Shown: piece by piece, positions 1-64,000 of the stretch | Layout: each line of letters starts with the position of its first letter | How positions within the stretch are numbered: position 1 is the stretch's first letter | Origin: Microcystaceae cyanobacterium | GTDB taxonomy: Bacteria > Cyanobacteriota > Cyanobacteriia > Cyanobacteriales > Microcystaceae | NCBI GenBank assembly: GCA_041746575.1 | Contig: JBGTGT010000123.1 | Coordinates: forward strand, 76,688 to 140,687 | DNA: 64,000 nucleotides | Direction: 5' to 3' | The notes under the pieces: model-generated | What the model was told of the DNA's origin: nothing | Databases searched by the model: none | Seen by the model: the letters and a program-made list of their open reading frames with translations, nothing else | Position numbers and translations under genes: made by a program

Positions 1-788
<788 letters not shown>

Positions 789-789
789 T

Positions 790-1026
790 TCACTTTTTCT
801 GGTCATTATCCTTGGCTCGAACCGCTTTTTCTAAGTCATCAACCTGATTCATCCGTCTATAGCTGGGATTTTTCATTTTTGGATTAAAGGCGTTAACTAA
901 GGAATTATTAAGGGTGGTTCGAGTCTGGGTACTCCAATTTCCGTAAGGCTTGGGTAAAAAAATATCGCCTACTAAGATAAAAATTAGGCCTCCCAGTACA
1001 CCAAGGATTAACAACTTCTTTAACAT
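790..1026 (-). CDS. Small membrane-anchored hypothetical protein
   Basis: 78 aa, N-terminal hydrophobic helix, AGGAGG-like RBS upstream. Confidence 0.7.
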   Translation of the reverse strand: MLKKLLILGVLGGLIFILVGDIFLPKPYGNWSTQTRTTLNNSLVNAFNPKMKNPSYRRMNQVDDLEKAVRAKDNDQKK

Positions 1027-1150
1027 TCTGAGTCCCTCCTGTTGTTGTATTTAGGGTTATTATGCCCTCGCCGGAGGGTAATTCTTTCAGGTATCTTTAG
1101 CTAAGGTTGATCTTGCGCCCTCGCTATTCTAAAATTTTCTGGTTATCATT

Positions 1151-1591
1151 GTGATTATGGTTCAATTTAGCAATTCTTCTGCCAATAATGCCCCCAGTCG
1201 CTGGCAATATCGATTAGATCGATTCGTCAAAACCCATCAATCCTCGTTGGCGGCTTTGGCGTGGGGATTACGTCAAGAATGGGACAATCAGGGCGATATG
1301 TTAGGCATTGATCTTAAAACGACTCCTCATTTTATCTGTTGTTCTTATGAGGCGATCGCTCAATTAAACGAGAATGTTGATTGTAAAATTCAAGAGATAT
1401 TAGGGATTATTGAACATTATGATCCTCAAGAAGAAGTGGTGATTATTACGATCGCCAATAGTCAAATTCAGTTAATTTATTTCCAACCGAATCCGACTCC
1501 TCCTGAGTGCTTCGCTCAGCATCAATTGAACTTAGATCAATTAATTCAGTCTCTAGAAACTGAAATGCAATCTATTGGGATTGAGGATTAA
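1151..1591 (+). CDS. ccmS: Beta-carboxysome assembly chaperone CcmS-like protein
   Basis: W..LD.FV....LAALAWGL, GIDL..PHF, QEILG..E...P..EV, F.P.P.PP.CF pattern recalled for the CcmS family. Confidence 0.7.
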   Translation: MIMVQFSNSSANNAPSRWQYRLDRFVKTHQSSLAALAWGLRQEWDNQGDMLGIDLKTTPHFICCSYEAIAQLNENVDCKIQEILGIIEHYDPQEEVVIITIANSQIQLIYFQPNPTPPECFAQHQLNLDQLIQSLETEMQSIGIED

Positions 1592-1650
1592 GTAATGATG
1601 GTCATTAATCAAAAACGAATCAGGAAATAATTACAGCAAATGGCAAGTTA

Positions 1651-1850
1651 ACGTGAGTTCGACGAGGGCAATTATCTTAATCCTTTTGTTCATTCTAGTT
1701 TATTGGGATTAGAAAAAGAAAAACAAATTCTTGATTGGGGGACTAGCCCCCCAAACCCCCCAACGGGGGACGGAGTGCCTCCCCCGCACCCCCTGCACAA
1801 AAAAATTAAATAAAGAAGTCTCGTAGATTTTTTGATGGTCGAACTCACGT
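1651..1850. mobile_element. 200-bp MITE-like element
   Basis: 13-bp terminal inverted repeats ACGTGAGTTCGAC (1651-1663) and GTCGAACTCACGT (1838-1850), flanking direct repeat CAAGTTA (1644-1650, 1851-1857), no ORF. Confidence 0.85.
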
Positions 1851-1919
1851 CAAGTTAATATCATACACTTCTGGATGCTAATCTTACCTCCTTACAATAA
1901 AAAGTCAACGTGATTTAAG

Positions 1920-2174
1920 ATGAAACTGATTCTGTATAGTAAACCGGATTGTCATCTCTGTGAAGGATTACAAGAAAAGTTAGCAAAAGTTAAATCAATT
2001 CCTCTTGAAATAGAGGTAAGAGATATTACCACTTCTGAGGATTGGTTTAGTGCTTATCAATACGAAATTCCTGTCCTTTATTGTATTACTCCTCAAGGCG
2101 CAACCCTAATTCCTCGTTTTTCGCCTCGTTCTTCAGTTAAGCAGATTGAAAAAATTCTTCAAACTTATTCATAA
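1920..2174 (+). CDS. Glutaredoxin-like protein (DUF836/NrdH-like)
   Basis: LYSKPDCHLC CxxC motif, RDI, Y.YEIPVL. Confidence 0.85.
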   Translation: MKLILYSKPDCHLCEGLQEKLAKVKSIPLEIEVRDITTSEDWFSAYQYEIPVLYCITPQGATLIPRFSPRSSVKQIEKILQTYS

Positions 2175-2202
2175 TTTTTATCCATTCTAGGAAACATTTC
2201 TT

Positions 2203-3528
2203 TTAATTTTGAGGTAATAAAACGGTTACACTTGTTCCTTGATGCAGTTCACTGTTTATCATAATTTTACCGTGATGATTCTCGACAATGGCAGAAGCGA
2301 TCGCTAATCCTAATCCGCTTCCCCCGGATGCTGAAGGATTGGGTTGATGGTGACGTGCGGGATCAACTCGATAAAAGCGATCAAATAAATGAGAAATATC
2401 TTCTTTTGCAATTCCTATCCCATTATCTTTAACCATGACTTGCAATTGCTTTTGTTTATCTAAATAAAGGACTTGTAAAATGACGTCAACGGTAGGATGG
2501 GGCGTAATAACAGAAACATTGGTATAAATTAAAGCATTACTAATTAAATTTGTAAATAAACGGATCAGTTGTGTCCAATCTCCTATTAGAGTGAATTTGT
2601 CCTCAGAATCGCTCTTAGGCGGATCTAAAACTTGAAAAGAGAGTTTAATCCCTTTATTTTCGGCAAAAATACGCTGTTCTTCGATAACTTCCAGCAATAA
2701 AGCATCAAGCGGAATTGTTTGAAGATCAACGGGTAATGTTCCACTATCAGATCGGGCTAAAAAAAGCAAATCATTAACTAAATTACCCAAACGTTTCGTT
2801 AATCGTTCAATGACACTCAATTGCTTGCGCTGAATCTCTGGATTAACGTCAGGATAGTCTAATGCCATTTGAACATTGGTTTGAATCATGGCAATCGGGT
2901 TACGCAATTCATGGGAGGCATCGGCGGTAAATTGCTTTAAACTTTGATAAGAGTCTAAAACAGGTTGAATGGCGATCCCTGACAACCACCATCCTAAGCC
3001 AGCGACACAAGTCAACATAAAGCTGATTAAGAGGGATAAATCCAGAATTAAACGGCGTGTCGGTTTGGTGACTTCAAACCACGGATGACTGACTCGCAGG
3101 TATCCTAGCACTTGATGATTCATCTCAATACGTTCAGTAACTTGTCGCAATAAGTGATTAAGAGAAAGACGGACAGTCGTGGCGGTATGTTTAGGATTGA
3201 GGGGAATTTTCGGCGGCTCGCTGAAAGTTGACCACATTAGAATCCCTTGAGGGTTAAACCATTCAAGATCAATATGATCATCTTCTACCGCCTCTGCATT
3301 AGGTTGAAAACTCGCTTCTACGTTAATTTGATAGCGATTAGTGTCAGTAATTGACTGAATGACGAGGGAACGATGAATGACTTCGACAACGTGCTTCAGG
3401 GTATCATCTATTCGTTCAATTAAGGTGCTACGAACATAAAAATAAATGCCTGTGGCAAAGAGAAAAAGTAGGATTGCCGTAATAATAGTGTACCACAATG
3501 CTAAACGGCGACGCGTCGTTTGAAACAT
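2203..3528 (-). CDS. Membrane sensor histidine kinase (HisKA + HATPase_c)
   Basis: Two TM helices, FTADASHELRNP H-box, NLISNA N-box, DNGIGI G1, FDRFYRVD F-box, GSGLGL G2. Confidence 0.95.
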   Translation of the reverse strand: MFQTTRRRLALWYTIITAILLFLFATGIYFYVRSTLIERIDDTLKHVVEVIHRSLVIQSITDTNRYQINVEASFQPNAEAVEDDHIDLEWFNPQGILMWSTFSEPPKIPLNPKHTATTVRLSLNHLLRQVTERIEMNHQVLGYLRVSHPWFEVTKPTRRLILDLSLLISFMLTCVAGLGWWLSGIAIQPVLDSYQSLKQFTADASHELRNPIAMIQTNVQMALDYPDVNPEIQRKQLSVIERLTKRLGNLVNDLLFLARSDSGTLPVDLQTIPLDALLLEVIEEQRIFAENKGIKLSFQVLDPPKSDSEDKFTLIGDWTQLIRLFTNLISNALIYTNVSVITPHPTVDVILQVLYLDKQKQLQVMVKDNGIGIAKEDISHLFDRFYRVDPARHHQPNPSASGGSGLGLAIASAIVENHHGKIMINSELHQGTSVTVLLPQN

Positions 3529-3629
3529 AATATATTAAAGTAGCCACGTAAATAAAAACAAAATAATGATCAAAATAATGATAAATGCCACCTTTCTAGG
3601 TTTTTTCTTTTCTTGCGTCTCAATACTTT

Positions 3630-5387
3630 TTAATACTTTCCCAGACGATAATTTTCTGCTTTTGTTAGTAAGGATTCTGCAAACGCCATCGCTTCTTCTG
3701 CTGAATGTCCTCCCGTCAGTTGTGCGAGTTCATCCCGTCGAGTATGATGAGAGTCTAAAGCTTTTACCCTTACGACTGTGCGAATTTCTGGCATCGTCAT
3801 TTGTCCTGTCTCTAAATCCAAAATGGGGGTAGATTCTTCTATCATTTGCTTGATTACCCGAAAGTGAGTATCTGCCATTGCCGCCACTAGGGGTTGATGG
3901 GTGACGCATAAGACTTGATGGTATTCACTCAGTTGATGGAGTTTTAGCGCGATCGCTTGTGCCACTTTTCCTGACACTCCTGCGTCTATTTCATCAAAGA
4001 TCAGTGTCTCTGAGGGTTGATCAGCATCGGTAAAGCAGGCTTTTAAGGCTAAGAGAAAACGACTCATTTCGCCGCCTGATGCGGTCTCTGCAAGCGGTTG
4101 TACTTTTTCACCCGGATTCGGGCTAAAATAAAAGCTCACTTGATCTTCACCTGTTGCCGTTGGTGCTGTTGGGGTGATTTGGCAGACAAAGATCACTTTA
4201 TCCATCGCTAAGGGTTTCAATTCTTTGACCAGTTGTTTTTCTAGTTTTTCAGCCGCTTGTTGACGTAATAGGGTTAATTGATGACATTCTGTTCGTAAAA
4301 TCTCTTGTTTATTTTGAAAATCTTCTTCTAACGCTTCTAGGGATTGTTCATTGTGGGTGAATTCTTCATATTCCCTTTGTAAGTTTTGGTAAAAGGCGAT
4401 CGCTTCGGGTAAACTCGGCCCATATTTACGACAAATTCGTTTTAACAGTTGAATTCGTTCTTCTATCTCCTGTAAGCGTTGGGGATCACTGTCTAAGCCG
4501 TCACCATAGCTGTTGATTTGGTTTCCTGCCTCTACGACTTGAGTTAAGGCAGTTTGAATCATTTCTAAGATCGGTTCAATTTCTTTGTCATATTCAACCA
4601 TATTTAGGAGAATAGACTCAGTTTGTCCTAATAAATCAGAAACGGCTTCTCCTTGATCATTTTGGTATAAAATTTGATAGGATTGGTAACTCAATTGTTG
4701 CAATTCAACGATATGGGATAAGCGATCGCGTTCTTGTTCAAGGGTTTCCTCTTCATTCGGATCACTTAATTGTGCTTCCTCAAGTTCTTTTCGTTGATAT
4801 TCCAGAATATCTAAGCGTTGCAAGCGATCTTTCTCAGCTTGAATGCGTTTATCAAGTACTCTTTTGGCTTCTTGACTAAGGCTATAAGCATTTTCTACCT
4901 GTTGCCGTTGCTGTAACACCTCTTTTCCGCCATAAGCGTCGAGTAATTCCCGTTGATGTTGGGGGTTAACCAGATGCACTGTTTGACCTTGTGCAGTAAT
5001 TTCGACTAAATATTCTCTTAGTTGGGAAATTTGCTGAAGATTGACGACAATTCCATTGACTCGACAGCGAGAGCGTAAGGTAGATTTATTTAATGTCAAT
5101 TCTCGACTACAGATAATCGTGCGATCATCCAATGGCTCAATATCTTGGTCTTGTAACCATTGTTCTATTTTAGGATGGGTTTGAAAGGTTGCTTCAATGA
5201 TCGCCTGTTGCGTGCCTTGACGAATCCAACGACTGGTGGCTTTTCCCCCTAAGACAATATCAATGGCATCAAGTATAATAGATTTTCCTGCGCCTGTTTC
5301 ACCTGTTAAGACGCTTAATCCAGAGAAAAACGTCAATTCTAGCTGATCGACTAAGGCAAAGTTTTCAATACGCAAGCAAGAAAGCAT
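3630..5387 (-). CDS. recN: DNA repair protein RecN
   Basis: GETGAGKS Walker A, long coiled coil, ASGGEMSR signature, IFDEIDAGVSG, VTHQP. Confidence 0.97.
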   Translation of the reverse strand: MLSCLRIENFALVDQLELTFFSGLSVLTGETGAGKSIILDAIDIVLGGKATSRWIRQGTQQAIIEATFQTHPKIEQWLQDQDIEPLDDRTIICSRELTLNKSTLRSRCRVNGIVVNLQQISQLREYLVEITAQGQTVHLVNPQHQRELLDAYGGKEVLQQRQQVENAYSLSQEAKRVLDKRIQAEKDRLQRLDILEYQRKELEEAQLSDPNEEETLEQERDRLSHIVELQQLSYQSYQILYQNDQGEAVSDLLGQTESILLNMVEYDKEIEPILEMIQTALTQVVEAGNQINSYGDGLDSDPQRLQEIEERIQLLKRICRKYGPSLPEAIAFYQNLQREYEEFTHNEQSLEALEEDFQNKQEILRTECHQLTLLRQQAAEKLEKQLVKELKPLAMDKVIFVCQITPTAPTATGEDQVSFYFSPNPGEKVQPLAETASGGEMSRFLLALKACFTDADQPSETLIFDEIDAGVSGKVAQAIALKLHQLSEYHQVLCVTHQPLVAAMADTHFRVIKQMIEESTPILDLETGQMTMPEIRTVVRVKALDSHHTRRDELAQLTGGHSAEEAMAFAESLLTKAENYRLGKY

Positions 5388-5749
5388 AAGATTGTTAAAT
5401 TGAAACGATGAATCAACGGTCAGCCATTTCTCAAGCTTTCTGTATTTTAAACTAAATTAAGATCAAGATTTTAGGGAAGCAGAACAGAATGTAACTAAAA
5501 TAGGATTTACAGAATCATTGAGTCGTGCTTAAGATTACTCTTTTAGGAATTGTGCCATCGTCACTATCAGATATTCATTAAAAGAAAACATGATTACATT
5601 CATGTAAGTACAAATAAGCATATAAGAGCAAGAAAATACAATCATAAAAATTGAAATGACTCACCGGTTATTTCAAAATATGGAATTGCAGCCCCTTGCT
5701 ACAGTCTTTTGGCATGATTCAATTTGAGACAGTTAATGTTAATATAGCT

Positions 5750-5857
5750 TTAAATTTTCTCAATGGGTGCTAATTTTGGGTCAATAATTTTTTGTCCTAA
5801 ACCTTCAAATTTAACTGCAATATTTATTTTATTGCCAGCTCTCAAAAGACGAGTGAG
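5750..5857 (-). pseudogene. Fragment resembling the C-terminal Tudor-like tail of cyanobacterial PcrA/UvrD helicase
   Basis: Manual translation gives LTRLLRAGNKINIAVKFEGLGQKIIDPKLAPIEKI*; no helicase core upstream. Confidence 0.6.
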
Positions 5858-5884
5858 ATCAAATCCGTTTAAACGACCATAATT

Positions 5885-5909
5885 CCGTAAGGGTGCAAGG
5901 CTTGCGCCC
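5885..5909. repeat. Degenerate cyanobacterial REP-like palindrome
   Basis: GGGTGCAAGGCTTGCGCCC hairpin; related degenerate copies at about 23180-23201 and 45289-45316. Confidence 0.5.
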
Positions 5910-6030
5910 ATCTTGCTCCAAAGAGATTATGTAAAAGGCGATCGCCCCTGAAATAAAACGGCTACCATAACCACAAGATAGATTAATAGGAGTCTCCAAA
6001 CTTCAACTTATCTACTAAATTCTTGTGAGA

Positions 6031-8844
6031 CTATAACCAATTACCCACTAAAACGAAAGGAGCCCAATAAAAAGGATGTTGATATTGAGGCGATCGCAAT
6101 AAAGACAGTTGCGCTTGTCTTAAGGCTTCCGCTTTACTCATGTCAGATTGACTCAAATACTGATAGAATTGAGCAATCAAATCTGCCGTCGATTGATCTT
6201 GGACTGACCAAAGAGTGGCTAAGGTACTCTGCGCACCTGAACGAACGGCGGTCCCTGCTAATCCTAATACGGCTCGTTTATCCCCCGTTGCTGTCTGACA
6301 AGCACTCAAAATCAACAATTCAATCGGATTTCTCTGTTGTTTTATCCGTTTTCGGAGCAATTGATCTAAATTTTTGACATTGATTCGTTCATCCCACGTC
6401 AGTAAAAACGTTTCTTCTGCTTGAGAAGAAAATTGACCGTGAGTGGCAAGATGAACCACAGGGAATGAGGTTTCTTCAATTTCTCGTTGCAGACGGTTGC
6501 GGGTAAAATCTTCGTCTAATAAGACTTCGGTAGAAACCACTGCCGAAATTTCTTGTACTTCTGCCTTGACACCGGGTAAGGAAGAGAATCCTTGACGTGC
6601 TTGCGCTAATCCCCCTGCTAGGGTTTTTAAGGGTTTTTCAGAGAGAGAGGACGGACGAAGCAGGTGCAAACCGGGTGCTAAAGCAATGTTATACTTTTCA
6701 ATTAAGTATTGCTGACCATCATGAAGCGCGGCCATCGGAATATTGCGTAGAAGGCCATCGAGAACGAATACCAAGGTTTTGATATGATTAGCTTCTAAGG
6801 TAGCTTCTAAAGGGCGAATTAGCCAATTATAAAACTGTTGATGGGGTTCTAGGGGATAAGGACTTGAAATAAAGGGGTTCAAGTTGGCAAATAACTCATC
6901 GAAGACAGGTTCAAGTTGTTCTAATGTCCCATAGCCGGAATTCTGATTAAAAGCGGTTTCATAGTAGCTTAACGGCTTTTGCGGTAAAGACAAAATGATG
7001 GCAATTCGTTGGGGTAAAACAATGGGATAGATTACTGCCGCATCGGGATCGAGTTGATCAACGGCTTGAAATTCCGCTTCTAGGCAGTTTTCTCGAAAGA
7101 AGTTGTTTAATTCAGCAAGTTGCAAAGACTCAATGATATTACGGGCTTCTTTGAGGGTATTTTCGCTGATTTGCCCTGTTGGCTCTAAAAGTTGATCGAC
7201 CAATTCTCGATAGACAGGTTCGACACTATCGCGAAAGTTAAATTGGATGTCTGCATTGCTGGTGACTAAGTCCCCTCGTAATGATTCTAGAATTTCTACG
7301 GCTAAGCGATAAGCAGCGATCGCTTCTTCTTTTTTTCCTAAAGAATAATACAAACGTCCCAGTTGCCATTGCCAGAAATAAGCCAATTCTGGATTTTCAA
7401 AGGCAGATATCTGCTGTAAAGCTAGCACGGTTGACTGTTGCGCCTTTATGGGTTGTCCCATCCCTTGGTAGGTTGCCCCTAGATATCCTAGGGAATTTGC
7501 TTGTGCGGCTTTGTCTCCTAGGGTTTGAGCTTGATTGAGGGCGATGGTGACTTTTTGCTGAATCTTTGTCCAAGTTGGTGGCGTTATTGCCTCAAAATGG
7601 GGATTTTCGACTATTGGACAAGACTGAAGAATAGGGGTGACAGGTAAGGTTTCATCCGTAGTGAATTGAGAGCGTAGGCACATTAACTGTTGAGCAAATT
7701 TGAGTTGTGCGGCAACGGTTGGATCATTAGGGGGTGAATTTGTTAATTCTGCCTCAATTTTAGCGATTAAAGTCGGTAGTTCTTGGCTTTGTCCTAGTTG
7801 CATCCAGAGACTCAGTAAATTGAGTTGCGCTTGTACTCTCGTGAGGGACGAAGGGGATTGTTCCGCTTGGTGATAACAGGCGATCGCACTTTGATACCAT
7901 TGACTAAGACTGAGATCATCCTCGGATAGGGGGCAACTGACAGATTGGGTTAAGTTGATCGGCGTTGGGGATGGAGGAATCGTAATTTTTTGATTGCCTA
8001 ATATTCGCACGGTATTGCCTAAACTGAGGGCAATTTCGGCTAAACTTTCTTTATCTTCATTCCTTTCTGCTAATTCCCAACTTTTTAATAGTACCCGATG
8101 GGAGACGTGGGGTTGCCCCGTTACTCGTAAGACGTTACCAAGACTGCGTAATCCTAGAATTTGTAGAGAAGTGGGCATATTTTCGGGGACTTGTGGCAAT
8201 TTGTCCCCTTTTATTTGACAATCTTCACTCTTAAAGTCCAAAGCATCGAGTAATGTTGTGCAAGCTCTCGGATAAAACCCTAAGGATTGCATGGCTTGTG
8301 CTTGATTGATCTGGCTTTGACGGACTCGATTGGGTTCCCCCATTTCTTGATAAATAGTAGTTGCTTTTTGCCAATTTTCTAAAGCATTTGCAGATTGACC
8401 CAAGTTTAAAGCTAATTTTCCTTTGATTTCTAGAGTTTCTGCTAAGATACGCTGTTTAGTATTGTTTTTTTTGACAGTGTCTAATAGAGCTAAGCTTTGA
8501 GCGATCGCTTTTTTGGCCTCATCCCATTGTCCGAGTTGCTGATGGGTTAAGGACAGATTACTCAGTGCCATGGCTTGATTGAGGGTATCTCCTTGGGTAG
8601 CAAATGTCTCGACTGCCTGTTGCCAGAGGGGGATTGCCGACTCAAATTGTCTTGTTTGATAGTTTTCTTTTGCTTTTTCAACCCATTGCGCTGTATTTTG
8701 CTGATTCTGAACAGAGGGCATGGAAAGAGAAACCGAAGAAGTAATCAGAGGAAGCGTGAAAGCAACAAAGAAAAGAAAAATAAGCAGAATTGACTTTTTT
8801 CTGATAAAACTTCGTACTCTCTGGTTTTTAAATCCAATTTTCAT
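6031..8844 (-). CDS. Exported TPR-repeat CHAT-domain (caspase-like) cysteine protease
   Basis: N-terminal hydrophobic signal/TM, TPR repeats, CHAT motifs LVFVLDG.LRNIP, VHLATHG (His), LLILSAC (Cys), HPFYWAPF; the ATG at 8844 overlaps the upstream stop (TAATG). Confidence 0.93.
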   Translation of the reverse strand: MKIGFKNQRVRSFIRKKSILLIFLFFVAFTLPLITSSVSLSMPSVQNQQNTAQWVEKAKENYQTRQFESAIPLWQQAVETFATQGDTLNQAMALSNLSLTHQQLGQWDEAKKAIAQSLALLDTVKKNNTKQRILAETLEIKGKLALNLGQSANALENWQKATTIYQEMGEPNRVRQSQINQAQAMQSLGFYPRACTTLLDALDFKSEDCQIKGDKLPQVPENMPTSLQILGLRSLGNVLRVTGQPHVSHRVLLKSWELAERNEDKESLAEIALSLGNTVRILGNQKITIPPSPTPINLTQSVSCPLSEDDLSLSQWYQSAIACYHQAEQSPSSLTRVQAQLNLLSLWMQLGQSQELPTLIAKIEAELTNSPPNDPTVAAQLKFAQQLMCLRSQFTTDETLPVTPILQSCPIVENPHFEAITPPTWTKIQQKVTIALNQAQTLGDKAAQANSLGYLGATYQGMGQPIKAQQSTVLALQQISAFENPELAYFWQWQLGRLYYSLGKKEEAIAAYRLAVEILESLRGDLVTSNADIQFNFRDSVEPVYRELVDQLLEPTGQISENTLKEARNIIESLQLAELNNFFRENCLEAEFQAVDQLDPDAAVIYPIVLPQRIAIILSLPQKPLSYYETAFNQNSGYGTLEQLEPVFDELFANLNPFISSPYPLEPHQQFYNWLIRPLEATLEANHIKTLVFVLDGLLRNIPMAALHDGQQYLIEKYNIALAPGLHLLRPSSLSEKPLKTLAGGLAQARQGFSSLPGVKAEVQEISAVVSTEVLLDEDFTRNRLQREIEETSFPVVHLATHGQFSSQAEETFLLTWDERINVKNLDQLLRKRIKQQRNPIELLILSACQTATGDKRAVLGLAGTAVRSGAQSTLATLWSVQDQSTADLIAQFYQYLSQSDMSKAEALRQAQLSLLRSPQYQHPFYWAPFVLVGNWL

Positions 8845-11429
8845 TAACGAGTACACCCCTGCTCTGTTTCTCTCAAGCGTTGAACACTGGTCACCGTAGG
8901 ATCATAAGACACCAAAACGACTTCCCCTCTCTCGTTAAAAACCCATCCTTGGGTGGCAACAAGGGAATTAGGACTTAAAGCAGTTTTTGTAATCGCTATG
9001 CTCTCTTTTTTGCCAATCTCCTGATTTCTCATGGGTGCAGGTTCAACTAAGCCGATTTCAGTGGCTTCACTGTTGAGATTTTCATTAAGGCTAGGGGTAG
9101 GGGGTAAGCCGCCCCGTCCTGATACGACTAATTCACTTCCTAAGCCGCTTTTACAGGAATTTTGGGCAATTAGTGTCTTGGGATCGACAATGGTTTCGGG
9201 CAGTAGCTCTAAGCCTTGATTGGAGTCTGGTTCTCGGTTAATAAAGATTTCTCCGGCTGAACCTGATTCTGAACTGGCATCAAGATCATTGGTTCGATTG
9301 CCGTCAGAAGCTTTCCGTCCTTGAATCCCAAAAATTCCCTCTGCGTTAATAATAATCCGTCCTCCATCTCCTTGGTTAGCATTAGCTGTAATGTCGCTTC
9401 CATTTGCACCCGTTGGTGGAGAAACAATCAAAAATGGTGTTTTAATTGTGATATTTCCTCCGTTAGCCTCCCCGTTGGCGGTAGCAGAAATGGTGCTTTC
9501 GTTGGCTATGGTTATTAAATCTGATGCAGTTAGGGTAATATTTGCTCCCTCTTCTCCTTGACTCCTACCTGTTTCGGCGGTAATTAAACCTTGATTAAGG
9601 GATAAGGAATTAGCGTTAATGTCAATGTTTCCGGCTAAACCTTGGCGACTGCTAACAGTGATTTGTGCGCCCTCAGAGAGGTTTAATTGTCCTGTAGTAA
9701 GGTTTAAATTCCCTGCTGTCCCACCTTCTTGGGTTGCTTTTACGGATAATTCTCCATTATTGCTCAATTGTACCGCTTCATGTGCGTTAATCGTTAAGTT
9801 TCCTGCCCTTCCTGTTTGAGTCGAAGCAGATAGGGTAGCTCCCTGTTGAATGGTTAATAGAGGAGTATTGATGGTCAAGTTTCCAGCCGAGGTACTTTGA
9901 CTGGTCGCTAAAACAGTGCTGTTTAACCCACTCAGGATAACTGACTCAGAAGCATTAATATTCAAGTTTCCTGCTTGTCCTGTACTTCTATCAAGAGCGG
10001 AAACGGATATACTCCCTCCGTCTTGGATACTCAGGCGACCTGTGTTGATGGCGATACTTCCTCCATTCCCTGAGGCTTCTCCTATTGTTTGAGCAAACAA
10101 ACTACTCCGTATTATTTTATTTTCTGATCTCCCTTGACCGCTAATCTCTACTGATTCCGTTGCTTCTACCGTAATCGTACCTGCATTGCCAGCACTAGAA
10201 GTCGAACTTGATAGCTGGCCTCCATTACGCAAAATAAGGCGACCCGTTTTAAGGGTTAAATCCCCTGCATTCCCATTGGCGAACGTTTGAGTACTTAATT
10301 GGTTAAAGCCTCCCCCAGCGTCCACCTCTACAGATTCAGTTGCATTGATAATTAAGTTTCCGCCTCGTCCCTCCTCATTTTCTGCAGTTGTCCTTATAAA
10401 CGATGAGTCATCTCGGACAACTAACTGTTTGGCTTCAATAATAATATCAGCCGCTGACCCACTATTAGATGTTGCTGTTACATCACTATCTCCTTCGACT
10501 GTTATCATTTCGGAAGCGTTTAGAGTAATTGTTCCACCTACATCCGTTCCTTGATTAAATCTTGTGATTTGGGATTTGTCCATTAATAAAATGTTTCTAC
10601 CCCGTAAGCTAATACTTCCGAGACCTTCCGTCGGTTCTAAAATACCTATACCTATACCTGCCTCCCGTGAAAGTTGAATATCTTGGAATGCCTCTACACT
10701 GTCGTAACTGAATGTCCAAGTAGTAGTTTGAGGGATTAGACTAACAAAAGCAGGAGAAGCTACGCTACCGATCTCAATGCTTCCTCCCAGAGTCGTAATT
10801 TTGCCTCCTTCTAAAAATACGCCACTCCCAATAAGTGCTAGGGTTCTACTGGGTGGAACTGCGAGTCCAGATGAATTTGTATCATTCACGACGGAGCGAT
10901 TGACGATACTGCCCGAATTCCCCCTAAATTGCAGACCAATCGGAATGCTAGTGGTTAGCAAGGGGGACGGCGACAAATCTCTAGCACTGAAAACCTTTCC
11001 ATCCGCAAAATGAATCTCACTAGCAGTACTGGCAATAAATGAGCCACCAATCTTTAATTGGGCATTATTCCCAAAAACGATGCCGCTCGGATTTAGTAAA
11101 AAAAGGTTCGCTGGATGATTTGCTCGAATTACTCCCTCAATATTAGATAAAGATCCCCCTGTGACTCGACTAAAGATATTTTGGATGGTATTGGCATTGT
11201 TAAAGAAAGCTTCTCCACCTGAGGGAATGGAGAACTCACGGAAGCTATGAAAAAGATTTCCTCCTTCTTGCCGACCCCCTACAATCGTAAATTGAGATTG
11301 ATCGGGGGTGGTGATCTCAGTCGATAATGTCCCGTCCCCACTGATTTGTGCCAAGCCGAGGGGCGTTATTATTAAATTACCTAAACTAAAAACACTGACA
11401 AGGGAAAGGAAATTTATCAATTTTTTCAT
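8844..11429 (-). CDS. TpsA filamentous-haemagglutinin-family exoprotein
   Basis: Signal peptide, TPS domain NLFHSF..F / SRVTGG / NLFLLNPSG, beta-helix repeats (GNAG.I.I.A), C-terminal GRGGLP...QGW motif. Confidence 0.93.
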   Translation of the reverse strand: MKKLINFLSLVSVFSLGNLIITPLGLAQISGDGTLSTEITTPDQSQFTIVGGRQEGGNLFHSFREFSIPSGGEAFFNNANTIQNIFSRVTGGSLSNIEGVIRANHPANLFLLNPSGIVFGNNAQLKIGGSFIASTASEIHFADGKVFSARDLSPSPLLTTSIPIGLQFRGNSGSIVNRSVVNDTNSSGLAVPPSRTLALIGSGVFLEGGKITTLGGSIEIGSVASPAFVSLIPQTTTWTFSYDSVEAFQDIQLSREAGIGIGILEPTEGLGSISLRGRNILLMDKSQITRFNQGTDVGGTITLNASEMITVEGDSDVTATSNSGSAADIIIEAKQLVVRDDSSFIRTTAENEEGRGGNLIINATESVEVDAGGGFNQLSTQTFANGNAGDLTLKTGRLILRNGGQLSSSTSSAGNAGTITVEATESVEISGQGRSENKIIRSSLFAQTIGEASGNGGSIAINTGRLSIQDGGSISVSALDRSTGQAGNLNINASESVILSGLNSTVLATSQSTSAGNLTINTPLLTIQQGATLSASTQTGRAGNLTINAHEAVQLSNNGELSVKATQEGGTAGNLNLTTGQLNLSEGAQITVSSRQGLAGNIDINANSLSLNQGLITAETGRSQGEEGANITLTASDLITIANESTISATANGEANGGNITIKTPFLIVSPPTGANGSDITANANQGDGGRIIINAEGIFGIQGRKASDGNRTNDLDASSESGSAGEIFINREPDSNQGLELLPETIVDPKTLIAQNSCKSGLGSELVVSGRGGLPPTPSLNENLNSEATEIGLVEPAPMRNQEIGKKESIAITKTALSPNSLVATQGWVFNERGEVVLVSYDPTVTSVQRLRETEQGCTR

Positions 11430-11475
11430 AGCGATCCTTTTTTATGACGCTTGCTCTCATCTTAACTTTTCCGTT

Positions 11476-11937
11476 CTATCCCGGATTACAGGTGACACAT
11501 CTTCGCCAAGGACCAAACCCAGCCCACTCCCCAATTCGTCCGAAACGAGACGTACATTCTCCGCATGCTAAACCAACCCGAGAAGTTAGCCCTTCTATTG
11601 CCTTTTCTCCGGCGCCGGCTTGCTTCCATAAGCGATCAGCTTTACTCAGTTCACCTTTTTGTTTTTTAATGTCTCCTAGACGCGTTTTAGCCACAATCAA
11701 AACGTCAACGTCTTTATTGTTTAGAACTTCTTCGATGGCTTTGTTAAAGAAAAACTCTGCATCATTGGTGTTCCCTGCTTCACTGGCTGCTATTCCGTCT
11801 TCTAACGCTTTCAAAGCTTCGCTATCGCGGGGCGTCTGAGCTGATGCAACTACAGGCGACATTACTAATACGGTTAAGCTGAGCATCAATGCTAGGACAA
11901 GGGAGCAGAGCATTGTCAAGGGAGACCGTCTTTTCAT
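11476..11937 (-). CDS. Secreted protein with TPR-like helices and a C-terminal CxxC-x18-CxxC tail
   Basis: Signal peptide ending ASA-Q, TPR-like helices, C-terminal CGEC...CVTC, AAGGA RBS upstream. Confidence 0.75.
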   Translation of the reverse strand: MKRRSPLTMLCSLVLALMLSLTVLVMSPVVASAQTPRDSEALKALEDGIAASEAGNTNDAEFFFNKAIEEVLNNKDVDVLIVAKTRLGDIKKQKGELSKADRLWKQAGAGEKAIEGLTSRVGLACGECTSRFGRIGEWAGFGPWRRCVTCNPG

Positions 11938-12038
11938 AAGTCAAATTTCCTTTTTTAAAAACAACTGAGATAAGACATCAGAATTCTAGAGAATGATTCC
12001 CGTGAATTTTCGACTTTTTTAACAAAAATTCATATCTC

Positions 12039-12404
12039 TTAGCGGAGTTCAATATCTGAGCGATCACGAACAACGGATTCAACTTCTGGCAAAGCGGCAA
12101 TCTTTTCTGCGACCATTGGCGTACCTAACAAAGCGACAAGGGGAAAGGCTGTTGGCTCTCCTATCGCCAAAACCTGATCTTCTAACCCCTCCTGTTGAAG
12201 CCATTGTTGGAGTTTTTGTTGAAAAGCTTGGTTATAAGCGATTCCACTTTCATAGATAGCCCCCCGTCCTTGAACAGATTTTGAGCTTTCATTTTCTGGT
12301 TTTAGCCGAATAATGTAAGGGTGTACGTCTGGAGGTAACTTTGAATAATCGCCGAGTAAAGGCTGAATGTTGGATGAAACATCTTGATCGGGTGGAATTT
12401 CCAT
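12039..12404 (-). CDS. Putative stand-alone subtilase propeptide / inhibitor I9-like protein
   Basis: YIIRLK near the N-terminus and AEKIAALPEVESVVRD at the C-terminus match the I9 pattern; ATG at 12404 lies 13 bp after the S8 stop. Confidence 0.55.
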   Translation of the reverse strand: MEIPPDQDVSSNIQPLLGDYSKLPPDVHPYIIRLKPENESSKSVQGRGAIYESGIAYNQAFQQKLQQWLQQEGLEDQVLAIGEPTAFPLVALLGTPMVAEKIAALPEVESVVRDRSDIELR

Positions 12405-12417
12405 AGAAAAACAATAA

Positions 12418-13797
12418 CTAAGAACAGGTAGGAACAAATCTAGCTAATCCAGCACCGACTCGTGCGGCGGGTTGATCATTAAGCTTAAGGGTATTGTTGA
12501 GGAGTTTTGCTCTAACGTCTTCTGGGGTTAATGAAGGCTCTTGACAGAAATATAAAGCCGCAATTCCCGTAACATAAGGGGCTGCCATACTGGTGCCACT
12601 TAAATTTTTATAGAGAGAGGAACCCTCGTAATCTCTTTCGTAGCTAGAATATATATTCACGCCATAGCCTACTAAATCCGGCTTACTGACGTTTCCGTCT
12701 TCATCTGCTTGTCCACTACCCGACAAGTCAAAGATTTGATGATTGAAATCCACAGCACCGATCCCCAAAATTTCCTTAAAACCCGCAGGAAATCTTAAAT
12801 TGTCTTGGCCTTCATTGCCGATTGCCGCAATGGGCAATATATTTGCTTTAATTAGCATTTGCAGAATTTTCCGCATGGTCTTGAGGCGTCCTTTGAACTC
12901 AGCGTCGGATTCGATATCCGTCGCCAATGAGCGGCTAAAACCAAGGGACATATTGAGAACGGCGGGAAGATTTTCATTTTCGGGGCGACTGAAATGAGAC
13001 AAGAGCCACTCCAATCCAGCCGCAACTCGAATAAGGTCAGTGCGAGAACTGCCGCTTTCGATCACTGACGCAACGTATAATTTGGACTCAGGTGCTATCC
13101 CTACCCGATTACCGCCAACAATACCGCAAACGTGTGTACCATGACCGTCAGGATCAAACCCTCGTACATCACGAGGCGGCCATTTGAAATCTTGGGGAAA
13201 GAGAGAGACGTAGCGATAGGTTACAGGACGACTAAATTCTTGATGATCGGCGTCTATTCCACTATCGAGAACCCCCACGAGAACATCTTGTCCTCTGATG
13301 TTTTGCTCGTGTGCTTCTGCTACCCCGCTAGTAATGCGCCATTCCTCCTCCTTAGCGCAACGGTATCCCCGAGCGTCATCATGAGTGATTGGCTGGGTTA
13401 AAAATAAGGGAAAATTAGGGAGAAATAAATAATCGCTATCTAGATCGCTTTTGGCATCGTTTTCTTCCTTCTCATCACAAAAATAGGCGGCAGTCACTCC
13501 CAGGGCATTGAGACTAGAAAATATTCCTTTTGAACAGGAAGATGCGTCTTCCGTTTGTAGCTTTTGAATATTCTCAAGACCCAGTTTTTGTAACTTATTG
13601 GGGACAGAAAACTCAGCATCTGGGTCATCTCTTCTCCATTCTAGCGGCTGCTGAGTTCCTCGACTACGTTGCATGATGGATCGAGAAGAAGTTGTATTCG
13701 AGTCAGCTTGACAAGTATGCTTGGGAACAACAAGATAGGCGTTGGCAAACTCTTGTTCTAAAGAATTAAGCGTTCTCTTCATCGAGGATTGAGGCAT
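12418..13797 (-). CDS. S8 subtilisin-like serine protease, no signal peptide
   Basis: Catalytic triad VLDSG, HGTHVCG, SGTSMAAP; oxyanion AAIGN. Confidence 0.93.
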   Translation of the reverse strand: MPQSSMKRTLNSLEQEFANAYLVVPKHTCQADSNTTSSRSIMQRSRGTQQPLEWRRDDPDAEFSVPNKLQKLGLENIQKLQTEDASSCSKGIFSSLNALGVTAAYFCDEKEENDAKSDLDSDYLFLPNFPLFLTQPITHDDARGYRCAKEEEWRITSGVAEAHEQNIRGQDVLVGVLDSGIDADHQEFSRPVTYRYVSLFPQDFKWPPRDVRGFDPDGHGTHVCGIVGGNRVGIAPESKLYVASVIESGSSRTDLIRVAAGLEWLLSHFSRPENENLPAVLNMSLGFSRSLATDIESDAEFKGRLKTMRKILQMLIKANILPIAAIGNEGQDNLRFPAGFKEILGIGAVDFNHQIFDLSGSGQADEDGNVSKPDLVGYGVNIYSSYERDYEGSSLYKNLSGTSMAAPYVTGIAALYFCQEPSLTPEDVRAKLLNNTLKLNDQPAARVGAGLARFVPTCS

Positions 13798-13975
13798 AGG
13801 AATAATGGGCTAAAGTTTAATGAGTAATAAGTTAGGGATACAACATAGATTGATTTTTTCCTTAAATTGTCTGCTTATCGTAACTCACTTTTATTTGAGC
13901 CTTTGACGCACTGTAATATTTATTTAATATTCAACGCACTAAGCAAACATAAATAGCTACTCATCGTTATTTTTT

Positions 13976-15718
13976 CTAAAAAAAGCGATAATTAATCGTA
14001 AAATAAAGCCCTTGCTCCTGTAAGGTCTGATCACTCGATTCAACATCAATTAAGGGAATTCCCCAATCAAAACGCGCTGTAAAATTGTCCCCCATCTGCC
14101 ACTGTAGCCCCAGTCCTATGCCTAGCAACGTATTTGGTACAGGAGTTAAGAGGGGATTACCCGTATCATTCCAAGCTACCCCAAAATCGATAAAAGGAGC
14201 AACTTGTAGAATGCCATTCACTTCATCAACCCGAAGAATTGGCAAACGCACTTCTGCTGAGGCGAAAACCCCATTATCCGTTAATAATAGATCCTGTCGA
14301 TAGCCTCGCACCGTATATAAACCCCCCAAAGTAAATTGCTCCAACGGAACAAGGGGTTGAGTCGTAAACTGTAAGGAAGAACGGAGAAGAAGCAAAGTAT
14401 CGGGTGCCAGCGATCGCACATACTGTCCTTGCCCTTGCCATTCAAAAAAGCGGCTATCGGGGGGATTATTATTTGTCGTTGCATCAAAGATATCTAAGCC
14501 AAAACTAAACTGAGAACGAAGAATAAAGATATCCTGAGAGCCTCGCTGAGTCCACTCTTGAAAAAAGCGTAGGGCTGAAATCCTTGTTTTCCCTTGATCA
14601 TTTGCGCCAGGTGAAAGAGGGAAACCTATGCCTAAGAGCCGAGTTTGACTCGCTGAATAGGAGGCGGTGATTCCCAAGGCCAATTCTTGGGTCGGAGTTT
14701 GCCAAATCGGTTGGCGAAAGCTTAGATCAAGATAAAGGGAATCCCCTTCAATATCTAAACGGTCAAAAGGGGCTTCAATCACCTGACTCGCCGTCCCTTG
14801 CGCTGTCAATTGCACTGTGCCATTGTAAGCATTAACAGGGATTGTGTAACTGCCATAAATGGCGTTACTGCCCTCCGTATTGGCGTATTCTATCCTCAAG
14901 CCGTCGCCAATACCGAATAAATTGCCTTGATTGAGGTCAATTCCCCGCTCAAAACTGCCAATACTGGGTACTCGGCTATTATCCAGAAAAACATTCAGAT
15001 AAAAAGAATCAGCTTCTTGGACTTTAACCGACAGAATACTCAATTCAGGGCGGCTTCCTGCTGACAAATCGGCGGAAATCGTTTCAATAAGGGGATCTAA
15101 TTGTAAGAGTTGTAGGGCTTCTAAGAGGCGATTTTGATTGAGGGGTGGGGCGGTGGCAATGGCTAACCGCTTGCGAACATAATCGGGGTTCAATCGTCCT
15201 TCAACCGTCACGTTGATGTCTTCAATGCCTCCTTCAATCACTTGCATTTTAACCACGGCGCGCTCAGGGGTAAAAACCTGTCCGGCGGGAATAAGCGCAC
15301 CCGAATTGATATATCCTGCGTTGACATAGTGTTGGGTAATCGCCGCCTCCGCTTGTAGTAATTGAGCAAAAGTGATGGGTTTATCGGTAAAAGGGGCGGT
15401 CACTTCCCTTAATTCTTGATCGCTAAACGCCGTATTGCCCTCAAATTCAAAGCGAATAATGGTAATATTTTGGGGCAAGTTGGGTTGATTTTGAGGAGAG
15501 GGAAGGGGTGTCGGAGGGATATCTAAGGAAGGAGCAGGAGGCGTCTGGGGAATCGGAATCGGTTCTGGCGATCTAGGGGGCAAAATAAAGGGACTCAGCG
15601 GCGGTTGGGAGCGAGGAGGAGTCGGATTTTGCGCATTTGCTCTCTCTTGAGAAAAAACAACGAATCCCTTTAATATCAATAAAACTAATAAATTTGCACT
15701 TAAACAGCGAAAATACAC
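13976..15718 (-). CDS. TpsB (ShlB/FhaC/HecB) outer-membrane transporter
   Basis: Signal, Pro-rich linker, POTRA (F.FEGNTAFS, Y...GYINSGA), VRGY motif, terminal aromatic residues. Confidence 0.95.
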   Translation of the reverse strand: MYFRCLSANLLVLLILKGFVVFSQERANAQNPTPPRSQPPLSPFILPPRSPEPIPIPQTPPAPSLDIPPTPLPSPQNQPNLPQNITIIRFEFEGNTAFSDQELREVTAPFTDKPITFAQLLQAEAAITQHYVNAGYINSGALIPAGQVFTPERAVVKMQVIEGGIEDINVTVEGRLNPDYVRKRLAIATAPPLNQNRLLEALQLLQLDPLIETISADLSAGSRPELSILSVKVQEADSFYLNVFLDNSRVPSIGSFERGIDLNQGNLFGIGDGLRIEYANTEGSNAIYGSYTIPVNAYNGTVQLTAQGTASQVIEAPFDRLDIEGDSLYLDLSFRQPIWQTPTQELALGITASYSASQTRLLGIGFPLSPGANDQGKTRISALRFFQEWTQRGSQDIFILRSQFSFGLDIFDATTNNNPPDSRFFEWQGQGQYVRSLAPDTLLLLRSSLQFTTQPLVPLEQFTLGGLYTVRGYRQDLLLTDNGVFASAEVRLPILRVDEVNGILQVAPFIDFGVAWNDTGNPLLTPVPNTLLGIGLGLQWQMGDNFTARFDWGIPLIDVESSDQTLQEQGLYFTINYRFF

Positions 15719-15984
15719 AGTTTACTTTTGATTTCTAACGTTGCTTAACTTTTATTTGAGAATAACATAGACTTCTTGAATCTTAAAAAAAATTTGACAT
15801 CATCCAAAAGTTCGGCTACCACTGAAATAAAACATCCTTTTCTACAGTTGTTTTGTTTGCAACTTGACGGAGGCAGGACTTCGCCTTTTATAATTCCTCT
15901 TTTCATTTTTATCGTCCATTTAAACCCCTGTTGAGTTAATCTAAAAACTTTAGAAAATCCCTATTTTTGCCATAAATAAGTAAA

Positions 15985-16713
15985 ATGCTCAATAAACAGC
16001 TTATTCTTTATCCAATCCTTCTAGGGCTATTGGTTCTGGAGACGACTCCCACTGTCGCCCAATCTCATCCTCCAGCATCTGATCCAACCCCTCGCATTTT
16101 GACTAGAGTCTTATTTAAGCCACCCCCAGAGGACAAAAAACCGCATCAAACTAGAGCGGCAGGTTCTCGTAATGAAGGACGTTGTCCTCAAGATAGAGAT
16201 TCTTCATCAACACCTCTGACTCCCCTCGTTCCTTCCGCTTCCTTTGGCTTAACAACAACAGAACGCCCCACTTTATGGTTAATGATACCCAAAACAACTG
16301 CTAGACAGGTGGTGTTAAGCATTCGAGAAGAAGGCATCCAATATCACTCCAAAACCCTGATTCCGATTACGGGTGAGTCTGGCGTTATTGGTTTACAACC
16401 CTCCGCAGATGCGCCTCCTTTAGCGACCGGCAAAACCTATCAATGGGGGGTAGTATTGGTCTGTGGAAAAACCCCGACGCCGAATGATCCCTCCTTTGCG
16501 GTTTGGGTAAAACGGGTGGCTATTGGCAATCCCCCTCAGCACGGCTCAACTTTGGAACAAGCCGCTTGGTATGGTAATCAGGGGATTTGGTACGATGCTT
16601 TAACCCATCTCGTGAAAGCCAGTCAATCTCAGCCGAATGATCCCGAATTAAAAGATATTTGGCATAATTTTCTTCAATCCGGAGGAATATTATCGAACGC
16701 TGATGAAGAGTAA
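15985..16713 (+). CDS. DUF928 family exported protein
   Basis: Signal peptide, F.PP..., T..AGSR..C, LTPLVP, T..ERPTLW, G..YQW, GIWYDAL. Confidence 0.88.
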   Translation: MLNKQLILYPILLGLLVLETTPTVAQSHPPASDPTPRILTRVLFKPPPEDKKPHQTRAAGSRNEGRCPQDRDSSSTPLTPLVPSASFGLTTTERPTLWLMIPKTTARQVVLSIREEGIQYHSKTLIPITGESGVIGLQPSADAPPLATGKTYQWGVVLVCGKTPTPNDPSFAVWVKRVAIGNPPQHGSTLEQAAWYGNQGIWYDALTHLVKASQSQPNDPELKDIWHNFLQSGGILSNADEE

Positions 16714-16727
16714 AAAGTCTTATAATC

Positions 16728-19436
16728 TTATTTTAGGAGTTCTTTCTCGATAAATGCCTTATTTTCAGGTGTTTCTGATTGCTTTAGGTATTCAAGAGCC
16801 ATGCGTCCAATTTGTTCATCGTCTCGATAGGCTTCTAATAAAGCGTCTAAGGTGAGATGAAATTGAAGCTGATCTCGTTGCTTGTTGGTAATGAGCAGTA
16901 AGATGGTCGTCCCCCCTAAAAGAGCGATTAAAGAAGGCATAACAGGCAACCACCACCCCTCTATAAAGGCAAGGTAGCATCCCCCCACCAGTCCCCCACT
17001 GATCCCTAAAGAAACGATGAGAATCGCTTTAAGCGATTTAAATCGCCAACTGATGCTAGCACCGACGGCGGCCATCACTAAAATCCACAACCCTTCCCAG
17101 AAATCGGGCAAAACCCGCAGTAAGGGTCGCCCATCTAAGGCAGCACTGAGCAGTTGGCTGGCAATATTAGCCTGAATAACGATTCCCGGCATCATTGCAG
17201 GGGAATTCAAGAACGGACTGCTATAAGGGGTATAGAACAAGTCATTGATGCTTTCGGCGGTTGTTCCGATTAAAACTAAGCGATCGCGGAAATCATCGGG
17301 AGAAATGGGGTTATTCAGAATTTCTCTTAAGGAAAAAGTTCTAAAATTAGGTTCTGTTCCTCGAAAATTAAGCAAAATCTGGTAACCGCCTGACTGGGTG
17401 CGTACATATCCCCCATCGTTCCCAGTGAACCGCTCAAAGTCGGCTTTTCCCAGACGCACCCGTTGTCCCTGTTGATCGAGAGATTCAAGCGTAATATTAT
17501 GGACTTCAAGATAATGCAAGGCTAACTTTACGGCAAAACTGTAGCGAATCTCGTCATCCGCGAGAATCATCGACAATAAGGCACGACGAACTTTTCCATC
17601 TCCATCGACCACTAGATCGGCAAAACCAATTTGTTGACGTTGATTAAGGTAGGGAGAAGGGGCAATTGTCATACCGATCGCTTTTTCGATGCCGAATAGA
17701 TAGGGGGTCGATTGAAACAGTTGAACTAAATCACGATGACCGGGTTCGACGGGTAAATCTCGATAAAGATCGAGTCCAATGGCTTGAGGTTGGGCGGCTT
17801 TAATCCGGCTCAGGGCTTGAGCTAAGATACGGTCGGGGATCGGCCACTGTCCAACTTGAGCCAAGTCTGTCTCATCGATGGTTACAATTACAACTCGTTC
17901 GTCAGGGGGTTCTAGCGGTCGCCAACGTAGGAATCGATCAAATCCGTGCCATTCTAAGCCCTGTAGCAGTCCACTGAAGCGCAGGAGGAGAAGGGGGATA
18001 GTTACCCCTAGGGCTGTAAGGGGAATCCATTTGCACTCGGTTCTTCGTTTCAGAATGGTTTGTTTGGCGATCGCTCTAGCGGATGCTAGTAAGTGACTAG
18101 CTTGTTCGGTAACATCTAAGAGGTGCTGGGTTTGTTGTTTGGCGACATCTTGACTGGCTACTAAAAATTGATAATCTTCTTCGCTGAGGCATTTTCCTAA
18201 TCCCCACGTTAAGGCTTTTTGCAATTCTACCCCTTGTAACAAATAGAGAGTATCCTGACGTTCAGACGCAGACCAAGCGGCGATCGCACTGGCATACGGT
18301 CGCAATTGCTCTAATTGTTGTTCTAGCCAATTTTGGTCAAAAACCGCTTCATAAATGGGATTATGAATTTTGAGGTGTCCTTGCTTTTCGACCACTAACC
18401 CTGACATTCGTAATTCCATCTGTTCAGCACTGCCGTCAGCAGGAATTTCGCCTTGTTGCCATATTTTTTGATAAAGTCCTAGTAATTGAACGGCTTTTTC
18501 TTCGTTTTTAAGAATTCTGTCTCGGATCGTTTTTAAATGTTGGGGTTCGTCTTGAACAACCCAGTTTTTGACAATCTGATTGCGTACTATTTGTTCAATG
18601 GTGGGAAGTGTCGTAATGGGTGAAGTGGCATCAAAGAGAAGGGATTGGGATTTGACGACTAAATGACAGAGTTTTTGGGTAAGAAAGGGCTGTCCTCCTG
18701 TCCAGTCTAGAATTTCTCGGATCACGGCTTCAGGATACTCTATCGTCCCTTTTAATCCTTCCATTAAGGGTTGGACTTCGGCAAAAGAAAAGCCAGATAG
18801 TTGAATAGCCTGACCAATATTAAAGGGGGTTTGTTTTTTATCACGAATTAAGTCAGAGGGAGAGGCAACTCCTAACAGGGCAAAGGTCAAACGTTTGTAA
18901 TCGGAATGGGTATTCCGTCTCTCGTAACAATAGCGAATTAGTCTAAACAGGTCATCAAGGGAAAAGGATTGACTGAGAACATAATCAATTTCATCAATAA
19001 AAATAGCGATATTCTGCTTGATTTCAACTAAGAGAATTTCTTCGATAAATAAACTTAAACATTGTACGGGTGAAAACATTTCCCGCTGTTTCTTCCACCA
19101 GGTTCGCCATTCAAATTTCGAGATGAGTTGACCGCCATTGACTAGGGTATAAAAAATGCCAGCATACCACGTTTCGGGGGTTACATTCTGACTGCCGAGG
19201 CACGTTAGGTCAATACAAACACAAATGATCCCTTCTGCTTCTAATCGCTTCATCGTTCGCACTCGCAAGCTGGATTTGCCCATTTGCCGCGAGTTGAGGA
19301 CATAACAAAACTGCCCGATTTTTAAGGCTTGATAAAAGGCTACGTCTGCCTGTCGTTTTACATAGCTAGGCGCATCACTGTCGAGACTTCCGCCGACTTG
19401 ATACACATAAGTTGATGGCATTGCTGTCATGGACAA
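16728..19436 (-). CDS. AAA_35 (STAND-like) NTPase - TM - CHASE2 - 3TM receptor
   Basis: YQVGGSL, NSRQMGKSS, IFIDEID, TPFNIG, WTGGQPFLTQ; CHASE2 WPIPD, IGLDLYRD, D.DG.VRR, VLIG.TA..ND; three C-terminal TM helices. Confidence 0.9.
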   Translation of the reverse strand: MSMTAMPSTYVYQVGGSLDSDAPSYVKRQADVAFYQALKIGQFCYVLNSRQMGKSSLRVRTMKRLEAEGIICVCIDLTCLGSQNVTPETWYAGIFYTLVNGGQLISKFEWRTWWKKQREMFSPVQCLSLFIEEILLVEIKQNIAIFIDEIDYVLSQSFSLDDLFRLIRYCYERRNTHSDYKRLTFALLGVASPSDLIRDKKQTPFNIGQAIQLSGFSFAEVQPLMEGLKGTIEYPEAVIREILDWTGGQPFLTQKLCHLVVKSQSLLFDATSPITTLPTIEQIVRNQIVKNWVVQDEPQHLKTIRDRILKNEEKAVQLLGLYQKIWQQGEIPADGSAEQMELRMSGLVVEKQGHLKIHNPIYEAVFDQNWLEQQLEQLRPYASAIAAWSASERQDTLYLLQGVELQKALTWGLGKCLSEEDYQFLVASQDVAKQQTQHLLDVTEQASHLLASARAIAKQTILKRRTECKWIPLTALGVTIPLLLLRFSGLLQGLEWHGFDRFLRWRPLEPPDERVVIVTIDETDLAQVGQWPIPDRILAQALSRIKAAQPQAIGLDLYRDLPVEPGHRDLVQLFQSTPYLFGIEKAIGMTIAPSPYLNQRQQIGFADLVVDGDGKVRRALLSMILADDEIRYSFAVKLALHYLEVHNITLESLDQQGQRVRLGKADFERFTGNDGGYVRTQSGGYQILLNFRGTEPNFRTFSLREILNNPISPDDFRDRLVLIGTTAESINDLFYTPYSSPFLNSPAMMPGIVIQANIASQLLSAALDGRPLLRVLPDFWEGLWILVMAAVGASISWRFKSLKAILIVSLGISGGLVGGCYLAFIEGWWLPVMPSLIALLGGTTILLLITNKQRDQLQFHLTLDALLEAYRDDEQIGRMALEYLKQSETPENKAFIEKELLK

Positions 19437-19510
19437 CGTTTTTTGATGTCAGTCTCTACGATTCCACTCTCCATTATTTATTAAGTTTAATAGCTTGTCA
19501 AGTTTCGGAG

Positions 19511-19580
19511 AGTTTGACGGTTTAAAACGGCATAAATGACATTCAACTTTTATTCTATTAGGTTAAGTTTGACGGTTTAA
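19511..19580. promoter_or_regulatory. Perfect 15-bp direct repeat upstream of the AAA_35-CHASE2 gene
   Basis: AGTTTGACGGTTTAA at 19511-19525 and 19566-19580. Confidence 0.5.
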
Positions 19581-19660
19581 TTACAGTTTTCTGTTAATGA
19601 GTTGTGTTTTTCTAGAGTAATGTAGCGAGCTTAAAATAAGGGATAAGAAGACGGTTTTTG

Positions 19661-22294
19661 CTAATGAATAGCCCCTCTGAATAAAATAACAGTGCCTTGA
19701 ATATTTTGGGCGATCGCATTAGGAATATTGCCTTGAATAACCTGAGAGAGTAATCCTTCCCGACTGACACCTAAAATCACGAGGTTACACTCCTCTGTTT
19801 CGGCAAAACGAATAAGGGCATCGGCAACGGAATTGGCCCGAATGGGTAGGGGAATAATCGTAGAATTAATTTGTTTTTTAAGATTTTGGGCAGTTTGAGT
19901 CAAGTTTTCTGTATTCATTACTGGCTCAGTTGGGGAAAATACCTTACACAGCCACAGTTTTAAGTTACTAGGGGTCGACGATAAGCGACTAAGGGCGGGC
20001 AGTAAAGCGATCGCTCGTTCTACATTCGGCCCACCGGACATCGGAATCAGCCACGATTCTTCAGTTTCTAAGGATGTGGGGAAAGATCCCTGTTTTTCTC
20101 CAAGTTTAATGAGCATTAATTCACAGGGTGCTTTGTGAATAAGGGTATCGACGACATCCCCAAAAATAGCATCTTGGGTGGTGATTTGTCCTTTCCAACC
20201 CATCATTAGGAGGGTACTGTGGCGATGTTGCAGGGTTTCAAGGATGGTGGTGGCGACGTTGTGGCCAACTCGGATTTCGGTATGAATGGAAATTTTATGA
20301 TGACGACCTATTCTTTCCATTTTGTGCATCAACTTACGGGCTTCTCTGGTATCTACTCTGGTTTGCGCCGTTGGGCTATGGCTGGGGATTTCGATAACTT
20401 GCAGACAGTCAATTTCATAGTTTTCGGATTGGGCGATCACTAGTGCAATCTTGAGTAAGACGGAGGCATTGCTCGGATTGACGATAGGCAATAAGATTCT
20501 ACCTTGACCTTGAGCGGGGGAGCGAGTTTGATAGACAATATAGGAAGGATCGGCTTTTTGGGGGTTACCCTTGCCGCCGAGTTGGTTCGCTTCTACCCGA
20601 ATAATGTCGGTTCGGGTAATAATACCGACTAATCTTTGGGATTCGGTGACGGGAAGTCGGGATAATTCGTAATGATTGAGCAAATATAGAACATCACTTA
20701 AGGAGTCGCTGGATTTTACGGTAATGGGATGGTTTACCATGACATCTTTGAGTAACGTATGATCGCTCGGAGTGTGGAGGGATAATTTGCGGAGATCCCC
20801 TTGGGTAAATATGCCGACCAATTTGCCGTTGTCGAGAACCGGAAACCCACGATGGTGGGAGACAGACATAAATTGAATGGCTTCTTCGAGGGTTGTCTCG
20901 CTGTTGAGGGTTTCAACTTGAGATTGCATGACATCGGCAGCAGTTAGGGTGGCTAAAAAGTCGTTATAAGGGTTATCTTCGGTTAGTTGAATACCGCTAT
21001 TTTTGAGCAAGTGTTCATACAATGAACCTTTAGAGAAACTGTCAGCCACAATATAAGCGATCGCACAACTGATCATGAGGGGTAAAACAATCTCAAAGTC
21101 AGCGTTCAATTCAAAGACAATGACGATGGCAGTAACAGGCACTCTCACTGTAGCCGTAAAAAATGCGCCCATTCCCGCTAAAGCAAAGGTAGAAGCTGAA
21201 TTTACACCGGTTAGAAAGGCTTCTAAATCCCCCACCAGATAACCTAAGGCTGAACCCATCACTAAGGCGGGAGCAAAGATTCCCCCTGGCGCACTTGAAC
21301 CATAGGCTAGGATAGTAAGGAAAAACTGGGCAGTGAAAGCGAGGGCAATAGATTGGGGGCTGAGGTTACCCCGAACTAAAATATCTCGTAAGCCGGCATT
21401 ATCTTGAAAGAATGGTGGTAAAAAGGCCACCACTAAGCCTGATAATAATCCCGTTAGGCCAATGCGCCAATGGAGGGCTAAATTAAGACGACGATGGTAT
21501 TGAAACGACCATAAAATGCCTTTATTAAATAACGCTCCTAATATTCCAGCTAATATTCCCAAAAAAAGGTAAAAAGGAATATCTGATGCCGTAAAGTGAG
21601 TACTGAGGCGTTCTATCATGTCTTGGGACATCTGGTCATTGTCCGATTGGGTGAGGAGTAAAGATACCACCGCCCCAGTAAAAGAGGCAACGATCGCTGT
21701 TTCAAGGGTTAAACCCGAAATATCCCGCATTAACTCTTCAACGACGAATAAAACCCCCGCGATAGGGGTGGTAAAACCGGCCGCTAATCCTGCCGCCGCT
21801 CCTGCCGCAATCATTTGACGACGATGTTCGGGGGAAGTGGGTAACCAGCTACTCAGTTGTGCCGCTAAAGCCGCCCCAATATGAACCGTAGGCGCACGTC
21901 GTCCGAGAGTGATTCCACCCCCTAAAATAAGAATTGTCCCGATCATCTTAGCAATCGCAACTCTGAGGGATAAGGGTACAATAAAACGGGCTAAAGCGGC
22001 TTTAACTTGGGGAATTCCACCCCCTGCCGCTACAGGAGATATCAGTTGCAATAACCATCCCGCTAATCCTCCTAAGCTGAAACCCACTAAGGGAAGAACC
22101 AACCAAGGAGGGTATTGATGGGCTAAGTGAATACGCCATCCCCCTAACCACCCGATGCCTTCTTTGAGAACTAAAGCGGCTATCGCTGATAAAATTCCGA
22201 TCAAACTGGCTTCAATTAAAGCGTAGCGAGTATCAAGGGCATTGCGTCCCAAATGACGGTTTTTTAGCCATGTTTTAAGCGATTGAGGGAGCAT
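19661..22294 (-). CDS. ClC-family anion channel/transporter with a CBS pair and USP-like domains
   Basis: GGGIP, GRRAP, GAAAG, LFVVEE, PGGIFAP, SLY motifs; CBS repeats; USP-like C-terminus. Start taken at ATG 22294. Confidence 0.92.
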   Translation of the reverse strand: MLPQSLKTWLKNRHLGRNALDTRYALIEASLIGILSAIAALVLKEGIGWLGGWRIHLAHQYPPWLVLPLVGFSLGGLAGWLLQLISPVAAGGGIPQVKAALARFIVPLSLRVAIAKMIGTILILGGGITLGRRAPTVHIGAALAAQLSSWLPTSPEHRRQMIAAGAAAGLAAGFTTPIAGVLFVVEELMRDISGLTLETAIVASFTGAVVSLLLTQSDNDQMSQDMIERLSTHFTASDIPFYLFLGILAGILGALFNKGILWSFQYHRRLNLALHWRIGLTGLLSGLVVAFLPPFFQDNAGLRDILVRGNLSPQSIALAFTAQFFLTILAYGSSAPGGIFAPALVMGSALGYLVGDLEAFLTGVNSASTFALAGMGAFFTATVRVPVTAIVIVFELNADFEIVLPLMISCAIAYIVADSFSKGSLYEHLLKNSGIQLTEDNPYNDFLATLTAADVMQSQVETLNSETTLEEAIQFMSVSHHRGFPVLDNGKLVGIFTQGDLRKLSLHTPSDHTLLKDVMVNHPITVKSSDSLSDVLYLLNHYELSRLPVTESQRLVGIITRTDIIRVEANQLGGKGNPQKADPSYIVYQTRSPAQGQGRILLPIVNPSNASVLLKIALVIAQSENYEIDCLQVIEIPSHSPTAQTRVDTREARKLMHKMERIGRHHKISIHTEIRVGHNVATTILETLQHRHSTLLMMGWKGQITTQDAIFGDVVDTLIHKAPCELMLIKLGEKQGSFPTSLETEESWLIPMSGGPNVERAIALLPALSRLSSTPSNLKLWLCKVFSPTEPVMNTENLTQTAQNLKKQINSTIIPLPIRANSVADALIRFAETEECNLVILGVSREGLLSQVIQGNIPNAIAQNIQGTVILFRGAIH

Positions 22295-22437
22295 TATAGG
22301 TTGTAGGAAGTTTAATTGAGCGAGGCACAAAGGCTTTATCTTGACTTACCTATTTCGCTGTTGCACTATGTCCTGAAAGAATAATTACTGAGATTCTAAT
22401 GATAAAATCAGTTGAGTAACATCTTATTTTAACGATC

Positions 22438-23178
22438 ATGTCCGATTTTCCCACCAGTTTAGAAGAAACGATTGAACAAGCCAAAGGTGCGACCCAAACG
22501 GCCTTAGATGCAGGGGTCAAATTATTACAAATTGAATTCGTTATTCCTGAAATTGCCCTACAAGCTCAATCTTTGGCTTCAAGGTTTATCCCTCTTCTAG
22601 AATCTTATGGTTCTGGGCTTAAGGTACTCTTTCCCGATACGGGGGCGGCGGCGTTAGCGCGTCGAGATTGGGGAGAAACGGCTTTTAAGGTGACGGATTT
22701 GGGCAGTCGGAATACGCCCATTGATTATCGCGTTGGAGAGGATGATACCGCGTTTTTGGTGGTTTGTCCGTCTTCGGTGGAGGTGGGTTTAGTTGAACGT
22801 TTGCACCAAATAGCCAATGGTCGCCCAATTATTCTCTTAGTTCCTCAATTAGAAGATGTATCGGTGGTAGGAATTGGATATGCGGCACGACAGTTACGGG
22901 AACGATTTATTTCGCAAATTGAGACGGCTTATTATTTTCGGGCATTAGAGGGGGCGGCCGTTATTCGCTCTTATCCTGATTTGTGGCAAGTTTGGCTGGA
23001 AAGAGCAGAAAATTACGAGTTAATCGCAGAAGAACCCACAAAACCGATGGGAGAAGCCTTGGAAACGATTCTTAATAAAGCGTCAGGCAATTTATCTGAG
23101 ACGGCAGAGCGTCCGAAACCGAAGAAAACAGGATTCTTGGGCAATGTAGGACGATTTTTGAAGGCGTTGAGTCAATGA
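22438..23178 (+). CDS. DUF1995 family protein
   Basis: FPDTGAAALARRDW, LED...VGIG..AR.LR.RF, R.YP..WQVW. Confidence 0.85.
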   Translation: MSDFPTSLEETIEQAKGATQTALDAGVKLLQIEFVIPEIALQAQSLASRFIPLLESYGSGLKVLFPDTGAAALARRDWGETAFKVTDLGSRNTPIDYRVGEDDTAFLVVCPSSVEVGLVERLHQIANGRPIILLVPQLEDVSVVGIGYAARQLRERFISQIETAYYFRALEGAAVIRSYPDLWQVWLERAENYELIAEEPTKPMGEALETILNKASGNLSETAERPKPKKTGFLGNVGRFLKALSQ

Positions 23179-23326
23179 TCGGGGTGTGTCGGTTTGCGCC
23201 CCAAGAGATTATGATTATTTAAGTAAAGAGTATAAGGTCAATTATAGTCAGTATCAAGATGTATCGGATGAATTTGTAAGCTTGATTAAGCTCAAATATT
23301 CATTGCATACATATACATAGGGTCAT

Positions 23327-24209
23327 GGGTCATGTTTCAGAAGTGTGGATCGCCTTAAATTGCTACTCCAAACTCGTACCGATTAATAAATAGTCCGATG
23401 ACAATATCGTGCATTTCCTCTGACTTTGAATAACAGATAGTTTTTCTTTGTAATCTTTTAATTCTTGTCCTTAATCCTAAATGTTTTCTCTCTATTGTTT
23501 GTGTTTTGCTCTTGCTCACTTCATGTTTTTCGGCTGGAAGATTTCTTGAATAAGCTCCCCAGCCATCGGTGCAATATTTTTGAATTCCAAAGGGGTCAAG
23601 TAGTTTCTTCAATTCCAAAAAGACTTCATCTTTTCTACTTCCAAATACATAAGCCAAAACTTTTCCCGTTCCTCGATCGATTTTTCTTGCCGCCCACAAA
23701 GCTCCACACTTCATCAACTTCTGATTCTTTTACTCCGAAGCTGCAAACTGGCTCATCCCAAGCAGTCTCTTCCTCCACTTTATAGATTTCTATCTCTGTC
23801 TCTTCTGGATTTAAGTTGTTCAATGCCTTTTCATTGACTGATTTTAGATGCGGCTTTTTCTTCTTCAATTCATTGATAACTGTTGTCGGGCTTACCTTTA
23901 AAACTCTGGCTATATCTCGGATTCCACTGCCGCTCAAACTCATCTCAATCATTTGTTCTTTCTTATCTCTAATTCTTTCTTGATAAGTATAATTTAAAAT
24001 GAAAGTGCAGCGAACACAATCACTATTGTTGCACCGATAACGTTGTTTTCTTTGAGGAGATATTCCATGTTTCGAGATCTTATTGGACAGGCAATCGGGA
24101 CAACAAATAGCAGACCAAACCGTCATAAACTTACTCTAAAAAACTCAGCTTACTTGATTACTCGCTTATTTTCAACTAATAGAGCTTCCACCTTTCTGAA
24201 ACATGACCC
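23327..24209 (-). mobile_element. IS1-family insertion sequence with a disrupted transposase
   Basis: IRs GGGTCATGTTTCAGAAGTGTGGA (23327-23349) and TCCACCTTTCTGAAACATGACCC (24187-24209); InsA Zn-finger/HTH and InsB DDE motifs. Confidence 0.92.
23355..24126 (-). pseudogene. IS1 transposase, frameshifted after DEVWSFVGGKK
   Basis: ORF 23635-24126 leaves frame at about 23680; the DDE part (IDRGTGKVLAYVFG, TDGWGAY, IER) continues in another frame; the usual RWLW.A segment is missing. Confidence 0.8.
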
Positions 24210-24220
24210 GTCAATCAAAG

Positions 24221-25069
24221 TTAATGATGAGTAAAATATCGCTCCAGAAAATCTAAAGCATGATTCCTTAAATCGTAATATTCTTGGGTTTCACGCATAG
24301 CATGGCGATCGCGGGGATGGGGAAAGGGAACGGTTAAAATTTCACCAATTGTCGCATTCGGGCCATTGGTCATTAAAACAATGCGATCAGCCATATAAAT
24401 AGCTTCATCCACATCATGGGTAATCATCATTACCGCTTGACGATGGGCTTCCCAAATCTTCAAAACTTCCTGTTGTAATTTCTGTTTAGTTAAAGCATCT
24501 AAAGCTCCAAAAGGTTCATCCATTAATAACATTTTTGGACGAGTTGCCAAGGCCCTAGCAATGCCAACCCGTTGTTTCATTCCTCCAGAAATTTCATCGG
24601 GATATTTATCGGCAGCGGCGGTTAAATTGACCATGGCAATATGTTCATTAACAATACTTATTTTTTCAACTCGATTGGCTTTTTTACAAACTTCATCAAC
24701 CGCTAAACGAATATTTTCTCGCACGGTTAACCAGGGCAAAAGGGAATAATTCTGAAAAACCATCATGCGTTCTGCTCCAGGTTTACGAATTAATTTTCCT
24801 TCTAAATAAACTGTCCCTGATGTGGCTTTCTCTAGGCCTGCGATAATTTTTAACAGGGTAGATTTACCGCAGCCAGAGTGACCAATAACGGCAATATATT
24901 CCTTTGGGCCAATGGTCAAATTGACATTCTCTAAAATAGTGGAAGCGGTTCCATCTGCTTTAGGATAGGATTTAACGAGGTTTTCAACAACGAGGAAATC
25001 ATCATTCATGGCTGTTAGGTGGGGATTAGATAAGGCTTGAGATTGAGTCATGGTTATTTTTCCTAGCAT
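24221..25069 (-). CDS. ABC transporter ATP-binding protein (NrtC/D-like)
   Basis: GHSGCGKS, ISGGMKQRV, LLMDEPFGALD, ITHDVDEA. Confidence 0.95.
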   Translation of the reverse strand: MLGKITMTQSQALSNPHLTAMNDDFLVVENLVKSYPKADGTASTILENVNLTIGPKEYIAVIGHSGCGKSTLLKIIAGLEKATSGTVYLEGKLIRKPGAERMMVFQNYSLLPWLTVRENIRLAVDEVCKKANRVEKISIVNEHIAMVNLTAAADKYPDEISGGMKQRVGIARALATRPKMLLMDEPFGALDALTKQKLQQEVLKIWEAHRQAVMMITHDVDEAIYMADRIVLMTNGPNATIGEILTVPFPHPRDRHAMRETQEYYDLRNHALDFLERYFTHH

Positions 25070-26460
25070 TAGGATAGATAAAAAGATTTTGGAGCATTAG
25101 CGCGAATTTCAAAACTCTTGAGATAACCGACTAAATCACTAGGGTCAAAAAATTTGTTATCAATAAAAACTTTTCCTGGGGCAACATAATAATCTTCCGT
25201 TGGACAATCAATTCCCATTTCTCCTGCAATTTCTCGGTATAAATCCGTTCTCCAAGCCTCTTTGGCGATCGCCTCAGCATTGTTGGGAATCTCAGGAATT
25301 TGTTGCCAACGGGCAGCCTGGGTCATTAACCATAAACTTTCCGATTGCCAAAGAAAGGTTGAATGATCATTGGTTGCTTTAGCCACATCGGGCGGCATAT
25401 CAAAAAATAGAGTCGTTTCAATGCTATCTACTAATCGTTTTTGATCATCAAAACCGCCATAATTATAATTACCAACTATGCCAGGTTCAGTTAATTTAGG
25501 CTTAACCCCTATAAAGGAACGTTGGGAAATAATTTGAGCCACTTCAGGACGATTCTCCGGTTTACTGCAATATTGACAGGCTTCAATCATGGCTTTGACT
25601 AAAGAACGATAGGTTTTAGGATTTTCCGTAATAAACGATTCCATCACCGCCAAAAGGCGATCGGGATGGCCATTCCAAATTTGTCGTCCTTGGACAAAGG
25701 TAAAACCAACTCCTTCATTGCCTGTAATTGCCCTAGTATTCCAGGGTTCAGCCACCATATAGGCCTGAGTTGAACCAATTCTCATGTTATTAACCATTTG
25801 GGGGGGCGGAATAATTAATAGGCGAAATTCTTCGATAGGATTGATGCCCATTGCCGAAACTAAATAACGGACAAAATATTCATAAATTGAAGAACTTAGT
25901 ACCACTGCCCAAACACGATTTTGCATCGGTGTTTGGTTAAAGTAAGCCCTTAAATCTTTACCAAAACGTTCCAAATCGCCGTTATATTCTTGCCAAGGTC
26001 GTAGGCCAAAATTCCACATTGGTTTATTCATAGTCATCGCATTACCGTGACGGTGAATGGTCATGGCACCACACAGGGGAGCGACCCTAGCCCCTTCAGC
26101 TCCTGTTCGAGCATTGGTAATTGCCCCTGACACCACAGGGGAAGCATCTAAACGCCCAAAAATCAAACCATCACGGGAATTTGCCCAACTAGATTCTCGA
26201 CTAAGTTTGACGTTTAAACCATATTTACGAAACAATCCTTTTTCCCAGGCAACGGCAAAGGGAGCACAATCATTGACTGGCACATAGCCGATGGTTAAAT
26301 TGGGTTTTTCTAAGGTTTTAGGATCGATAATTGGTTCAACAGCCAGGGCCGCTTCTGTTAATTGGCTAGGGTTGCGATTGCTATTAATAGCACAGGAAGA
26401 CAAAGCGGTAATGGCCGAAGTAGCCCCTAAGCCTGTAAGAAAATTACGCCGAGAAAACAT
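25069..26460 (-). CDS. NrtA/CmpA-family substrate-binding lipoprotein
   Basis: SRRNFL twin-Arg signal + LSSC lipobox, LEKP.L.IGY.P..DCAP, SW...RDG, PPPQMV, AEPWN, HP. Confidence 0.92.
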   Translation of the reverse strand: MFSRRNFLTGLGATSAITALSSCAINSNRNPSQLTEAALAVEPIIDPKTLEKPNLTIGYVPVNDCAPFAVAWEKGLFRKYGLNVKLSRESSWANSRDGLIFGRLDASPVVSGAITNARTGAEGARVAPLCGAMTIHRHGNAMTMNKPMWNFGLRPWQEYNGDLERFGKDLRAYFNQTPMQNRVWAVVLSSSIYEYFVRYLVSAMGINPIEEFRLLIIPPPQMVNNMRIGSTQAYMVAEPWNTRAITGNEGVGFTFVQGRQIWNGHPDRLLAVMESFITENPKTYRSLVKAMIEACQYCSKPENRPEVAQIISQRSFIGVKPKLTEPGIVGNYNYGGFDDQKRLVDSIETTLFFDMPPDVAKATNDHSTFLWQSESLWLMTQAARWQQIPEIPNNAEAIAKEAWRTDLYREIAGEMGIDCPTEDYYVAPGKVFIDNKFFDPSDLVGYLKSFEIRANAPKSFYLS

Positions 26461-26600
26461 GATAGTGAATCGCCAATAATAAATAATTAATAGATTTATA
26501 TGCTAGTGCAATATCTATTGTGATAATAATTTTGCACTTAAAACAAGCCGTAATGGTAACTAGAAGGGCAGTAGAAATATTTATTGGGTATGCTAAAAAA

Positions 26601-27440
26601 TCAGATTCCTGGTTTAATCGGACGGTGAGTTACCCAAATCTGTAAACGACCAATTAAATAATCTAAAACTAAACCTGTTAAACCAATCACAACAACTGCT
26701 AAAAATACAGAACTGAGGTTTAAGCGGTTCCATTCATCCCAAAGAAAGAAACCAATTCCAACACCGCCCGTGAGCATTTCGACTGCTACAATAACTAGCC
26801 AAGCAATGCCCAAACTAAGCCTTAAACCTGTAAAAATATAGGGTAAACTTGCAGGCAAAATTATTTTAAAAATCTGACGATGTTGAGGCATTTCTAATAC
26901 GGCCGCCACGTCTAGGTAATCTTTTGGAACACTGGTAACCCCTAAAGCCGTATTAATAATAGTTGACCAAAGAGAAGTAATAAAAATTACAAAAATTGCT
27001 GAGGGTTCTGCAACGCCAAACATCGCTAAGGCGATCGGTAACCAGGCTAGTGGTGAAACCGGCCTCAAAATCTGAATGATGGGATTAAAAGTGAGCATGG
27101 CATTTCTGGATAGGCCAATCAAAAAGCCCAACGGAATTGCTACTACAGCTCCTAATAAAAACCCCAAACAAACCCGTCGTAAACTGGCTAATAATAACCA
27201 GCCAATACCTAAATCTCCTGGCCCTCTTTGATAAAAGGGATTAATAATATACTGCCAATTACTCGTCAATGCTTCTAGGGGAGTGGGCATTAATTCACTG
27301 CGGAAAGTGGCAATTATCCACCAAAGTGTGATTAATCCCAAAAATCCCAGAGCTGGAAACAAAATTACATCCCGTAAAACTACGGGTTTCAATTTCTTCC
27401 AGCCCACTTGTGCCGCCACGGAAAAAGTAGCTAGGTTCAT
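26601..27440 (-). CDS. ABC permease (NrtB-like)
   Basis: SL.RV..G, QILRPVSPLAWLP, LPYIFTGLRLSLGIAWLVIVAVEML. Confidence 0.93.
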   Translation of the reverse strand: MNLATFSVAAQVGWKKLKPVVLRDVILFPALGFLGLITLWWIIATFRSELMPTPLEALTSNWQYIINPFYQRGPGDLGIGWLLLASLRRVCLGFLLGAVVAIPLGFLIGLSRNAMLTFNPIIQILRPVSPLAWLPIALAMFGVAEPSAIFVIFITSLWSTIINTALGVTSVPKDYLDVAAVLEMPQHRQIFKIILPASLPYIFTGLRLSLGIAWLVIVAVEMLTGGVGIGFFLWDEWNRLNLSSVFLAVVVIGLTGLVLDYLIGRLQIWVTHRPIKPGI

Positions 27441-27539
27441 ATAAAGATACTTATTTTTTCAAGATTGGATACAAAATGTATGGAGCAGTACCAATCGAGA
27501 ACACTGAATCTAGCCAGACAAAATCTGTCGAGATACAAT

Positions 27540-27675
27540 CTTCCCTCAATGCCGACGAAGTTAGCTGACGGGCTAGGACTGAGAGATGTCCCTTTCTCGA
27601 AACCGTAATGATTTCTCTGAAATAAGCCCCAAAATTTGGTTCCTCCGCTCCAACCCTGTTGGATTAAGCTTACTG
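27540..27675 (-). ncRNA. c-di-AMP (ydaO/yuaA) riboswitch in the leader of the ABC operon
   Basis: Minus strand reads GCTTAATCC..GG..GGAGCGGAGGAACCAAATTTTGGGG...GGGACATCTCTCAGTCCTAGCCCGTCAGCTAACTTCGTCGGCATTGAGGGAA, the ydaO consensus elements in order, about 100 nt before the permease ATG. Confidence 0.88.
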
Positions 27676-27930
27676 GCTCTATTTAGACTATAACCTTAAC
27701 ACAGTTTTTGAACATTGCCACTCTGTTTTTATAAAGTTCATTTATAATTTTGTAAAACAATAAATTTAACTTTGATTTTCTAATATATTAAAGAAGAAAA
27801 TTCAATATATTAGTCTCTAGCTTTTTTCAGCCATTAGTTACCGATGAAAGATGAGAACTATAATGTCTGTAATTGAGAATGATCCCATTTTCAATTAGAA
27901 TGAAAATTTATTGCTACTTTCCTTACCCCC

Positions 27931-30741
27931 ATGCCTCCATCTGACTCTTTTCAGGATCAATCTTTGATCGCCTGGCACACTCTCTCTGCGGATCAAGTAG
28001 TTAGTGAATTACACAGCGATCGTCAACAAGGTTTAAGTCAGCAACAAATAACAAAAAACTTAAATACTTATGGATCCAATGAATTGGTTGAAGTGGGGGG
28101 GCGAACATCCTGGGACATCTTAGTTGATCAGTTTACAAACATAATGCTGCTGTTGCTGATCGCCGTTGCTGTGGTTTCAGCAGGGATGGATATTTATCAA
28201 GCTCAACAGTTGGGGAAATTTATTTTTCCGAAGGATGCCATTGCCATTTTTATCGTCGTGTTACTGAATGGCATCTTGGGGTATATCCAGGAACGGGGAG
28301 CGGAGAAAGCCCTAGCAGCCTTAAAAGATTTATCTACCTCTAGGGTACGGGTCATTCGAGAAGGCAAAACTTCCGAAGTGGAATCCCAGGAATTAGTCCC
28401 TGGCGATGTGATCATCCTTGAAGCTGGGGTTAAAGTTCCCGCCGATGGTCGTATTTTGGAAGGGGCTAATCTGCAAATTCGAGAAGCGGCTCTAACGGGG
28501 GAAGCCGAAGCGGTGATGAAACAGGGAAATATTCTATTGCCTGCTGATAGTGCTTTGGGCGATCGCCTAAATTTGGTTTACTCAGGGACGGAAGTTGTCC
28601 AGGGGCGGGCCACGGTGGTGGTCACGGCAACGGGGATGAAAACGGAATTGGGAAAAATTGCTTCAGCCCTCCAATCTGTGGAACCAGAACCCACTCCCCT
28701 ACAAAAGCGCATGACCCAATTGGGCAATGTGTTAGTTGGTGGCTCTTTGATTCTGGTGGCGATCGTAGTCGTGGGGGGAACTATCTTCAAACGGGATCTG
28801 TTTATGCAATTAGTTGAAGTATCCCTCAGTATGGCTGTTGCTGTGGTTCCTGAAGGACTACCCGCCGTAATCACCGTCACCCTAGCTTTGGGAACCCAAC
28901 GTATGGCTAAACGCAACGCTCTGATTCGTCAATTGAGTGCGGTGGAAACCCTCGGCTCTGTAACGACCATCTGTTCTGACAAAACGGGAACCTTAACTCA
29001 AAATAAGATGGTGGTACAGTCCATCGTCAGCGATCACCATCGTTTAGCAATTACAGGGGAAGGCTACAATCCCGTCGGTGAGTTTCAAGCAAACGAGGAA
29101 GGAGCTTTAAGGATTGAAAATACCCCCGAAATTGAAAAATTGTTAATGGCCTGTATTCTGTGCAACGATGCCATTTTACAAAAGGAAAATGGGGAATGGG
29201 CAATTTTAGGTGATCCTACGGAAGGAGCTTTATTAGCCTTAGCAGGCAAGGGTAATATTTTTAAACATGAACAGGAACAGCATTTTCCCAGGGTGATGGA
29301 ATTTCCCTTTTCCTCAGAACGTAAGCGTATGAGCGTGGTAGTTCAAGATGAGCAGGGAAAAATTGACACCCATAACAGTTATGTAATGTTTGTAAAAGGT
29401 TCCCCTGAGTTGATCTTGGAACGCTGTACCCATATTCAAGTCGGAACCCGAATCTTAGCCATTAGTAAAGAACAGCGCATTTATATTTTAGAACAAAATA
29501 ATTATTTAGCTGGCCGTGGCCTGCGGGTATTGGGCTTTGCCAGCAAAGTTTGGACAACGTTACCGAGCGACACCAATGATGACATTGCCGAGCAACAATT
29601 AACCTGGTTGGGTTTAGTGGGAATGTTAGATGCCCCCCGTCCAGAAGTGCGAGATGCCGTTGCCAAATGTCGAGCCGCTGGGATTCGCCCCGTGATGATT
29701 ACGGGTGATCACCCTCTCACGGCCCAGGCGATCGCCTTAGATTTGGGCATTGCAGAAGCAGGAGCAAGGGTGATTACCAGTCGAGATTTAGAAAATTGCA
29801 GTGAAAATGAACTGGATCAAATGGTTCGCACCGTCAATGTCTATGCCAGGGTTTCCCCCGAACATAAATTAAAAATCGTGCAAACGCTCCGTAAACAGCA
29901 TGAAGTTGTTGCCATGACAGGGGATGGGGTAAATGATGCCCCGGCGTTAAAGCAAGCCGATATCGGGGTGGCTATGGGTATCACAGGAACCGATGTCAGT
30001 AAGGAAGCCAGTGACATGATTTTACTGGACGATAACTTTGCCACCATTGTCGCAGCGGTAGAAGAAGGCCGTGTTGTTTATACCAATATCCGCCGTTTTA
30101 TTCGGTATATCCTGGGCAGCAATATTGGCGAAGTATTAACAATCGCAGCGGCCCCTTTGATGGGATTAGGAGGTGTCCCCCTATCTCCGTTACAAATTCT
30201 TTGGATGAACCTAGTTACCGATGGGGTTCCTGCCTTAGCTCTAGCCGTGGAACCAGGTAAAGGAAGTGTTATGCAACAACCCCCTAAAGACCCCCAAGAG
30301 AGTATATTTGCACGGGGATTGGGTTCCTACGTGGTTCGTCAAGGTCTAATATTAGCCATTGTCACCATTGTTTTGATGGTTTGGGCCTATGGTTATACCC
30401 CCGAACATTTGGAGGGTAGACTTTCCCCCGATCGCTGGAAAACAATGGTATTTACCACCCTTTGTCTAGCGCAAATGGGCCATGCCCTCGCCATTCGTTC
30501 TGTGACCAGTTTGACCATTGAAATTAACCCTTTTTCCAATCCTTTTTTACTGGCGGCTGTTATCATTACCTCTTTGTTACAACTGTTATTGATTTATGTT
30601 GAACCGCTACGAGCATTTTTTGGAACCCATTATTTACCGGCCAACGAACTGTGGATTTGTGTAGGCTTCAGTGCCTTAATTTTTACCTGGATCGAATTAG
30701 AAAAAGTCGTCATTCGTTTGTATCAGCATTTTGCCCATTAG
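27931..30741 (+). CDS. Cation-transporting P-type ATPase (type IIA, PacL-like)
   Basis: [48 protein letters not shown]. Confidence 0.96.
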
Positions 30742-30942
30742 ACATCTCTATAATATAATCTAGGTGCTATAAGCCTTGTAGAGCAAAGAATTCAGCTAAA
30801 AAGAATTGCTTTTAGTAGTCCCATCTTTTTTTGTGAAATTGAATTAGGGACGATAAATCAGCATTTTAATCGTTGAACTATTTTGCCAATACATATAGGG
30901 ACAAGCTTGCTGGAAAAGGCTTTTAGGTCTTGGAGATGTCTA
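30739..30942. mobile_element. 204-bp MITE-like element with TA ends (IS630-type)
   Basis: TAGACATCTC (30739-30748) and GAGATGTCTA (30933-30942) inverted repeats, no ORF. Confidence 0.75.
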
Positions 30943-31104
30943 TTAACCTTCATCGGTGATTATTTAAAAACTCAACGATAACTGTCCCGGTGTCACGTTC
31001 CCCTGTTGCCTGCGGTGATAGTAAAGATGACAAGGGAAGCATAGAGCCATCAGGCTAAAAAGGCCCAACGCGCCAAAAATGTACAATTAGATTTCAAAGC
31101 CTTA

Positions 31105-31703
31105 CTAGTCATGCTTTTGGGCGAGGTAAGCAAAGAAGACTCGGCGCCCCACCCCTGCGATTCTACAAACCTCAGCGGCTGTCTTTTCAGAATTTTGATA
31201 CAAGATCCTGGCATTCTCCAGTTTGGCAACATCAGTTCGTGGTCTTCCCCCCGTTCTGCCTCTAGCTTTAGCAGAAACTCTTCCAGCGGAAGCTCTTTCG
31301 GCACGTAATTCTCGTTCCATCTGGTAGATAGCCCCCATCATCGACAGAAAACACCGACCTGTAGCAGTGGTAGTATCAATACTCTCTCGCAATGACAACA
31401 AATTAATCTGACGTTGTTCTAGAATCTGTGCAGTTTCAAGTAGATGGAGTAACGAACGGGTCATGCGACTTAATTCAGTCACAACTAAAATATCACCTGG
31501 ACGAATATATTCAAGCAGCTGCGCCCATCCAGGTCGCTCCATTCGCGAAGCAGTTAACTTATCAGTTCAGTAAAAATTTTAAGACAACCAGCTTAGTTCA
31601 AAGCATCCATCTGGGAATCAAGATTTTGACCGATGCTGCTGACACGGGCATAGCCAATGCGATTTGGGACTGTTTTCGGTTCAACGGGTGTTGAAGTATC
31701 CAA
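31105..31703 (-). pseudogene. Serine resolvase/invertase pseudogene
   Basis: N-terminal RIGYARVSS..QNLDSQ, in-frame TAA at 31593-31595, 5-bp duplication (TCAGT twice, 31562-31571) causing a frameshift, then RPG..L...RPGD.LVV..L.R..RS, ER..AG...A.ARGR.GGRP and an HTH. Confidence 0.88.
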
Positions 31704-31836
31704 AGTGCAAAATCTTAACTCATCTAAAGAGTATCTGCACGTTGATTATAGCAAAGGTTTTAGCACTAAAAATTAACGTAAACTCATAAAGTCAAATCAA
31801 GTAAGTCAGAAGTGCAGAAAGTCTACTTTCTGCACT
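31702..31836. promoter_or_regulatory. Putative res site of the resolvase
   Basis: Perfect 12-bp inverted repeat AGTGCAGAAAGT-CT-ACTTTCTGCACT (31811-31836) plus further GTGCA/GCAC half-sites at 31705-31770. Confidence 0.65.
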
Positions 31837-31851
31837 ACCAACTGGAGTTTA

Positions 31852-33001
31852 TACCAATTTAAATTGAATGAACTACAGATGAGCTAGACTAAGAAGAGTT
31901 GTTTAGTGAAATCTCCAGATGGTTGGTGTTACCTCAATTCAAGTCCAGCAAAGCTTGGATGATCTGACGGAACAGTTGCGTCAAGCCCAAACGCCGACTG
32001 TCAAGGAACGATTGCAAGTCCTCTACTGGCTCAAACAAGAAAGTCCTCCCAGTGTCACTACCATTGCTAAAGCCATAGGGAAAGATCGAAGTACAGTGCA
32101 GACGTGGTTATCGATGTATCGTGATGGTGGCCTAGAGGCGATGTTGAAAATCAAGAAATCGCCTGGAGGAGTGCGAGTGATCCCAAAATGGGCTGAAAAT
32201 GCTTTAGACAAGCGATTACAAGACCCCAATCAGGGGTTTGTCAGCTATGAAGAAGTCCAGCAATGGTTATCCGAAACGTTGGGAGTAGAGGCCAAGTATC
32301 ATGCGGTGTATCAGATGACCCACTATCGGTTAAAAGCCAAGTTGAAAGTGGCACGTCCTCAACATGACTTGCAGGACAAGGAGCAGCGTGAGGCTTTTAA
32401 AAAAACCTTGTTGACGACCTCGACCTGTTGAGCCAGTATGCTAGAGAGGTCAGACAAGATGTTCGACCGATTCGCTATTTTGCGGCTGATGAGAGCCGCT
32501 TTGGACTGAAAACCCTTGTCGGACGCTTGATTACTGCCTGTGGCATCAAACCGATTGGGCAATGGCAGTGGTTGTTCAAAGCTTTTTGGTTGTATGGGGC
32601 TGTAGAACCAGCGACGGGTGAATCTTTCTTCTGGCAACTTAATCATGTTGATACCGACTGTTATCAATTTTTCTTAGATGAGTTCTCCAAAGCTTATCCT
32701 GATAGCCTTAACATCCTTCAAGTTGATAACGGACGGTTTCACAAAGGCAAAGATTTGATTGTGCCAGAAAATGTCATTCTCTTATTTCAGCCGCCTTACT
32801 GTCCTGAATTAAATCCCATTGAGCGTTTATGGGAACATCTCAAGGCCGATCTCAAGTGGGCTTCTTTCAAGACCCTAGAGCAACTACAAACAAAATTAGA
32901 TGAACTTCTCAGTGAGTTAACGCCTGAAATTGTTGCTTCTGTGACTGGTTATTCCTTCATCTTGGATGCCCTATCTGTCGTAACCCCCATTTAAATTGGT
33001 A
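31852..33001 (+). mobile_element. IS630-family insertion sequence
   Basis: IRs TACCAATTTAAAT and ATTTAAATTGGTA, TTA duplicated at 31849-31851 and 33002-33004, two-ORF transposase. Confidence 0.92.
31919..32994 (+). CDS. IS630 transposase (HTH ORF 31919-32431 + DDE ORF, probable -1 frameshift)
   Basis: Slippery TTTTAAAAAAAC at 32395-32406; DESRFG, VDNGRFH, PPYCPELNPIERLW. Confidence 0.88.
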
Positions 33002-33124
33002 TTAGACTAACTGCCCGCAATGGTCACACTAGACTGTACGGTTTGCTTACAGGGGAAGCGCCTTAAAATTTGTCTTAGCTTGTCAGAAAGCTAAAAATTT
33101 TTAAGAATAGTAACAATTATTGTT

Positions 33125-34459
33125 TTAAGCCACCTCTTTTGTATCTTTTTTCTGTCGAGTAACTGTCTTTTTGACTGTCGGATAGCGAGGTTTTTTATGA
33201 CGTTTTTTCTCTTTCTCCCATCCAGGAGACTTTCCTCTGGTTTTTGGCAGTTTGGCAGGTGTGCCTATCTTGACCAAAAGTCCTAAAAAGCTTTGTGCGA
33301 CTCTTCCAGGGGTTAATTTCTCTACAGGTAAAGGCTTTTGCCAAGGCAGAGGATTATCTTCTATTATCTCACGTGCCAACCCTAATTGCCATGTCATAAT
33401 AGGGATTAAATTGCTCCATCTTTGCCCCTTTTCAGTTGTGCCGAGTTTGGGTAAAGTCCAGTGCAATCTTTGCTTGATAAAACGGTTCCAATGTTCAATG
33501 GCAAAGCGTCTCAAATACAATTCCCACAGGTCGATTGAAGATAATTCTTCTTCTCCTATCCACGCCAACCACATTGGTTGGGCTGCCCTGTGAGATAACT
33601 TTTTCCCTTGGCGTTTAACTAATATTATAGTCATCGGATAATCAGGGGATTGGTAGAAATGAAAATTCGGCCACCTCGAAATTTCTATTACTCCCCAAGT
33701 TGGGTCATCAATTTCAATTATTTCGACAGGAATTGCCCAAGTTTCGGGTTCAGATAATTTCATTTTTTGACCATGCTTTCGGGGTCTACCCTTTCCAAGA
33801 TATTTTGGAGGTTCTGCATAAATACAGCGATTAGGTCGAATACGCATCAGTTTATCTGCATTGATTTCTGCTGTTTCTTTAATAAAAGGGGCGCATCCGT
33901 ATTCACTATCCCAGATTGTTATTGGTCTTACATTAAGATGTCTACATACTTGTTTTAGCTGTAAAACGGCTCTAGAAATTGGTGTTTCATTAGAAGCAAT
34001 TCGGTTATGACGTAATGGTAATGCCCAACTACCTTGACTTTCTGGTATCCAAGCTAGTGTACTATAACCGTGTCCCAAAGTGATAGGTTTACCTGAAATT
34101 ACTTTAGCACCATGTTCATAAGTTCTATCCCTTAAAGTCGGTGCTTCTGTTCTGGCCCATGGAGTATGGTCTCCTACCAGAATTCGTCTACTGTATAAAT
34201 CTTGTGTCGGTATTTGGTTAATATAAAGTTGCATTAATTTATTGGTTTTAGGCCGAACATCATCTATGGCTTCATAGATGCTCGGCCACTTCCTCCGAAA
34301 TACAGGAGATAAGGATAACTCGGCAAAGGAATAGACATTTCGAGTGGTCAAAACTGCGTCCATTAAATCAAAAGTCGCATCTTTGGCTGTTCCTAAGAGT
34401 TGGTAGGCTTCGTTTCTAAAGTTAGAGAGTTTTTGGGCAGATTTATTCAAGAGCGTCAA
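33125..34459 (-). CDS. DDE transposase, intact ORF
   Basis: DATFDLMDA, FRRKWPSIYEA, GD.T.W.R, WDSEYG, YLRRFAIEHW.RF.KQ.L.W, TPGRV, RGKSPG. Confidence 0.88.
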   Translation of the reverse strand: MTLLNKSAQKLSNFRNEAYQLLGTAKDATFDLMDAVLTTRNVYSFAELSLSPVFRRKWPSIYEAIDDVRPKTNKLMQLYINQIPTQDLYSRRILVGDHTPWARTEAPTLRDRTYEHGAKVISGKPITLGHGYSTLAWIPESQGSWALPLRHNRIASNETPISRAVLQLKQVCRHLNVRPITIWDSEYGCAPFIKETAEINADKLMRIRPNRCIYAEPPKYLGKGRPRKHGQKMKLSEPETWAIPVEIIEIDDPTWGVIEISRWPNFHFYQSPDYPMTIILVKRQGKKLSHRAAQPMWLAWIGEEELSSIDLWELYLRRFAIEHWNRFIKQRLHWTLPKLGTTEKGQRWSNLIPIMTWQLGLAREIIEDNPLPWQKPLPVEKLTPGRVAQSFLGLLVKIGTPAKLPKTRGKSPGWEKEKKRHKKPRYPTVKKTVTRQKKDTKEVA

Positions 34460-34581
34460 TTATTCAGTAAATTTTTCTTATTATCCCTTGTTTTTGTTGA
34501 CTCAGCTTTTTTGATTAATAATTAGACGAGACTGTACAGTTTGACGCAAGGGGGGTGTGGAGTTTTAGTCTAAACTCCAGT

Positions 34582-34876
34582 AACAACTGTCGCCTCTGCG
34601 GCGGAAGCACTCGTGGTTTTAACCCAATCTCTGCCAGATGTCATACTCAGCGATCTTGGAATGCCCGAGATAGATGGTTATATGCTGATTAAACGTGTGA
34701 GATCTTTACCTTTCCGGTGGGGTGGACAAATTCCGGCGATCGCCTTAACGGCTTATGCTGGAGAAATAGACCATCAACAGGCAATTACGGCTGGCTTTCA
34801 AAAGCACCTGTCAAAACCTATAGATCCTGACACGCTAGTCGAAGCAATTATGAATTCAATTCAACGGCCTTACTAA
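34582..34876 (+). pseudogene. 5'-truncated receiver domain (C-terminus of a hybrid kinase or response regulator)
   Basis: Reads (V)TTVASAAEALVVLTQSLPDVILSDLGMPEIDGY...IPAIALTAYA...GFQKHLSKP directly from the IS end; the first beta-strand and acidic pocket are missing. Confidence 0.8.
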
Positions 34877-34959
34877 ATATAGAGTTCATCCTTAGGAAAC
34901 AAGTCTTGAACCTTAGACTTCGCTTAAAATTTTCCTAGTATAATTCGTCGTTTCAATTT

Positions 34960-35235
34960 ATGAAAGATAGTCTGTTTGATAAAACGTTCCGAGATGATCA
35001 AGGCAACCTTGTCATTGCTCAGAAGCCTAATCTACCCATTATAGTAGGAATAGGAGCGACTTTATTGAAATTTCTACTTCCCGATGGCAATATCTATACC
35101 CTTCTAGATGCGTTAGCGTTCGGTAGTTTGTTCACTTGGGCGTGGTTGGAATTGTTTGACGGTGTTAACTACTTCCGACGAATGCTGGGATTAGTGGTGT
35201 TGCTGGGCGTCATTGCTTCAAGATTTGAATGGTAA
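34960..35235 (+). CDS. Small membrane hypothetical protein
   Basis: 91 aa, FRD..G..V.AQ.PN.P, WAWLELF.GVNYFRR.LG pattern, hydrophobic segments. Confidence 0.75.
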   Translation: MKDSLFDKTFRDDQGNLVIAQKPNLPIIVGIGATLLKFLLPDGNIYTLLDALAFGSLFTWAWLELFDGVNYFRRMLGLVVLLGVIASRFEW

Positions 35236-35241
35236 TTTCTT

Positions 35242-36954
35242 TTAAACTAAACGTTTTTTGAATTCTTCAACGTCTCTTGCTAAAGCTATTTCTTTTAAGA
35301 TATTAATTAACTGTATTTCATCTTCGATTGCTCCAATTTTATCTTGGGTTGCTGTCTCTATGTCGCCAAATTTTTGAGTGAAGATTTCGTTGAATAAATG
35401 GCGTAAAAATACTTGATTATTGTCTTTTTGGGCAGAAGAATTTAATTGCAATTGCTGTATTAAACGTTGCAAAACCAGTGCAAGATTTCCTAATTCGTCT
35501 TTTTCTTGGATAAAACTCTCAAAAAGAGAGGGATCAAAATTTTGATTTTCTAGACAACTTGAAGCGATCGCTGTAACTTGGTAAATTTGTTCTAAATAGT
35601 CAATACTTTGTCGATTTTTCGCTTCTAGAGTATCCATCACTTGATTATAGCGAGTGGCAATGTGTCCTATCTCTGTAAAAGGTTCTACGGGGACTCTACG
35701 ACTAATATCTTGGGTTTTCATTTGCCAATCCATCACTTCTAATAGGTCATAGGTATCGGTCTTCGCCTGATGTTCGCTGATGTTTAACCCTAACGCTTCT
35801 GCTTCTGGGGAGACTCTTAAGGGAAAAAAACGATTAATTGCGGTCAAAATCAACCAACTAATGCCAAACACCCAGATAAAACAGACGAAAATACCCAATA
35901 ACTGTACCGCTAACTGTTGGAAGCGAGTCGGTTGAGTATCAATTAGGTTTAATTGTCCGAATAAAGCGACGCATAACGTCCCCCACATTCCTGCACCGCC
36001 GTGAACGGCAATTGCACCGACAGCATCGTCAATTTTCCAGCGATTTAACTGATATTCTACTAAAAACATGATTCCTGATCCTGTAATCCCAACAATGAAA
36101 GCAAGCGGAGGACTCACCATTTGACAGCAAGCAGTAATCGCGACTAATCCGGCAATTGAACCATTAATCAACCATTCTACCGAGAGATAACCTAATTTTC
36201 CTGTACTCAATACCATTGCGGTTATCATTCCCCCGACTCCCGCTAACATGGTATTCATAATAATAAGAGGAACGCGTTCATCAAAGACTAAGAGACTGCC
36301 CCCATTAAAGCCAATCCAACCAAACCAAAGTAATAAAGCACCTAATACTGCAAAAGGGAGGTTTGATCCTTGAATTTTGTTATCTTTGTCATTTTCTCCA
36401 TAGCGTCCTGTTCTTGCACCGATAATCAATAAGGTTGCAAGACTCACCCATGCTCCAACACTGTGAACGACGGTTGAACCGGCAAAGTCAATAAATCCTA
36501 ATTTTTCTAACCATCCTCCCTGATTTTGCTCTAAAATACCATTCCATGCCCAATGACCAAAAAGGGGATAAATCCCCCCAGAGACGAGTCCGGCAATCAG
36601 TAAATAAGCTTTAAAATTGAGACGTTCTGCTACTGCGCCAGAAATAATAGTGGTCGCCGTCCCGCAAAACATGGCTTGAAAAAGAAAAAATACGGCAATT
36701 TTAGGGTCATTTTGAGGTGAAATAGCAAATTGGTGCCAACTAAGCCAACCATTGCCCGCATGACCAAACATAAAACCGTAGCCAATTAACCAAAATAGGG
36801 TGACGGATAAGCCAAAATCAGCGATATTTTTAACGGCAACATTGATATTATTTTTCGTCCGTGTCAATCCAGATTCAAGACACATAAAACCGGCTTGCAT
36901 CAGGAAGACTAACCCTGAACAAATGATTAACCACAATAAGTTAATGACCATCAA
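35242..36954 (-). CDS. amt: Ammonium transporter with a cytoplasmic C-terminal extension
   Basis: MQAGF..LE.G, IISGAVAER, DFAGSTVVH, WFGW.GFN.GS, DDAVGA..VH, GL..SEH, then about 170 aa of tail. Confidence 0.92.
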   Translation of the reverse strand: MMVINLLWLIICSGLVFLMQAGFMCLESGLTRTKNNINVAVKNIADFGLSVTLFWLIGYGFMFGHAGNGWLSWHQFAISPQNDPKIAVFFLFQAMFCGTATTIISGAVAERLNFKAYLLIAGLVSGGIYPLFGHWAWNGILEQNQGGWLEKLGFIDFAGSTVVHSVGAWVSLATLLIIGARTGRYGENDKDNKIQGSNLPFAVLGALLLWFGWIGFNGGSLLVFDERVPLIIMNTMLAGVGGMITAMVLSTGKLGYLSVEWLINGSIAGLVAITACCQMVSPPLAFIVGITGSGIMFLVEYQLNRWKIDDAVGAIAVHGGAGMWGTLCVALFGQLNLIDTQPTRFQQLAVQLLGIFVCFIWVFGISWLILTAINRFFPLRVSPEAEALGLNISEHQAKTDTYDLLEVMDWQMKTQDISRRVPVEPFTEIGHIATRYNQVMDTLEAKNRQSIDYLEQIYQVTAIASSCLENQNFDPSLFESFIQEKDELGNLALVLQRLIQQLQLNSSAQKDNNQVFLRHLFNEIFTQKFGDIETATQDKIGAIEDEIQLINILKEIALARDVEEFKKRLV

Positions 36955-37011
36955 AAATTATGAATTGATTTCCTGAATTCTAACTCCTCACGCTTTTATT
37001 GGACATCATAT

Positions 37012-38070
37012 CTAAATTTCGACGCCTCGATATAAGCGTTTTTTTTGTTTTAATTCATAATCGCTGGCGAAGTCTAGAATATTATTACGGTGTCCTAAAA
37101 TCATTAAGATGTCTCCCCTATTGACAAATAAAGACTGGGGAGGATGCACAATCAATTCTCCCTCGGCGCGACGTAATGCGACAATAATAAATGTGCCTTT
37201 ACTTCTGATTTCTAATTCCCGAATGGTTTTACCCACTAAAGGAGATTGTTGTTCTATCGCTAATTCATCCATTTGTACGTCTAACTGAATGAGTAATTCA
37301 TTGAGATAGTTTAACTCTTCTTTCCGCCCTAAAAAGTCTAACGCCGTCGGACGAGTAATTAGATTCGCCATTCTCAAGGCACTTAAACTCGCAGGTAGGA
37401 TAATATGATTGGCACCAGCTAACCGTAATTTTTTCTCTGTAGAAGGTTGTTCCCCTCGCGCAATAATGATTAAGTTGGGGTTTAACTCTTTAGCTGTGAG
37501 GGTAATAAAAACGTTATCGGTATCATGAGGAAGCACAATGGCGATAACCTTCGCTTTTGCGATATTGACGGCTTCAAGGGTCATTTCATCGGTGGCATCC
37601 CCCTGATAAGCAGTATATGCTAAAGATTCCGCTTTCTGAATGCGTTCTGTATTATAATCGATAATAATGAAGGGCTGACGCATTTCGTTAAGTTGTTGGG
37701 CAAGAATCTGCCCCATATAACCAAATCCTGCGATAATTATATGATTTTGTAAGTTTTCAAGCGTTTTTCTACGTTTTTGTTCATCAAAGATGCGGTTTAA
37801 TTCTCCTTCTGCAATCATTTGGACAAATCCTCCTACGGTATAAACGGCTGATGATGTTCCGGCAATAATAACGAAAATTGTAAATATTTTTTGAAAAGGG
37901 GTGTCTAATGGCTTAACTTCTCCATATCCCACCCCAAATATTGTAATAACGACCATATAAATGGACTCTAGAATTGACCAACCAAAGAGAATATAACCCA
38001 CTGTCGCTACAATAAGGGTAATAACGAAAAAAATACTGCCGGTAAGAATGCGCTTAAAGGATTGTTGCAT
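37012..38070 (-). CDS. 2TM potassium channel with RCK_N and RCK_C domains
   Basis: Filter TIFGVGYGE, GFGYMG Rossmann motif, GDATD, KKL..AGA, C-terminal TrkA-C. Confidence 0.9.
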   Translation of the reverse strand: MQQSFKRILTGSIFFVITLIVATVGYILFGWSILESIYMVVITIFGVGYGEVKPLDTPFQKIFTIFVIIAGTSSAVYTVGGFVQMIAEGELNRIFDEQKRRKTLENLQNHIIIAGFGYMGQILAQQLNEMRQPFIIIDYNTERIQKAESLAYTAYQGDATDEMTLEAVNIAKAKVIAIVLPHDTDNVFITLTAKELNPNLIIIARGEQPSTEKKLRLAGANHIILPASLSALRMANLITRPTALDFLGRKEELNYLNELLIQLDVQMDELAIEQQSPLVGKTIRELEIRSKGTFIIVALRRAEGELIVHPPQSLFVNRGDILMILGHRNNILDFASDYELKQKKRLYRGVEI

Positions 38071-38078
38071 TGCTATTT

Positions 38079-38906
38079 TTAATCATAAATGGTGCGACAA
38101 ATTTGGCATAAAATATCGAAACAATGATCGTAACTTTTTTCGGCTTGATTGAGCAATTCTGTCGAGAACGGCTGACGGAGAGAATTCGCTTTCTTTTGTC
38201 GAATAATTCGGCCTGATTTAATATTTTCTGAGGAGTCACCTACTCCTTTAAAACCAGTAGTTTGCAAAACTTGGTATTCTTCAGAGAATCCTTGCGCTGT
38301 TTGTAAAAAAGCTTTTAATGCTTGAAAAACAGAGCTGCTTTCGTTAATAATTTGTTCGTGAGTGAGGAAGAGACTTTGATTTTTATTATTAATAATTGAG
38401 CCATATTTTTCGAGGGTAGAGAGACGATTTATATAATAATCAAGCGTTTTTTTTTGATTCCAATGGGGCTTGATTGTTAAGATACTATTTAAGGTTTCTG
38501 CGGGGTTTCTAATTAAAAAAATACTATAAATTTCAGGAGACTTTAGAATATTTTCGTCAACTAATTTTTCATCATGTAGCAATTTATCCAGGGCATATTG
38601 GTGATTCATTTGATAGTGACGAGATTTCCAATAAACTTTAAAGAGTAATTGCTTAAAATTCTGTTCAGATTCATAAACAATATGAGTTTCTCCGTAACCC
38701 AGAATCGCAGGATTAGAATTAAGGATATGGAGCAAAAGTGAGGATGCAGAACGCATATGTCCTAAAATAAAAAGGATGCGGTAAGGAGAGGATCTAAAGC
38801 GTACATTTAGGGGAGACTCTTGGCTATTAATCCGAACATCGAAATAGGTTTTAATCAAGGAGTCTTTAAGATTTCTGACAAAAGAAGAAGAAGCGAATTG
38901 ATTCAT
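38079..38906 (-). CDS. Sulfotransferase family protein
   Basis: PAPS-binding motifs GHMRSASSLL and LIRNP....NS. Confidence 0.75.
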   Translation of the reverse strand: MNQFASSSFVRNLKDSLIKTYFDVRINSQESPLNVRFRSSPYRILFILGHMRSASSLLLHILNSNPAILGYGETHIVYESEQNFKQLLFKVYWKSRHYQMNHQYALDKLLHDEKLVDENILKSPEIYSIFLIRNPAETLNSILTIKPHWNQKKTLDYYINRLSTLEKYGSIINNKNQSLFLTHEQIINESSSVFQALKAFLQTAQGFSEEYQVLQTTGFKGVGDSSENIKSGRIIRQKKANSLRQPFSTELLNQAEKSYDHCFDILCQICRTIYD

Positions 38907-38925
38907 CGAAAAATTCCTTTGAAAT

Positions 38926-39867
38926 TTATAGCCAAAGCTCTAAGTTAAGGTCATAATGACCTGCTTGTTCAGATGGATAATCTCCCAATTCAACCCGTTG
39001 AATAATACGAGGTAAAGCCTCAAAAAATGTAGAACTACGGGTATTAGGGTGTAGGGTCCAAGCGGTATTATTTGCTAACATTCCTCGATAAAACTTACTT
39101 CCTTCTAGCTTTTTGGAAACCATTATTTCCCAAGATTGAAGACTTCCTTTGCGGGTTAAATAATTAAAATAAGTTTTGAGAGAATTGGGTAGTTGATTGA
39201 GCCATCGTGTTCGATAAGGTCGCCAAATCACCGGAAAAGGACAGAGCTTATCAAAGTGACGACAATTGATTAAATAAGCACGACTGCCAAAAAATTTAAA
39301 ACGATAATATTCATTTGCCCCCATTTCATAGGCAACTTTTTGAGCAAAGGTGCCATCAGAACGAGGCGGTCCTGCTAAGGGTCGCATAGAGATTAATTCG
39401 GAATAATTTTCCATTACTTGAATGCCTTCTTTAACCCAACTATAATTTGCAGGTTGATAGAGCATCATATCGCTATCAAAGTGTAGAACATAATCACTCT
39501 TACATTCTTCGATTTTAAAAATACTGCCTAATATAGGATATCCTTTGTAGTTATGAGTCGGGTGTATTTTGGCGTTAAAATGTTTCTGATAGACTTGTTG
39601 ATGATAAGCCGGATCGTAATTAATTTTGGTAATTCTATCAATGATTCCTTCTGCTAATAATTGTTGGCAATTCTGCTGTAGTTGTTCCATTGTACCGATA
39701 TAGGGACGCCGGTTTTTTTCTCCTGATAAGGGTGCTGTATCAATTACTAATACTTTTTCCTCAAAAGGAAAATTACTCATTTTCAGTAAATGAGGGATGG
39801 TGTGCATCATAAAAGATACATCGGTTCGGGCGACAAACATCCACAGAGAACAGGAAAGCAGAGTCAT
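38926..39867 (-). CDS. Putative GT-A fold glycosyltransferase-like protein
   Basis: DYVLHFDSDMML DxD motif; adjacent to the sulfotransferase. Confidence 0.55.
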   Translation of the reverse strand: MTLLSCSLWMFVARTDVSFMMHTIPHLLKMSNFPFEEKVLVIDTAPLSGEKNRRPYIGTMEQLQQNCQQLLAEGIIDRITKINYDPAYHQQVYQKHFNAKIHPTHNYKGYPILGSIFKIEECKSDYVLHFDSDMMLYQPANYSWVKEGIQVMENYSELISMRPLAGPPRSDGTFAQKVAYEMGANEYYRFKFFGSRAYLINCRHFDKLCPFPVIWRPYRTRWLNQLPNSLKTYFNYLTRKGSLQSWEIMVSKKLEGSKFYRGMLANNTAWTLHPNTRSSTFFEALPRIIQRVELGDYPSEQAGHYDLNLELWL

Positions 39868-40033
39868 GGCGTTACCTCAAGGTCGCTCATCAACGACATG
39901 ATTTTTAACAAAATATAATAATGGTTCACATATTACCAGCGATCGGGATTTTAGGCTAAAAGTATAAATAGGGGATCTTATTCTATTTTCGATGAGAAGA
40001 TGAGCCCTATTAGTTATCCATCCATCATCGCTT

Positions 40034-40369
40034 ATGAAAAGTTATTTTCCCCTCAGTATTAGCTTATTACTGTCTTTGGGGGTTAATCTGGGCAGTCTTA
40101 ATGCTCAATCGTGTTTGAATTGCTGGATTAACCCGATAACCGGTCAACAAGAATCCTTGGAACGTATTATTCCTTCCTCTGTGCCGAGAACGCCTCCCCC
40201 ACCCCCCGTTACGAATAATGCACCCGATGAAGCGGCGAAGAAACCGGATAACGGTGAAGAGAAGCCAAATCCGACTCAAATTCCGATCTCAGAAGAAGAC
40301 CCCAGAGCGAGAGAGGCCGAACCCAGATCCCTTCCTGAAAGACAGATTGACCATCGTCTAAGATATTAA
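40034..40369 (+). CDS. Small secreted Pro-rich hypothetical protein
   Basis: Signal peptide LNA-Q, CLNC, low-complexity tail. Confidence 0.6.
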   Translation: MKSYFPLSISLLLSLGVNLGSLNAQSCLNCWINPITGQQESLERIIPSSVPRTPPPPPVTNNAPDEAAKKPDNGEEKPNPTQIPISEEDPRAREAEPRSLPERQIDHRLRY

Positions 40370-40447
40370 AGATGCGGAAGGAAGGCAAAATACAGGGATT
40401 TGACTGAAAAGTCTTTAGGTGGGTAATGCCCACCTTGTGTTATTGGT

Positions 40448-41749
40448 TTATAAAGCACTGAGAACGTCTTTAGCCATCGCAATCGTACGGTCTATGTCGG
40501 CTTCTGTGTGAGCAAAAGAGGTAAATCCAGCTTCAAATTGAGAAGGAGCGAGATAAATCCCTCTTTCTAACATTCCTCGATGAAAACGAGCAAATTTAGC
40601 TGAGTCTGCTTTCTTGGCATCTTCATAGTTATGAACGGGTTCATCGGTAAAGAATAAGCCAAACATGGCACTTAAACTACCGCCATAAGCAGCTTGTCCG
40701 GTATCTGAGGCAACTTGTAGCAGACCTTTGATTAATCTTTGGGTTATTTGGTCTAAGTAGTCGTAAACGCCCGGTTTTTGCAGTAGTTCTAGGGTTTTGA
40801 TGCCGGCTGTCATCGCTAAGGGATTTCCTGATAATGTTCCTGCCTGATACATGGGGCCGGCGGGAGCAACCATCATCATAATGTCTTTACGTCCACCGTA
40901 AGCTCCTACGGGTAATCCGCCGCCAATGACTTTTCCTAAGGTAGTCAAATCGGGGGTTACGCCAAATTTAGCTTGTGCGCCACCATAGGCAATCCGAAAG
41001 CCGGTCATGACTTCATCAAAGATTAATAGTGCGCCGTAATCCTTAGTGATTTCTCGTAATCCTTCTAAGAAACCGGCATCCGGTCGAATAAAGCCGGCAT
41101 TGCCGACAACGGGTTCTAGAATAACGCCAGCGATATCGTCAGGATTTTCAGCAAAAAGGGCTTTAACGGCTTCTAAATCATTGTAGGGGGCAGTTAAGGT
41201 GTTAGTGGTGGTACTTTTGGGAACACCGGGGGAATCTGGTAAGCCTAGGGTTGCAACACCTGATCCTGCTTTTACAAGAAGCATATCTGCATGACCATGG
41301 TAACATCCTTCAAATTTGACAATTTTATCCCGCCCCGTAAAGGCACGCATCAGACGAAGGACGGACATACAGGCTTCTGTACCAGAATTGACAAATCTAA
41401 CCATTTCGATGCTAGGAACGGCTTCGATAACCATTTCCGCCAAAATATTTTCTTGCAGGGAGGGTGCGCCGAAACTGGTGCCTTTTTGTAAGGCTTCTTG
41501 AAGAGCAGAAATGACTTCAGGATGGGCATGACCGCAGATGGCGGGTCCCCATGTTCCTACATAATCGATGTATTGATTGCCATCGACATCCCAAATATAA
41601 GCCCCTTGTACGTGATCAAAGACGATGGGTTGACCACCGACGGACTTAAAGGCTCTTACGGGAGAACTTACGCCACCTGGCATTAGTTTTTGGGCATTTG
41701 CAAAGATTTCTTCCGATTTTTGAGTTTTTAAAGGTGTTGTATTAACCAA
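40448..41749 (-). CDS. hemL: Glutamate-1-semialdehyde 2,1-aminomutase
   Basis: [47 protein letters not shown] start at 41749 with AAGGAG RBS gives 433 aa. Confidence 0.97.
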
Positions 41750-42035
41750 GTTGTTCTCCTTTATCGTTGTTTCGGTGTGTGAGGATGACCTTGACCCATT
41801 GATCATTATCCTATGACAGGGCAGTGTCAAGTAGATCACTAGGGCAAATTAAATTCTTTCGAAAACATTCTAAGCTCGATAAGGGTAATTATCAAGCTTA
41901 AAGTAAAAAATGCTTAAGGCACGACAAAAATCTTATGAATATTGATTTAGAAATATGCAGTAACCCTATCATCTCCTCGCTTTTTGGGGTTAATTTGTTT
42001 AAGATTGAAGGAAAGCACCAACGTTTAAGCCGCTC

Positions 42036-43013
42036 ATGACAGGGATTCCCATTACCGTTTCTTCTCGTTCTCAAGTTCTCAGTCACGCTGAGTTTGTAGC
42101 GATTTTTGCCGACTTCTTACGAACTGATACAGCTAATGGTAACGCTAGTACCGATACGATTCGCACCTATCTCAGTCAAATTCAGCAATACTTCTCTTGG
42201 TGTCAGCAAAATCAGATTCACCCGATTCAAGTTACCCGTCGTCACCTCAAAGAATATCGTCGTTGGATGATCGAAGAAAAAAGTTATAAATCTACCACCA
42301 TCGCTTTAAAACTGGCCACCGTCAGACGTTTCTATCAAGCGGCAATGGAAGAAGGAATCCTTCAAAGTAATCCCGCCATAGGGATTAAACCGCCTCAAGA
42401 AAAACGAGATCCTGCCGAAAATATTACTTATTTAGAACAAGATGAAGTTCAAATTTTACTCGACGCCATTTCCGATGATCATTCACTTAAAAGTAAACGC
42501 GATCGGGTATTAATTGAAATTATGATCCGAGAAGGCACAAGAACGGTAGAATTGCATCGAGCGAATATCAGTGATATTGTCCGTCGGGGTCATAATATTG
42601 GCATTCGGGTTGAAGGAAAAAGAAGTATTCGTGTTGTCCCCTTAACGCCTTATTTGGCGGAAAGCTTACAAGATTATCTCACCAGCCGTCGGGAAAATGG
42701 GGAAATTCTTAACCCGAATACACCCCTCTTTATTGCCGTCGGAAATCGCGCCAAGGGAAAACGCCTCAGTCGTTGTGGCATTCGTCGAATTGTCGATAAA
42801 TATCTCCTAGCCTCCCAATTAAAACATACACCCGGACGCACCCTATCTGCCCACAGTTTACGGCATACCGCAGGAACACTCGCTTTAAGAAATGGCGCAG
42901 ACTTACGACAAGTTCAAGATTTACTCGGCCATGCCGACCCTCGTACTACTGCCATATACGCTCATGTAGGCGATCGCTGGGTCAATAATCCGGCTTTAAA
43001 TTGGGACGTTTAA
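42036..43013 (+). CDS. Tyrosine recombinase (XerC/D-like)
   Basis: SAM-like N-domain; catalytic [23 protein letters not shown]. Confidence 0.93.
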
Positions 43014-43026
43014 ATCTATGAGTCAA

Positions 43027-43160
43027 TATAGGTTTTTATATATATCTTGATGATCTATTTGACCTATATAAAATTATAGGTAAGCTTATAGGTGTTCGGG
43101 TAGCGATCGCTTATTCCCTATTTAACTGACCTATATTTATATAAATATATTGATATAGGT
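43027..43160. repeat. Six TATAGGT/ACCTATA motifs, including an inverted pair with a 6-bp spacer
   Basis: Copies at 43027, 43062(rc), 43075, 43087, 43129(rc), 43154. Confidence 0.75.
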
Positions 43161-43562
43161 TTATATGACGTTATTGTCTGAAGAATGTAATGAATGATTC
43201 ATTTGCTAATAATAAGTTCAATCATTTGACTTAACTTCCCGAAAAGAAATGTCTTAACTTCCTAAACTTATCTGGGCAGTTTTCAAACTTAAAGTTAACT
43301 TAGACGTATTCTAATCACCAAGAGAGTTTTCTAGGATCATTTCTCTCAAAAATATGCCAAGATAAATTAATTTTTTTCAAAAAAATTTCCGTAAAAGAGA
43401 ACAAATCCTTGAAGTCATTTATAGTAATGCTTGAACTAAAGTCATAAACCTAGTTCTAAACCAATAACCTCTCAAATTCACTTATGATATTGAACTTCCT
43501 TATTTCTCTTACTTAACCAACCCTAACTTTGCCCATTAAGTAATAATTAATTTAGCAGGAAA

Positions 43563-44141
43563 TTGAAAATGATGACCCTTGATTATGCTCCCCTTGCCAA
43601 CATTTTAGGATTCTTGGCATTAGGCACTTACATTGTAACCTTGCTTCCTACAAATCTCAGAATTGTTTTTCCGCAAACACGACAAACGGGAGTTCCCAAA
43701 TACCTCTTAAAACATCGCCGCATTATTGGCATTCTTTCCTTTATTTTAGCTGTTTTTCACGGCTATATCTTAGTAATAAAGCGTGATTTTGACTTTTTCG
43801 ACCTCAAAACCTCTTGGGTTTATATCCAAGGCATATTAACCTTCATTGTATTTGCATTATTGGCGATTACCTCTAACGACTGGAGTGTCAAGCGACTGAA
43901 AAAGAATTGGAAACGTCTTCATAACCTTACCTATTTAGCTCTCTTTATGCTAACTTGGCACGTTTGGGACAAAATGTCGGGTCATTGGAGTTGGTTAACC
44001 CCCCTATGTCTGATTGGACTAAGTGCCGTTACCCTACTTTATTTAGCGCGTCGTTGGCAAGAATATACTCAGCAAAAAGCCAAAGCTAAGCAGTGTAAAA
44101 CGCAAGTAGTCAACACCCGAAAACTACAAACAGTCAAATAA
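43563..44141 (+). CDS. Ferric-reductase-like / MsrQ-like haem membrane protein
   Basis: RR..G, FH, LAITSN....KRL..NWKRLH.L.Y, WH. Confidence 0.85.
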   Translation: MKMMTLDYAPLANILGFLALGTYIVTLLPTNLRIVFPQTRQTGVPKYLLKHRRIIGILSFILAVFHGYILVIKRDFDFFDLKTSWVYIQGILTFIVFALLAITSNDWSVKRLKKNWKRLHNLTYLALFMLTWHVWDKMSGHWSWLTPLCLIGLSAVTLLYLARRWQEYTQQKAKAKQCKTQVVNTRKLQTVK

Positions 44142-44182
44142 TCCCTATTTTAACCGTAAAGACAGTATAAGGAGGAAAAATC

Positions 44183-45211
44183 ATGAAATTAAAACCTTGG
44201 ATTGGAAAATCATCTGTATTATTAACCTTAACCACCTTAAGCTTAATCGCCGGTTATACCTTAAACGGGAAGCAATCCCAAACCACAGAAGCAAAAACCG
44301 CTCTGCCCAGTCAATCCCTGACTCAACTGAAAGAGACCTTAGAAAGTAATCATACATCATGGATTTATGCGATCGCCGTCAGTGGGGATGGTCAAACGAT
44401 CGCTAGTGGCAGTTACGATGAAAGTATCGAAATCTGGCACCTACCGAGTAAAACACCCATTGAAATCAAAAAAGCGCATGGCGATGCCATTGAAAGCCTT
44501 GTGATCACCCCTGATAACCGTTATCTTGTCAGTGGTAGCTGGGATAACCGTATCAAACTTTGGGATTTACAAAGCGGCGAACTGATTCGGCAATTTGACG
44601 GCCATCGGGATGATGTGAAAAGCCTTGCCGTTAGTCCAGACGGAAAAACCCTTGCCAGTGGTAGTGTGGATAATACCTTGCGTCTTTGGGATTTAGAAAC
44701 AGGTGCAGAGATCAAAAGCCTTTCCGTTGGACATTGGGTTCAATCCTTAGCCTTTAGTCAGGATGGTCAAACCATCATAGCTGGATTGCATACTGGGGGG
44801 ATTCAAGTGTGGCAATGGCAACAAAATGTATTAAAAAAAGCCCTTTCTGCCCATCATCGTGCCGTAAACGCCCTCAGTCTCAGTCCTAATGGTCGTCTCT
44901 TAGCTAGCGGTAGCCAAGATCGCACCATAAAACTGTGGGATACCCTCACTTGGCAAGAAATCAAAACGCTCAAAGCCCATCAAAGAGCCGTGTTATCCCT
45001 CGCTTTTCACCCAAATAGTCGTCTTTTGGCTAGTGGCAGTTACGATAATACGATTAAGCTATGGGATATTGAGCAAGGCACGGTAGTAGATAATCTTAGA
45101 GAACATCATAAGTCCGTCTGGTCAGTCGCTTTTAGCCAAGAAGGTCAATCCCTTGTCAGTGGTAGTGCAGACGAAACCTTGAAACGCTGGTCAGTGCAAC
45201 CCCAATTTTAA
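44183..45211 (+). CDS. Exported WD40 beta-propeller protein
   Basis: Signal peptide followed by seven WD40 repeats (SGS.D.TIKLWD). Confidence 0.9.
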   Translation: MKLKPWIGKSSVLLTLTTLSLIAGYTLNGKQSQTTEAKTALPSQSLTQLKETLESNHTSWIYAIAVSGDGQTIASGSYDESIEIWHLPSKTPIEIKKAHGDAIESLVITPDNRYLVSGSWDNRIKLWDLQSGELIRQFDGHRDDVKSLAVSPDGKTLASGSVDNTLRLWDLETGAEIKSLSVGHWVQSLAFSQDGQTIIAGLHTGGIQVWQWQQNVLKKALSAHHRAVNALSLSPNGRLLASGSQDRTIKLWDTLTWQEIKTLKAHQRAVLSLAFHPNSRLLASGSYDNTIKLWDIEQGTVVDNLREHHKSVWSVAFSQEGQSLVSGSADETLKRWSVQPQF

Positions 45212-45352
45212 AGTCATTTTATTGAGAAAAAAGCGATCGCTTTTGATACTGTCAAGGCGATCATTTTTTAGGATTTATCTGATTCAAAAGGACGCAAGCA
45301 AGCCCTGCGTCCCCACTGTTGATTCTTCAAAAACTATAGTACACCGAACGGA

Positions 45353-45871
45353 TTAACGTTGGTCTAATCCTAAATTATAGGTGATTTCATGGACACCTCG
45401 CATTTCCTTAATTTTAGCAATCAGTGCCTCTGCGTCTTCTTTACTATCTACCCGTCCTTCCAGCCGAACTGAACCATTGGCAACGGCAACCACAACGCGG
45501 TCATCCGCTTTCGATTTGATGGATTTTTCAATCACATCATCGCTGACATCTTCTTGGTTATAAGATTTGGTGGCGTATTCAAGACCACTGTAATGGGAGC
45601 CTGACGGAGTTAGATTAAAGTCAGTTTCATCCTGAGTAACAGCCTCGTCCGATGCCGCTTGGGCAGCGATTTGAACTTGGGCAAACGCAGGAGCATTGGC
45701 GGTAAAAAACAGTAAAGAAATGGTTAAGAATAAAGATACAACGGAAGAAAAACGATGCTTTTTCATTAGTAGCAATGTTCCTAATCCGACTGTCGCTATT
45801 GAGGCGATCGCTAAGACTTCTAATGATACTATCATAGGGTTTAAAATTCTCCTAGTGGAAATTTTGGACAC
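45353..45871 (-). CDS. BON-domain protein
   Basis: V.V.NG.V.L.G.V.S...A..L.......GV..I...L, hydrophobic N-terminus; start uncertain. Confidence 0.8.
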   Translation of the reverse strand: MSKISTRRILNPMIVSLEVLAIASIATVGLGTLLLMKKHRFSSVVSLFLTISLLFFTANAPAFAQVQIAAQAASDEAVTQDETDFNLTPSGSHYSGLEYATKSYNQEDVSDDVIEKSIKSKADDRVVVAVANGSVRLEGRVDSKEDAEALIAKIKEMRGVHEITYNLGLDQR

Positions 45872-46124
45872 TATGTCAGTTTACTCAATTTTTTTTTTAA
45901 TTTCCATCTTCTAAAAGAAAGAAAGTTAAAGCCTACCCATCCAGCAAAGCTAGATATTCATCTTTCTCAAGAAAGAGCGAACAACCCTTCAATCATTCCT
46001 TATCTTCCGTTTGAATGAGAAATCAAATATTTATGTTGAAACGATAGACAGATTGAAAATGACTTTTTCGTGTATAAAATGTAGGGAACAATAAGTCCTT
46101 CAAATAAATAAGGAACCCAATTAT

Positions 46125-46622
46125 ATGAATTACTCTGACGAAAAAGAATCTAAAACCTTTGAGCAAGCGAGCGGAGCAAAACCAGTTATTTCCAACGGTC
46201 GCTCAAAATATCGTCAAGGATACGAAGATGGGCGATATCAGCAAGACATCCAACGAAGCAACAACTCATCAGGGTCATTTTTAGCGGGTATTCTGTTGAC
46301 CTTACTCATTGGCTTAAGTGCAGGAACAGTGCTTTATTTCTACTTCGATCAGCAAAATAGGGAAAGCACGGTGAAAGATTCTGCCGTTGAACCCCCTCCC
46401 CCCAATAAAGAAACCAATATCATCGAAAGAACCATCGTTCAGCCTGCCCCTCAAAATAAAGAAACCAACATCATTGAACGAACCATCGAACGAACTCAAG
46501 AAGTTGTTCCCGTACCGGTAACGCCTGAATCTTCGTCTCCCAATCAAGAAGCTCAACCGGAAGAACCCCCTGCTTCCGATTCAGAAGCCAACTCATCCCC
46601 TGTCCCCGCAGAATCGCCATAA
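46125..46622 (+). CDS. Single-TM hypothetical protein with a duplicated NKETNIIERTI motif
   Basis: Y..GY..GR motif, TM helix, 51-bp internal duplication, Pro/Glu-rich tail. Confidence 0.75.
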   Translation: MNYSDEKESKTFEQASGAKPVISNGRSKYRQGYEDGRYQQDIQRSNNSSGSFLAGILLTLLIGLSAGTVLYFYFDQQNRESTVKDSAVEPPPPNKETNIIERTIVQPAPQNKETNIIERTIERTQEVVPVPVTPESSSPNQEAQPEEPPASDSEANSSPVPAESP

Positions 46623-46757
46623 CACCGTCAAAAAAAGACCCCCTTTTCCTCCTATCAAAGCTTTTGCTGGAAGATAGCTCGCTTCCTTAACAATTCTGGT
46701 ATAATAAAAGGCTAACTCACCTACGAATTGGCTCGATGCTAAATTGTACAAAGCAAA

Positions 46758-47165
46758 ATGGCGGAAAAACTTCCAACGTGCGGGCAATTAGAGCGAAATT
46801 TGTCTCAGCAGATTCTTACATTTTACCGTGAGCGGCTGGGACATAAACCCTCTAAAATTATCTGTCAATTATTTGAGCAAAGGGCGACCATTATTATCGA
46901 AGATTCATTGACGCCAGCAGAACAACTGCTAGCAAAAGATGGTCAACAAGAGCTAGCCCAAGATGTTCGTTCTTGTTTGGATGAACTGACAAAGCCTCAG
47001 ATCACTCAGTTGATTGAAGCAACATTGGAGGTTAAAGTCATCGATTTATTAAGTGATGCCACCCTTGAAACAGGACGAACGGGGATGATTGTCATCTTGG
47101 AAACGAGTCCTCGTATTCGCAATCCTGAAGGTCGTTCCGCTAAATCTCAATTACAGGAGGGGTAG
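46758..47165 (+). CDS. DUF2294 (MpsC-like) protein
   Basis: GQLER.LSQ.I..FY...LGH.P, EDS.T.AEQ.L, LLSD.TL.TGRTG. Confidence 0.85.
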   Translation: MAEKLPTCGQLERNLSQQILTFYRERLGHKPSKIICQLFEQRATIIIEDSLTPAEQLLAKDGQQELAQDVRSCLDELTKPQITQLIEATLEVKVIDLLSDATLETGRTGMIVILETSPRIRNPEGRSAKSQLQEG

Positions 47166-47574
47166 GGAGACAACACCGATGGAGATGGAGCAAAATAATA
47201 TTTTCTAACTCAGGCAACCGATAAGGCTTACTGAGGTAATCAACGCAACCTGCCTCTTGAAGTCGCTGTTGGATACAAGGAAGCACTAATCCTGTAACTG
47301 CAATAACGGGAATACAAGACGTTAGCGGATTTTGCTTAAGCTGTTGCAAAAAGTAAAATCCATCCCATTGGGGCAAAACAATATCTAAAAGAATTAAATC
47401 GGGTAAATGAACAGTAGCTAGCGATAAGGCAGTTATACTATCCGATGCTTTTAAAAATAAACAATTAATTTTTTCAAGAACGTATTCTATCAGCAAAAGA
47501 TTATCTTCATCATCTTCTACTGCTAAGACACAAGGTCGTTTTTCTAACTGAATCGGAGCAAAAGGCTGCTTCAT
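47140..47574 (-). CDS. Single-domain response regulator
   Basis: VLAVEDD, LILLDI.LP..DG, IPVIAVT, YLSKPY; ATG at 47574. Confidence 0.88.
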   Translation of the reverse strand: MKQPFAPIQLEKRPCVLAVEDDEDNLLLIEYVLEKINCLFLKASDSITALSLATVHLPDLILLDIVLPQWDGFYFLQQLKQNPLTSCIPVIAVTGLVLPCIQQRLQEAGCVDYLSKPYRLPELENIILLHLHRCCLPTPPVIEI

Positions 47575-47995
47575 GAATCGTCCTCGCCAACATTGTTTGG
47601 AAAACAGGACGAAGCAATTTAAGAGTGGATGATGCTTTAGCACGCTTAAGATTGGCTCAAAATCCCCAGACCAAGTTGTCCATCCCTGCTCTAAAATATT
47701 CACAACAGAGGAGTAGATGTCTCAAGCTGGATTCAGCATAATATTATGATTCTAATATTGCAAACTACTATAACAGATTCTGTCACAATTTGAACGTTTT
47801 TTAACAAATCTTTAGCTTATCTGAAGCGATCCTCAAAAACGACTACGGCTTTGGATAGACAAATATTGCAGAAACGCGCTCCGTTCTCTCTAGAAAGTAA
47901 GAGTTTCATCCCATGAATCATTGAACTTTAGAAGGAAGAAATTCCTAAGCTGAATCGTTAACATGAAGGCATATGCACAATCGGAGAAGCATTTT

Positions 47996-48178
47996 ATGAG
48001 TACTGAAGATCGAGTCAAAGCAACCGCGAAAAACGTCGAGGGTAAAGCCCAAGAAATGAAAGGCGAAGTAACCGGCGACCCTAAAGATAAAGCAGAAGGA
48101 AAAGCCAAACAAACAGAGGCACAAGCAAAACACGCCAAAGAAGATGTTAAAGACGAAGTCAAAAAAGCCGTTGATTAA
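47996..48178 (+). CDS. csbD: CsbD family stress protein (copy 1)
   Basis: MSTEDRVKATAKNVEGKAQE..G.VTGD...AEGKAKQ, GGAG RBS. Confidence 0.9.
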   Translation: MSTEDRVKATAKNVEGKAQEMKGEVTGDPKDKAEGKAKQTEAQAKHAKEDVKDEVKKAVD

Positions 48179-48268
48179 TCATCATCTGCTTTAAGGCTGA
48201 GAAACGGTGTCTTTAGCCGAGACACCTTTCAACGTCGAAACCTAATTGCCAATTAGAGGAACAAAACC

Positions 48269-48451
48269 ATGAGTACTGAAGATCGAGTCAAAGCAACGAT
48301 GAAAAACGTCGAAGGTAAGGCTCAGGAAATGGTAGGTGAAGTAACCGGCGATCCTAAAGATAAAGCAGAAGGAAAAGCCAAACAAAAAGAAGCACAAGTT
48401 CGCCATAGCGTCGAAAATGTCAAAGATAACCTTAAAAAAACAATCGATTAA
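48269..48451 (+). CDS. csbD: CsbD family stress protein (copy 2)
   Basis: Tandem paralog of copy 1, GAGGA RBS. Confidence 0.9.
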   Translation: MSTEDRVKATMKNVEGKAQEMVGEVTGDPKDKAEGKAKQKEAQVRHSVENVKDNLKKTID

Positions 48452-48501
48452 ATTTTAATCCGTTTTATAGACTTTTTAGATTCACGATAAACCGTCTCAA
48501 C

Positions 48502-48537
48502 TGCTTCTCGTTTGTTTTCCATTCGAGGAGCATTTTA
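48502..48537 (+). terminator. Probable intrinsic terminator after the csbD pair
   Basis: TGCTTCTCG...CGAGGAGCA hairpin followed by TTTT. Confidence 0.5.
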
Positions 48538-48819
48538 TTACCCTTTCCTAAGCGTTAAAAGGGAGCATTTAGGTTAAAATAAAGATCCCCTCCTTTTTGG
48601 GTAAGGATTGTCCCTCACTGTTCATTTTTAGGGAAAGCCTATCTGGTTTTCTGGCAAAAGAGACGATAGACTATATACTATGAAAGGCGAAATATTAATT
48701 CCCCTCCATACCCTCATGAAACAACCCAACGCAATGTCTATAAGCCGCTTTGATGCGTCAAATTAGTATAACGCAACAAAACTGACATAAATTTGGGAAA
48801 CTTATTTAAATGGAGCGAA

Positions 48820-49575
48820 ATGCGTCAAGTTTTAATTCTGATCAATAGCGACGATAAATCCGGTGAACACTTAAGCCTCAAGTCGCCTATAGCACTAAGA
48901 ATGGTAAATGCCCTAAAAGAGGCAATTACAAAAGACTCTCCTGAAATATCGCTGGAAGTCATGAGTGCCGCCGCCCTATGGTCAGATCACTTCAAAGAAA
49001 TTCGACAGAACCCTGATCTTATTTATTGTCCCTTAACGATTCAACTGCCCCACTGGTTAGATTTTCCCCTGCAAAAAATCTTTATGGACTGTCGGGAGAT
49101 CAAAGCCCGACGACAATGGGTAGAACAGCATTTGGCTTATCCCACCTGTCAAGGGGACATCGGCTTAGGAAACTTGTGGTTACCCATTATTTGGACAGCA
49201 AAAGGGCCGCTTTACGCGGAAGTCATCGGCGAAGGAGAAATGCCCAACGCGTACCAGCAACCGATTCATTTATCTAACAAAATACGTAAGCCATTGTATT
49301 CCTTAGCCTATCAGCTTTTGAACTCCCTTGATGCGCCCCCCTCGGCTTATTTACTACAATTTCGCCTTTCTACAGAACAACAAATCGTTTTTGATCGATT
49401 ATGGCCATTTCCGGCCGCTCCAGCGATCGCCTCTTTGCACTATCAACAGCCTGATCTCTTTGCCTGTTATTGGCGATGTTTAACCCATCAGCCTATCTTA
49501 GACATTGCCATTATTCCGCCCTTTGTCAATGCGGCTCAATCTTCTAGGGTGAAAGCCCCGAACAAGGTACGATAA
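48820..49575 (+). CDS. Conserved cyanobacterial hypothetical protein, possibly a degenerate ATP-grasp-like fold
   Basis: Long ORF with LWLP...T.KGPLY.EVI and FDRLWPFPA.PA motifs; ATG at 48820 after GGAG. Confidence 0.7.
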   Translation: MRQVLILINSDDKSGEHLSLKSPIALRMVNALKEAITKDSPEISLEVMSAAALWSDHFKEIRQNPDLIYCPLTIQLPHWLDFPLQKIFMDCREIKARRQWVEQHLAYPTCQGDIGLGNLWLPIIWTAKGPLYAEVIGEGEMPNAYQQPIHLSNKIRKPLYSLAYQLLNSLDAPPSAYLLQFRLSTEQQIVFDRLWPFPAAPAIASLHYQQPDLFACYWRCLTHQPILDIAIIPPFVNAAQSSRVKAPNKVR

Positions 49576-49609
49576 AGATTGATGAATGTTGATGGAAGTC
49601 TAAAAAGGA

Positions 49610-50164
49610 ATGTTTGGTAAAATACCCCTCGCCTTAGTGGGATTAGTCGTTGGTAGTATCTTAACCCTGATGGGTTTTGTCGCCTATGGCACGGGCAACG
49701 CCACTTTAAATTTAGCGGGATTTTTCTATGGAATTCCCCTATTATTAGGGGGTTTAGCCCTAAAATCTTCAGAAATTAAGCCGATTCCCTACAGTGAACC
49801 CGTCTCAGATGACATAGTAACTTTAAGAGAACAACAAGCCACCGTCGTTCAAAACAAGCTACGGAAGGATGTTACTCGTTATCGTTACGGTCAAGAGGTA
49901 CATTTAGATGAAGCCTTGCAAAAAGTGGGGTTAAGTCCCAATGACCAAGTCAGACCAACCCTCGTTTTCCTGCAAGAAACGGCCACAGAGGGGGCTTATA
50001 CTTTAATCTTACAATTTGAATCCCCAAATCTCAATCTTGATCGATGGCACAAACAACAAGAACGAATTGAGAAATTTTTTGGACCTGATATTCGTGCCGA
50101 AATTACGCAACCCACCGAGGAAATGATTAATTTGTCCTTAATTCGGGTCAACGCTCAAACTTAA
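49610..50164 (+). CDS. DUF2854 family protein
   Basis: Two TM helices, FFYGIP..LGGLALK..E.KP, DVTRYRYG...HLD, FFGP. Confidence 0.85.
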   Translation: MFGKIPLALVGLVVGSILTLMGFVAYGTGNATLNLAGFFYGIPLLLGGLALKSSEIKPIPYSEPVSDDIVTLREQQATVVQNKLRKDVTRYRYGQEVHLDEALQKVGLSPNDQVRPTLVFLQETATEGAYTLILQFESPNLNLDRWHKQQERIEKFFGPDIRAEITQPTEEMINLSLIRVNAQT

Positions 50165-51084
50165 GAAAAACGACGGCGTAGAAAAGCGGGTAAATCAATC
50201 TTCTCCTCAACAGGAGCAGGTTTAGGGGGTTTATCCGTGCCGTATTGGGTGGCAACTTTAGATAAATTAATCCGAAAACTGGGATAATGGAGGGCAGATT
50301 TGACAGGGTGTTCAGATTCTTCCGTTGTGGTAGGTTCAGGTAACAATACTTCATCAGATGATTCTAGCGGAACCGTTTGACCTGACCAAGGTTGAATCGG
50401 CGATCTCGAGGAAATAGGCGTCGCAATAGACGGGTTTTGGGGAGGAGGCATCATATCCGAAGGCAATTCAAGGGTTTCCCCCGTATACTGTTCTAAGGCC
50501 GTTTTGTATTCTAGGGTATAACGCTGTTGACGTTGTAAACGACTGTGTAACTCACGAATATGCCGTTCGGCTGTTGTCAGTTGATGGGTTTTCGTTTGAT
50601 GGTTTTCATCAAGGATGACGCATTCCCGCTCCAGTTGAGCCAATTGGGTTTGTAATTTTAATAATTCTGCTGTTAAAGTCTCAATCTCCCGCACTTTATT
50701 CTGGTTTTCTGTGACAGAAGCCTCAAATTGTTGTTGTAGTTCTTCAATTTGGCTTTGTCTGACTTTCTCGGCAATGGAAACCGTCGGGGCTTCTTTGAGA
50801 CGCTGTTGTTGGATCATTTGATCTTGTTGAACTTGTGCCAAGGTTTGTTCTAACCGAACAACGGTTTGAATCAATTCTCGATTTTGTTCCTTTAATTTAC
50901 AAGCCAATTGAAACCAATCGGTGATTTCTCTTGATTCTTCTATTTTTTCTTCAAGATTATCCAGTGCCAAAATTTCTGGGGCTTCATCGGGCAAATAAGT
51001 AGGAGTACCCTCAACATTGAGGAAGGATTGTTGATGAGGATTAACAGGGATAGATTCACTCATAGGGATGGACTTTCCAGACAC
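50161..51084 (-). CDS. Coiled-coil hypothetical protein
   Basis: DWF.LA.KL, Q/E-rich coiled coil, RL.RQQR.TL.YK.AL, IQPWS, DLP.F. Confidence 0.75.
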   Translation of the reverse strand: MSGKSIPMSESIPVNPHQQSFLNVEGTPTYLPDEAPEILALDNLEEKIEESREITDWFQLACKLKEQNRELIQTVVRLEQTLAQVQQDQMIQQQRLKEAPTVSIAEKVRQSQIEELQQQFEASVTENQNKVREIETLTAELLKLQTQLAQLERECVILDENHQTKTHQLTTAERHIRELHSRLQRQQRYTLEYKTALEQYTGETLELPSDMMPPPQNPSIATPISSRSPIQPWSGQTVPLESSDEVLLPEPTTTEESEHPVKSALHYPSFRINLSKVATQYGTDKPPKPAPVEEKIDLPAFLRRRFS

Positions 51085-51141
51085 ACTAACTTTTAAAGAT
51101 GGCAGAAAGCCCCAATTAGTTTCCCGCGATTTTGCCCAGAA

Positions 51142-54100
51142 TTAGTCGTCACATATCAAGCGATCGTCTTCCTCTAAGGCAGGATTTGTTTTTAAATAAG
51201 GTGAAACCAATTGACAGGCATAAGTGAGAGGATCTGAAGCCAAAATTTTCGGTAAATTCCACAAAATCAGTGTATTATCATCACCCACTGAAGCCAAAAA
51301 GGTGCCATCGGGACTCATGGCAATACTTCTAATAGCGGCAGTATGACCCGTTAAAGTAGTGATTTCAGTCCCATCAAGTTGCCAGAGTTTGACAGAAGTA
51401 TCTACGCTGCCCGAAGCAATTATTTTTCCATCAGGACTAAAAGCAACACCCCAAACTGCCGCCTTATGACCCTTAAGCGTATTGATCACCTTACCATCTA
51501 GCGTCCATACTTTGACAGTTTTATCGCCACTTCCTGTTGCGATTTGTTGTCCATCCCGACTAAAAGCGACTCGCCAAACCGCCGAGGTATGACCGACCAG
51601 CGTTTGCTCTAAATTTCCCTTTAAATGCCATAATTTAGCTGTTCCATCCCCACTCGCTGAGGCCAAATATTGACTGTCTGGACTAAAAACAAGGTTCCAG
51701 ATGTCGGATTGATGACCTTTTAGGATTTTTCTCGGCAAATTCCCCGGACGGGGAAGCAAAATAATATTTTTATCCGTATTCGCTATGGCAAACGTTTGAC
51801 CATTCGGGCTAAATGCGGTTGTAAAAAGGCTTGGGTTCGGCTCTTTGAGGGTTTCAATTGGCGTCCCATCAAGTTTGTTAACATATAGATGATTCCCTTC
51901 ATCAGCAAAGGCAATTAGCGAGTCATTTTGACTAAAAGAAACGCCAGAAATCGTCGCCTGTTGACTCAGAAAAACCCGTTGCAATTGTCCTGAACGATCC
52001 CACAATTTAACCCCCTTTTCGTGACTAACGGTTGCAATCATTTCACTATCGGCACTAATTTCCACTGACCAAATCCCTGTTTGATGAGCAATAACAGTCT
52101 TTTGGAAGGGATTTTCCGCTTGCCATAGCTTTACCTCATTTTCTGCGCCCCCAGAAACGATAAACCGTCCATCAGCACTAAAAGTCACATCCCAAACGGA
52201 CGTCGGATGACCGCTTAGAGTTCTTAATTCGGTTCCCTCAATATTCCAAAGTTTAATCGTTTTATCTAAACTCGCAGAAGCAAGGGTTTGACCGTCTGGA
52301 CTCATAGAAACCCCCCAAATGGCCGCCGAGTGACCTGTAAGGGTCTTGAATAAAGAATACTGTTCATTTACGTTATTTTTGCGCCAAAGTTTTACGGTTT
52401 TATCTTCACTGGAAGTCACCAACGTCCGTCCATCTGGACTAAACGCAATACCCGCCACCCACCCCTGATGTCCTCGAAGAAGTTGCCAAAACTTAGCTTT
52501 ATTCCAGCTATTACCTACTTTTTTCCAGATTTTAACCGTTCGATCCACATTGGTCGCCGCCACGATTTGACCATCTGGACTAAACGCCACCCCCCAAAAT
52601 CCGGCCGCATATCCTTGGAGGGTATTTAATAACGTCCCATCCATTTGCCACAGTTTAACCGTTTTATCGAAACTAGCCGAGGCAATCGTTTGACCATCTT
52701 GACTGACGGCTAGTCCCCAAATACCACTTTGATGGGCAGGAATTTTGCGCCAAAAATGATAAATTTGCTTTGAATCAGTCTTTTTCCAGAGAATCATTTG
52801 ACCATCATCTCCCCCTGATACCAAAAGCTCACCATTGGGGCTAAAAGCGACTGCTCGAACCACAGCCGTATGACCTTGTAGGGTTGTAACCGGCGTTCCA
52901 TCTTCGCGCCAAATCTTAACGGTTTGATCAACGCTGGCAGAGGCAATCAGCGAATTATCTGGACTGACAGCAACCGCTAAAACGGCCGCTTGATGACCTA
53001 AAAAACGGTTGTATTCATCCGCTCCATAGACCGCCTGTTCTAACACCGCTTTAATTTGGGATTCGAGGTGAGGAGGACGGGCTGAAAGTTGTTGTAAACG
53101 TTTTTGAGCTTTAATCGCTTGAATAAGAGCATCTAGACGGCGGTGAGAAGCAAATAAACCCTCAGAAGACGATACTAATGCTTTGATTTCACTAATTCTT
53201 GCTTTTGTTTCACTTTTCAAAGATTGATAATACAATAGGGCGATGCCAAAACCTAATCCAAGGGCAAGTATTAACTTAATACCCAAAGCGATTAATAATA
53301 ATCTTTGAAATATAGCTGTTTTTCGTTGTTCTTCTAATTTTGCTTCGGCTTCTTTGGCACGTTCAGCTTCTAAGGCAATCCGCATGTTTTTTTGTTCCCA
53401 TGCTTGACTAGCCGCTAAAAATTGATAATCTATATCACTGAGACTTTTGTTCTGTGTCCACCTTTGAGCATCCCTCAACGCCTGCCCCTGTAATAAACGG
53501 GATTTATCTTGACAATTGGAGAAAATCCAAGTATTTAAAGCTTGAGAATAGGGTCTATGGGAATCCAGCTGTTGTAAAACCCATTCAAGGTCAAAAACCT
53601 GACGATAAATCGGATTTTTCAGCCTAAGATGGCCTTTATCTTTTTCAATCAAACCCGATAATAACAATTCAGTTTGGTCTTGACTATCATCCGTCGCGAC
53701 AGAAAAATAGGAATCTTCCGAGGCTAAAATTTTCTGATAAAGTCCTAATAATCGCCCTGCACGCCGTTCATTGACCAACAATCGATTACGAATGGTGCGG
53801 AGGTGTTCTGGCTCATCTTGGGATTCCCAATGAGTAATAAGATGTTGTTGAACTAATTGCTCTAGCCAAGCTTTTTCTTGAGCCAACGGCAACAGAATTT
53901 TGCCCGTTTGTGCCGTTTGTTGGACTAAGCGACAGATTTTTTGGGTTAGAAAGGGTTGTCCTCCTGTCCAATGCAAAATTTCTCGTAAAATACGCTCAGG
54001 TTGATTGATGACTGCACCTAACCCATTCAGCAAGGGTTGCGCTTCCTGATACTGAAAACCCGATAAAGCGATCGCTTGGCCGATATTAAAGGGAGTACGA

Positions 54101-54675
54101 CGTTTATCCGTTATTAAATCAGATGGACTCGCCACCCCAAATAGGGCAAAGCTTAGGCGTTCAAAAGCAGGATTTTGGGAGCGGAGGTTATAACAATGGC
54201 GAATCCAAGCAAAAAAGTCATCAACACAAAAAGGTAAACTGAGCAAACTATCAATTTCATCAATAAAGATAAATAAACGATCGCTTTTGACAGTAGAGAG
54301 AAGGAGGCATTCGACGAATTGGTGAAGTTGTTGTGCAGGAGGAAGATCGGCGTACTTTGAGCACCAATCTTTAAAATCAACTTGGTTATCCCAATTAAAC
54401 TCCTGAAAAAGGCGAAAAATGATGCCTTTATACCATTGTAAGGGCGTTATTTTCTCACTTCCTAATTGGGTACTATCGAGATAAGCACAGCGATAATTTT
54501 CCTGTTCGAGGCGATAACAGGTACGTTGTAGCAAGGAAGTCTTGCCCATTTGCCGTGCATTCAAAACATAACAAAATTCGCCCATTTTTAGGCTACTGTA
54601 AAGTTGTTCGTCGGCATAACGAGTAATATATGTTGGGTCATCCCATCGAAGACTTCCCCCTACTTGGTATCTCAT
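51142..54675 (-). CDS. AAA_35 NTPase - TM - tandem WD40 protein
   Basis: YQVGGSL, NARQMGKTS, IFIDEID, TPFNIG; TM around aa 460-483; about 14 WD40 repeats. Confidence 0.92.
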   Translation of the reverse strand: MRYQVGGSLRWDDPTYITRYADEQLYSSLKMGEFCYVLNARQMGKTSLLQRTCYRLEQENYRCAYLDSTQLGSEKITPLQWYKGIIFRLFQEFNWDNQVDFKDWCSKYADLPPAQQLHQFVECLLLSTVKSDRLFIFIDEIDSLLSLPFCVDDFFAWIRHCYNLRSQNPAFERLSFALFGVASPSDLITDKRRTPFNIGQAIALSGFQYQEAQPLLNGLGAVINQPERILREILHWTGGQPFLTQKICRLVQQTAQTGKILLPLAQEKAWLEQLVQQHLITHWESQDEPEHLRTIRNRLLVNERRAGRLLGLYQKILASEDSYFSVATDDSQDQTELLLSGLIEKDKGHLRLKNPIYRQVFDLEWVLQQLDSHRPYSQALNTWIFSNCQDKSRLLQGQALRDAQRWTQNKSLSDIDYQFLAASQAWEQKNMRIALEAERAKEAEAKLEEQRKTAIFQRLLLIALGIKLILALGLGFGIALLYYQSLKSETKARISEIKALVSSSEGLFASHRRLDALIQAIKAQKRLQQLSARPPHLESQIKAVLEQAVYGADEYNRFLGHQAAVLAVAVSPDNSLIASASVDQTVKIWREDGTPVTTLQGHTAVVRAVAFSPNGELLVSGGDDGQMILWKKTDSKQIYHFWRKIPAHQSGIWGLAVSQDGQTIASASFDKTVKLWQMDGTLLNTLQGYAAGFWGVAFSPDGQIVAATNVDRTVKIWKKVGNSWNKAKFWQLLRGHQGWVAGIAFSPDGRTLVTSSEDKTVKLWRKNNVNEQYSLFKTLTGHSAAIWGVSMSPDGQTLASASLDKTIKLWNIEGTELRTLSGHPTSVWDVTFSADGRFIVSGGAENEVKLWQAENPFQKTVIAHQTGIWSVEISADSEMIATVSHEKGVKLWDRSGQLQRVFLSQQATISGVSFSQNDSLIAFADEGNHLYVNKLDGTPIETLKEPNPSLFTTAFSPNGQTFAIANTDKNIILLPRPGNLPRKILKGHQSDIWNLVFSPDSQYLASASGDGTAKLWHLKGNLEQTLVGHTSAVWRVAFSRDGQQIATGSGDKTVKVWTLDGKVINTLKGHKAAVWGVAFSPDGKIIASGSVDTSVKLWQLDGTEITTLTGHTAAIRSIAMSPDGTFLASVGDDNTLILWNLPKILASDPLTYACQLVSPYLKTNPALEEDDRLICDD

Positions 54676-54902
54676 CTATTGATTGAGTAACGGACTTGCT
54701 CTTAGATTTTATAATTCAATGTCACAAAAAAAAGCGGATTCAACACTTTTGCGACCGGTAAAGTCAACTCTTATTTTTTCCTTACCAGTTTCTTATTTTT
54801 GTTTGATAAAGTTTAATAACGCAAACAGGGATAATTCAGGTTAGCAATTTCAGTAGGATAGTTACTATTAAGATGATTATTTTGCTAAATTGTAACTGGA
54901 TA

Positions 54903-54934
54903 GCTAGGGGAGCTTCAATTCCCCTAGTTTTTTT
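54903..54934 (+). terminator. Intrinsic terminator-like hairpin, + polarity
   Basis: CTAGGGGA-gcttcaat-TCCCCTAG followed by 7 T. Confidence 0.6.
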
Positions 54935-55000
54935 GCTCATTGTCTAATTATCTCTCCAACTTCCCTGAAAAAATTAGAAAACAAATCAAAGCACAATCAC

Positions 55001-56833
55001 TCATTTGTCCGACAACTCAGTCAAATGCTTCTGAAAATAAATCCGATACAATTTACAACGAGGAATGATCCCCTTTCCTTCATAGGCAATTAACCCCAAT
55101 CCTTCTAACTTGTAAGTGATAATCGGTTCCAAAATAATGCTGGATTGAGCCTGAACGACTTTAGCGTAGGCTTGAGCAATAATCGGATTTTCTTGAAGCG
55201 TCAGCCAATATTGCTGTAAATAAGAGCGATAAATTCCGCCATTAACCCATGCTTCTTCTAAGATATCGTCAAGGGATCTCGATTGAGAACAGATGTAATA
55301 TAATGTCAAACCAATTAACAAGGGTTGTCCACCCACTAAAGTGAACAATTTGCCCGCCTCTTCTCCAGAAGACCAGTCTAAGCCGTATCTTTGCGCTAAT
55401 TCTTGGACTTGTTCTAAGCTGAAATAGGGCAGACACAAGGGTAAACCTACATTGAAGGGAGAACGGTTTAAATCCAGAGAAATATAGACTTCTGAGGAAT
55501 AAACCACCACTAACCTCAGTTTTTGCCAGTCTGCATCTCTTCGCGCTTCCTCATACCACGACCGTAATAAAGGAAAAAAGTCTTGTGCCAGTTGAGGATG
55601 TTCAAACAGCCGATCAACTTCTTCTAAGATTAAGATAAGAGGCTGAGCGAGGGTTTTTAGTACCTGATTTTTCAAGTAATAACTACAACTTAACTTACTG
55701 CCGATGTCTTCATCCCAATATTCATCTAGATTAGGTTCAATATTTAATCTTTGGGTAATTTGAGAGCAAAAACAGCGTAAAAACTTATTTAAGTCGGTTA
55801 AATAAGCAGAATCTATTTGATTAAAATCAATTTTAACCGTAGCGTTTTTGTTTTGTTGAGCAAACGCCAATAATCTCAGAACTAAAGAGCTTTTACCTGT
55901 TTGCTTCGGCGCACGAATACGCAGTACACAACCCGATTGAGTGATGGCTTGATAAGCGAGGGATTCAACAGGAGGACGTTCAATATACAAGGGAGAATCA
56001 CAAGAAACGGGGCCATCAGGAAAAGAAAGTTTTGGCTTCAAATTTGAAGTCTTTTGCCAATTATTTGCATATTCAGCAACATTTTCCTTGACGCTTTGAA
56101 TGTTTGAGGCTTTTGCGAGACGATATCCCATACCATAAACACTTTCTATTAAATCCTGATTCATTCCCCCTTTTTTGAGCTTATTTCGCAAATCTTTGAT
56201 TAAATTCGTGACCGCACTCTCGCTAGGAGTCGTATCCATTGACCAAAGACGATCAATAATCTCACGACGACTAAAAATTCGCTGAGGATGACGCAAAAAC
56301 AATCTCAGTAAGTTATATTCTTTGGCGGTTAAGGCGATCGCTTGTCCTGCATACGTCACTTCGGCGGCAGTTAGATCAACCCACAGATTTTCCCATCTTA
56401 GAATGTTGGACGTTAACGGAGTTACACTGCGACGGAGTAAACGTTCAATACGCATAAATAACTCAGAGAAGTCATAAGGTTTAGTTAAATAATCGTCTGC
56501 TTCTCCTTTAAGTTCCTTAAAATTTAAGGCGTCAGTTTTACTGCTTTGCGGCACCAGAAAAAGAATAGGGATTGAAGGGGGAATCTGACGGAGTTGTTGA
56601 CGAAAGTTAAGACCCTCCCAAGGCGAATTTTGACAATCGAAGATAACTAAAGCAAAATCCCCAGATAAGGCGAATTCAAGTCCCATTTTTGCATCATCTG
56701 CTCGTTCAACGATATAATATTGCGAAGTGAGAAACTGATTAATTAAGGAGACGGTTTGAGAGTCGTTGATTAATAAGAGAATTTTCACGATGCCATTGAT
56801 AGGTGAATTCACCCTTCCGAGAAAATGGGACAA
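55001..56833 (-). CDS. Atypical receiver + OmpR-type winged helix + AAA_35 fusion
   Basis: DDYLTKPY, LTAKEY.LL..F..HP.RIFSR, LR.KL, IESVYGMGYRL; then YIERPP.E, APKQTGKSS, LILEEVD, SPFNVG. Confidence 0.9.
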   Translation of the reverse strand: MSHFLGRVNSPINGIVKILLLINDSQTVSLINQFLTSQYYIVERADDAKMGLEFALSGDFALVIFDCQNSPWEGLNFRQQLRQIPPSIPILFLVPQSSKTDALNFKELKGEADDYLTKPYDFSELFMRIERLLRRSVTPLTSNILRWENLWVDLTAAEVTYAGQAIALTAKEYNLLRLFLRHPQRIFSRREIIDRLWSMDTTPSESAVTNLIKDLRNKLKKGGMNQDLIESVYGMGYRLAKASNIQSVKENVAEYANNWQKTSNLKPKLSFPDGPVSCDSPLYIERPPVESLAYQAITQSGCVLRIRAPKQTGKSSLVLRLLAFAQQNKNATVKIDFNQIDSAYLTDLNKFLRCFCSQITQRLNIEPNLDEYWDEDIGSKLSCSYYLKNQVLKTLAQPLILILEEVDRLFEHPQLAQDFFPLLRSWYEEARRDADWQKLRLVVVYSSEVYISLDLNRSPFNVGLPLCLPYFSLEQVQELAQRYGLDWSSGEEAGKLFTLVGGQPLLIGLTLYYICSQSRSLDDILEEAWVNGGIYRSYLQQYWLTLQENPIIAQAYAKVVQAQSSIILEPIITYKLEGLGLIAYEGKGIIPRCKLYRIYFQKHLTELSDK

Positions 56834-57011
56834 TAGTGTCTAATCTTATACTAGATTGTCTAAAATTTTAGCCTCTGTTATTAATAAATACCCAATGCGA
56901 GGTACATCTTAAAAACGGACGGATGACCTTTTTGGAAAAAAAACTACAAAGCATGAGATAAATATCATAGAATTTTGTTTAGGGATCTCTACCTGCTATT
57001 TTTCTGAATCT

Positions 57012-57953
57012 ATGCCCTTTTTCCGTCAAGATGAATCGTTAACCCACCTTTCTAATCAAATTTTAGAGCAAATTTGGCAAGAATTTCCGCAAATCGCCCG
57101 AAACCAACTGGCTTTGACTTGGATAGTTTATGATACACCTGTGATTGTTAATACTGGGGGCGCAATCTCCGCCGAAGACTTTTGGCGACATCCCATCAGA
57201 GGGTTTAGTTATCGAGGCGTAGAACGAATTTATCCCGCTAGTATCGTTAAATTATTCTATCTCGTCGCGATTGAAGAATGGTTAGCGGGAAATATGATTC
57301 CAGAGTCAATGGAACTTCGACGTGCTATTCAAGACATGATTCGGGATTCTAGCAATGATGCCACGAGCTTAGTGATAGATACCTTAACTGGCACCACCAG
57401 TGGACCAGAATTACCCGAAAATCCCTTTCAAACATGGCAAAAACAACGAAACATTGTCAATCGTTACTATCAATCTTTGGGATGGGAAGAGTTAAAAAAT
57501 ATTAATATTAATCAAAAAACGTGGGGAGATGGCCCCTATGGACGAGAACGGGCATTTTTAGGGGAAATGATGGAAAATCGGAATATGTTAACCACCGATG
57601 CCGCCGCGAGATTGCTACATAGTATTATTGGGGGTATCGCCGTCTCTTCAGAGCGATCGCAACAGATGATGTCCTTACTCAAAAGAGAGATAAGCCTTAG
57701 TAAACAGCAGGAAATTACAGAAGAAAACCAAGTCAGAGGATTTATTGGTCAAGGATTACCGATAAACGCACAATTATGGTCAAAAGCAGGGTGGACATCC
57801 CAAGTTCGTCACGATGCGGCTTATATTGAAATTCCTAATTGTCCTCCTTATTTATTGGTAATTTTTACAGAAGGGCGAGAAAACAGTCAAAATAAAGCAA
57901 TTATTCCTTTCATTTCGCAATTATTTGCTACAAAAGCCACAGAGTTATTATAG
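57012..57953 (+). CDS. Serine hydrolase, class A beta-lactamase-like
   Basis: YPASIVK (SxxK), SSN, KAG motifs. Confidence 0.88.
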   Translation: MPFFRQDESLTHLSNQILEQIWQEFPQIARNQLALTWIVYDTPVIVNTGGAISAEDFWRHPIRGFSYRGVERIYPASIVKLFYLVAIEEWLAGNMIPESMELRRAIQDMIRDSSNDATSLVIDTLTGTTSGPELPENPFQTWQKQRNIVNRYYQSLGWEELKNININQKTWGDGPYGRERAFLGEMMENRNMLTTDAAARLLHSIIGGIAVSSERSQQMMSLLKREISLSKQQEITEENQVRGFIGQGLPINAQLWSKAGWTSQVRHDAAYIEIPNCPPYLLVIFTEGRENSQNKAIIPFISQLFATKATELL

Positions 57954-57983
57954 TCATTCAATTTGAGAGGGATTAGGATTAAC

Positions 57984-58796
57984 ATGATAGATTTACTCGT
58001 TACCGCCACTTTTTCCCTATTTACCTTTGTTTTTGGGGCTTGCATTGGCAGTTTTCTGAATGTCGTTATCTATCGCCTTCCGGCACAATTATCCTTACTT
58101 TATCCCCCCTCCCGTTGTCCCCATTGTTTGCATCGTCTTGGCACCCTCGAAAATATTCCCATCTTAGGATGGTTAGGGTTAAAAGGAAAATGCCGTTGGT
58201 GTCATGCTCCCATTTCCCCTCGTTATCCTCTCATTGAAACCTTAACGGGCTTTATTTTTCTAGTTATCTTTTGGCAATTTGGTACAACCTTGCAAACCGT
58301 CGGTTATTGGCTCTTTTTAAGCTGGTTAGTGGCGTTGACCTTTATTGATTTTGATACCCTCACCTTACCGAATCCCCTGCTCAAATGGGGCTTAATAACG
58401 GGTTTAGCCTTTCAAGGAGTGATGGGATGGCCAACCCAAACGATTCCCCAACATTTAGTCTTAGGGATCGGAAGTGCGGTACTCGGTTTATGGCTGTTTG
58501 ATCTTATTCGTTACGCAGGAACGTTGATTTTTGGACAAGAGGCGATGGGAGACGGAGACCCCCCCTTAGCCGCTATGATTGGAGCGTGGTTAGGCTGGAA
58601 ATCCCTGCTCATGACTGCTTTTTTGGCCTGTAGTATTGGAGCGATCCTTGGTGGAGGTGCAATCACGTTAAAATTAATAAGTCGGAAAACGCCAATTCCT
58701 TTTGGCCCTTTTCTGGCCTTAGGAGCGGCTTTAGCTGTCGTTTGGGGACAAGAACTGATTCACTGGTATTCTCAGATTTTTTTGCCTGTCTTTTAA
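57984..58796 (+). CDS. pilD: Prepilin peptidase
   Basis: GSFLNVVIYR, CPHC and CRWC Zn sites, ID.D, MG.GD, PFGPFL. Confidence 0.95.
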   Translation: MIDLLVTATFSLFTFVFGACIGSFLNVVIYRLPAQLSLLYPPSRCPHCLHRLGTLENIPILGWLGLKGKCRWCHAPISPRYPLIETLTGFIFLVIFWQFGTTLQTVGYWLFLSWLVALTFIDFDTLTLPNPLLKWGLITGLAFQGVMGWPTQTIPQHLVLGIGSAVLGLWLFDLIRYAGTLIFGQEAMGDGDPPLAAMIGAWLGWKSLLMTAFLACSIGAILGGGAITLKLISRKTPIPFGPFLALGAALAVVWGQELIHWYSQIFLPVF

Positions 58797-58922
58797 ATCG
58801 TCTAAATCGTCTTATGAAATCTGCCCCAAACATGGGCATACTTGTTTTAGTAATACTTATCCTGATCAACCCTGTTTATTTTTAAGTTCATGCGTTCGCT
58901 AGTGGCTAGCGAGGATTTCAAT

Positions 58923-59666
58923 ATGCCTCAACGTCGAATTATTATTGGGGATGTTCACGGTCATTATGAGACATTAATGAACCTCTTAGAGGCGATCGCC
59001 CCCACCTCAGAAGATCAAGTGTATTTTTTAGGCGATCTCATTGATCGAGGACCTGATAGTGCCAAAGTGGTCGATTTTGTCTATGAAAATGAGTATCCTT
59101 GTCTATTGGGTAATCATGAACTGATGTTAATCGATACCATTGCCAGTGATAAGGTCTCTAGTAATCTCTTACAATCTTGGGTCTATAGTGGGGGTTATAC
59201 AACCCTCTTAAGTTACGATCACAAAATTCCAGCAGAACACATTGAATGGATGCAAAACTTGCCTCTTTATTTGGACTTAGGAGACTTGTGGTTAGTTCAT
59301 GCAGGGGTTCATCCAGAAATGCCCATCGAATTACAGGATGTTGAACAATTTTGCTGGATTAGAGACGAATTTCATGCCATGACAGAAGCCTATTTCAAAG
59401 ACAAATTGATTATCATCGGTCATACGATTACTTTTACCTTTCCGGGGGTACAACCCGGTCAATTAGCGGCAGGACAAGGATGGTTAGATATTGATACAGG
59501 TGCTTATCATCCCTATAGTGGTTGGTTAACGGGGTTGGATGTAACCAATGAAACGGTTTATCAAGTTCATGTCAAACACAAGAAGGTGAGGACATTACCC
59601 CTCGCAAAAGCAACCGCCTTTCTTGAACCCGGTCAGATATTAGCGAAACGAGGAAGAAGACAATAA
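58923..59666 (+). CDS. Metallophosphoesterase (PPP-like Ser/Thr phosphatase)
   Basis: GDVHG, GDLIDRG, GNHE, VHAG, GHT, DTGA. Confidence 0.92.
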   Translation: MPQRRIIIGDVHGHYETLMNLLEAIAPTSEDQVYFLGDLIDRGPDSAKVVDFVYENEYPCLLGNHELMLIDTIASDKVSSNLLQSWVYSGGYTTLLSYDHKIPAEHIEWMQNLPLYLDLGDLWLVHAGVHPEMPIELQDVEQFCWIRDEFHAMTEAYFKDKLIIIGHTITFTFPGVQPGQLAAGQGWLDIDTGAYHPYSGWLTGLDVTNETVYQVHVKHKKVRTLPLAKATAFLEPGQILAKRGRRQ

Positions 59667-59720
59667 GCAGTAACCCGTTATATTAACTATTAAACGATCA
59701 CTCATACACCATTCACGATT

Positions 59721-61115
59721 ATGTTTAATTGGTTTCGCCGCAAACGGACAGACGCTACCTCTGAACCAGAGACAACCGTTGATTCCCCTAAGCTAGACAG
59801 CACTGAAACAGATAAAACGCCTCAAAACCTTGAATCTGAGCCAGAAGTTGCTGAAAATACCCAAGAAGCCTATTTGAACTGGGCAAAAACAGCCTTTCAA
59901 AATATTCAACAACGTAAACAAGAATCAGCCACTCCCCCGACAGAAGAAGAAGAGAAAGAGGAGGATTCAAAAGAAGTATTAAATACCCCTACAACGGAAA
60001 CTGAAGAAATAGCAGAATCTCCACCAGAACCTGTGTGGATGAAGAAATCAGACCGTCTTGAACAACTCAAAGAAACAGCCATTGCCACAGAAACCGAAGA
60101 AGCGGTGACCTTTGATGACGAATTTGTCTGGTCGGCTAAGGTCTTGGCAGATCAAGGTAGAAATCCAGAAGACGTTTCTCCCGAAGAAATTAGCTGGTTA
60201 AAGCGATTAAGACAAGGATTAGGTAAAACACGCCGCAATTTAGTCAATCAACTTAAAGCCGTCGTCGGTCAAGGACCTCTCAATGACGAGGCGGTTATGG
60301 AAATCGAATCCCTTCTTTTACAGGCAGATGTGGGATTGGAAGCCACTGATTATATTATAGAAACCCTACAAGGTAAACTCCGAGAGGAAGCCCTGCCCCC
60401 AGAGCAAGCGATCGAGTATCTTAAAGCAATTATGCGAGAAATTTTAGATGCTCCTCTTAAATCTTTTGATTCAACCGATTTTACCCCCCAAAAAGATCAG
60501 TTTAATATTTGGTTACTGACAGGAGTGAATGGGGCAGGAAAAACGACGACCGTTGGTAAACTGGCTCACATGGCGCAACAGTCCGGTTATGATTGTATGA
60601 TTGCGGCCGCTGATACCTTTCGTGCAGCAGCAGTAGAACAGGTTAAAATTTGGGGAGAACGTGCCAATACCCCCGTTATTGCTAATCTGGGCAAAAATAC
60701 CGATCCGGCGGCAGTGGTCTATGATGGAATAGCCGCCGCTCAATCTAAAGAGATTGAATTACTCTTAGTCGATACGGCCGGACGATTGCAAAATAAAAAG
60801 AATTTAATGGATGAATTAGCCAAGATTCGCCGTATTATTGACAAAAAAGCCCCCGATGCTCAAGTAGAATCCCTATTAGTGTTAGATGCCACTCTAGGAC
60901 AAAACGGCTTACGACAAGCTCAGGTTTTTTCCGAATCTGCTAAATTAAGTGGAGTGGTATTAACGAAATTAGACGGGACGGCGAAAGGAGGAGTAGCGTT
61001 AGCAGTCGCGAAACAGCTTAATCTTCCCATTCGTTTTATTGGCGCAGGGGAAGGAATTGAAGATTTACGTCCCTTTTCAAGCTATGAGTTTGTAGAGGCG
61101 TTACTCAATGGTTAA
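59721..61115 (+). CDS. ftsY: Signal recognition particle receptor FtsY
   Basis: Acidic N-domain, GVNGAGKTT, DTFRAAA, DTAGR, TKLDGTAKGG. Confidence 0.97.
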   Translation: MFNWFRRKRTDATSEPETTVDSPKLDSTETDKTPQNLESEPEVAENTQEAYLNWAKTAFQNIQQRKQESATPPTEEEEKEEDSKEVLNTPTTETEEIAESPPEPVWMKKSDRLEQLKETAIATETEEAVTFDDEFVWSAKVLADQGRNPEDVSPEEISWLKRLRQGLGKTRRNLVNQLKAVVGQGPLNDEAVMEIESLLLQADVGLEATDYIIETLQGKLREEALPPEQAIEYLKAIMREILDAPLKSFDSTDFTPQKDQFNIWLLTGVNGAGKTTTVGKLAHMAQQSGYDCMIAAADTFRAAAVEQVKIWGERANTPVIANLGKNTDPAAVVYDGIAAAQSKEIELLLVDTAGRLQNKKNLMDELAKIRRIIDKKAPDAQVESLLVLDATLGQNGLRQAQVFSESAKLSGVVLTKLDGTAKGGVALAVAKQLNLPIRFIGAGEGIEDLRPFSSYEFVEALLNG

Positions 61116-61220
61116 GGTTAAGATTTAGAGTCTTGATCTTAATCTGATACTTACCGGATTTTTACATCCATCCATTACATTGAGGGTAAAGATGGCAAAA
61201 AAATCACCTACACCCTCCTT

Positions 61221-61829
61221 ATGTTAATTACTTATCCCTCGTTGTCTCCTCTCCCCTCTGAAGATTTAACCGAGGGAAGACGACTGCATTATTACGAGAA
61301 AAATGAAGCCATTCCATTAGCAGACGAGGGAGTTTGGCAAGTTTATCGGGGAATCGTACAGCTTAGTCAATTATCCCTATCGGGTGACGAAATTCTCTTA
61401 GGATGGTCGAATCCCCGCACCTTTTTTGGACTCTGGTTGACTCAGATTGAAGCTTATCACGCTAAAGCGTTATCGGAAGTTTATTTGAAATGGTATCCCC
61501 TCACTGAAATCGAAAATTCCCCCCGTCTAGCGCAACTAATGGTGTTGCAAATGAGTCGGCGGATGAGACAAACAGAGGCGTTATTAGCAATTGCAGGTTT
61601 AAGACGAGTAGAGGAACGTTTACACTATCTTTTACGGCTATTGAAGCAAGAAATGGGAGAAAAACTTGGCAATGAGATTCGCTTACCTGTTCGTTTTACC
61701 CATCAAAACCTCGCCAATGCTATTGGCACCACTCGCGTGACGATTACCCGACTTTTGGGGGATTTACAACGTCAAAGCATCTTGCGGGTAGATGAATCGC
61801 GTCATTTAGTGATTCGGGGGCATTTTTAG
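61221..61829 (+). CDS. Crp/Fnr family transcriptional regulator
   Basis: cNMP-like beta-barrel and HTH THQNLANAIGTTRVTITR. Confidence 0.9.
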   Translation: MLITYPSLSPLPSEDLTEGRRLHYYEKNEAIPLADEGVWQVYRGIVQLSQLSLSGDEILLGWSNPRTFFGLWLTQIEAYHAKALSEVYLKWYPLTEIENSPRLAQLMVLQMSRRMRQTEALLAIAGLRRVEERLHYLLRLLKQEMGEKLGNEIRLPVRFTHQNLANAIGTTRVTITRLLGDLQRQSILRVDESRHLVIRGHF

Positions 61830-61851
61830 AGGGTCATTGCACCAGCTAAGG

Positions 61852-63648
61852 TTAATTACTTTCCGTTTTGGGTTTATAGACGGATTTTACCTGCAATTCT
61901 TTCAACTGTTTGTCATCGACCTGAGAAGGCGCATCGGTTAATGAACAGCTAGCTTGTTGGGTTTTGGGGAAAGCAATCACATCGCGGATCGAGTCTTCTC
62001 CTGCCAATAACATCACCAAACGATCTAATCCGTAGGCGATACCCCCGTGAGGAGGTGTGCCGTATTCGAACGCCTCAAGGAGAAACCCGAATTTACTGTA
62101 AGCTTCTTTTAAGGATAAGCCAATCGTTGCAAAAACCTGTTCTTGGATTTCCCGTTGATAAATCCGCAAACTCCCACCCCCAATTTCAATGCCGTTATAC
62201 ACCATATCATAAGCTAAAGCACGTGCGGTACTGATATCGACTAAATCTTCCGGATTTGGTGCAGTAAAAGGATGATGCAAGGATTCTAGGCGTTTTTCTT
62301 GCGCATTCCATTCAAACATCGGAAAATCAGTAATCCATAACAGGTTAGTCTTAGTAGCATCAATTAATCCTAATTGTTCCCCAATCACTAAACGAAGGCG
62401 AGATAAGGATTTATTGACTGTTTCTGTATCTCCTGCACCAAATAAAAGTAAATCTCCTGCTTTTGCTTGAGTTTTCTTTAACAACTGTTCTTTTTGTTCA
62501 TCGTTTAAGTTATCTTTAATAGCACCGATGGTATCCAACTCGTCATTTTCTCTGACTCTAATATAGGCGATGCCTTTCGCACCGGCTTCTGTTGCTTCTC
62601 GAAATAAATCACCCCCTGGTTTAATCCGAACATTGGAAATTAAGTCATTACCGTTAGGAATCGGAAGAATTTTGACACTTCCACCGTTTTCTACCGCACC
62701 GGAGAAGACTTTAAACCCGCACTCTTTGACAATTTCAGAAACATTCACTAATTCAAGTCCAAAGCGAGTATCAGGACGATCCACCCCATACTTATCCATC
62801 GCTTCTGCATAGGTTAAACGGGGAAAAGGACGGGGAATTTCAATATTTTTAACATTTTCAAAGATATGACAGACTAATGCTTCATTTAGGTCAAGGATTT
62901 CCTCTAAAGAGAGAAAACTCATTTCCATATCCAGTTGCGTGAATTCGGGTTGTCTATCGGCGCGTAAGTCTTCATCGCGGAAACAGCGCGCAATTTGATA
63001 GTATCGATCAACCCCTGATACCATCAAGAGTTGTTTAAAGAGTTGGGGAGATTGAGGTAACGCATACCATTTTCCGGGGTTGACACGGGAAGGAACAAGG
63101 TAATCTCTCGCGCCTTCTGGGGTAGAACGGGTTAAAATAGGAGTTTCCACCTCTATAAACCCTTGTTCATCTTCAAGGAAGCGACGCATTGCCTTAACCA
63201 CTTCATGACGTAATTTCAGATTATTCATCATTTTTTCCCGTCTGAGGTCAAGATAGCGGTATTTTAAGCGAATATCTTCCCTAACTAATTCTGCATCGGC
63301 ACTAGAGACGACAAAAGGTAATTGTTTCGTAACGCCGTTGAGTAACTCAATGGAATCTGCGTAAATTTCGACCTCTCCCGTAGGAATCTTGGGATTTAAA
63401 GATTCTGGCGGTCTTTTACTGACTTTTCCTTCAATTTTAATCACATATTCACTGCGAAGTCCCTCAGCGATCGGGTAAGATTGAGGCGTACGCTGAGGAT
63501 CACTGACAATCTGGATAATGCCACTGCGATCGCGTAAATCGATGAAAATAACGCCACCGTGATCCCGTTGACGATCTACCCAACCATACATGGTAACATT
63601 TTCTCCAATTTGAGGGGTATTAAGTTCTCCGCCGTAATAAGTTCGCAT
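61852..63648 (-). CDS. aspS: Aspartate--tRNA ligase
   Basis: [67 protein letters not shown]. Confidence 0.98.
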
Positions 63649-64000
63649 AATTGAGGTTGACTGAATAATCGTTATATATCACTAATTGTAGTATTTTAAA
63701 AAACACTCTACAATTTTAGACGCATTGCTCATTATGCCTTATTTGGGGATGTTTAGAACAGGCAAGAGTAGACTTTGAGTTCTCCTCAAAGGAGAAAACC
63801 TGTCTTAAGTTTTCAAAAATAGTATTCGTTAAATCAGCGTGGGTCAAATCCGTATCATCTACAGGGTAAACGCATCTTAACTTAGCCCAAAAATATGGTA
63901 TGATAAAACTTTGACTAATTTCCTAAATAGTTGATTGATATACATTGATGGCTAAAGGCTTCCAAAAATCTGTAGAAACCCAAGGAAAACAGAATTTTTC

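Follow-up and report, generated by a model that had tools for sequence, protein, structure and literature searches.

Organization of the locus

Do a TpsB/TpsA pair, an exported caspase-like protease, a DUF928 protein and a CHASE2 receptor, encoded side by side in a cyanobacterium, belong to one signalling system and, if so, in which direction would it signal? This question is raised by a stretch of 64,000 nucleotides (hereafter the window) on contig JBGTGT010000123.1 of a Microcystaceae cyanobacterium, in which eight intact-looking ORFs, all judged to be real, lie between recN and a ClC gene. This layout of eight adjacent genes bears out the first-pass annotation and comprises the following features (with the evidence used in brackets):

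6031..8844, minus strand: TPR-CHAT, exported, caspase-like protease, 937 aa from the ATG at 8844 (Pfam, alignment, cysteine survey)
8844..11429, minus strand: TpsA, 861 aa (Pfam, alignment of 8 TpsA, tail alignment)
11476..11937, minus strand: small exported TPR/four-cysteine protein of an undescribed family, 153 aa (profile search, alignment, gene context)
12039..12404, minus strand: PopD-like protein, 121 aa from the ATG (NCBIfam NF048005, Pfam I9, alignment)
12418..13797, minus strand: PopC-like subtilisin (S8), 459 aa (Pfam, homologue comparison)
13976..15718, minus strand: TpsB outer-membrane transporter, POTRA plus ShlB barrel, 580 aa (Pfam)
15985..16713, plus strand: DUF928, exported, 242 aa (Pfam, alignment, fold comparison)
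16728..19436, minus strand: inner-membrane AAA_35-CHASE2 receptor, 902 aa (Pfam, motifs, hydropathy, fold comparison)
19473..19501, minus strand: sigma-70-like promoter match, 11/12, best of the region (consensus match only)

Pfam matches above the curated cut-offs were obtained for the ORFs at 6031-8856 (CHAT and TPR), 8844-11429 (TPS), 12418-13797 (Peptidase_S8), 13976-15718 (POTRA and ShlB), 15985-16713 (DUF928) and 16728-19436 (AAA_35 and CHASE2). The TAATG overlap reported to couple tpsA to the CHAT gene is real, the final A of the tpsA stop codon (8844) being the A of the CHAT ATG. By hydropathy, an N-terminal hydrophobic stretch is present in CHAT, TpsA, the small protein, TpsB and DUF928 and absent from the S8 and PopD-like proteins, in agreement with the earlier placement of CHAT behind a signal peptide and of DUF928 among the exported proteins; the latter is also divergent from tpsB (plus versus minus strand), as described. 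The flanking 58-codon frame at 5753-5926, which we take to resemble a PcrA C terminus, has no Pfam match that would sustain its label as a pcrA-like remnant. Its 5' part is a short repeat present at three other places in the genome, and nothing convincingly similar to its 3' part occurs elsewhere in the genome. The promoter match sits upstream of the receptor, where relatives have a partner AAA_35 gene (see below); the region shows no overall excess of sigma-70-like sites (28 versus 25.1 expected from shuffles), and its terminator counts are at chance level.

Recurrence of the core genes in cyanobacteria

The core composed of TpsB, TpsA, exported TPR-CHAT, DUF928 and CHASE2 receptor is a recurrent cyanobacterial module whose gene clustering exceeds chance; no study of this five-part core was found in the literature searched. 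Among 23 loci with a full-length AAA_35-CHASE2 gene (kin not independent), DUF928 adjoins the receptor in 16 and a long CHAT protein is encoded within the fetched stretch in 12, so the earlier proposal that the core genes travel together holds. A free or fused TpsA is found at 10 of these loci and TpsB at 6. The link is nevertheless loose, since seven loci are without an adjacent DUF928 and 11 without a long CHAT, in a set in which seven loci have less than 6 kb of downstream sequence. The two gene sets of the module form different transcription units.

The TpsA tail and the exported CHAT protease

TpsB combines a POTRA domain with a ShlB/FhaC barrel (Pfam), and TpsA a signal peptide with an N-terminal TPS domain (residues 27-257), as in type Vb systems. 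The TPS domain is followed by a repeat region and a C-terminal tail in which an alignment of 8 TpsA shows conservation of C759, G771-R772-G773-x-L775-P776, G828-W829 and C859; the tail corresponds to a cyanobacterial Atlas cluster without a Pfam family (0.94). R772 is kept in 9 of 10 free TpsA tails (A in the remaining one) and is replaced by S, S and Q in three natural TpsA-CHAT fusions; thus, it is not essential to the tail motif.

CHAT matches PF12770 at 228.6 bits, above the cut-off, and its His/Cys dyad, previously noted as intact, is invariant in 9/9 homologues (His806 and Cys853, in the numbering of the 941-aa ORF that is used for all CHAT residues); E766 is invariant as well. Of 15 CHATs, 13 retain C591, an odd and apparently unpaired cysteine. 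In the three fusions the TpsA tail motif is retained immediately ahead of the TPRs and, past the signal peptide, the only non-catalytic cysteines are the equivalents of TpsA C759 and CHAT C591; a fourth fusion, in this genome (C75), is without either. The three fusions all belong to one receptor clade and may represent one event. Judging from the sequences, these fusions and their common cysteine pattern would tie CHAT to the TpsA tail, and we consider it quite probable that CHAT acts with this tail. On the other hand, C591 could pair with the catalytic cysteine instead of TpsA C759. A PDB sequence search with CHAT found nothing. The CHAT domain of HetF cleaves PatU3 after Arg117, according to the cited part of PMC9457339.

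DUF928 as a likely partner of CHASE2

CHASE2 is a sensor with ligands not known, according to the part of PMC10581220 cited here. In 41 cyanobacterial genomes, which hold 222 CHASE2 copies, DUF928 and CHASE2 copy numbers are closely correlated (Spearman rho 0.95, and 0.91 after genome size; kin not independent), and DUF928 neighbours all 4 CHASE2 genes of the present genome. The DUF928 fold, an Ig-like sandwich with a helical domain, has MtxA as its best match (Z 9.8, rmsd 3.6, 145 aligned; next match 7.7), and in magnetotactic bacteria a CHASE2 adenylate cyclase gene follows mtxA (PMC4439547, in the part cited). A predicted DUF928-CHASE2 interface, as proposed in the first-pass annotation, was obtained, albeit weakly: the complex prediction passed at 0.53 versus 0.00 for the best control, with 58% contact agreement and a partner pLDDT of at least 76. 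The pass mark is reached by 116 of 157 solved pairs and 2 of 215 mismatched pairs; passes scoring 0.60 or less comprise only 18 solved pairs and both mismatches, so that this model falls in a band where passes are often wrong and lends weak docking support. Taken together, the coupled copy numbers, the resemblance to MtxA in both fold and gene neighbourhood, and the weak docking pass point to DUF928 as a likely protein partner of CHASE2, with direct binding being probable.

DUF928 R62, which lies in a G/A-G/A-G/A-S/T-R motif, is present in 47/47 aligned DUF928, and C67 and C160 are nearly invariant; a DUF928 profile match on another contig (C118), outside the 47 aligned, has no such Arg motif by pattern search. 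The suggestion that DUF928 is a substrate of CHAT stands in modified form, as the protein resembles a binding co-receptor rather than a substrate only.

The receptor and its missing partner gene

The receptor is composed, in order, of the AAA_35 NTPase, a helical linker, a TM segment, CHASE2 (residues 482-793), three TM segments and a short tail of ~50 C-terminal residues (topology by hydropathy). The NTPase has a Walker A (48-56), a Walker B (145-151), a GxP (248-250) and a winged helix, that is, the P-loop NTPase, GxP helical domain and winged helix of STAND proteins, with motifs conserved in 76 sequences. Over residues ~10-370, the best fold matches of the cytoplasmic part are SSO1545 (Z 19.5) and PAB2304 (Z 19.2), followed by NLRs, with MalT matching as well; Cdc6/ORC match too. 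Motifs and fold matches thus agree with the STAND-like character originally assigned to it. The layout differs from NLR-type STAND proteins: there is no N-terminal effector domain, and the sensor is TM-CHASE2, not C-terminal repeats. Pfam likewise upheld AAA_35 as the sole cytoplasmic output of this CHASE2 receptor, with no catalytic output beyond the NTPase, but not the view that this output is special to the locus, since the AAA_35-CHASE2 architecture is found in 116 of the 120 best matches and is hence common. PDB sequence searches with the NTPase and CHASE2 parts found nothing, and among the fold matches listed, filled in both lists by NTPase matches, there is none to the CHASE2 domain.

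The output is probably a two-protein AAA_35 pair, because a second AAA_35 gene lies upstream of the receptor at 12 of the 23 loci; such pairs may be equivalent to Npun2340/2341. At the present locus this usual partner gene is absent from the upstream position, and the 99.8% complete genome has no orthologue-level match to it (best 38-48% identity, versus 53-68% among most relatives). The N-terminal domain of the partners gives weak HTH hints (Sigma70_r4 in 3/11, best E 0.07), by which these proteins would be probable carriers of DNA-binding (helix-turn-helix) domains.

The inner cassette

The S8 has an intact triad (D178/H219/S403) and no signal peptide, and is 45-46% identical to the PopC-named myxobacterial proteins P0090 and P0092 (M. 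xanthus PopC not being among them), compared with 25-32% for other S8s of this genome. The neighbouring PopD-like protein, also without a signal peptide, matches NCBIfam NF048005 with E 7e-9 and 36 bits, against a cut-off of 200 that an Archangium neighbour protein, with 144 bits, likewise does not reach, and Pfam I9 with E 0.049; a PDB sequence search with its alignment found nothing. By sequence, it is a probable inhibitor of the S8. Its gene was not found in 5/5 relatives queried and is present in just one of the four S8-carrying loci.

The S8 and the small protein share the same 4 of 89 family genomes, where their genes are adjacent and always directly before tpsA. In cyanobacteria this S8 is found in this slot only (4/4 cases, four genera, 45-50% identity, triad kept; the S8 of G737 is without its N-terminal region), and most module copies lack it, as do 400/400 other order-level genomes sampled. 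The cassette that had been singled out in the first-pass annotation is therefore part of the locus in four genera with respect to the S8 and small protein, and in one with respect to the inhibitor. PopC-like genes occur without any module gene in 19/19 non-cyanobacterial loci, by a tblastn check that excludes clear homologues only (it missed PopD-like genes seen by blastp), and the S8 and inhibitor relatives (PopC/PopD) stand alone in other phyla. A recent transfer of the cassette was rejected, its codon use matching the genome. The receptor tree rejects a single origin for the S8-carrying loci (p-AU 1.5e-46; three tested, G737 not included), while the S8 tree groups the same three S8s with support 77, their grouping being neither shown nor rejected. 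Overall, gene order shows that a cyanobacterial secretion operon has taken in this S8, a signalling protease of the myxobacterial type, and we lean towards its working in the module.

The small protein has a signal peptide, TPR-like helices similar to the TPR-CHAT N terminus and a C-terminal C-x2-C...C-x2-C tail. A word-index search returned only the protein itself and its relatives came from a profile search; no full member was found in a 400-genome phylum sample, and the single locus recovered by a metagenome scan matches G454 in gene content. One match (G666) was dropped from the family as it is without the cysteine tail. The gene lies directly before tpsA in 5/5 intact contexts (leaving out G648, where a truncated small gene overlaps a CHAT fragment). 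In an alignment of 25 sequences the four tail cysteines are nearly invariant and the rest of the tail varies; looking up the clusters of 10 of these 25 yielded no taxon names. The alignment has no conserved Arg before the tail, making this protein a poor substrate for an Arg-specific CHAT, contrary to what had been suggested. Across loci, the slot before tpsA is occupied by unrelated small genes, several of them cysteine-rich at the end, whose families roughly track the TpsA subtype; G016 has two diverged small-gene copies in tandem. The four TpsA genes located behind a small-family gene form no supported clade (support 10).

Proposed mechanism and alternatives

We tentatively favour the interpretation that this widespread module carries a protease-gated signal across the envelope by way of a DUF928-CHASE2 complex, in which the cleavage, its substrate and the direction of signalling would be as follows. 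TpsB would thread TpsA through the outer membrane, as established for TPS systems, and the cysteine-bearing tail of the TpsA fibre would be left in the periplasm. The exported TPR-CHAT would dock on this tail, possibly via a disulfide between TpsA C759 and CHAT C591, as the fusions suggest. A change in the fibre would activate CHAT to cut after Arg, by analogy with HetF, DUF928 R62 and TpsA R772 being the candidate sites. DUF928 may act as a periplasmic co-receptor on CHASE2, so that the cut would switch the receptor. The STAND-like NTPase, possibly by signal-induced, nucleotide-dependent oligomerisation, would then act on another AAA_35 protein, one that probably has a helix-turn-helix domain; many relatives encode it upstream, and here it would have to be supplied in trans. 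The small TPR/four-cysteine protein would be an accessory of one TpsA subtype, and the PopC-like S8, restrained by the PopD-like protein, might provide additional proteolysis of TpsA or the small protein.

The same gene set and TpsA-tail evidence would fit an inside-out control of the LapD/LapG-CdrA kind, where CHASE2-DUF928 holds or frees CHAT depending on the STAND pair's nucleotide state, and freed CHAT clips the TpsA tail, shedding the fibre as an adhesion or dispersal switch. A receptor without catalytic output beyond its NTPase suits this scheme, as does the precedent of LapD, which sequesters LapG, the periplasmic protease responsible for the release of the TPS adhesin CdrA (PMC4694147, cited part). 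However, the cytoplasmic parts of DUF928-neighbouring CHASE2 proteins vary, NsrA is reported to mediate the response of a CHASE2 cyclase pathway to a protein signal from outside (PMC13001267, cited part), and the probable DNA-binding domains of partner AAA_35 proteins suit an inward signal; we regard inside-out control as somewhat unlikely.

A further alternative dispenses with the proteolytic relay altogether: a TpsB/TpsA/CHAT operon for secretion and maturation would merely be co-regulated with a DUF928-CHASE2 sensor that detects some unrelated ligand, the S8/PopD-like pair being a horizontal passenger. Indeed, this genome has DUF928-CHASE2 pairs without tps genes (C118, C122) and CHAT genes without CHASE2 (C121), and both the module-free PopC-like loci of other phyla and the absence of an S8 clade in the receptor tree are compatible with a passenger. 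Yet the two units remain together across several rearrangements, and the S8 keeps to its single slot with its triad in all four genera, so that we rate such independence as unlikely. Least probable of these alternatives is identity or contact signalling, with a pro-signal as the product of the variable gene that precedes tpsA. The S8 or CHAT would release the cysteine-knotted tail of this pro-signal for detection by DUF928-CHASE2, much as PopC generates a contact signal, C-signal, by cleavage (PMC6434023, cited part). The interchangeable slot genes, several of them with cysteine-rich ends, the G016 tandem and the four constant cysteines in a variable tail speak for it, but there is no conserved cleavage motif ahead of the tail in the alignment, the slot proteins L109, L111, L104 and L006 are without an evident signal peptide (by eye), and families following the TpsA subtype suit a chaperone or partner.

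A bolder composite reading, a "bacterial protease-activated receptor pathway", would have a surface fibre covalently tethering a periplasmic caspase-like protease by a disulfide, this protease cutting the invariant DUF928 Arg and thereby switching CHASE2 receptors, and these receptors here reaching DNA by way of a heteromeric pair of STAND proteins. In addition, the borrowed protease of PopC type would set free a cysteine-knotted peptide, variable and encoded ahead of tpsA, as strain-specific input. That all four parts hold together is improbable; if they did, the general input of CHASE2 receptors would be named and MtxA would be the magnetotactic equivalent. The locus yields residue-level predictions (TpsA C759 with CHAT C591, DUF928 R62, TpsA R772), as well as a membrane receptor with a STAND-like NTPase output and an undescribed exported protein family.

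Comparison with known systems

The Pseudomonas LapD/LapG and CdrA/CdrB system likewise combines a TPS pair, a periplasmic cysteine protease and an inner-membrane receptor, with cleavage proposed near the adhesin C terminus of CdrA (PMC4694147, cited part). In contrast, that system has a transglutaminase-like LapG and, in LapD, a receptor for c-di-GMP, where the present locus has CHAT and CHASE2 with a STAND-like NTPase, and DUF928 is without a counterpart in that account; Pfam found no transglutaminase-like LapG or GGDEF-EAL LapD domains among the eight locus proteins. In Sinorhizobium, an external protein signal reaches CHASE2 receptors through the outer-membrane protein NsrA (NsrA - CyaD1/CyaD2/CyaK - Clr; PMC13001267), but the output is cAMP, not an NTPase, and the cited part describes no TPS pair, CHAT or DUF928. 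MtxA of magnetotactic bacteria (PDB 4Z29) is, like DUF928, an exported Ig-like plus helical protein encoded beside a CHASE2 receptor gene (PMC4439547, cited part); it differs in having an extra N-terminal domain, the two share 12% identity, and its CHASE2 link is one of gene context.

Caspase-like proteases, CHASE2 and STAND also meet in the cyanobacterial neighbourhoods of EACC2-caspase systems and the MNS (Npun2340/2341) STAND clade (PMC8195603, cited part). In EACC2 systems the receptor itself incorporates the caspase, and an ECF sigma and DUF1822 lie nearby, whereas here the protease is separate and exported, the receptor consists of AAA_35 and CHASE2 only, and no sigma or DUF1822 was found among the 18 ORFs scanned. 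The Myxococcus PopC/PopD pair resembles the inner cassette in having a subtilisin without a signal peptide followed by a PopD-like gene (PMC6434023, cited part). PopC is known for CsgA p25 cleavage, Oar export and starvation control, while the present S8 is embedded in a TPS operon, and its PopD-like neighbour scores far below the PopD family cut-off. Finally, HetF-PatU3 of Anabaena PCC 7120 provides a cyanobacterial CHAT signalling protease that cuts after Arg (PMC9457339, cited part); HetF is a membrane protein with periplasmic TPRs across the TM segment from its CHAT domain, whereas the TPR-CHAT of this locus is exported in its entirety and has a link to a TpsA.

Organization of the locus

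Our reanalysis of the eight genes at 6031..19436 agrees with the first-pass annotation with respect to reading frames, strands and domains. Six of them share the minus strand and are arranged as tpsB, S8 peptidase, PopD-like, small exported protein (153 aa), tpsA and CHAT, with intergenic gaps of 178, 13, 101 and 46 bases and, finally, a TAATG overlap between tpsA and CHAT. The DUF928 gene is divergent from tpsB and convergent with the AAA_35-CHASE2 receptor gene (14-base gap). All eight genes stay inside the range of the genome in GC3 and codon use, and the homologues found for every core gene are cyanobacterial. The pcrA remnant reported beside the locus could not be confirmed: a 58-codon frame at 5753-5926 has no Pfam match. 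At its 5' end the frame consists of a short repeat also found on contigs C83 (once) and C98 (twice); its 3' part may resemble the PcrA C terminus. Elsewhere in the window, a resolvase fragment, transposase genes and a tyrosine integrase occupy 31105-34459 and 42036-43013, and a 146-aa ORF without a convincing Pfam match (1151-1591) follows the ketol-acid reductoisomerase gene.

A recurrent core module

Full-length AAA_35-CHASE2 genes are present in 19 of 61 relatives. The neighbourhood survey included 22 of the 23 outside receptor matches plus the window, and in 7 of these 23 loci the sequence ends within 6 kb downstream. The co-occurrence of core genes proposed earlier proved recurrent: DUF928 adjoins the receptor gene in 16/23 loci, a long CHAT is present in 12/23, TpsA (free or fused) in 10/23 and TpsB in 6/23. 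TpsB, TpsA, CHAT, DUF928 and the CHASE2 receptor thus form a recurrent module, whose genes, motifs, conservation, co-location and predicted folds are directly observed. Anabaena TpsB-like proteins are reportedly treated in a 2021 study.

This genome encodes four CHASE2 and four DUF928 genes, every pair adjacent. Across 41 genomes (174 DUF928 and 222 CHASE2 matches), copy numbers correlate with a Spearman coefficient of 0.95, or 0.91 after accounting for genome size, kin being non-independent. Further TpsA genes of this genome adjoin a CHASE2 (contig C15) or are near a CHAT (C133). On C133, at 93122-105800, tpsA and CHAT are divergently oriented; their neighbours include several small exported proteins and two genes that, judged by eye only, resemble a sigma-like/DUF1822 pair.

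DUF928 as a probable CHASE2 partner

The predicted DUF928 structure (pLDDT 85) is an Ig-like sandwich with helices. Compared with 48,161 chains, it matches MtxA best (Z 9.8, rmsd 3.6, 145 aligned, 12% identity; Foldseek E 4e-4), the runner-up scoring Z 7.7. PMC4439547, the only paper on MtxA and CHASE2 together returned by our literature search, places a conserved gene for a CHASE2 adenylate cyclase directly after mtxA. DUF928 itself appeared in a single paper found, as a CHASE2-gene neighbour (PMC5587647, available portion).

The DUF928-CHASE2 interface suggested in the first-pass annotation was weakly supported by complex prediction, with a score of 0.53 against 0.00 for the best of three controls, a contact agreement of 58% and partner pLDDT of at least 76. 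The mark applied is passed by 116/157 solved and 2/215 mismatched pairs (at scores up to 0.60, by 18 solved and 2 mismatched), counts that apply only roughly, since our own alignments were used. We consider that DUF928 probably binds CHASE2, because the pairing was already likely beforehand.

CHAT and the TpsA tail

The TpsA C-terminal domain retains C759, GRGxLP, GW and C859 in 8/8 aligned sequences. In three natural TpsA-CHAT fusions, which may stem from a single event, the tail motif is immediately N-terminal to the TPR-CHAT part, the final tail cysteine is absent and the motif arginine is replaced by S, S or Q. Eight cysteines are present in the window CHAT, namely catalytic C853, C591 (conserved in 13/15 CHATs) and six within the TPR region, apparently forming three pairs. 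Apart from the catalytic cysteine, the only ones in the three fusions are the equivalents of C759 and C591, and a further fusion encoded on contig C75 of this genome is devoid of both. The simplest reading of this pattern would be a TpsA C759-CHAT C591 disulfide; alternatively, C591 would pair with C853 instead. The invariant E766 of CHAT presumably forms an acidic pocket for arginine. R62 of DUF928 is conserved in 47/47 aligned sequences and R772 of TpsA in 9/10 free tails; as HetF cleaves after arginine (PMC9457339, text available in part), both are candidate CHAT cleavage sites.

Receptor output

The receptor model (pLDDT 83) matches, over residues about 10-370, SSO1545 (Z 19.5) and PAB2304 (Z 19.2), followed by NLR, Cdc6/ORC and MalT chains; Walker A, Walker B and GxP are conserved. 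STAND clades are said to have been treated by Leipe in 2004. Both AAA_35 and CHASE2 are present in 116 of the best 120 receptor matches, indicating a common architecture. In 12/23 loci a second AAA_35 gene is upstream of the receptor; its usual product is a 430-540 aa protein whose N terminus gives weak indications of an HTH. This partner is absent at our locus, and its best matches in the genome are only 38-48% identical, so the receptor either borrows a paralogous partner or has lost its output.

The window also holds a second AAA_35 pair (51142-56833), consisting of a partner-type 610-aa protein (receiver, Trans_reg_C and AAA_35) and, after it, a 1177-aa AAA_35-WD40 protein. This genome encodes several additional AAA_35 pairs; two partner-type genes, on C66 and C37, occur unpaired.

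The S8 cassette and the slot before tpsA

Among 8000 proteins scored, 551 are homologues of S8 at E <=1e-40, including PopC-named myxobacterial proteins (45-46% identity); the catalytic triad of S8 is invariant in 20/20. In 19 non-cyanobacterial loci around PopC-like genes no other module genes were seen, and in 6 of them a PopD-like gene is directly downstream, hence the pair is free-standing elsewhere. Such pairs (L024, L025, L026, L029, L030, L031) occur in Poribacteria, Chloroflexota and Myxococcota, extending beyond myxobacteria. Among cyanobacteria, S8 was found in 4/89 family genomes and in 0/400 other order-level genomes sampled, with a PopD-like gene only in the window's copy among the S8 loci compared. 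As PopC reaches the periplasm without a signal peptide (PMC6434023, in the part accessible), export of S8 from the cytoplasm is possible by analogy. The S8 of genome G737 (L181:2380-3411; 343 aa) is devoid of most of the region N-terminal to the catalytic domain and keeps the triad.

The small protein combines a signal peptide, TPR-like helices resembling the CHAT N terminus (hhalign 96%; Atlas) and a four-cysteine tail. Its profile matches the same four genomes as S8, in four genera, and the family comprises about 25 clusters at 50% identity. In G028 and G737 the genes run tpsB-S8-small-tpsA, in G016 S8-small-small-tpsA, and in G454 tpsB-small-tpsA, without S8. The G016 block is additional relative to the sister locus in G030, so that movement or loss affects it as a whole. 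In G648 (L141:5220-6261), a small-family gene is truncated and overlaps part of a CHAT gene, which may mark the junction of a deletion or an artefact of assembly.

Other loci carry unrelated small genes in this slot, with no Pfam match at cut-off:
L109:10879-11292, small gene before tpsA
L111:10999-11457, small gene before tpsA
L104:8144-8650, small gene before tpsA
L006:1702-2211, small gene before tpsA
L097:825-1193, small gene before tpsA
These genes, immediately ahead of tpsA, represent at least three unannotated families other than that of the window's small protein, and several of the products have a C terminus rich in cysteine.

Proposed mechanism and relation to known systems

Our literature search (mostly non-subscription papers) returned no study of the full gene combination; it may appear among the gene-neighbourhood files that accompany PMC8195603. 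The accessible portions of PMC13581612 (for CHASE) and PMC7159879 (for CHASE or CHAT) contain no mention, and PMC2878562, likewise partial, states that no functional data on cyanobacterial TPS proteins existed at that time. Related literature includes PMC3501461, PMC10581220, PMC13001267, PMC4694147 and PMC3482391.

We infer the export, tethering, cleavage, direction and output of the module. Our favoured, still tentative reading is outside-in, protease-gated signalling across the envelope. Shedding in the opposite, inside-out direction, resembling LapD/LapG, seems rather unlikely, and slightly more so a set of linked units without any relay. A peptide identity signal appears improbable. Overall, the module is real and conserved, apparently unstudied and would, in our assessment, represent a novel form of envelope signalling under protease control, built around a TPS protein.

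Follow-up and report, generated by a model that had tools for sequence, protein, structure and literature searches.

What does a small, apparently exported protein with a four-cysteine tail do directly in front of tpsA? The question is raised by gene X (P0001), which lies in a cyanobacterial stretch of 64,000 nucleotides, referred to below as the window. A sequence-only reading had described its product as a secreted TPR mini-protein ending in a CGEC-x18-CVTC tail. This description held: the 153-aa ORF has a predicted signal peptide and four modelled helices. Gene and parts are arranged as follows.

11476..11937, minus strand: gene X (P0001), 153 aa, proposed precursor gene, with a family of 32 full-length homologues.
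11839..11937, minus strand: predicted Sec signal peptide of X, aa 1-33 (from sequence and hydrophobicity; present in 26/32 homologues).
11593..11820, minus strand: four-helix TPR-type body of X, aa 40-115 (from the model and structure matches).
11479..11565, minus strand: cysteine tail of X, C-x2-C-x18-C-x2-C, aa 125-153, with hypervariable loop (from alignment and model).

X was confirmed as a real gene. Its N-terminus has a basic n-region and a hydrophobic h-region (best 12-residue Kyte-Doolittle mean of 2.82), and heuristic reading predicted cleavage between VASA and Q. The C-terminus reads ACGECTSRFGRIGEWAGFGPWRRCVTCNPG in the ORF translation, with cysteines spaced C125-x2-C128-x18-C147-x2-C150, and the tail was modelled as a beta-hairpin. 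ORFs of at least 60 aa ending in CxxC-x6-28-CxxC numbered 3 of 5287 in the genome, X alone among them had a signal peptide, and the motif was kept in homologues; it was therefore taken as more than a product of chance. Haem c attachment was discarded for the tail, which has no CxxCH, as was a lipoprotein, Cys11 not being within a lipobox. An overlapping plus-strand ORF (11444-11839) was dismissed as a true gene because conservation of signal, body and tail runs in the minus frame. Scans for promoters and terminators found none in the gaps separating S8, X and tpsA, and their counts were close to those of shuffled sequence. Four DNA runs of one study, three of them possibly the source, showed no variant in the stretch and are uninformative on the variability of X; the sequencing-run search listed no RNA run with the stretch, which says nothing on expression of X.

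The structure of X was modelled with AlphaFold2 on 29 alignment rows (mean pLDDT 83.7). Four helices (40-53, 57-74, 77-93 and 97-115; block pLDDT 90-98) were followed by the two strands of the tail hairpin (135-139 and 146-149; pLDDT about 77-85). Compared with TPR structures (LGN/Pins and others), the helices scored a best Z of 11.9 with an rmsd of 1.8 over 80 residues, a Z below the value of about 13 asked by the structure-search tool for helical repeats. Profile matches in the PDB were the TPRs of OGT and kinesin light chain. Pfam TPR models matched homologues P0037 and P0077 and gave no match in P0001. Assignment of the modelled body to the TPR fold held on testing. Foldseek with the X model returned no match at E < 0.001, and an atlas search with residues 95-153 returned nothing at 0.8 or above, the whole protein leading to generic TPR clusters.

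Homologues of X were collected in steps. Single-sequence search returned the query alone; genome searches gave three homologues, a profile of these gave about 30 short relatives from a representative library, and three more were added. The final set comprised 32 full-length tail-bearing sequences, 22-46% identical to the query. Left out were the tail-less short P0014, P0020 and P0035, one generic TPR, long TPR-repeat matches and three cluster twins. Named homologues were cyanobacterial. Close homologues occurred in 4/89 family genomes, and a metagenome scan yielded one locus. No paralogue was found in the own genome, no match in the plasmid collection, no true member besides X in a 400-genome phylum sample (a weak search, with 9 candidates scored per genome), and no further tail-bearing members in the families around G648 and G454. 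Curated Pfam/NCBIfam models assigned no family above cut-off to P0001, P0007 or P0156.

Three cysteine columns were invariant in the alignment and the fourth was nearly so. Mean pairwise identity was highest in the body (0.33) and the signal (0.29) and much lower in the loop (0.10) and the linker (0.06). Over 496 pairs, with body and tail aligned separately, non-cysteine tail identity was about half that of the body where the pairs were close, and no higher than in shuffles where they were distant; in the 16 pairs with body identity of 0.55-0.70 it was 0.34 versus 0.21 shuffled. By these alignments the loop changes about twice as fast as the body, which may reflect relaxed constraint instead of diversifying selection. 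The check by homology that the earlier reading had proposed thus came out as it expected, the tail varying and the cysteines being kept. Two members, P0012 and P0025, share their first 67 residues exactly and then differ in the end of the body and the tail; this possibly reflects a C-terminal half swapped by recombination, or an assembly chimera.

Tails carried four cysteines in 20 members, six in nine, eight in one and an odd number in two. The count was even in 30/32, including 10/12 of those without four (p = 0.019, kin not being independent), so that additional cysteines arrive in pairs, and 31/32 bodies had no cysteine. The last pair was C-x2-C in 29/32 and the first in 18/32, the spacing of the first pair ranging from 0 to 4.

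The body also has relatives outside this family. P0037, which is 30% identical to X, matched a long TPR protein with 42% identity over 102 aa (E 8e-21), versus an E of only 0.04 for CHAT TPRs. By sequence, the X body is akin to the TPR module at the C-terminus of longer cluster proteins (about 360-390 aa). These long secreted TPR proteins belong to CHAT/CHASE2/tpsA clusters, and no Pfam family beyond generic TPR was assigned to them; two lie upstream of tpsA, and one (L088:9804-10970) has a two-cysteine extension. X differs from them in lacking their N-terminal 240 residues, and most of the examples seen end without a cysteine tail. The L088 protein (minus strand, 389 aa) has a C-terminal extension ending in two adjacent cysteines and stands directly before a TpsA-CHAT fusion; it is a possible intermediate between the long family and X. 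Such kinship could make X a functionless, decaying remnant of a longer TPR protein, as its patchy spread (4/89 family genomes) and the three short homologues without a tail would allow. Against this, reading frame, signal peptide and cysteine frame are intact across 32 sequences only 22-46% identical to the query, and bodies stay free of cysteine in 31/32; we consider decay hardly credible.

The tail had also been described as cationic and aromatic. This was modestly true of X itself (net charge +2; four aromatic residues, two Trp and two Phe; four Arg) and did not extend to its family, in which tail charge ranged from -4 to +6 (mean +1.6; four members at -3 or lower) and the median number of aromatics was one, with at most one in 19/32; it is therefore a trait of X alone. 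The same figures bear on release of the tail as an antimicrobial or otherwise toxic hairpin peptide, the option that the sequence-only reading had offered beside a signal. The Arg, Trp and Phe residues of X would suit such a peptide, as would the pairing of acidic bodies (mean charge -6.6) with mildly basic tails, known from some pro-peptides. Neither the strong charge nor the aromatic face of cationic beta-hairpin antimicrobials is found across the family, no immunity-like gene recurs in the loci read, and the neighbours are sensors and proteases. A toxic function is accordingly very improbable, and the antimicrobial option is not supported.

The neighbours of X in the window, named by Pfam in the order AAA_35-CHASE2, DUF928 (opposite strand), tpsB, S8, 132-aa ORF, X, tpsA and TPR-CHAT, are these.

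16728..19436, minus strand: AAA_35-CHASE2 membrane sensor (Pfam).
15985..16713, plus strand: DUF928 protein with signal peptide (Pfam).
13976..15718, minus strand: tpsB, POTRA and ShlB barrel (Pfam).
12418..13797, minus strand: S8 protease without signal peptide, triad D178/H219/S403 invariant.
12039..12437, minus strand: 132-aa ORF, weakly PopD-like, between S8 and X.
8844..11429, minus strand: tpsA, 861 aa, TPS domain, starting 46 nt after X.
6031..8856, minus strand: TPR-CHAT protease, with a hydrophobic segment at the N-terminus; its His motif (HLATHG) and Cys motif (LSACQ) are intact.

The reported place of X between an S8 gene and tpsA was borne out, with the 132-aa ORF between S8 and X, tpsA directly downstream and TPR-CHAT after it. 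In all eight tail-bearing loci (window, G016 with two tandem copies, G028, G454, G737, G532, G035 and L094) tpsA directly follows the X gene, with gaps of -73 to +208 nt. The tail-less copy in G648 (P0014) runs into a CHAT fragment, not tpsA. Two tandem copies with differing tails stand ahead of one tpsA at L015:10319-11316 (plus strand), and the second tpsA of that cluster is preceded by its own unrelated slot gene. Genes for TpsA/TpsB, exported TPR-CHAT and CHASE2 are widespread among cyanobacteria: close CHAT matches were found in 36/41 genomes and CHASE2 in 34/41. TpsA of the window has only two cysteines (759 and 859), both within its conserved C-terminal region. Across aligned TpsA proteins this C-terminus (window 8844-9200, minus strand) shows two cysteines separated by some 100 residues, with a conserved GRGG motif lying in between; these are possibly an anchor and a protease site.

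The position before tpsA was surveyed for 76 tpsA genes in clusters chosen by TpsA, CHAT or CHASE2 similarity, irrespective of X. An ORF was scored positive if it lay on the same strand, began with ATG and encoded 40-200 aa with two or more cysteines among the last 32 residues, the last within 10 of the end, and with the stop within 450 nt. By this rule 29/76 tpsA genes were positive (four of these ORFs looked spurious by eye), six had another tpsA upstream and 41 had no such ORF. Controls gave 4/76 on the opposite strand, 20/916 for long genes of the own genome (two of these being tpsA neighbours) and 0/54 for other long genes in the same loci. Positives were concentrated in the window's family (24/31 tpsA genes, 16/17 genomes); outside it they numbered 5/45, four of the five being the spurious-looking ones.

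Sixteen of the slot ORFs, of 50-100 aa, consisted of a signal peptide, a Gln/Asn/Thr/Glu-rich spacer and a terminal C-x2-8-C ring, with an aromatic residue in or beside the ring in 14/16 and a Gln within five residues before it in 13/16. By their small size the shortest occupants can be hardly anything other than peptide precursors. At L249, an X-like signal and a C-x3-C-x12-C-x2-C tail are joined by a short spacer and no TPR; since an X-type tail is carried there without the TPR, the tail was taken as the constant part and the body as exchangeable. Other occupants were leaders of 60-170 aa that lack a signal and end in cysteines, and a 122-aa six-cysteine protein. Eight slot ORFs that were tested belonged to no Pfam or NCBIfam family above cut-off. 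These sequence comparisons show the position before tpsA to be a slot in which X is swapped, in related clusters, for other cysteine-tailed small genes. On a quick TpsA tree, slot class needed 3 changes versus 7.8 when shuffled, a clustering that is expected because linkage alone gives it.

About eight other slot ORFs were signal-less; those with unrelated leaders and cysteine ends were seen at L185:6211-6531, L186, L187, L188:7502-7957, L192, L194:7137-7562, L203 and L015:2702-3208. In two signal-less slot ORFs the cysteines are closely preceded by GG or GA, which hints at a different route of export. The second slot gene of the window's genome (G000:C15:2945-3127, minus strand) encodes 61 aa that start with a signal peptide and end in a Gln-Pro-Gln spacer followed by a two-cysteine ring; it is flanked by a CHASE2-EAL-like gene and the second tpsA.

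The answer that we tentatively prefer, with a little less than an even chance of being right, is that X is a pre-pro-peptide and its tail, looped by disulphides, a cluster-specific ligand of the TpsA/TPR-CHAT/CHASE2 envelope system. X is read in this way because what stays constant in the slot is a variable cysteine ring, with an exchangeable front part, and because the shortest occupants are peptide-like and the neighbours are a secretion pair, an exported caspase-like protease and a sensor. X would be exported by its Sec-type signal peptide, which together with the TPR-type body carries the variable four-cysteine tail. The tail would likely close into a two-disulphide hairpin and would probably be released by cleavage, for which the neighbouring S8 protease is the likeliest enzyme in this locus. 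Once freed, it would act as ligand for the neighbouring TpsA/TpsB, TPR-CHAT, DUF928 and CHASE2 system. TpsA is suggested as the first binding partner because one small gene pairs with each tpsA; from its C-terminal region a relay might run through the periplasmic TPR-CHAT to CHASE2, which is the weakest step. Anatomy of X, kept cysteine frame with variable loop, place before tpsA and co-occurrence with the S8 subfamily are established by sequence comparison. This reading leaves the export route of signal-less X members and slot ORFs unexplained, which counts against it.

Such members are also what keeps a metal site in play. Six of the 32 homologues begin at the mature N-terminus and have no signal peptide. 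In G532 another member also lacks the signal; an in-frame stop lies upstream of it, and it possesses a ribosome-binding site of its own. At least seven members would thus sit in the cytoplasm, and because they retain four cysteines the metal-binding knuckle, an option of the sequence-only reading, was kept alive for them, being less likely for the secreted forms. The layout C-x2-C ... C-x2-C around a beta-hairpin is that usual in zinc ribbons. The tail could accordingly be a knuckle for zinc or another metal, of zinc-ribbon or DnaJ-finger type, and X a chaperone or redox helper of its own TpsA, serving for example the two C-terminal TpsA cysteines; both pairs are near zinc-ribbon spacing in 18/32, and the position before tpsA is fixed. 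Yet with a first-pair spacing of 0 to 4, disulphides fit the tail better than a fixed metal site, and there are six- and eight-cysteine variants. Two-cysteine slot peptides cannot form a four-ligand site, the signal peptides of 26/32 members point to an oxidising compartment, and a helper for a conserved TpsA region needs no hypervariable loop. A metal knuckle is on this evidence improbable.

Whether the tail is released at all is a separate matter. At positions -1 to -7 before the first cysteine no residue was conserved across the X family, the commonest reaching at most 8/32, so that no cleavage motif is visible; a conserved CHAT-type Arg site ahead of the tail was rejected. GG or GA preceded the first cysteine in a minority only. 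The S8 gene, whose product itself has no signal peptide, which also speaks against release, precedes X in 4/7 loci with upstream sequence and is missing in three, L094 being too short. Its subfamily was found in 4/89 family genomes (E 1e-40), exactly those with close X homologues and adjacent each time, and in 0/400 other genomes of the order (E 1e-60). The four S8-X loci may descend from one or two, or at any rate few, events. The earlier idea of a released, disulphide-closed signal peptide is partly supported: the variable tail and the slot survey speak in favour, whereas the pre-cysteine positions and the occurrence of S8 at only 4/7 loci do not.

Since no cleavage motif is visible and S8 is optional, the whole mature protein was kept as a rival ligand or regulator, its TPR body presenting the hairpin uncleaved to TpsA, TPR-CHAT or CHASE2 in the periplasm; toward TPR-CHAT it might serve as a decoy substrate or inhibit it in the manner of a securin. 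The body was modelled with confidence as a TPR module and carries conserved motifs on its surface, and its apparent derivation from the TPRs of longer cluster proteins, noted above for P0037, suits such a role. Other slot genes swap the body for unstructured spacers or unrelated leaders and always keep the cysteine tail, and the rare S8 protease travels with close X homologues, both of which argue for release. We regard the uncleaved ligand as rather unlikely.

Extended to the whole family of organisms, the pre-pro-peptide reading would make the slot genes a widespread and unannotated set of peptide signals with disulphide rings. Each tpsA would have one such gene, whose signal would be read by TpsA and relayed via TPR-CHAT to CHASE2, and X would be the largest form, equipped with a TPR pro-domain and a PopC-like maturation protease. 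This wider proposal is doubtful. If true, CHASE2 and exported CHAT proteases would gain their missing input, and a new architecture of cell-cell or self-recognition signalling would be added in Gram-negative bacteria. For cyanobacteria, and for Gram-negative bacteria in general, few cases of peptide signalling between cells are documented. The candidate ligands that the slot offers are short enough to synthesise and each belongs to one cluster, which makes cognate and non-cognate pairs directly testable.

Several known systems invite comparison. In ComQXPA and agr, a small variable precursor, differing between clusters, is encoded together with its processing enzyme and a sensor in the membrane. 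X resembles them in being a proposed variable precursor beside a putative processing enzyme and a sensor. It differs in its Gram-negative envelope setting, Sec-type signal and predicted disulphide ring, in place of a prenyl or thiolactone group, and in its TPR pro-domain, TPS pair and caspase-like protease; no homologous parts were found. In HMW1/HMW1B and CdrA/CdrB, a C-terminal cysteine hook of TpsA anchors it in TpsB, which the two cysteines near the C-terminus of TpsA here (759, 859) recall; neither pair is known to have a small cysteine-tailed gene. The conserved leader and variable core of RiPP precursors are present in the X family. In the window, L015 and L016, no neighbour with a Pfam annotation was a modifying enzyme (LanM, YcaO, radical SAM) or PCAT, and no conserved cleavage site was found within the X family.

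PopC is a subtilisin that, despite having no signal peptide, leaves the cell and cleaves a surface protein to yield an intercellular signal (PMC6434023). The S8 protease here is likewise a signal-less subtilisin with an N-terminal extension beside a small PopD-like gene, as in the PopC/PopD pair of the Myxococcus xanthus C-signal, and is likened to PopC by these features. The match of the 132-aa ORF to the PopD family (35.6 bits, covering model positions 61-132) is far below the cut-off of 200, and the ORF was found in only 1/5 genomes tested, this one, and not in four related genomes. The substrate in Myxococcus is CsgA, not a cysteine-tailed peptide. For DdvA, the accessible text describes a periplasmic TPR-CHAT that rests inactive awaiting a signal stated as unknown (PMC11506125). 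Exported TPR-CHAT and intact His/Cys dyad are common to both; DdvA, as far as that text goes, differs in being an anti-sigma factor with a cytoplasmic domain and in having no TPS pair, DUF928, CHASE2 or peptide gene. CHASE2 appears as a sensor fused to some orthocaspases in the accessible text of PMC7475262.

No account of X, of the slot or of a TPS/CHAT/DUF928/CHASE2 cluster was found in the literature covered, which lay mostly outside subscription journals. The X family and the variable-peptide slot that it occupies are both undescribed there, and X most likely works like a peptide-signal precursor. Clusters of the TPS/CHAT/DUF928/CHASE2 type as such were reportedly noted in an earlier paper.

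Some further observations were made in passing. The signal-less S8 gene and the small PopD-like gene overlap (window 12039-13797, minus strand), forming a PopC/PopD-like pair in a cyanobacterium. In two genomes a 133-aa secreted, cysteine-containing protein (L189:10542-10940 and L196:1247-1645, both plus strand), which had no Pfam or NCBIfam family, lies directly before TPR-CHAT. Elsewhere in the window, a 146-aa ORF at 1151-1591 (plus strand) had no Pfam match, and an IS1-family InsA-like gene at 23635-24126 (minus strand) adjoins an ABC transporter operon.
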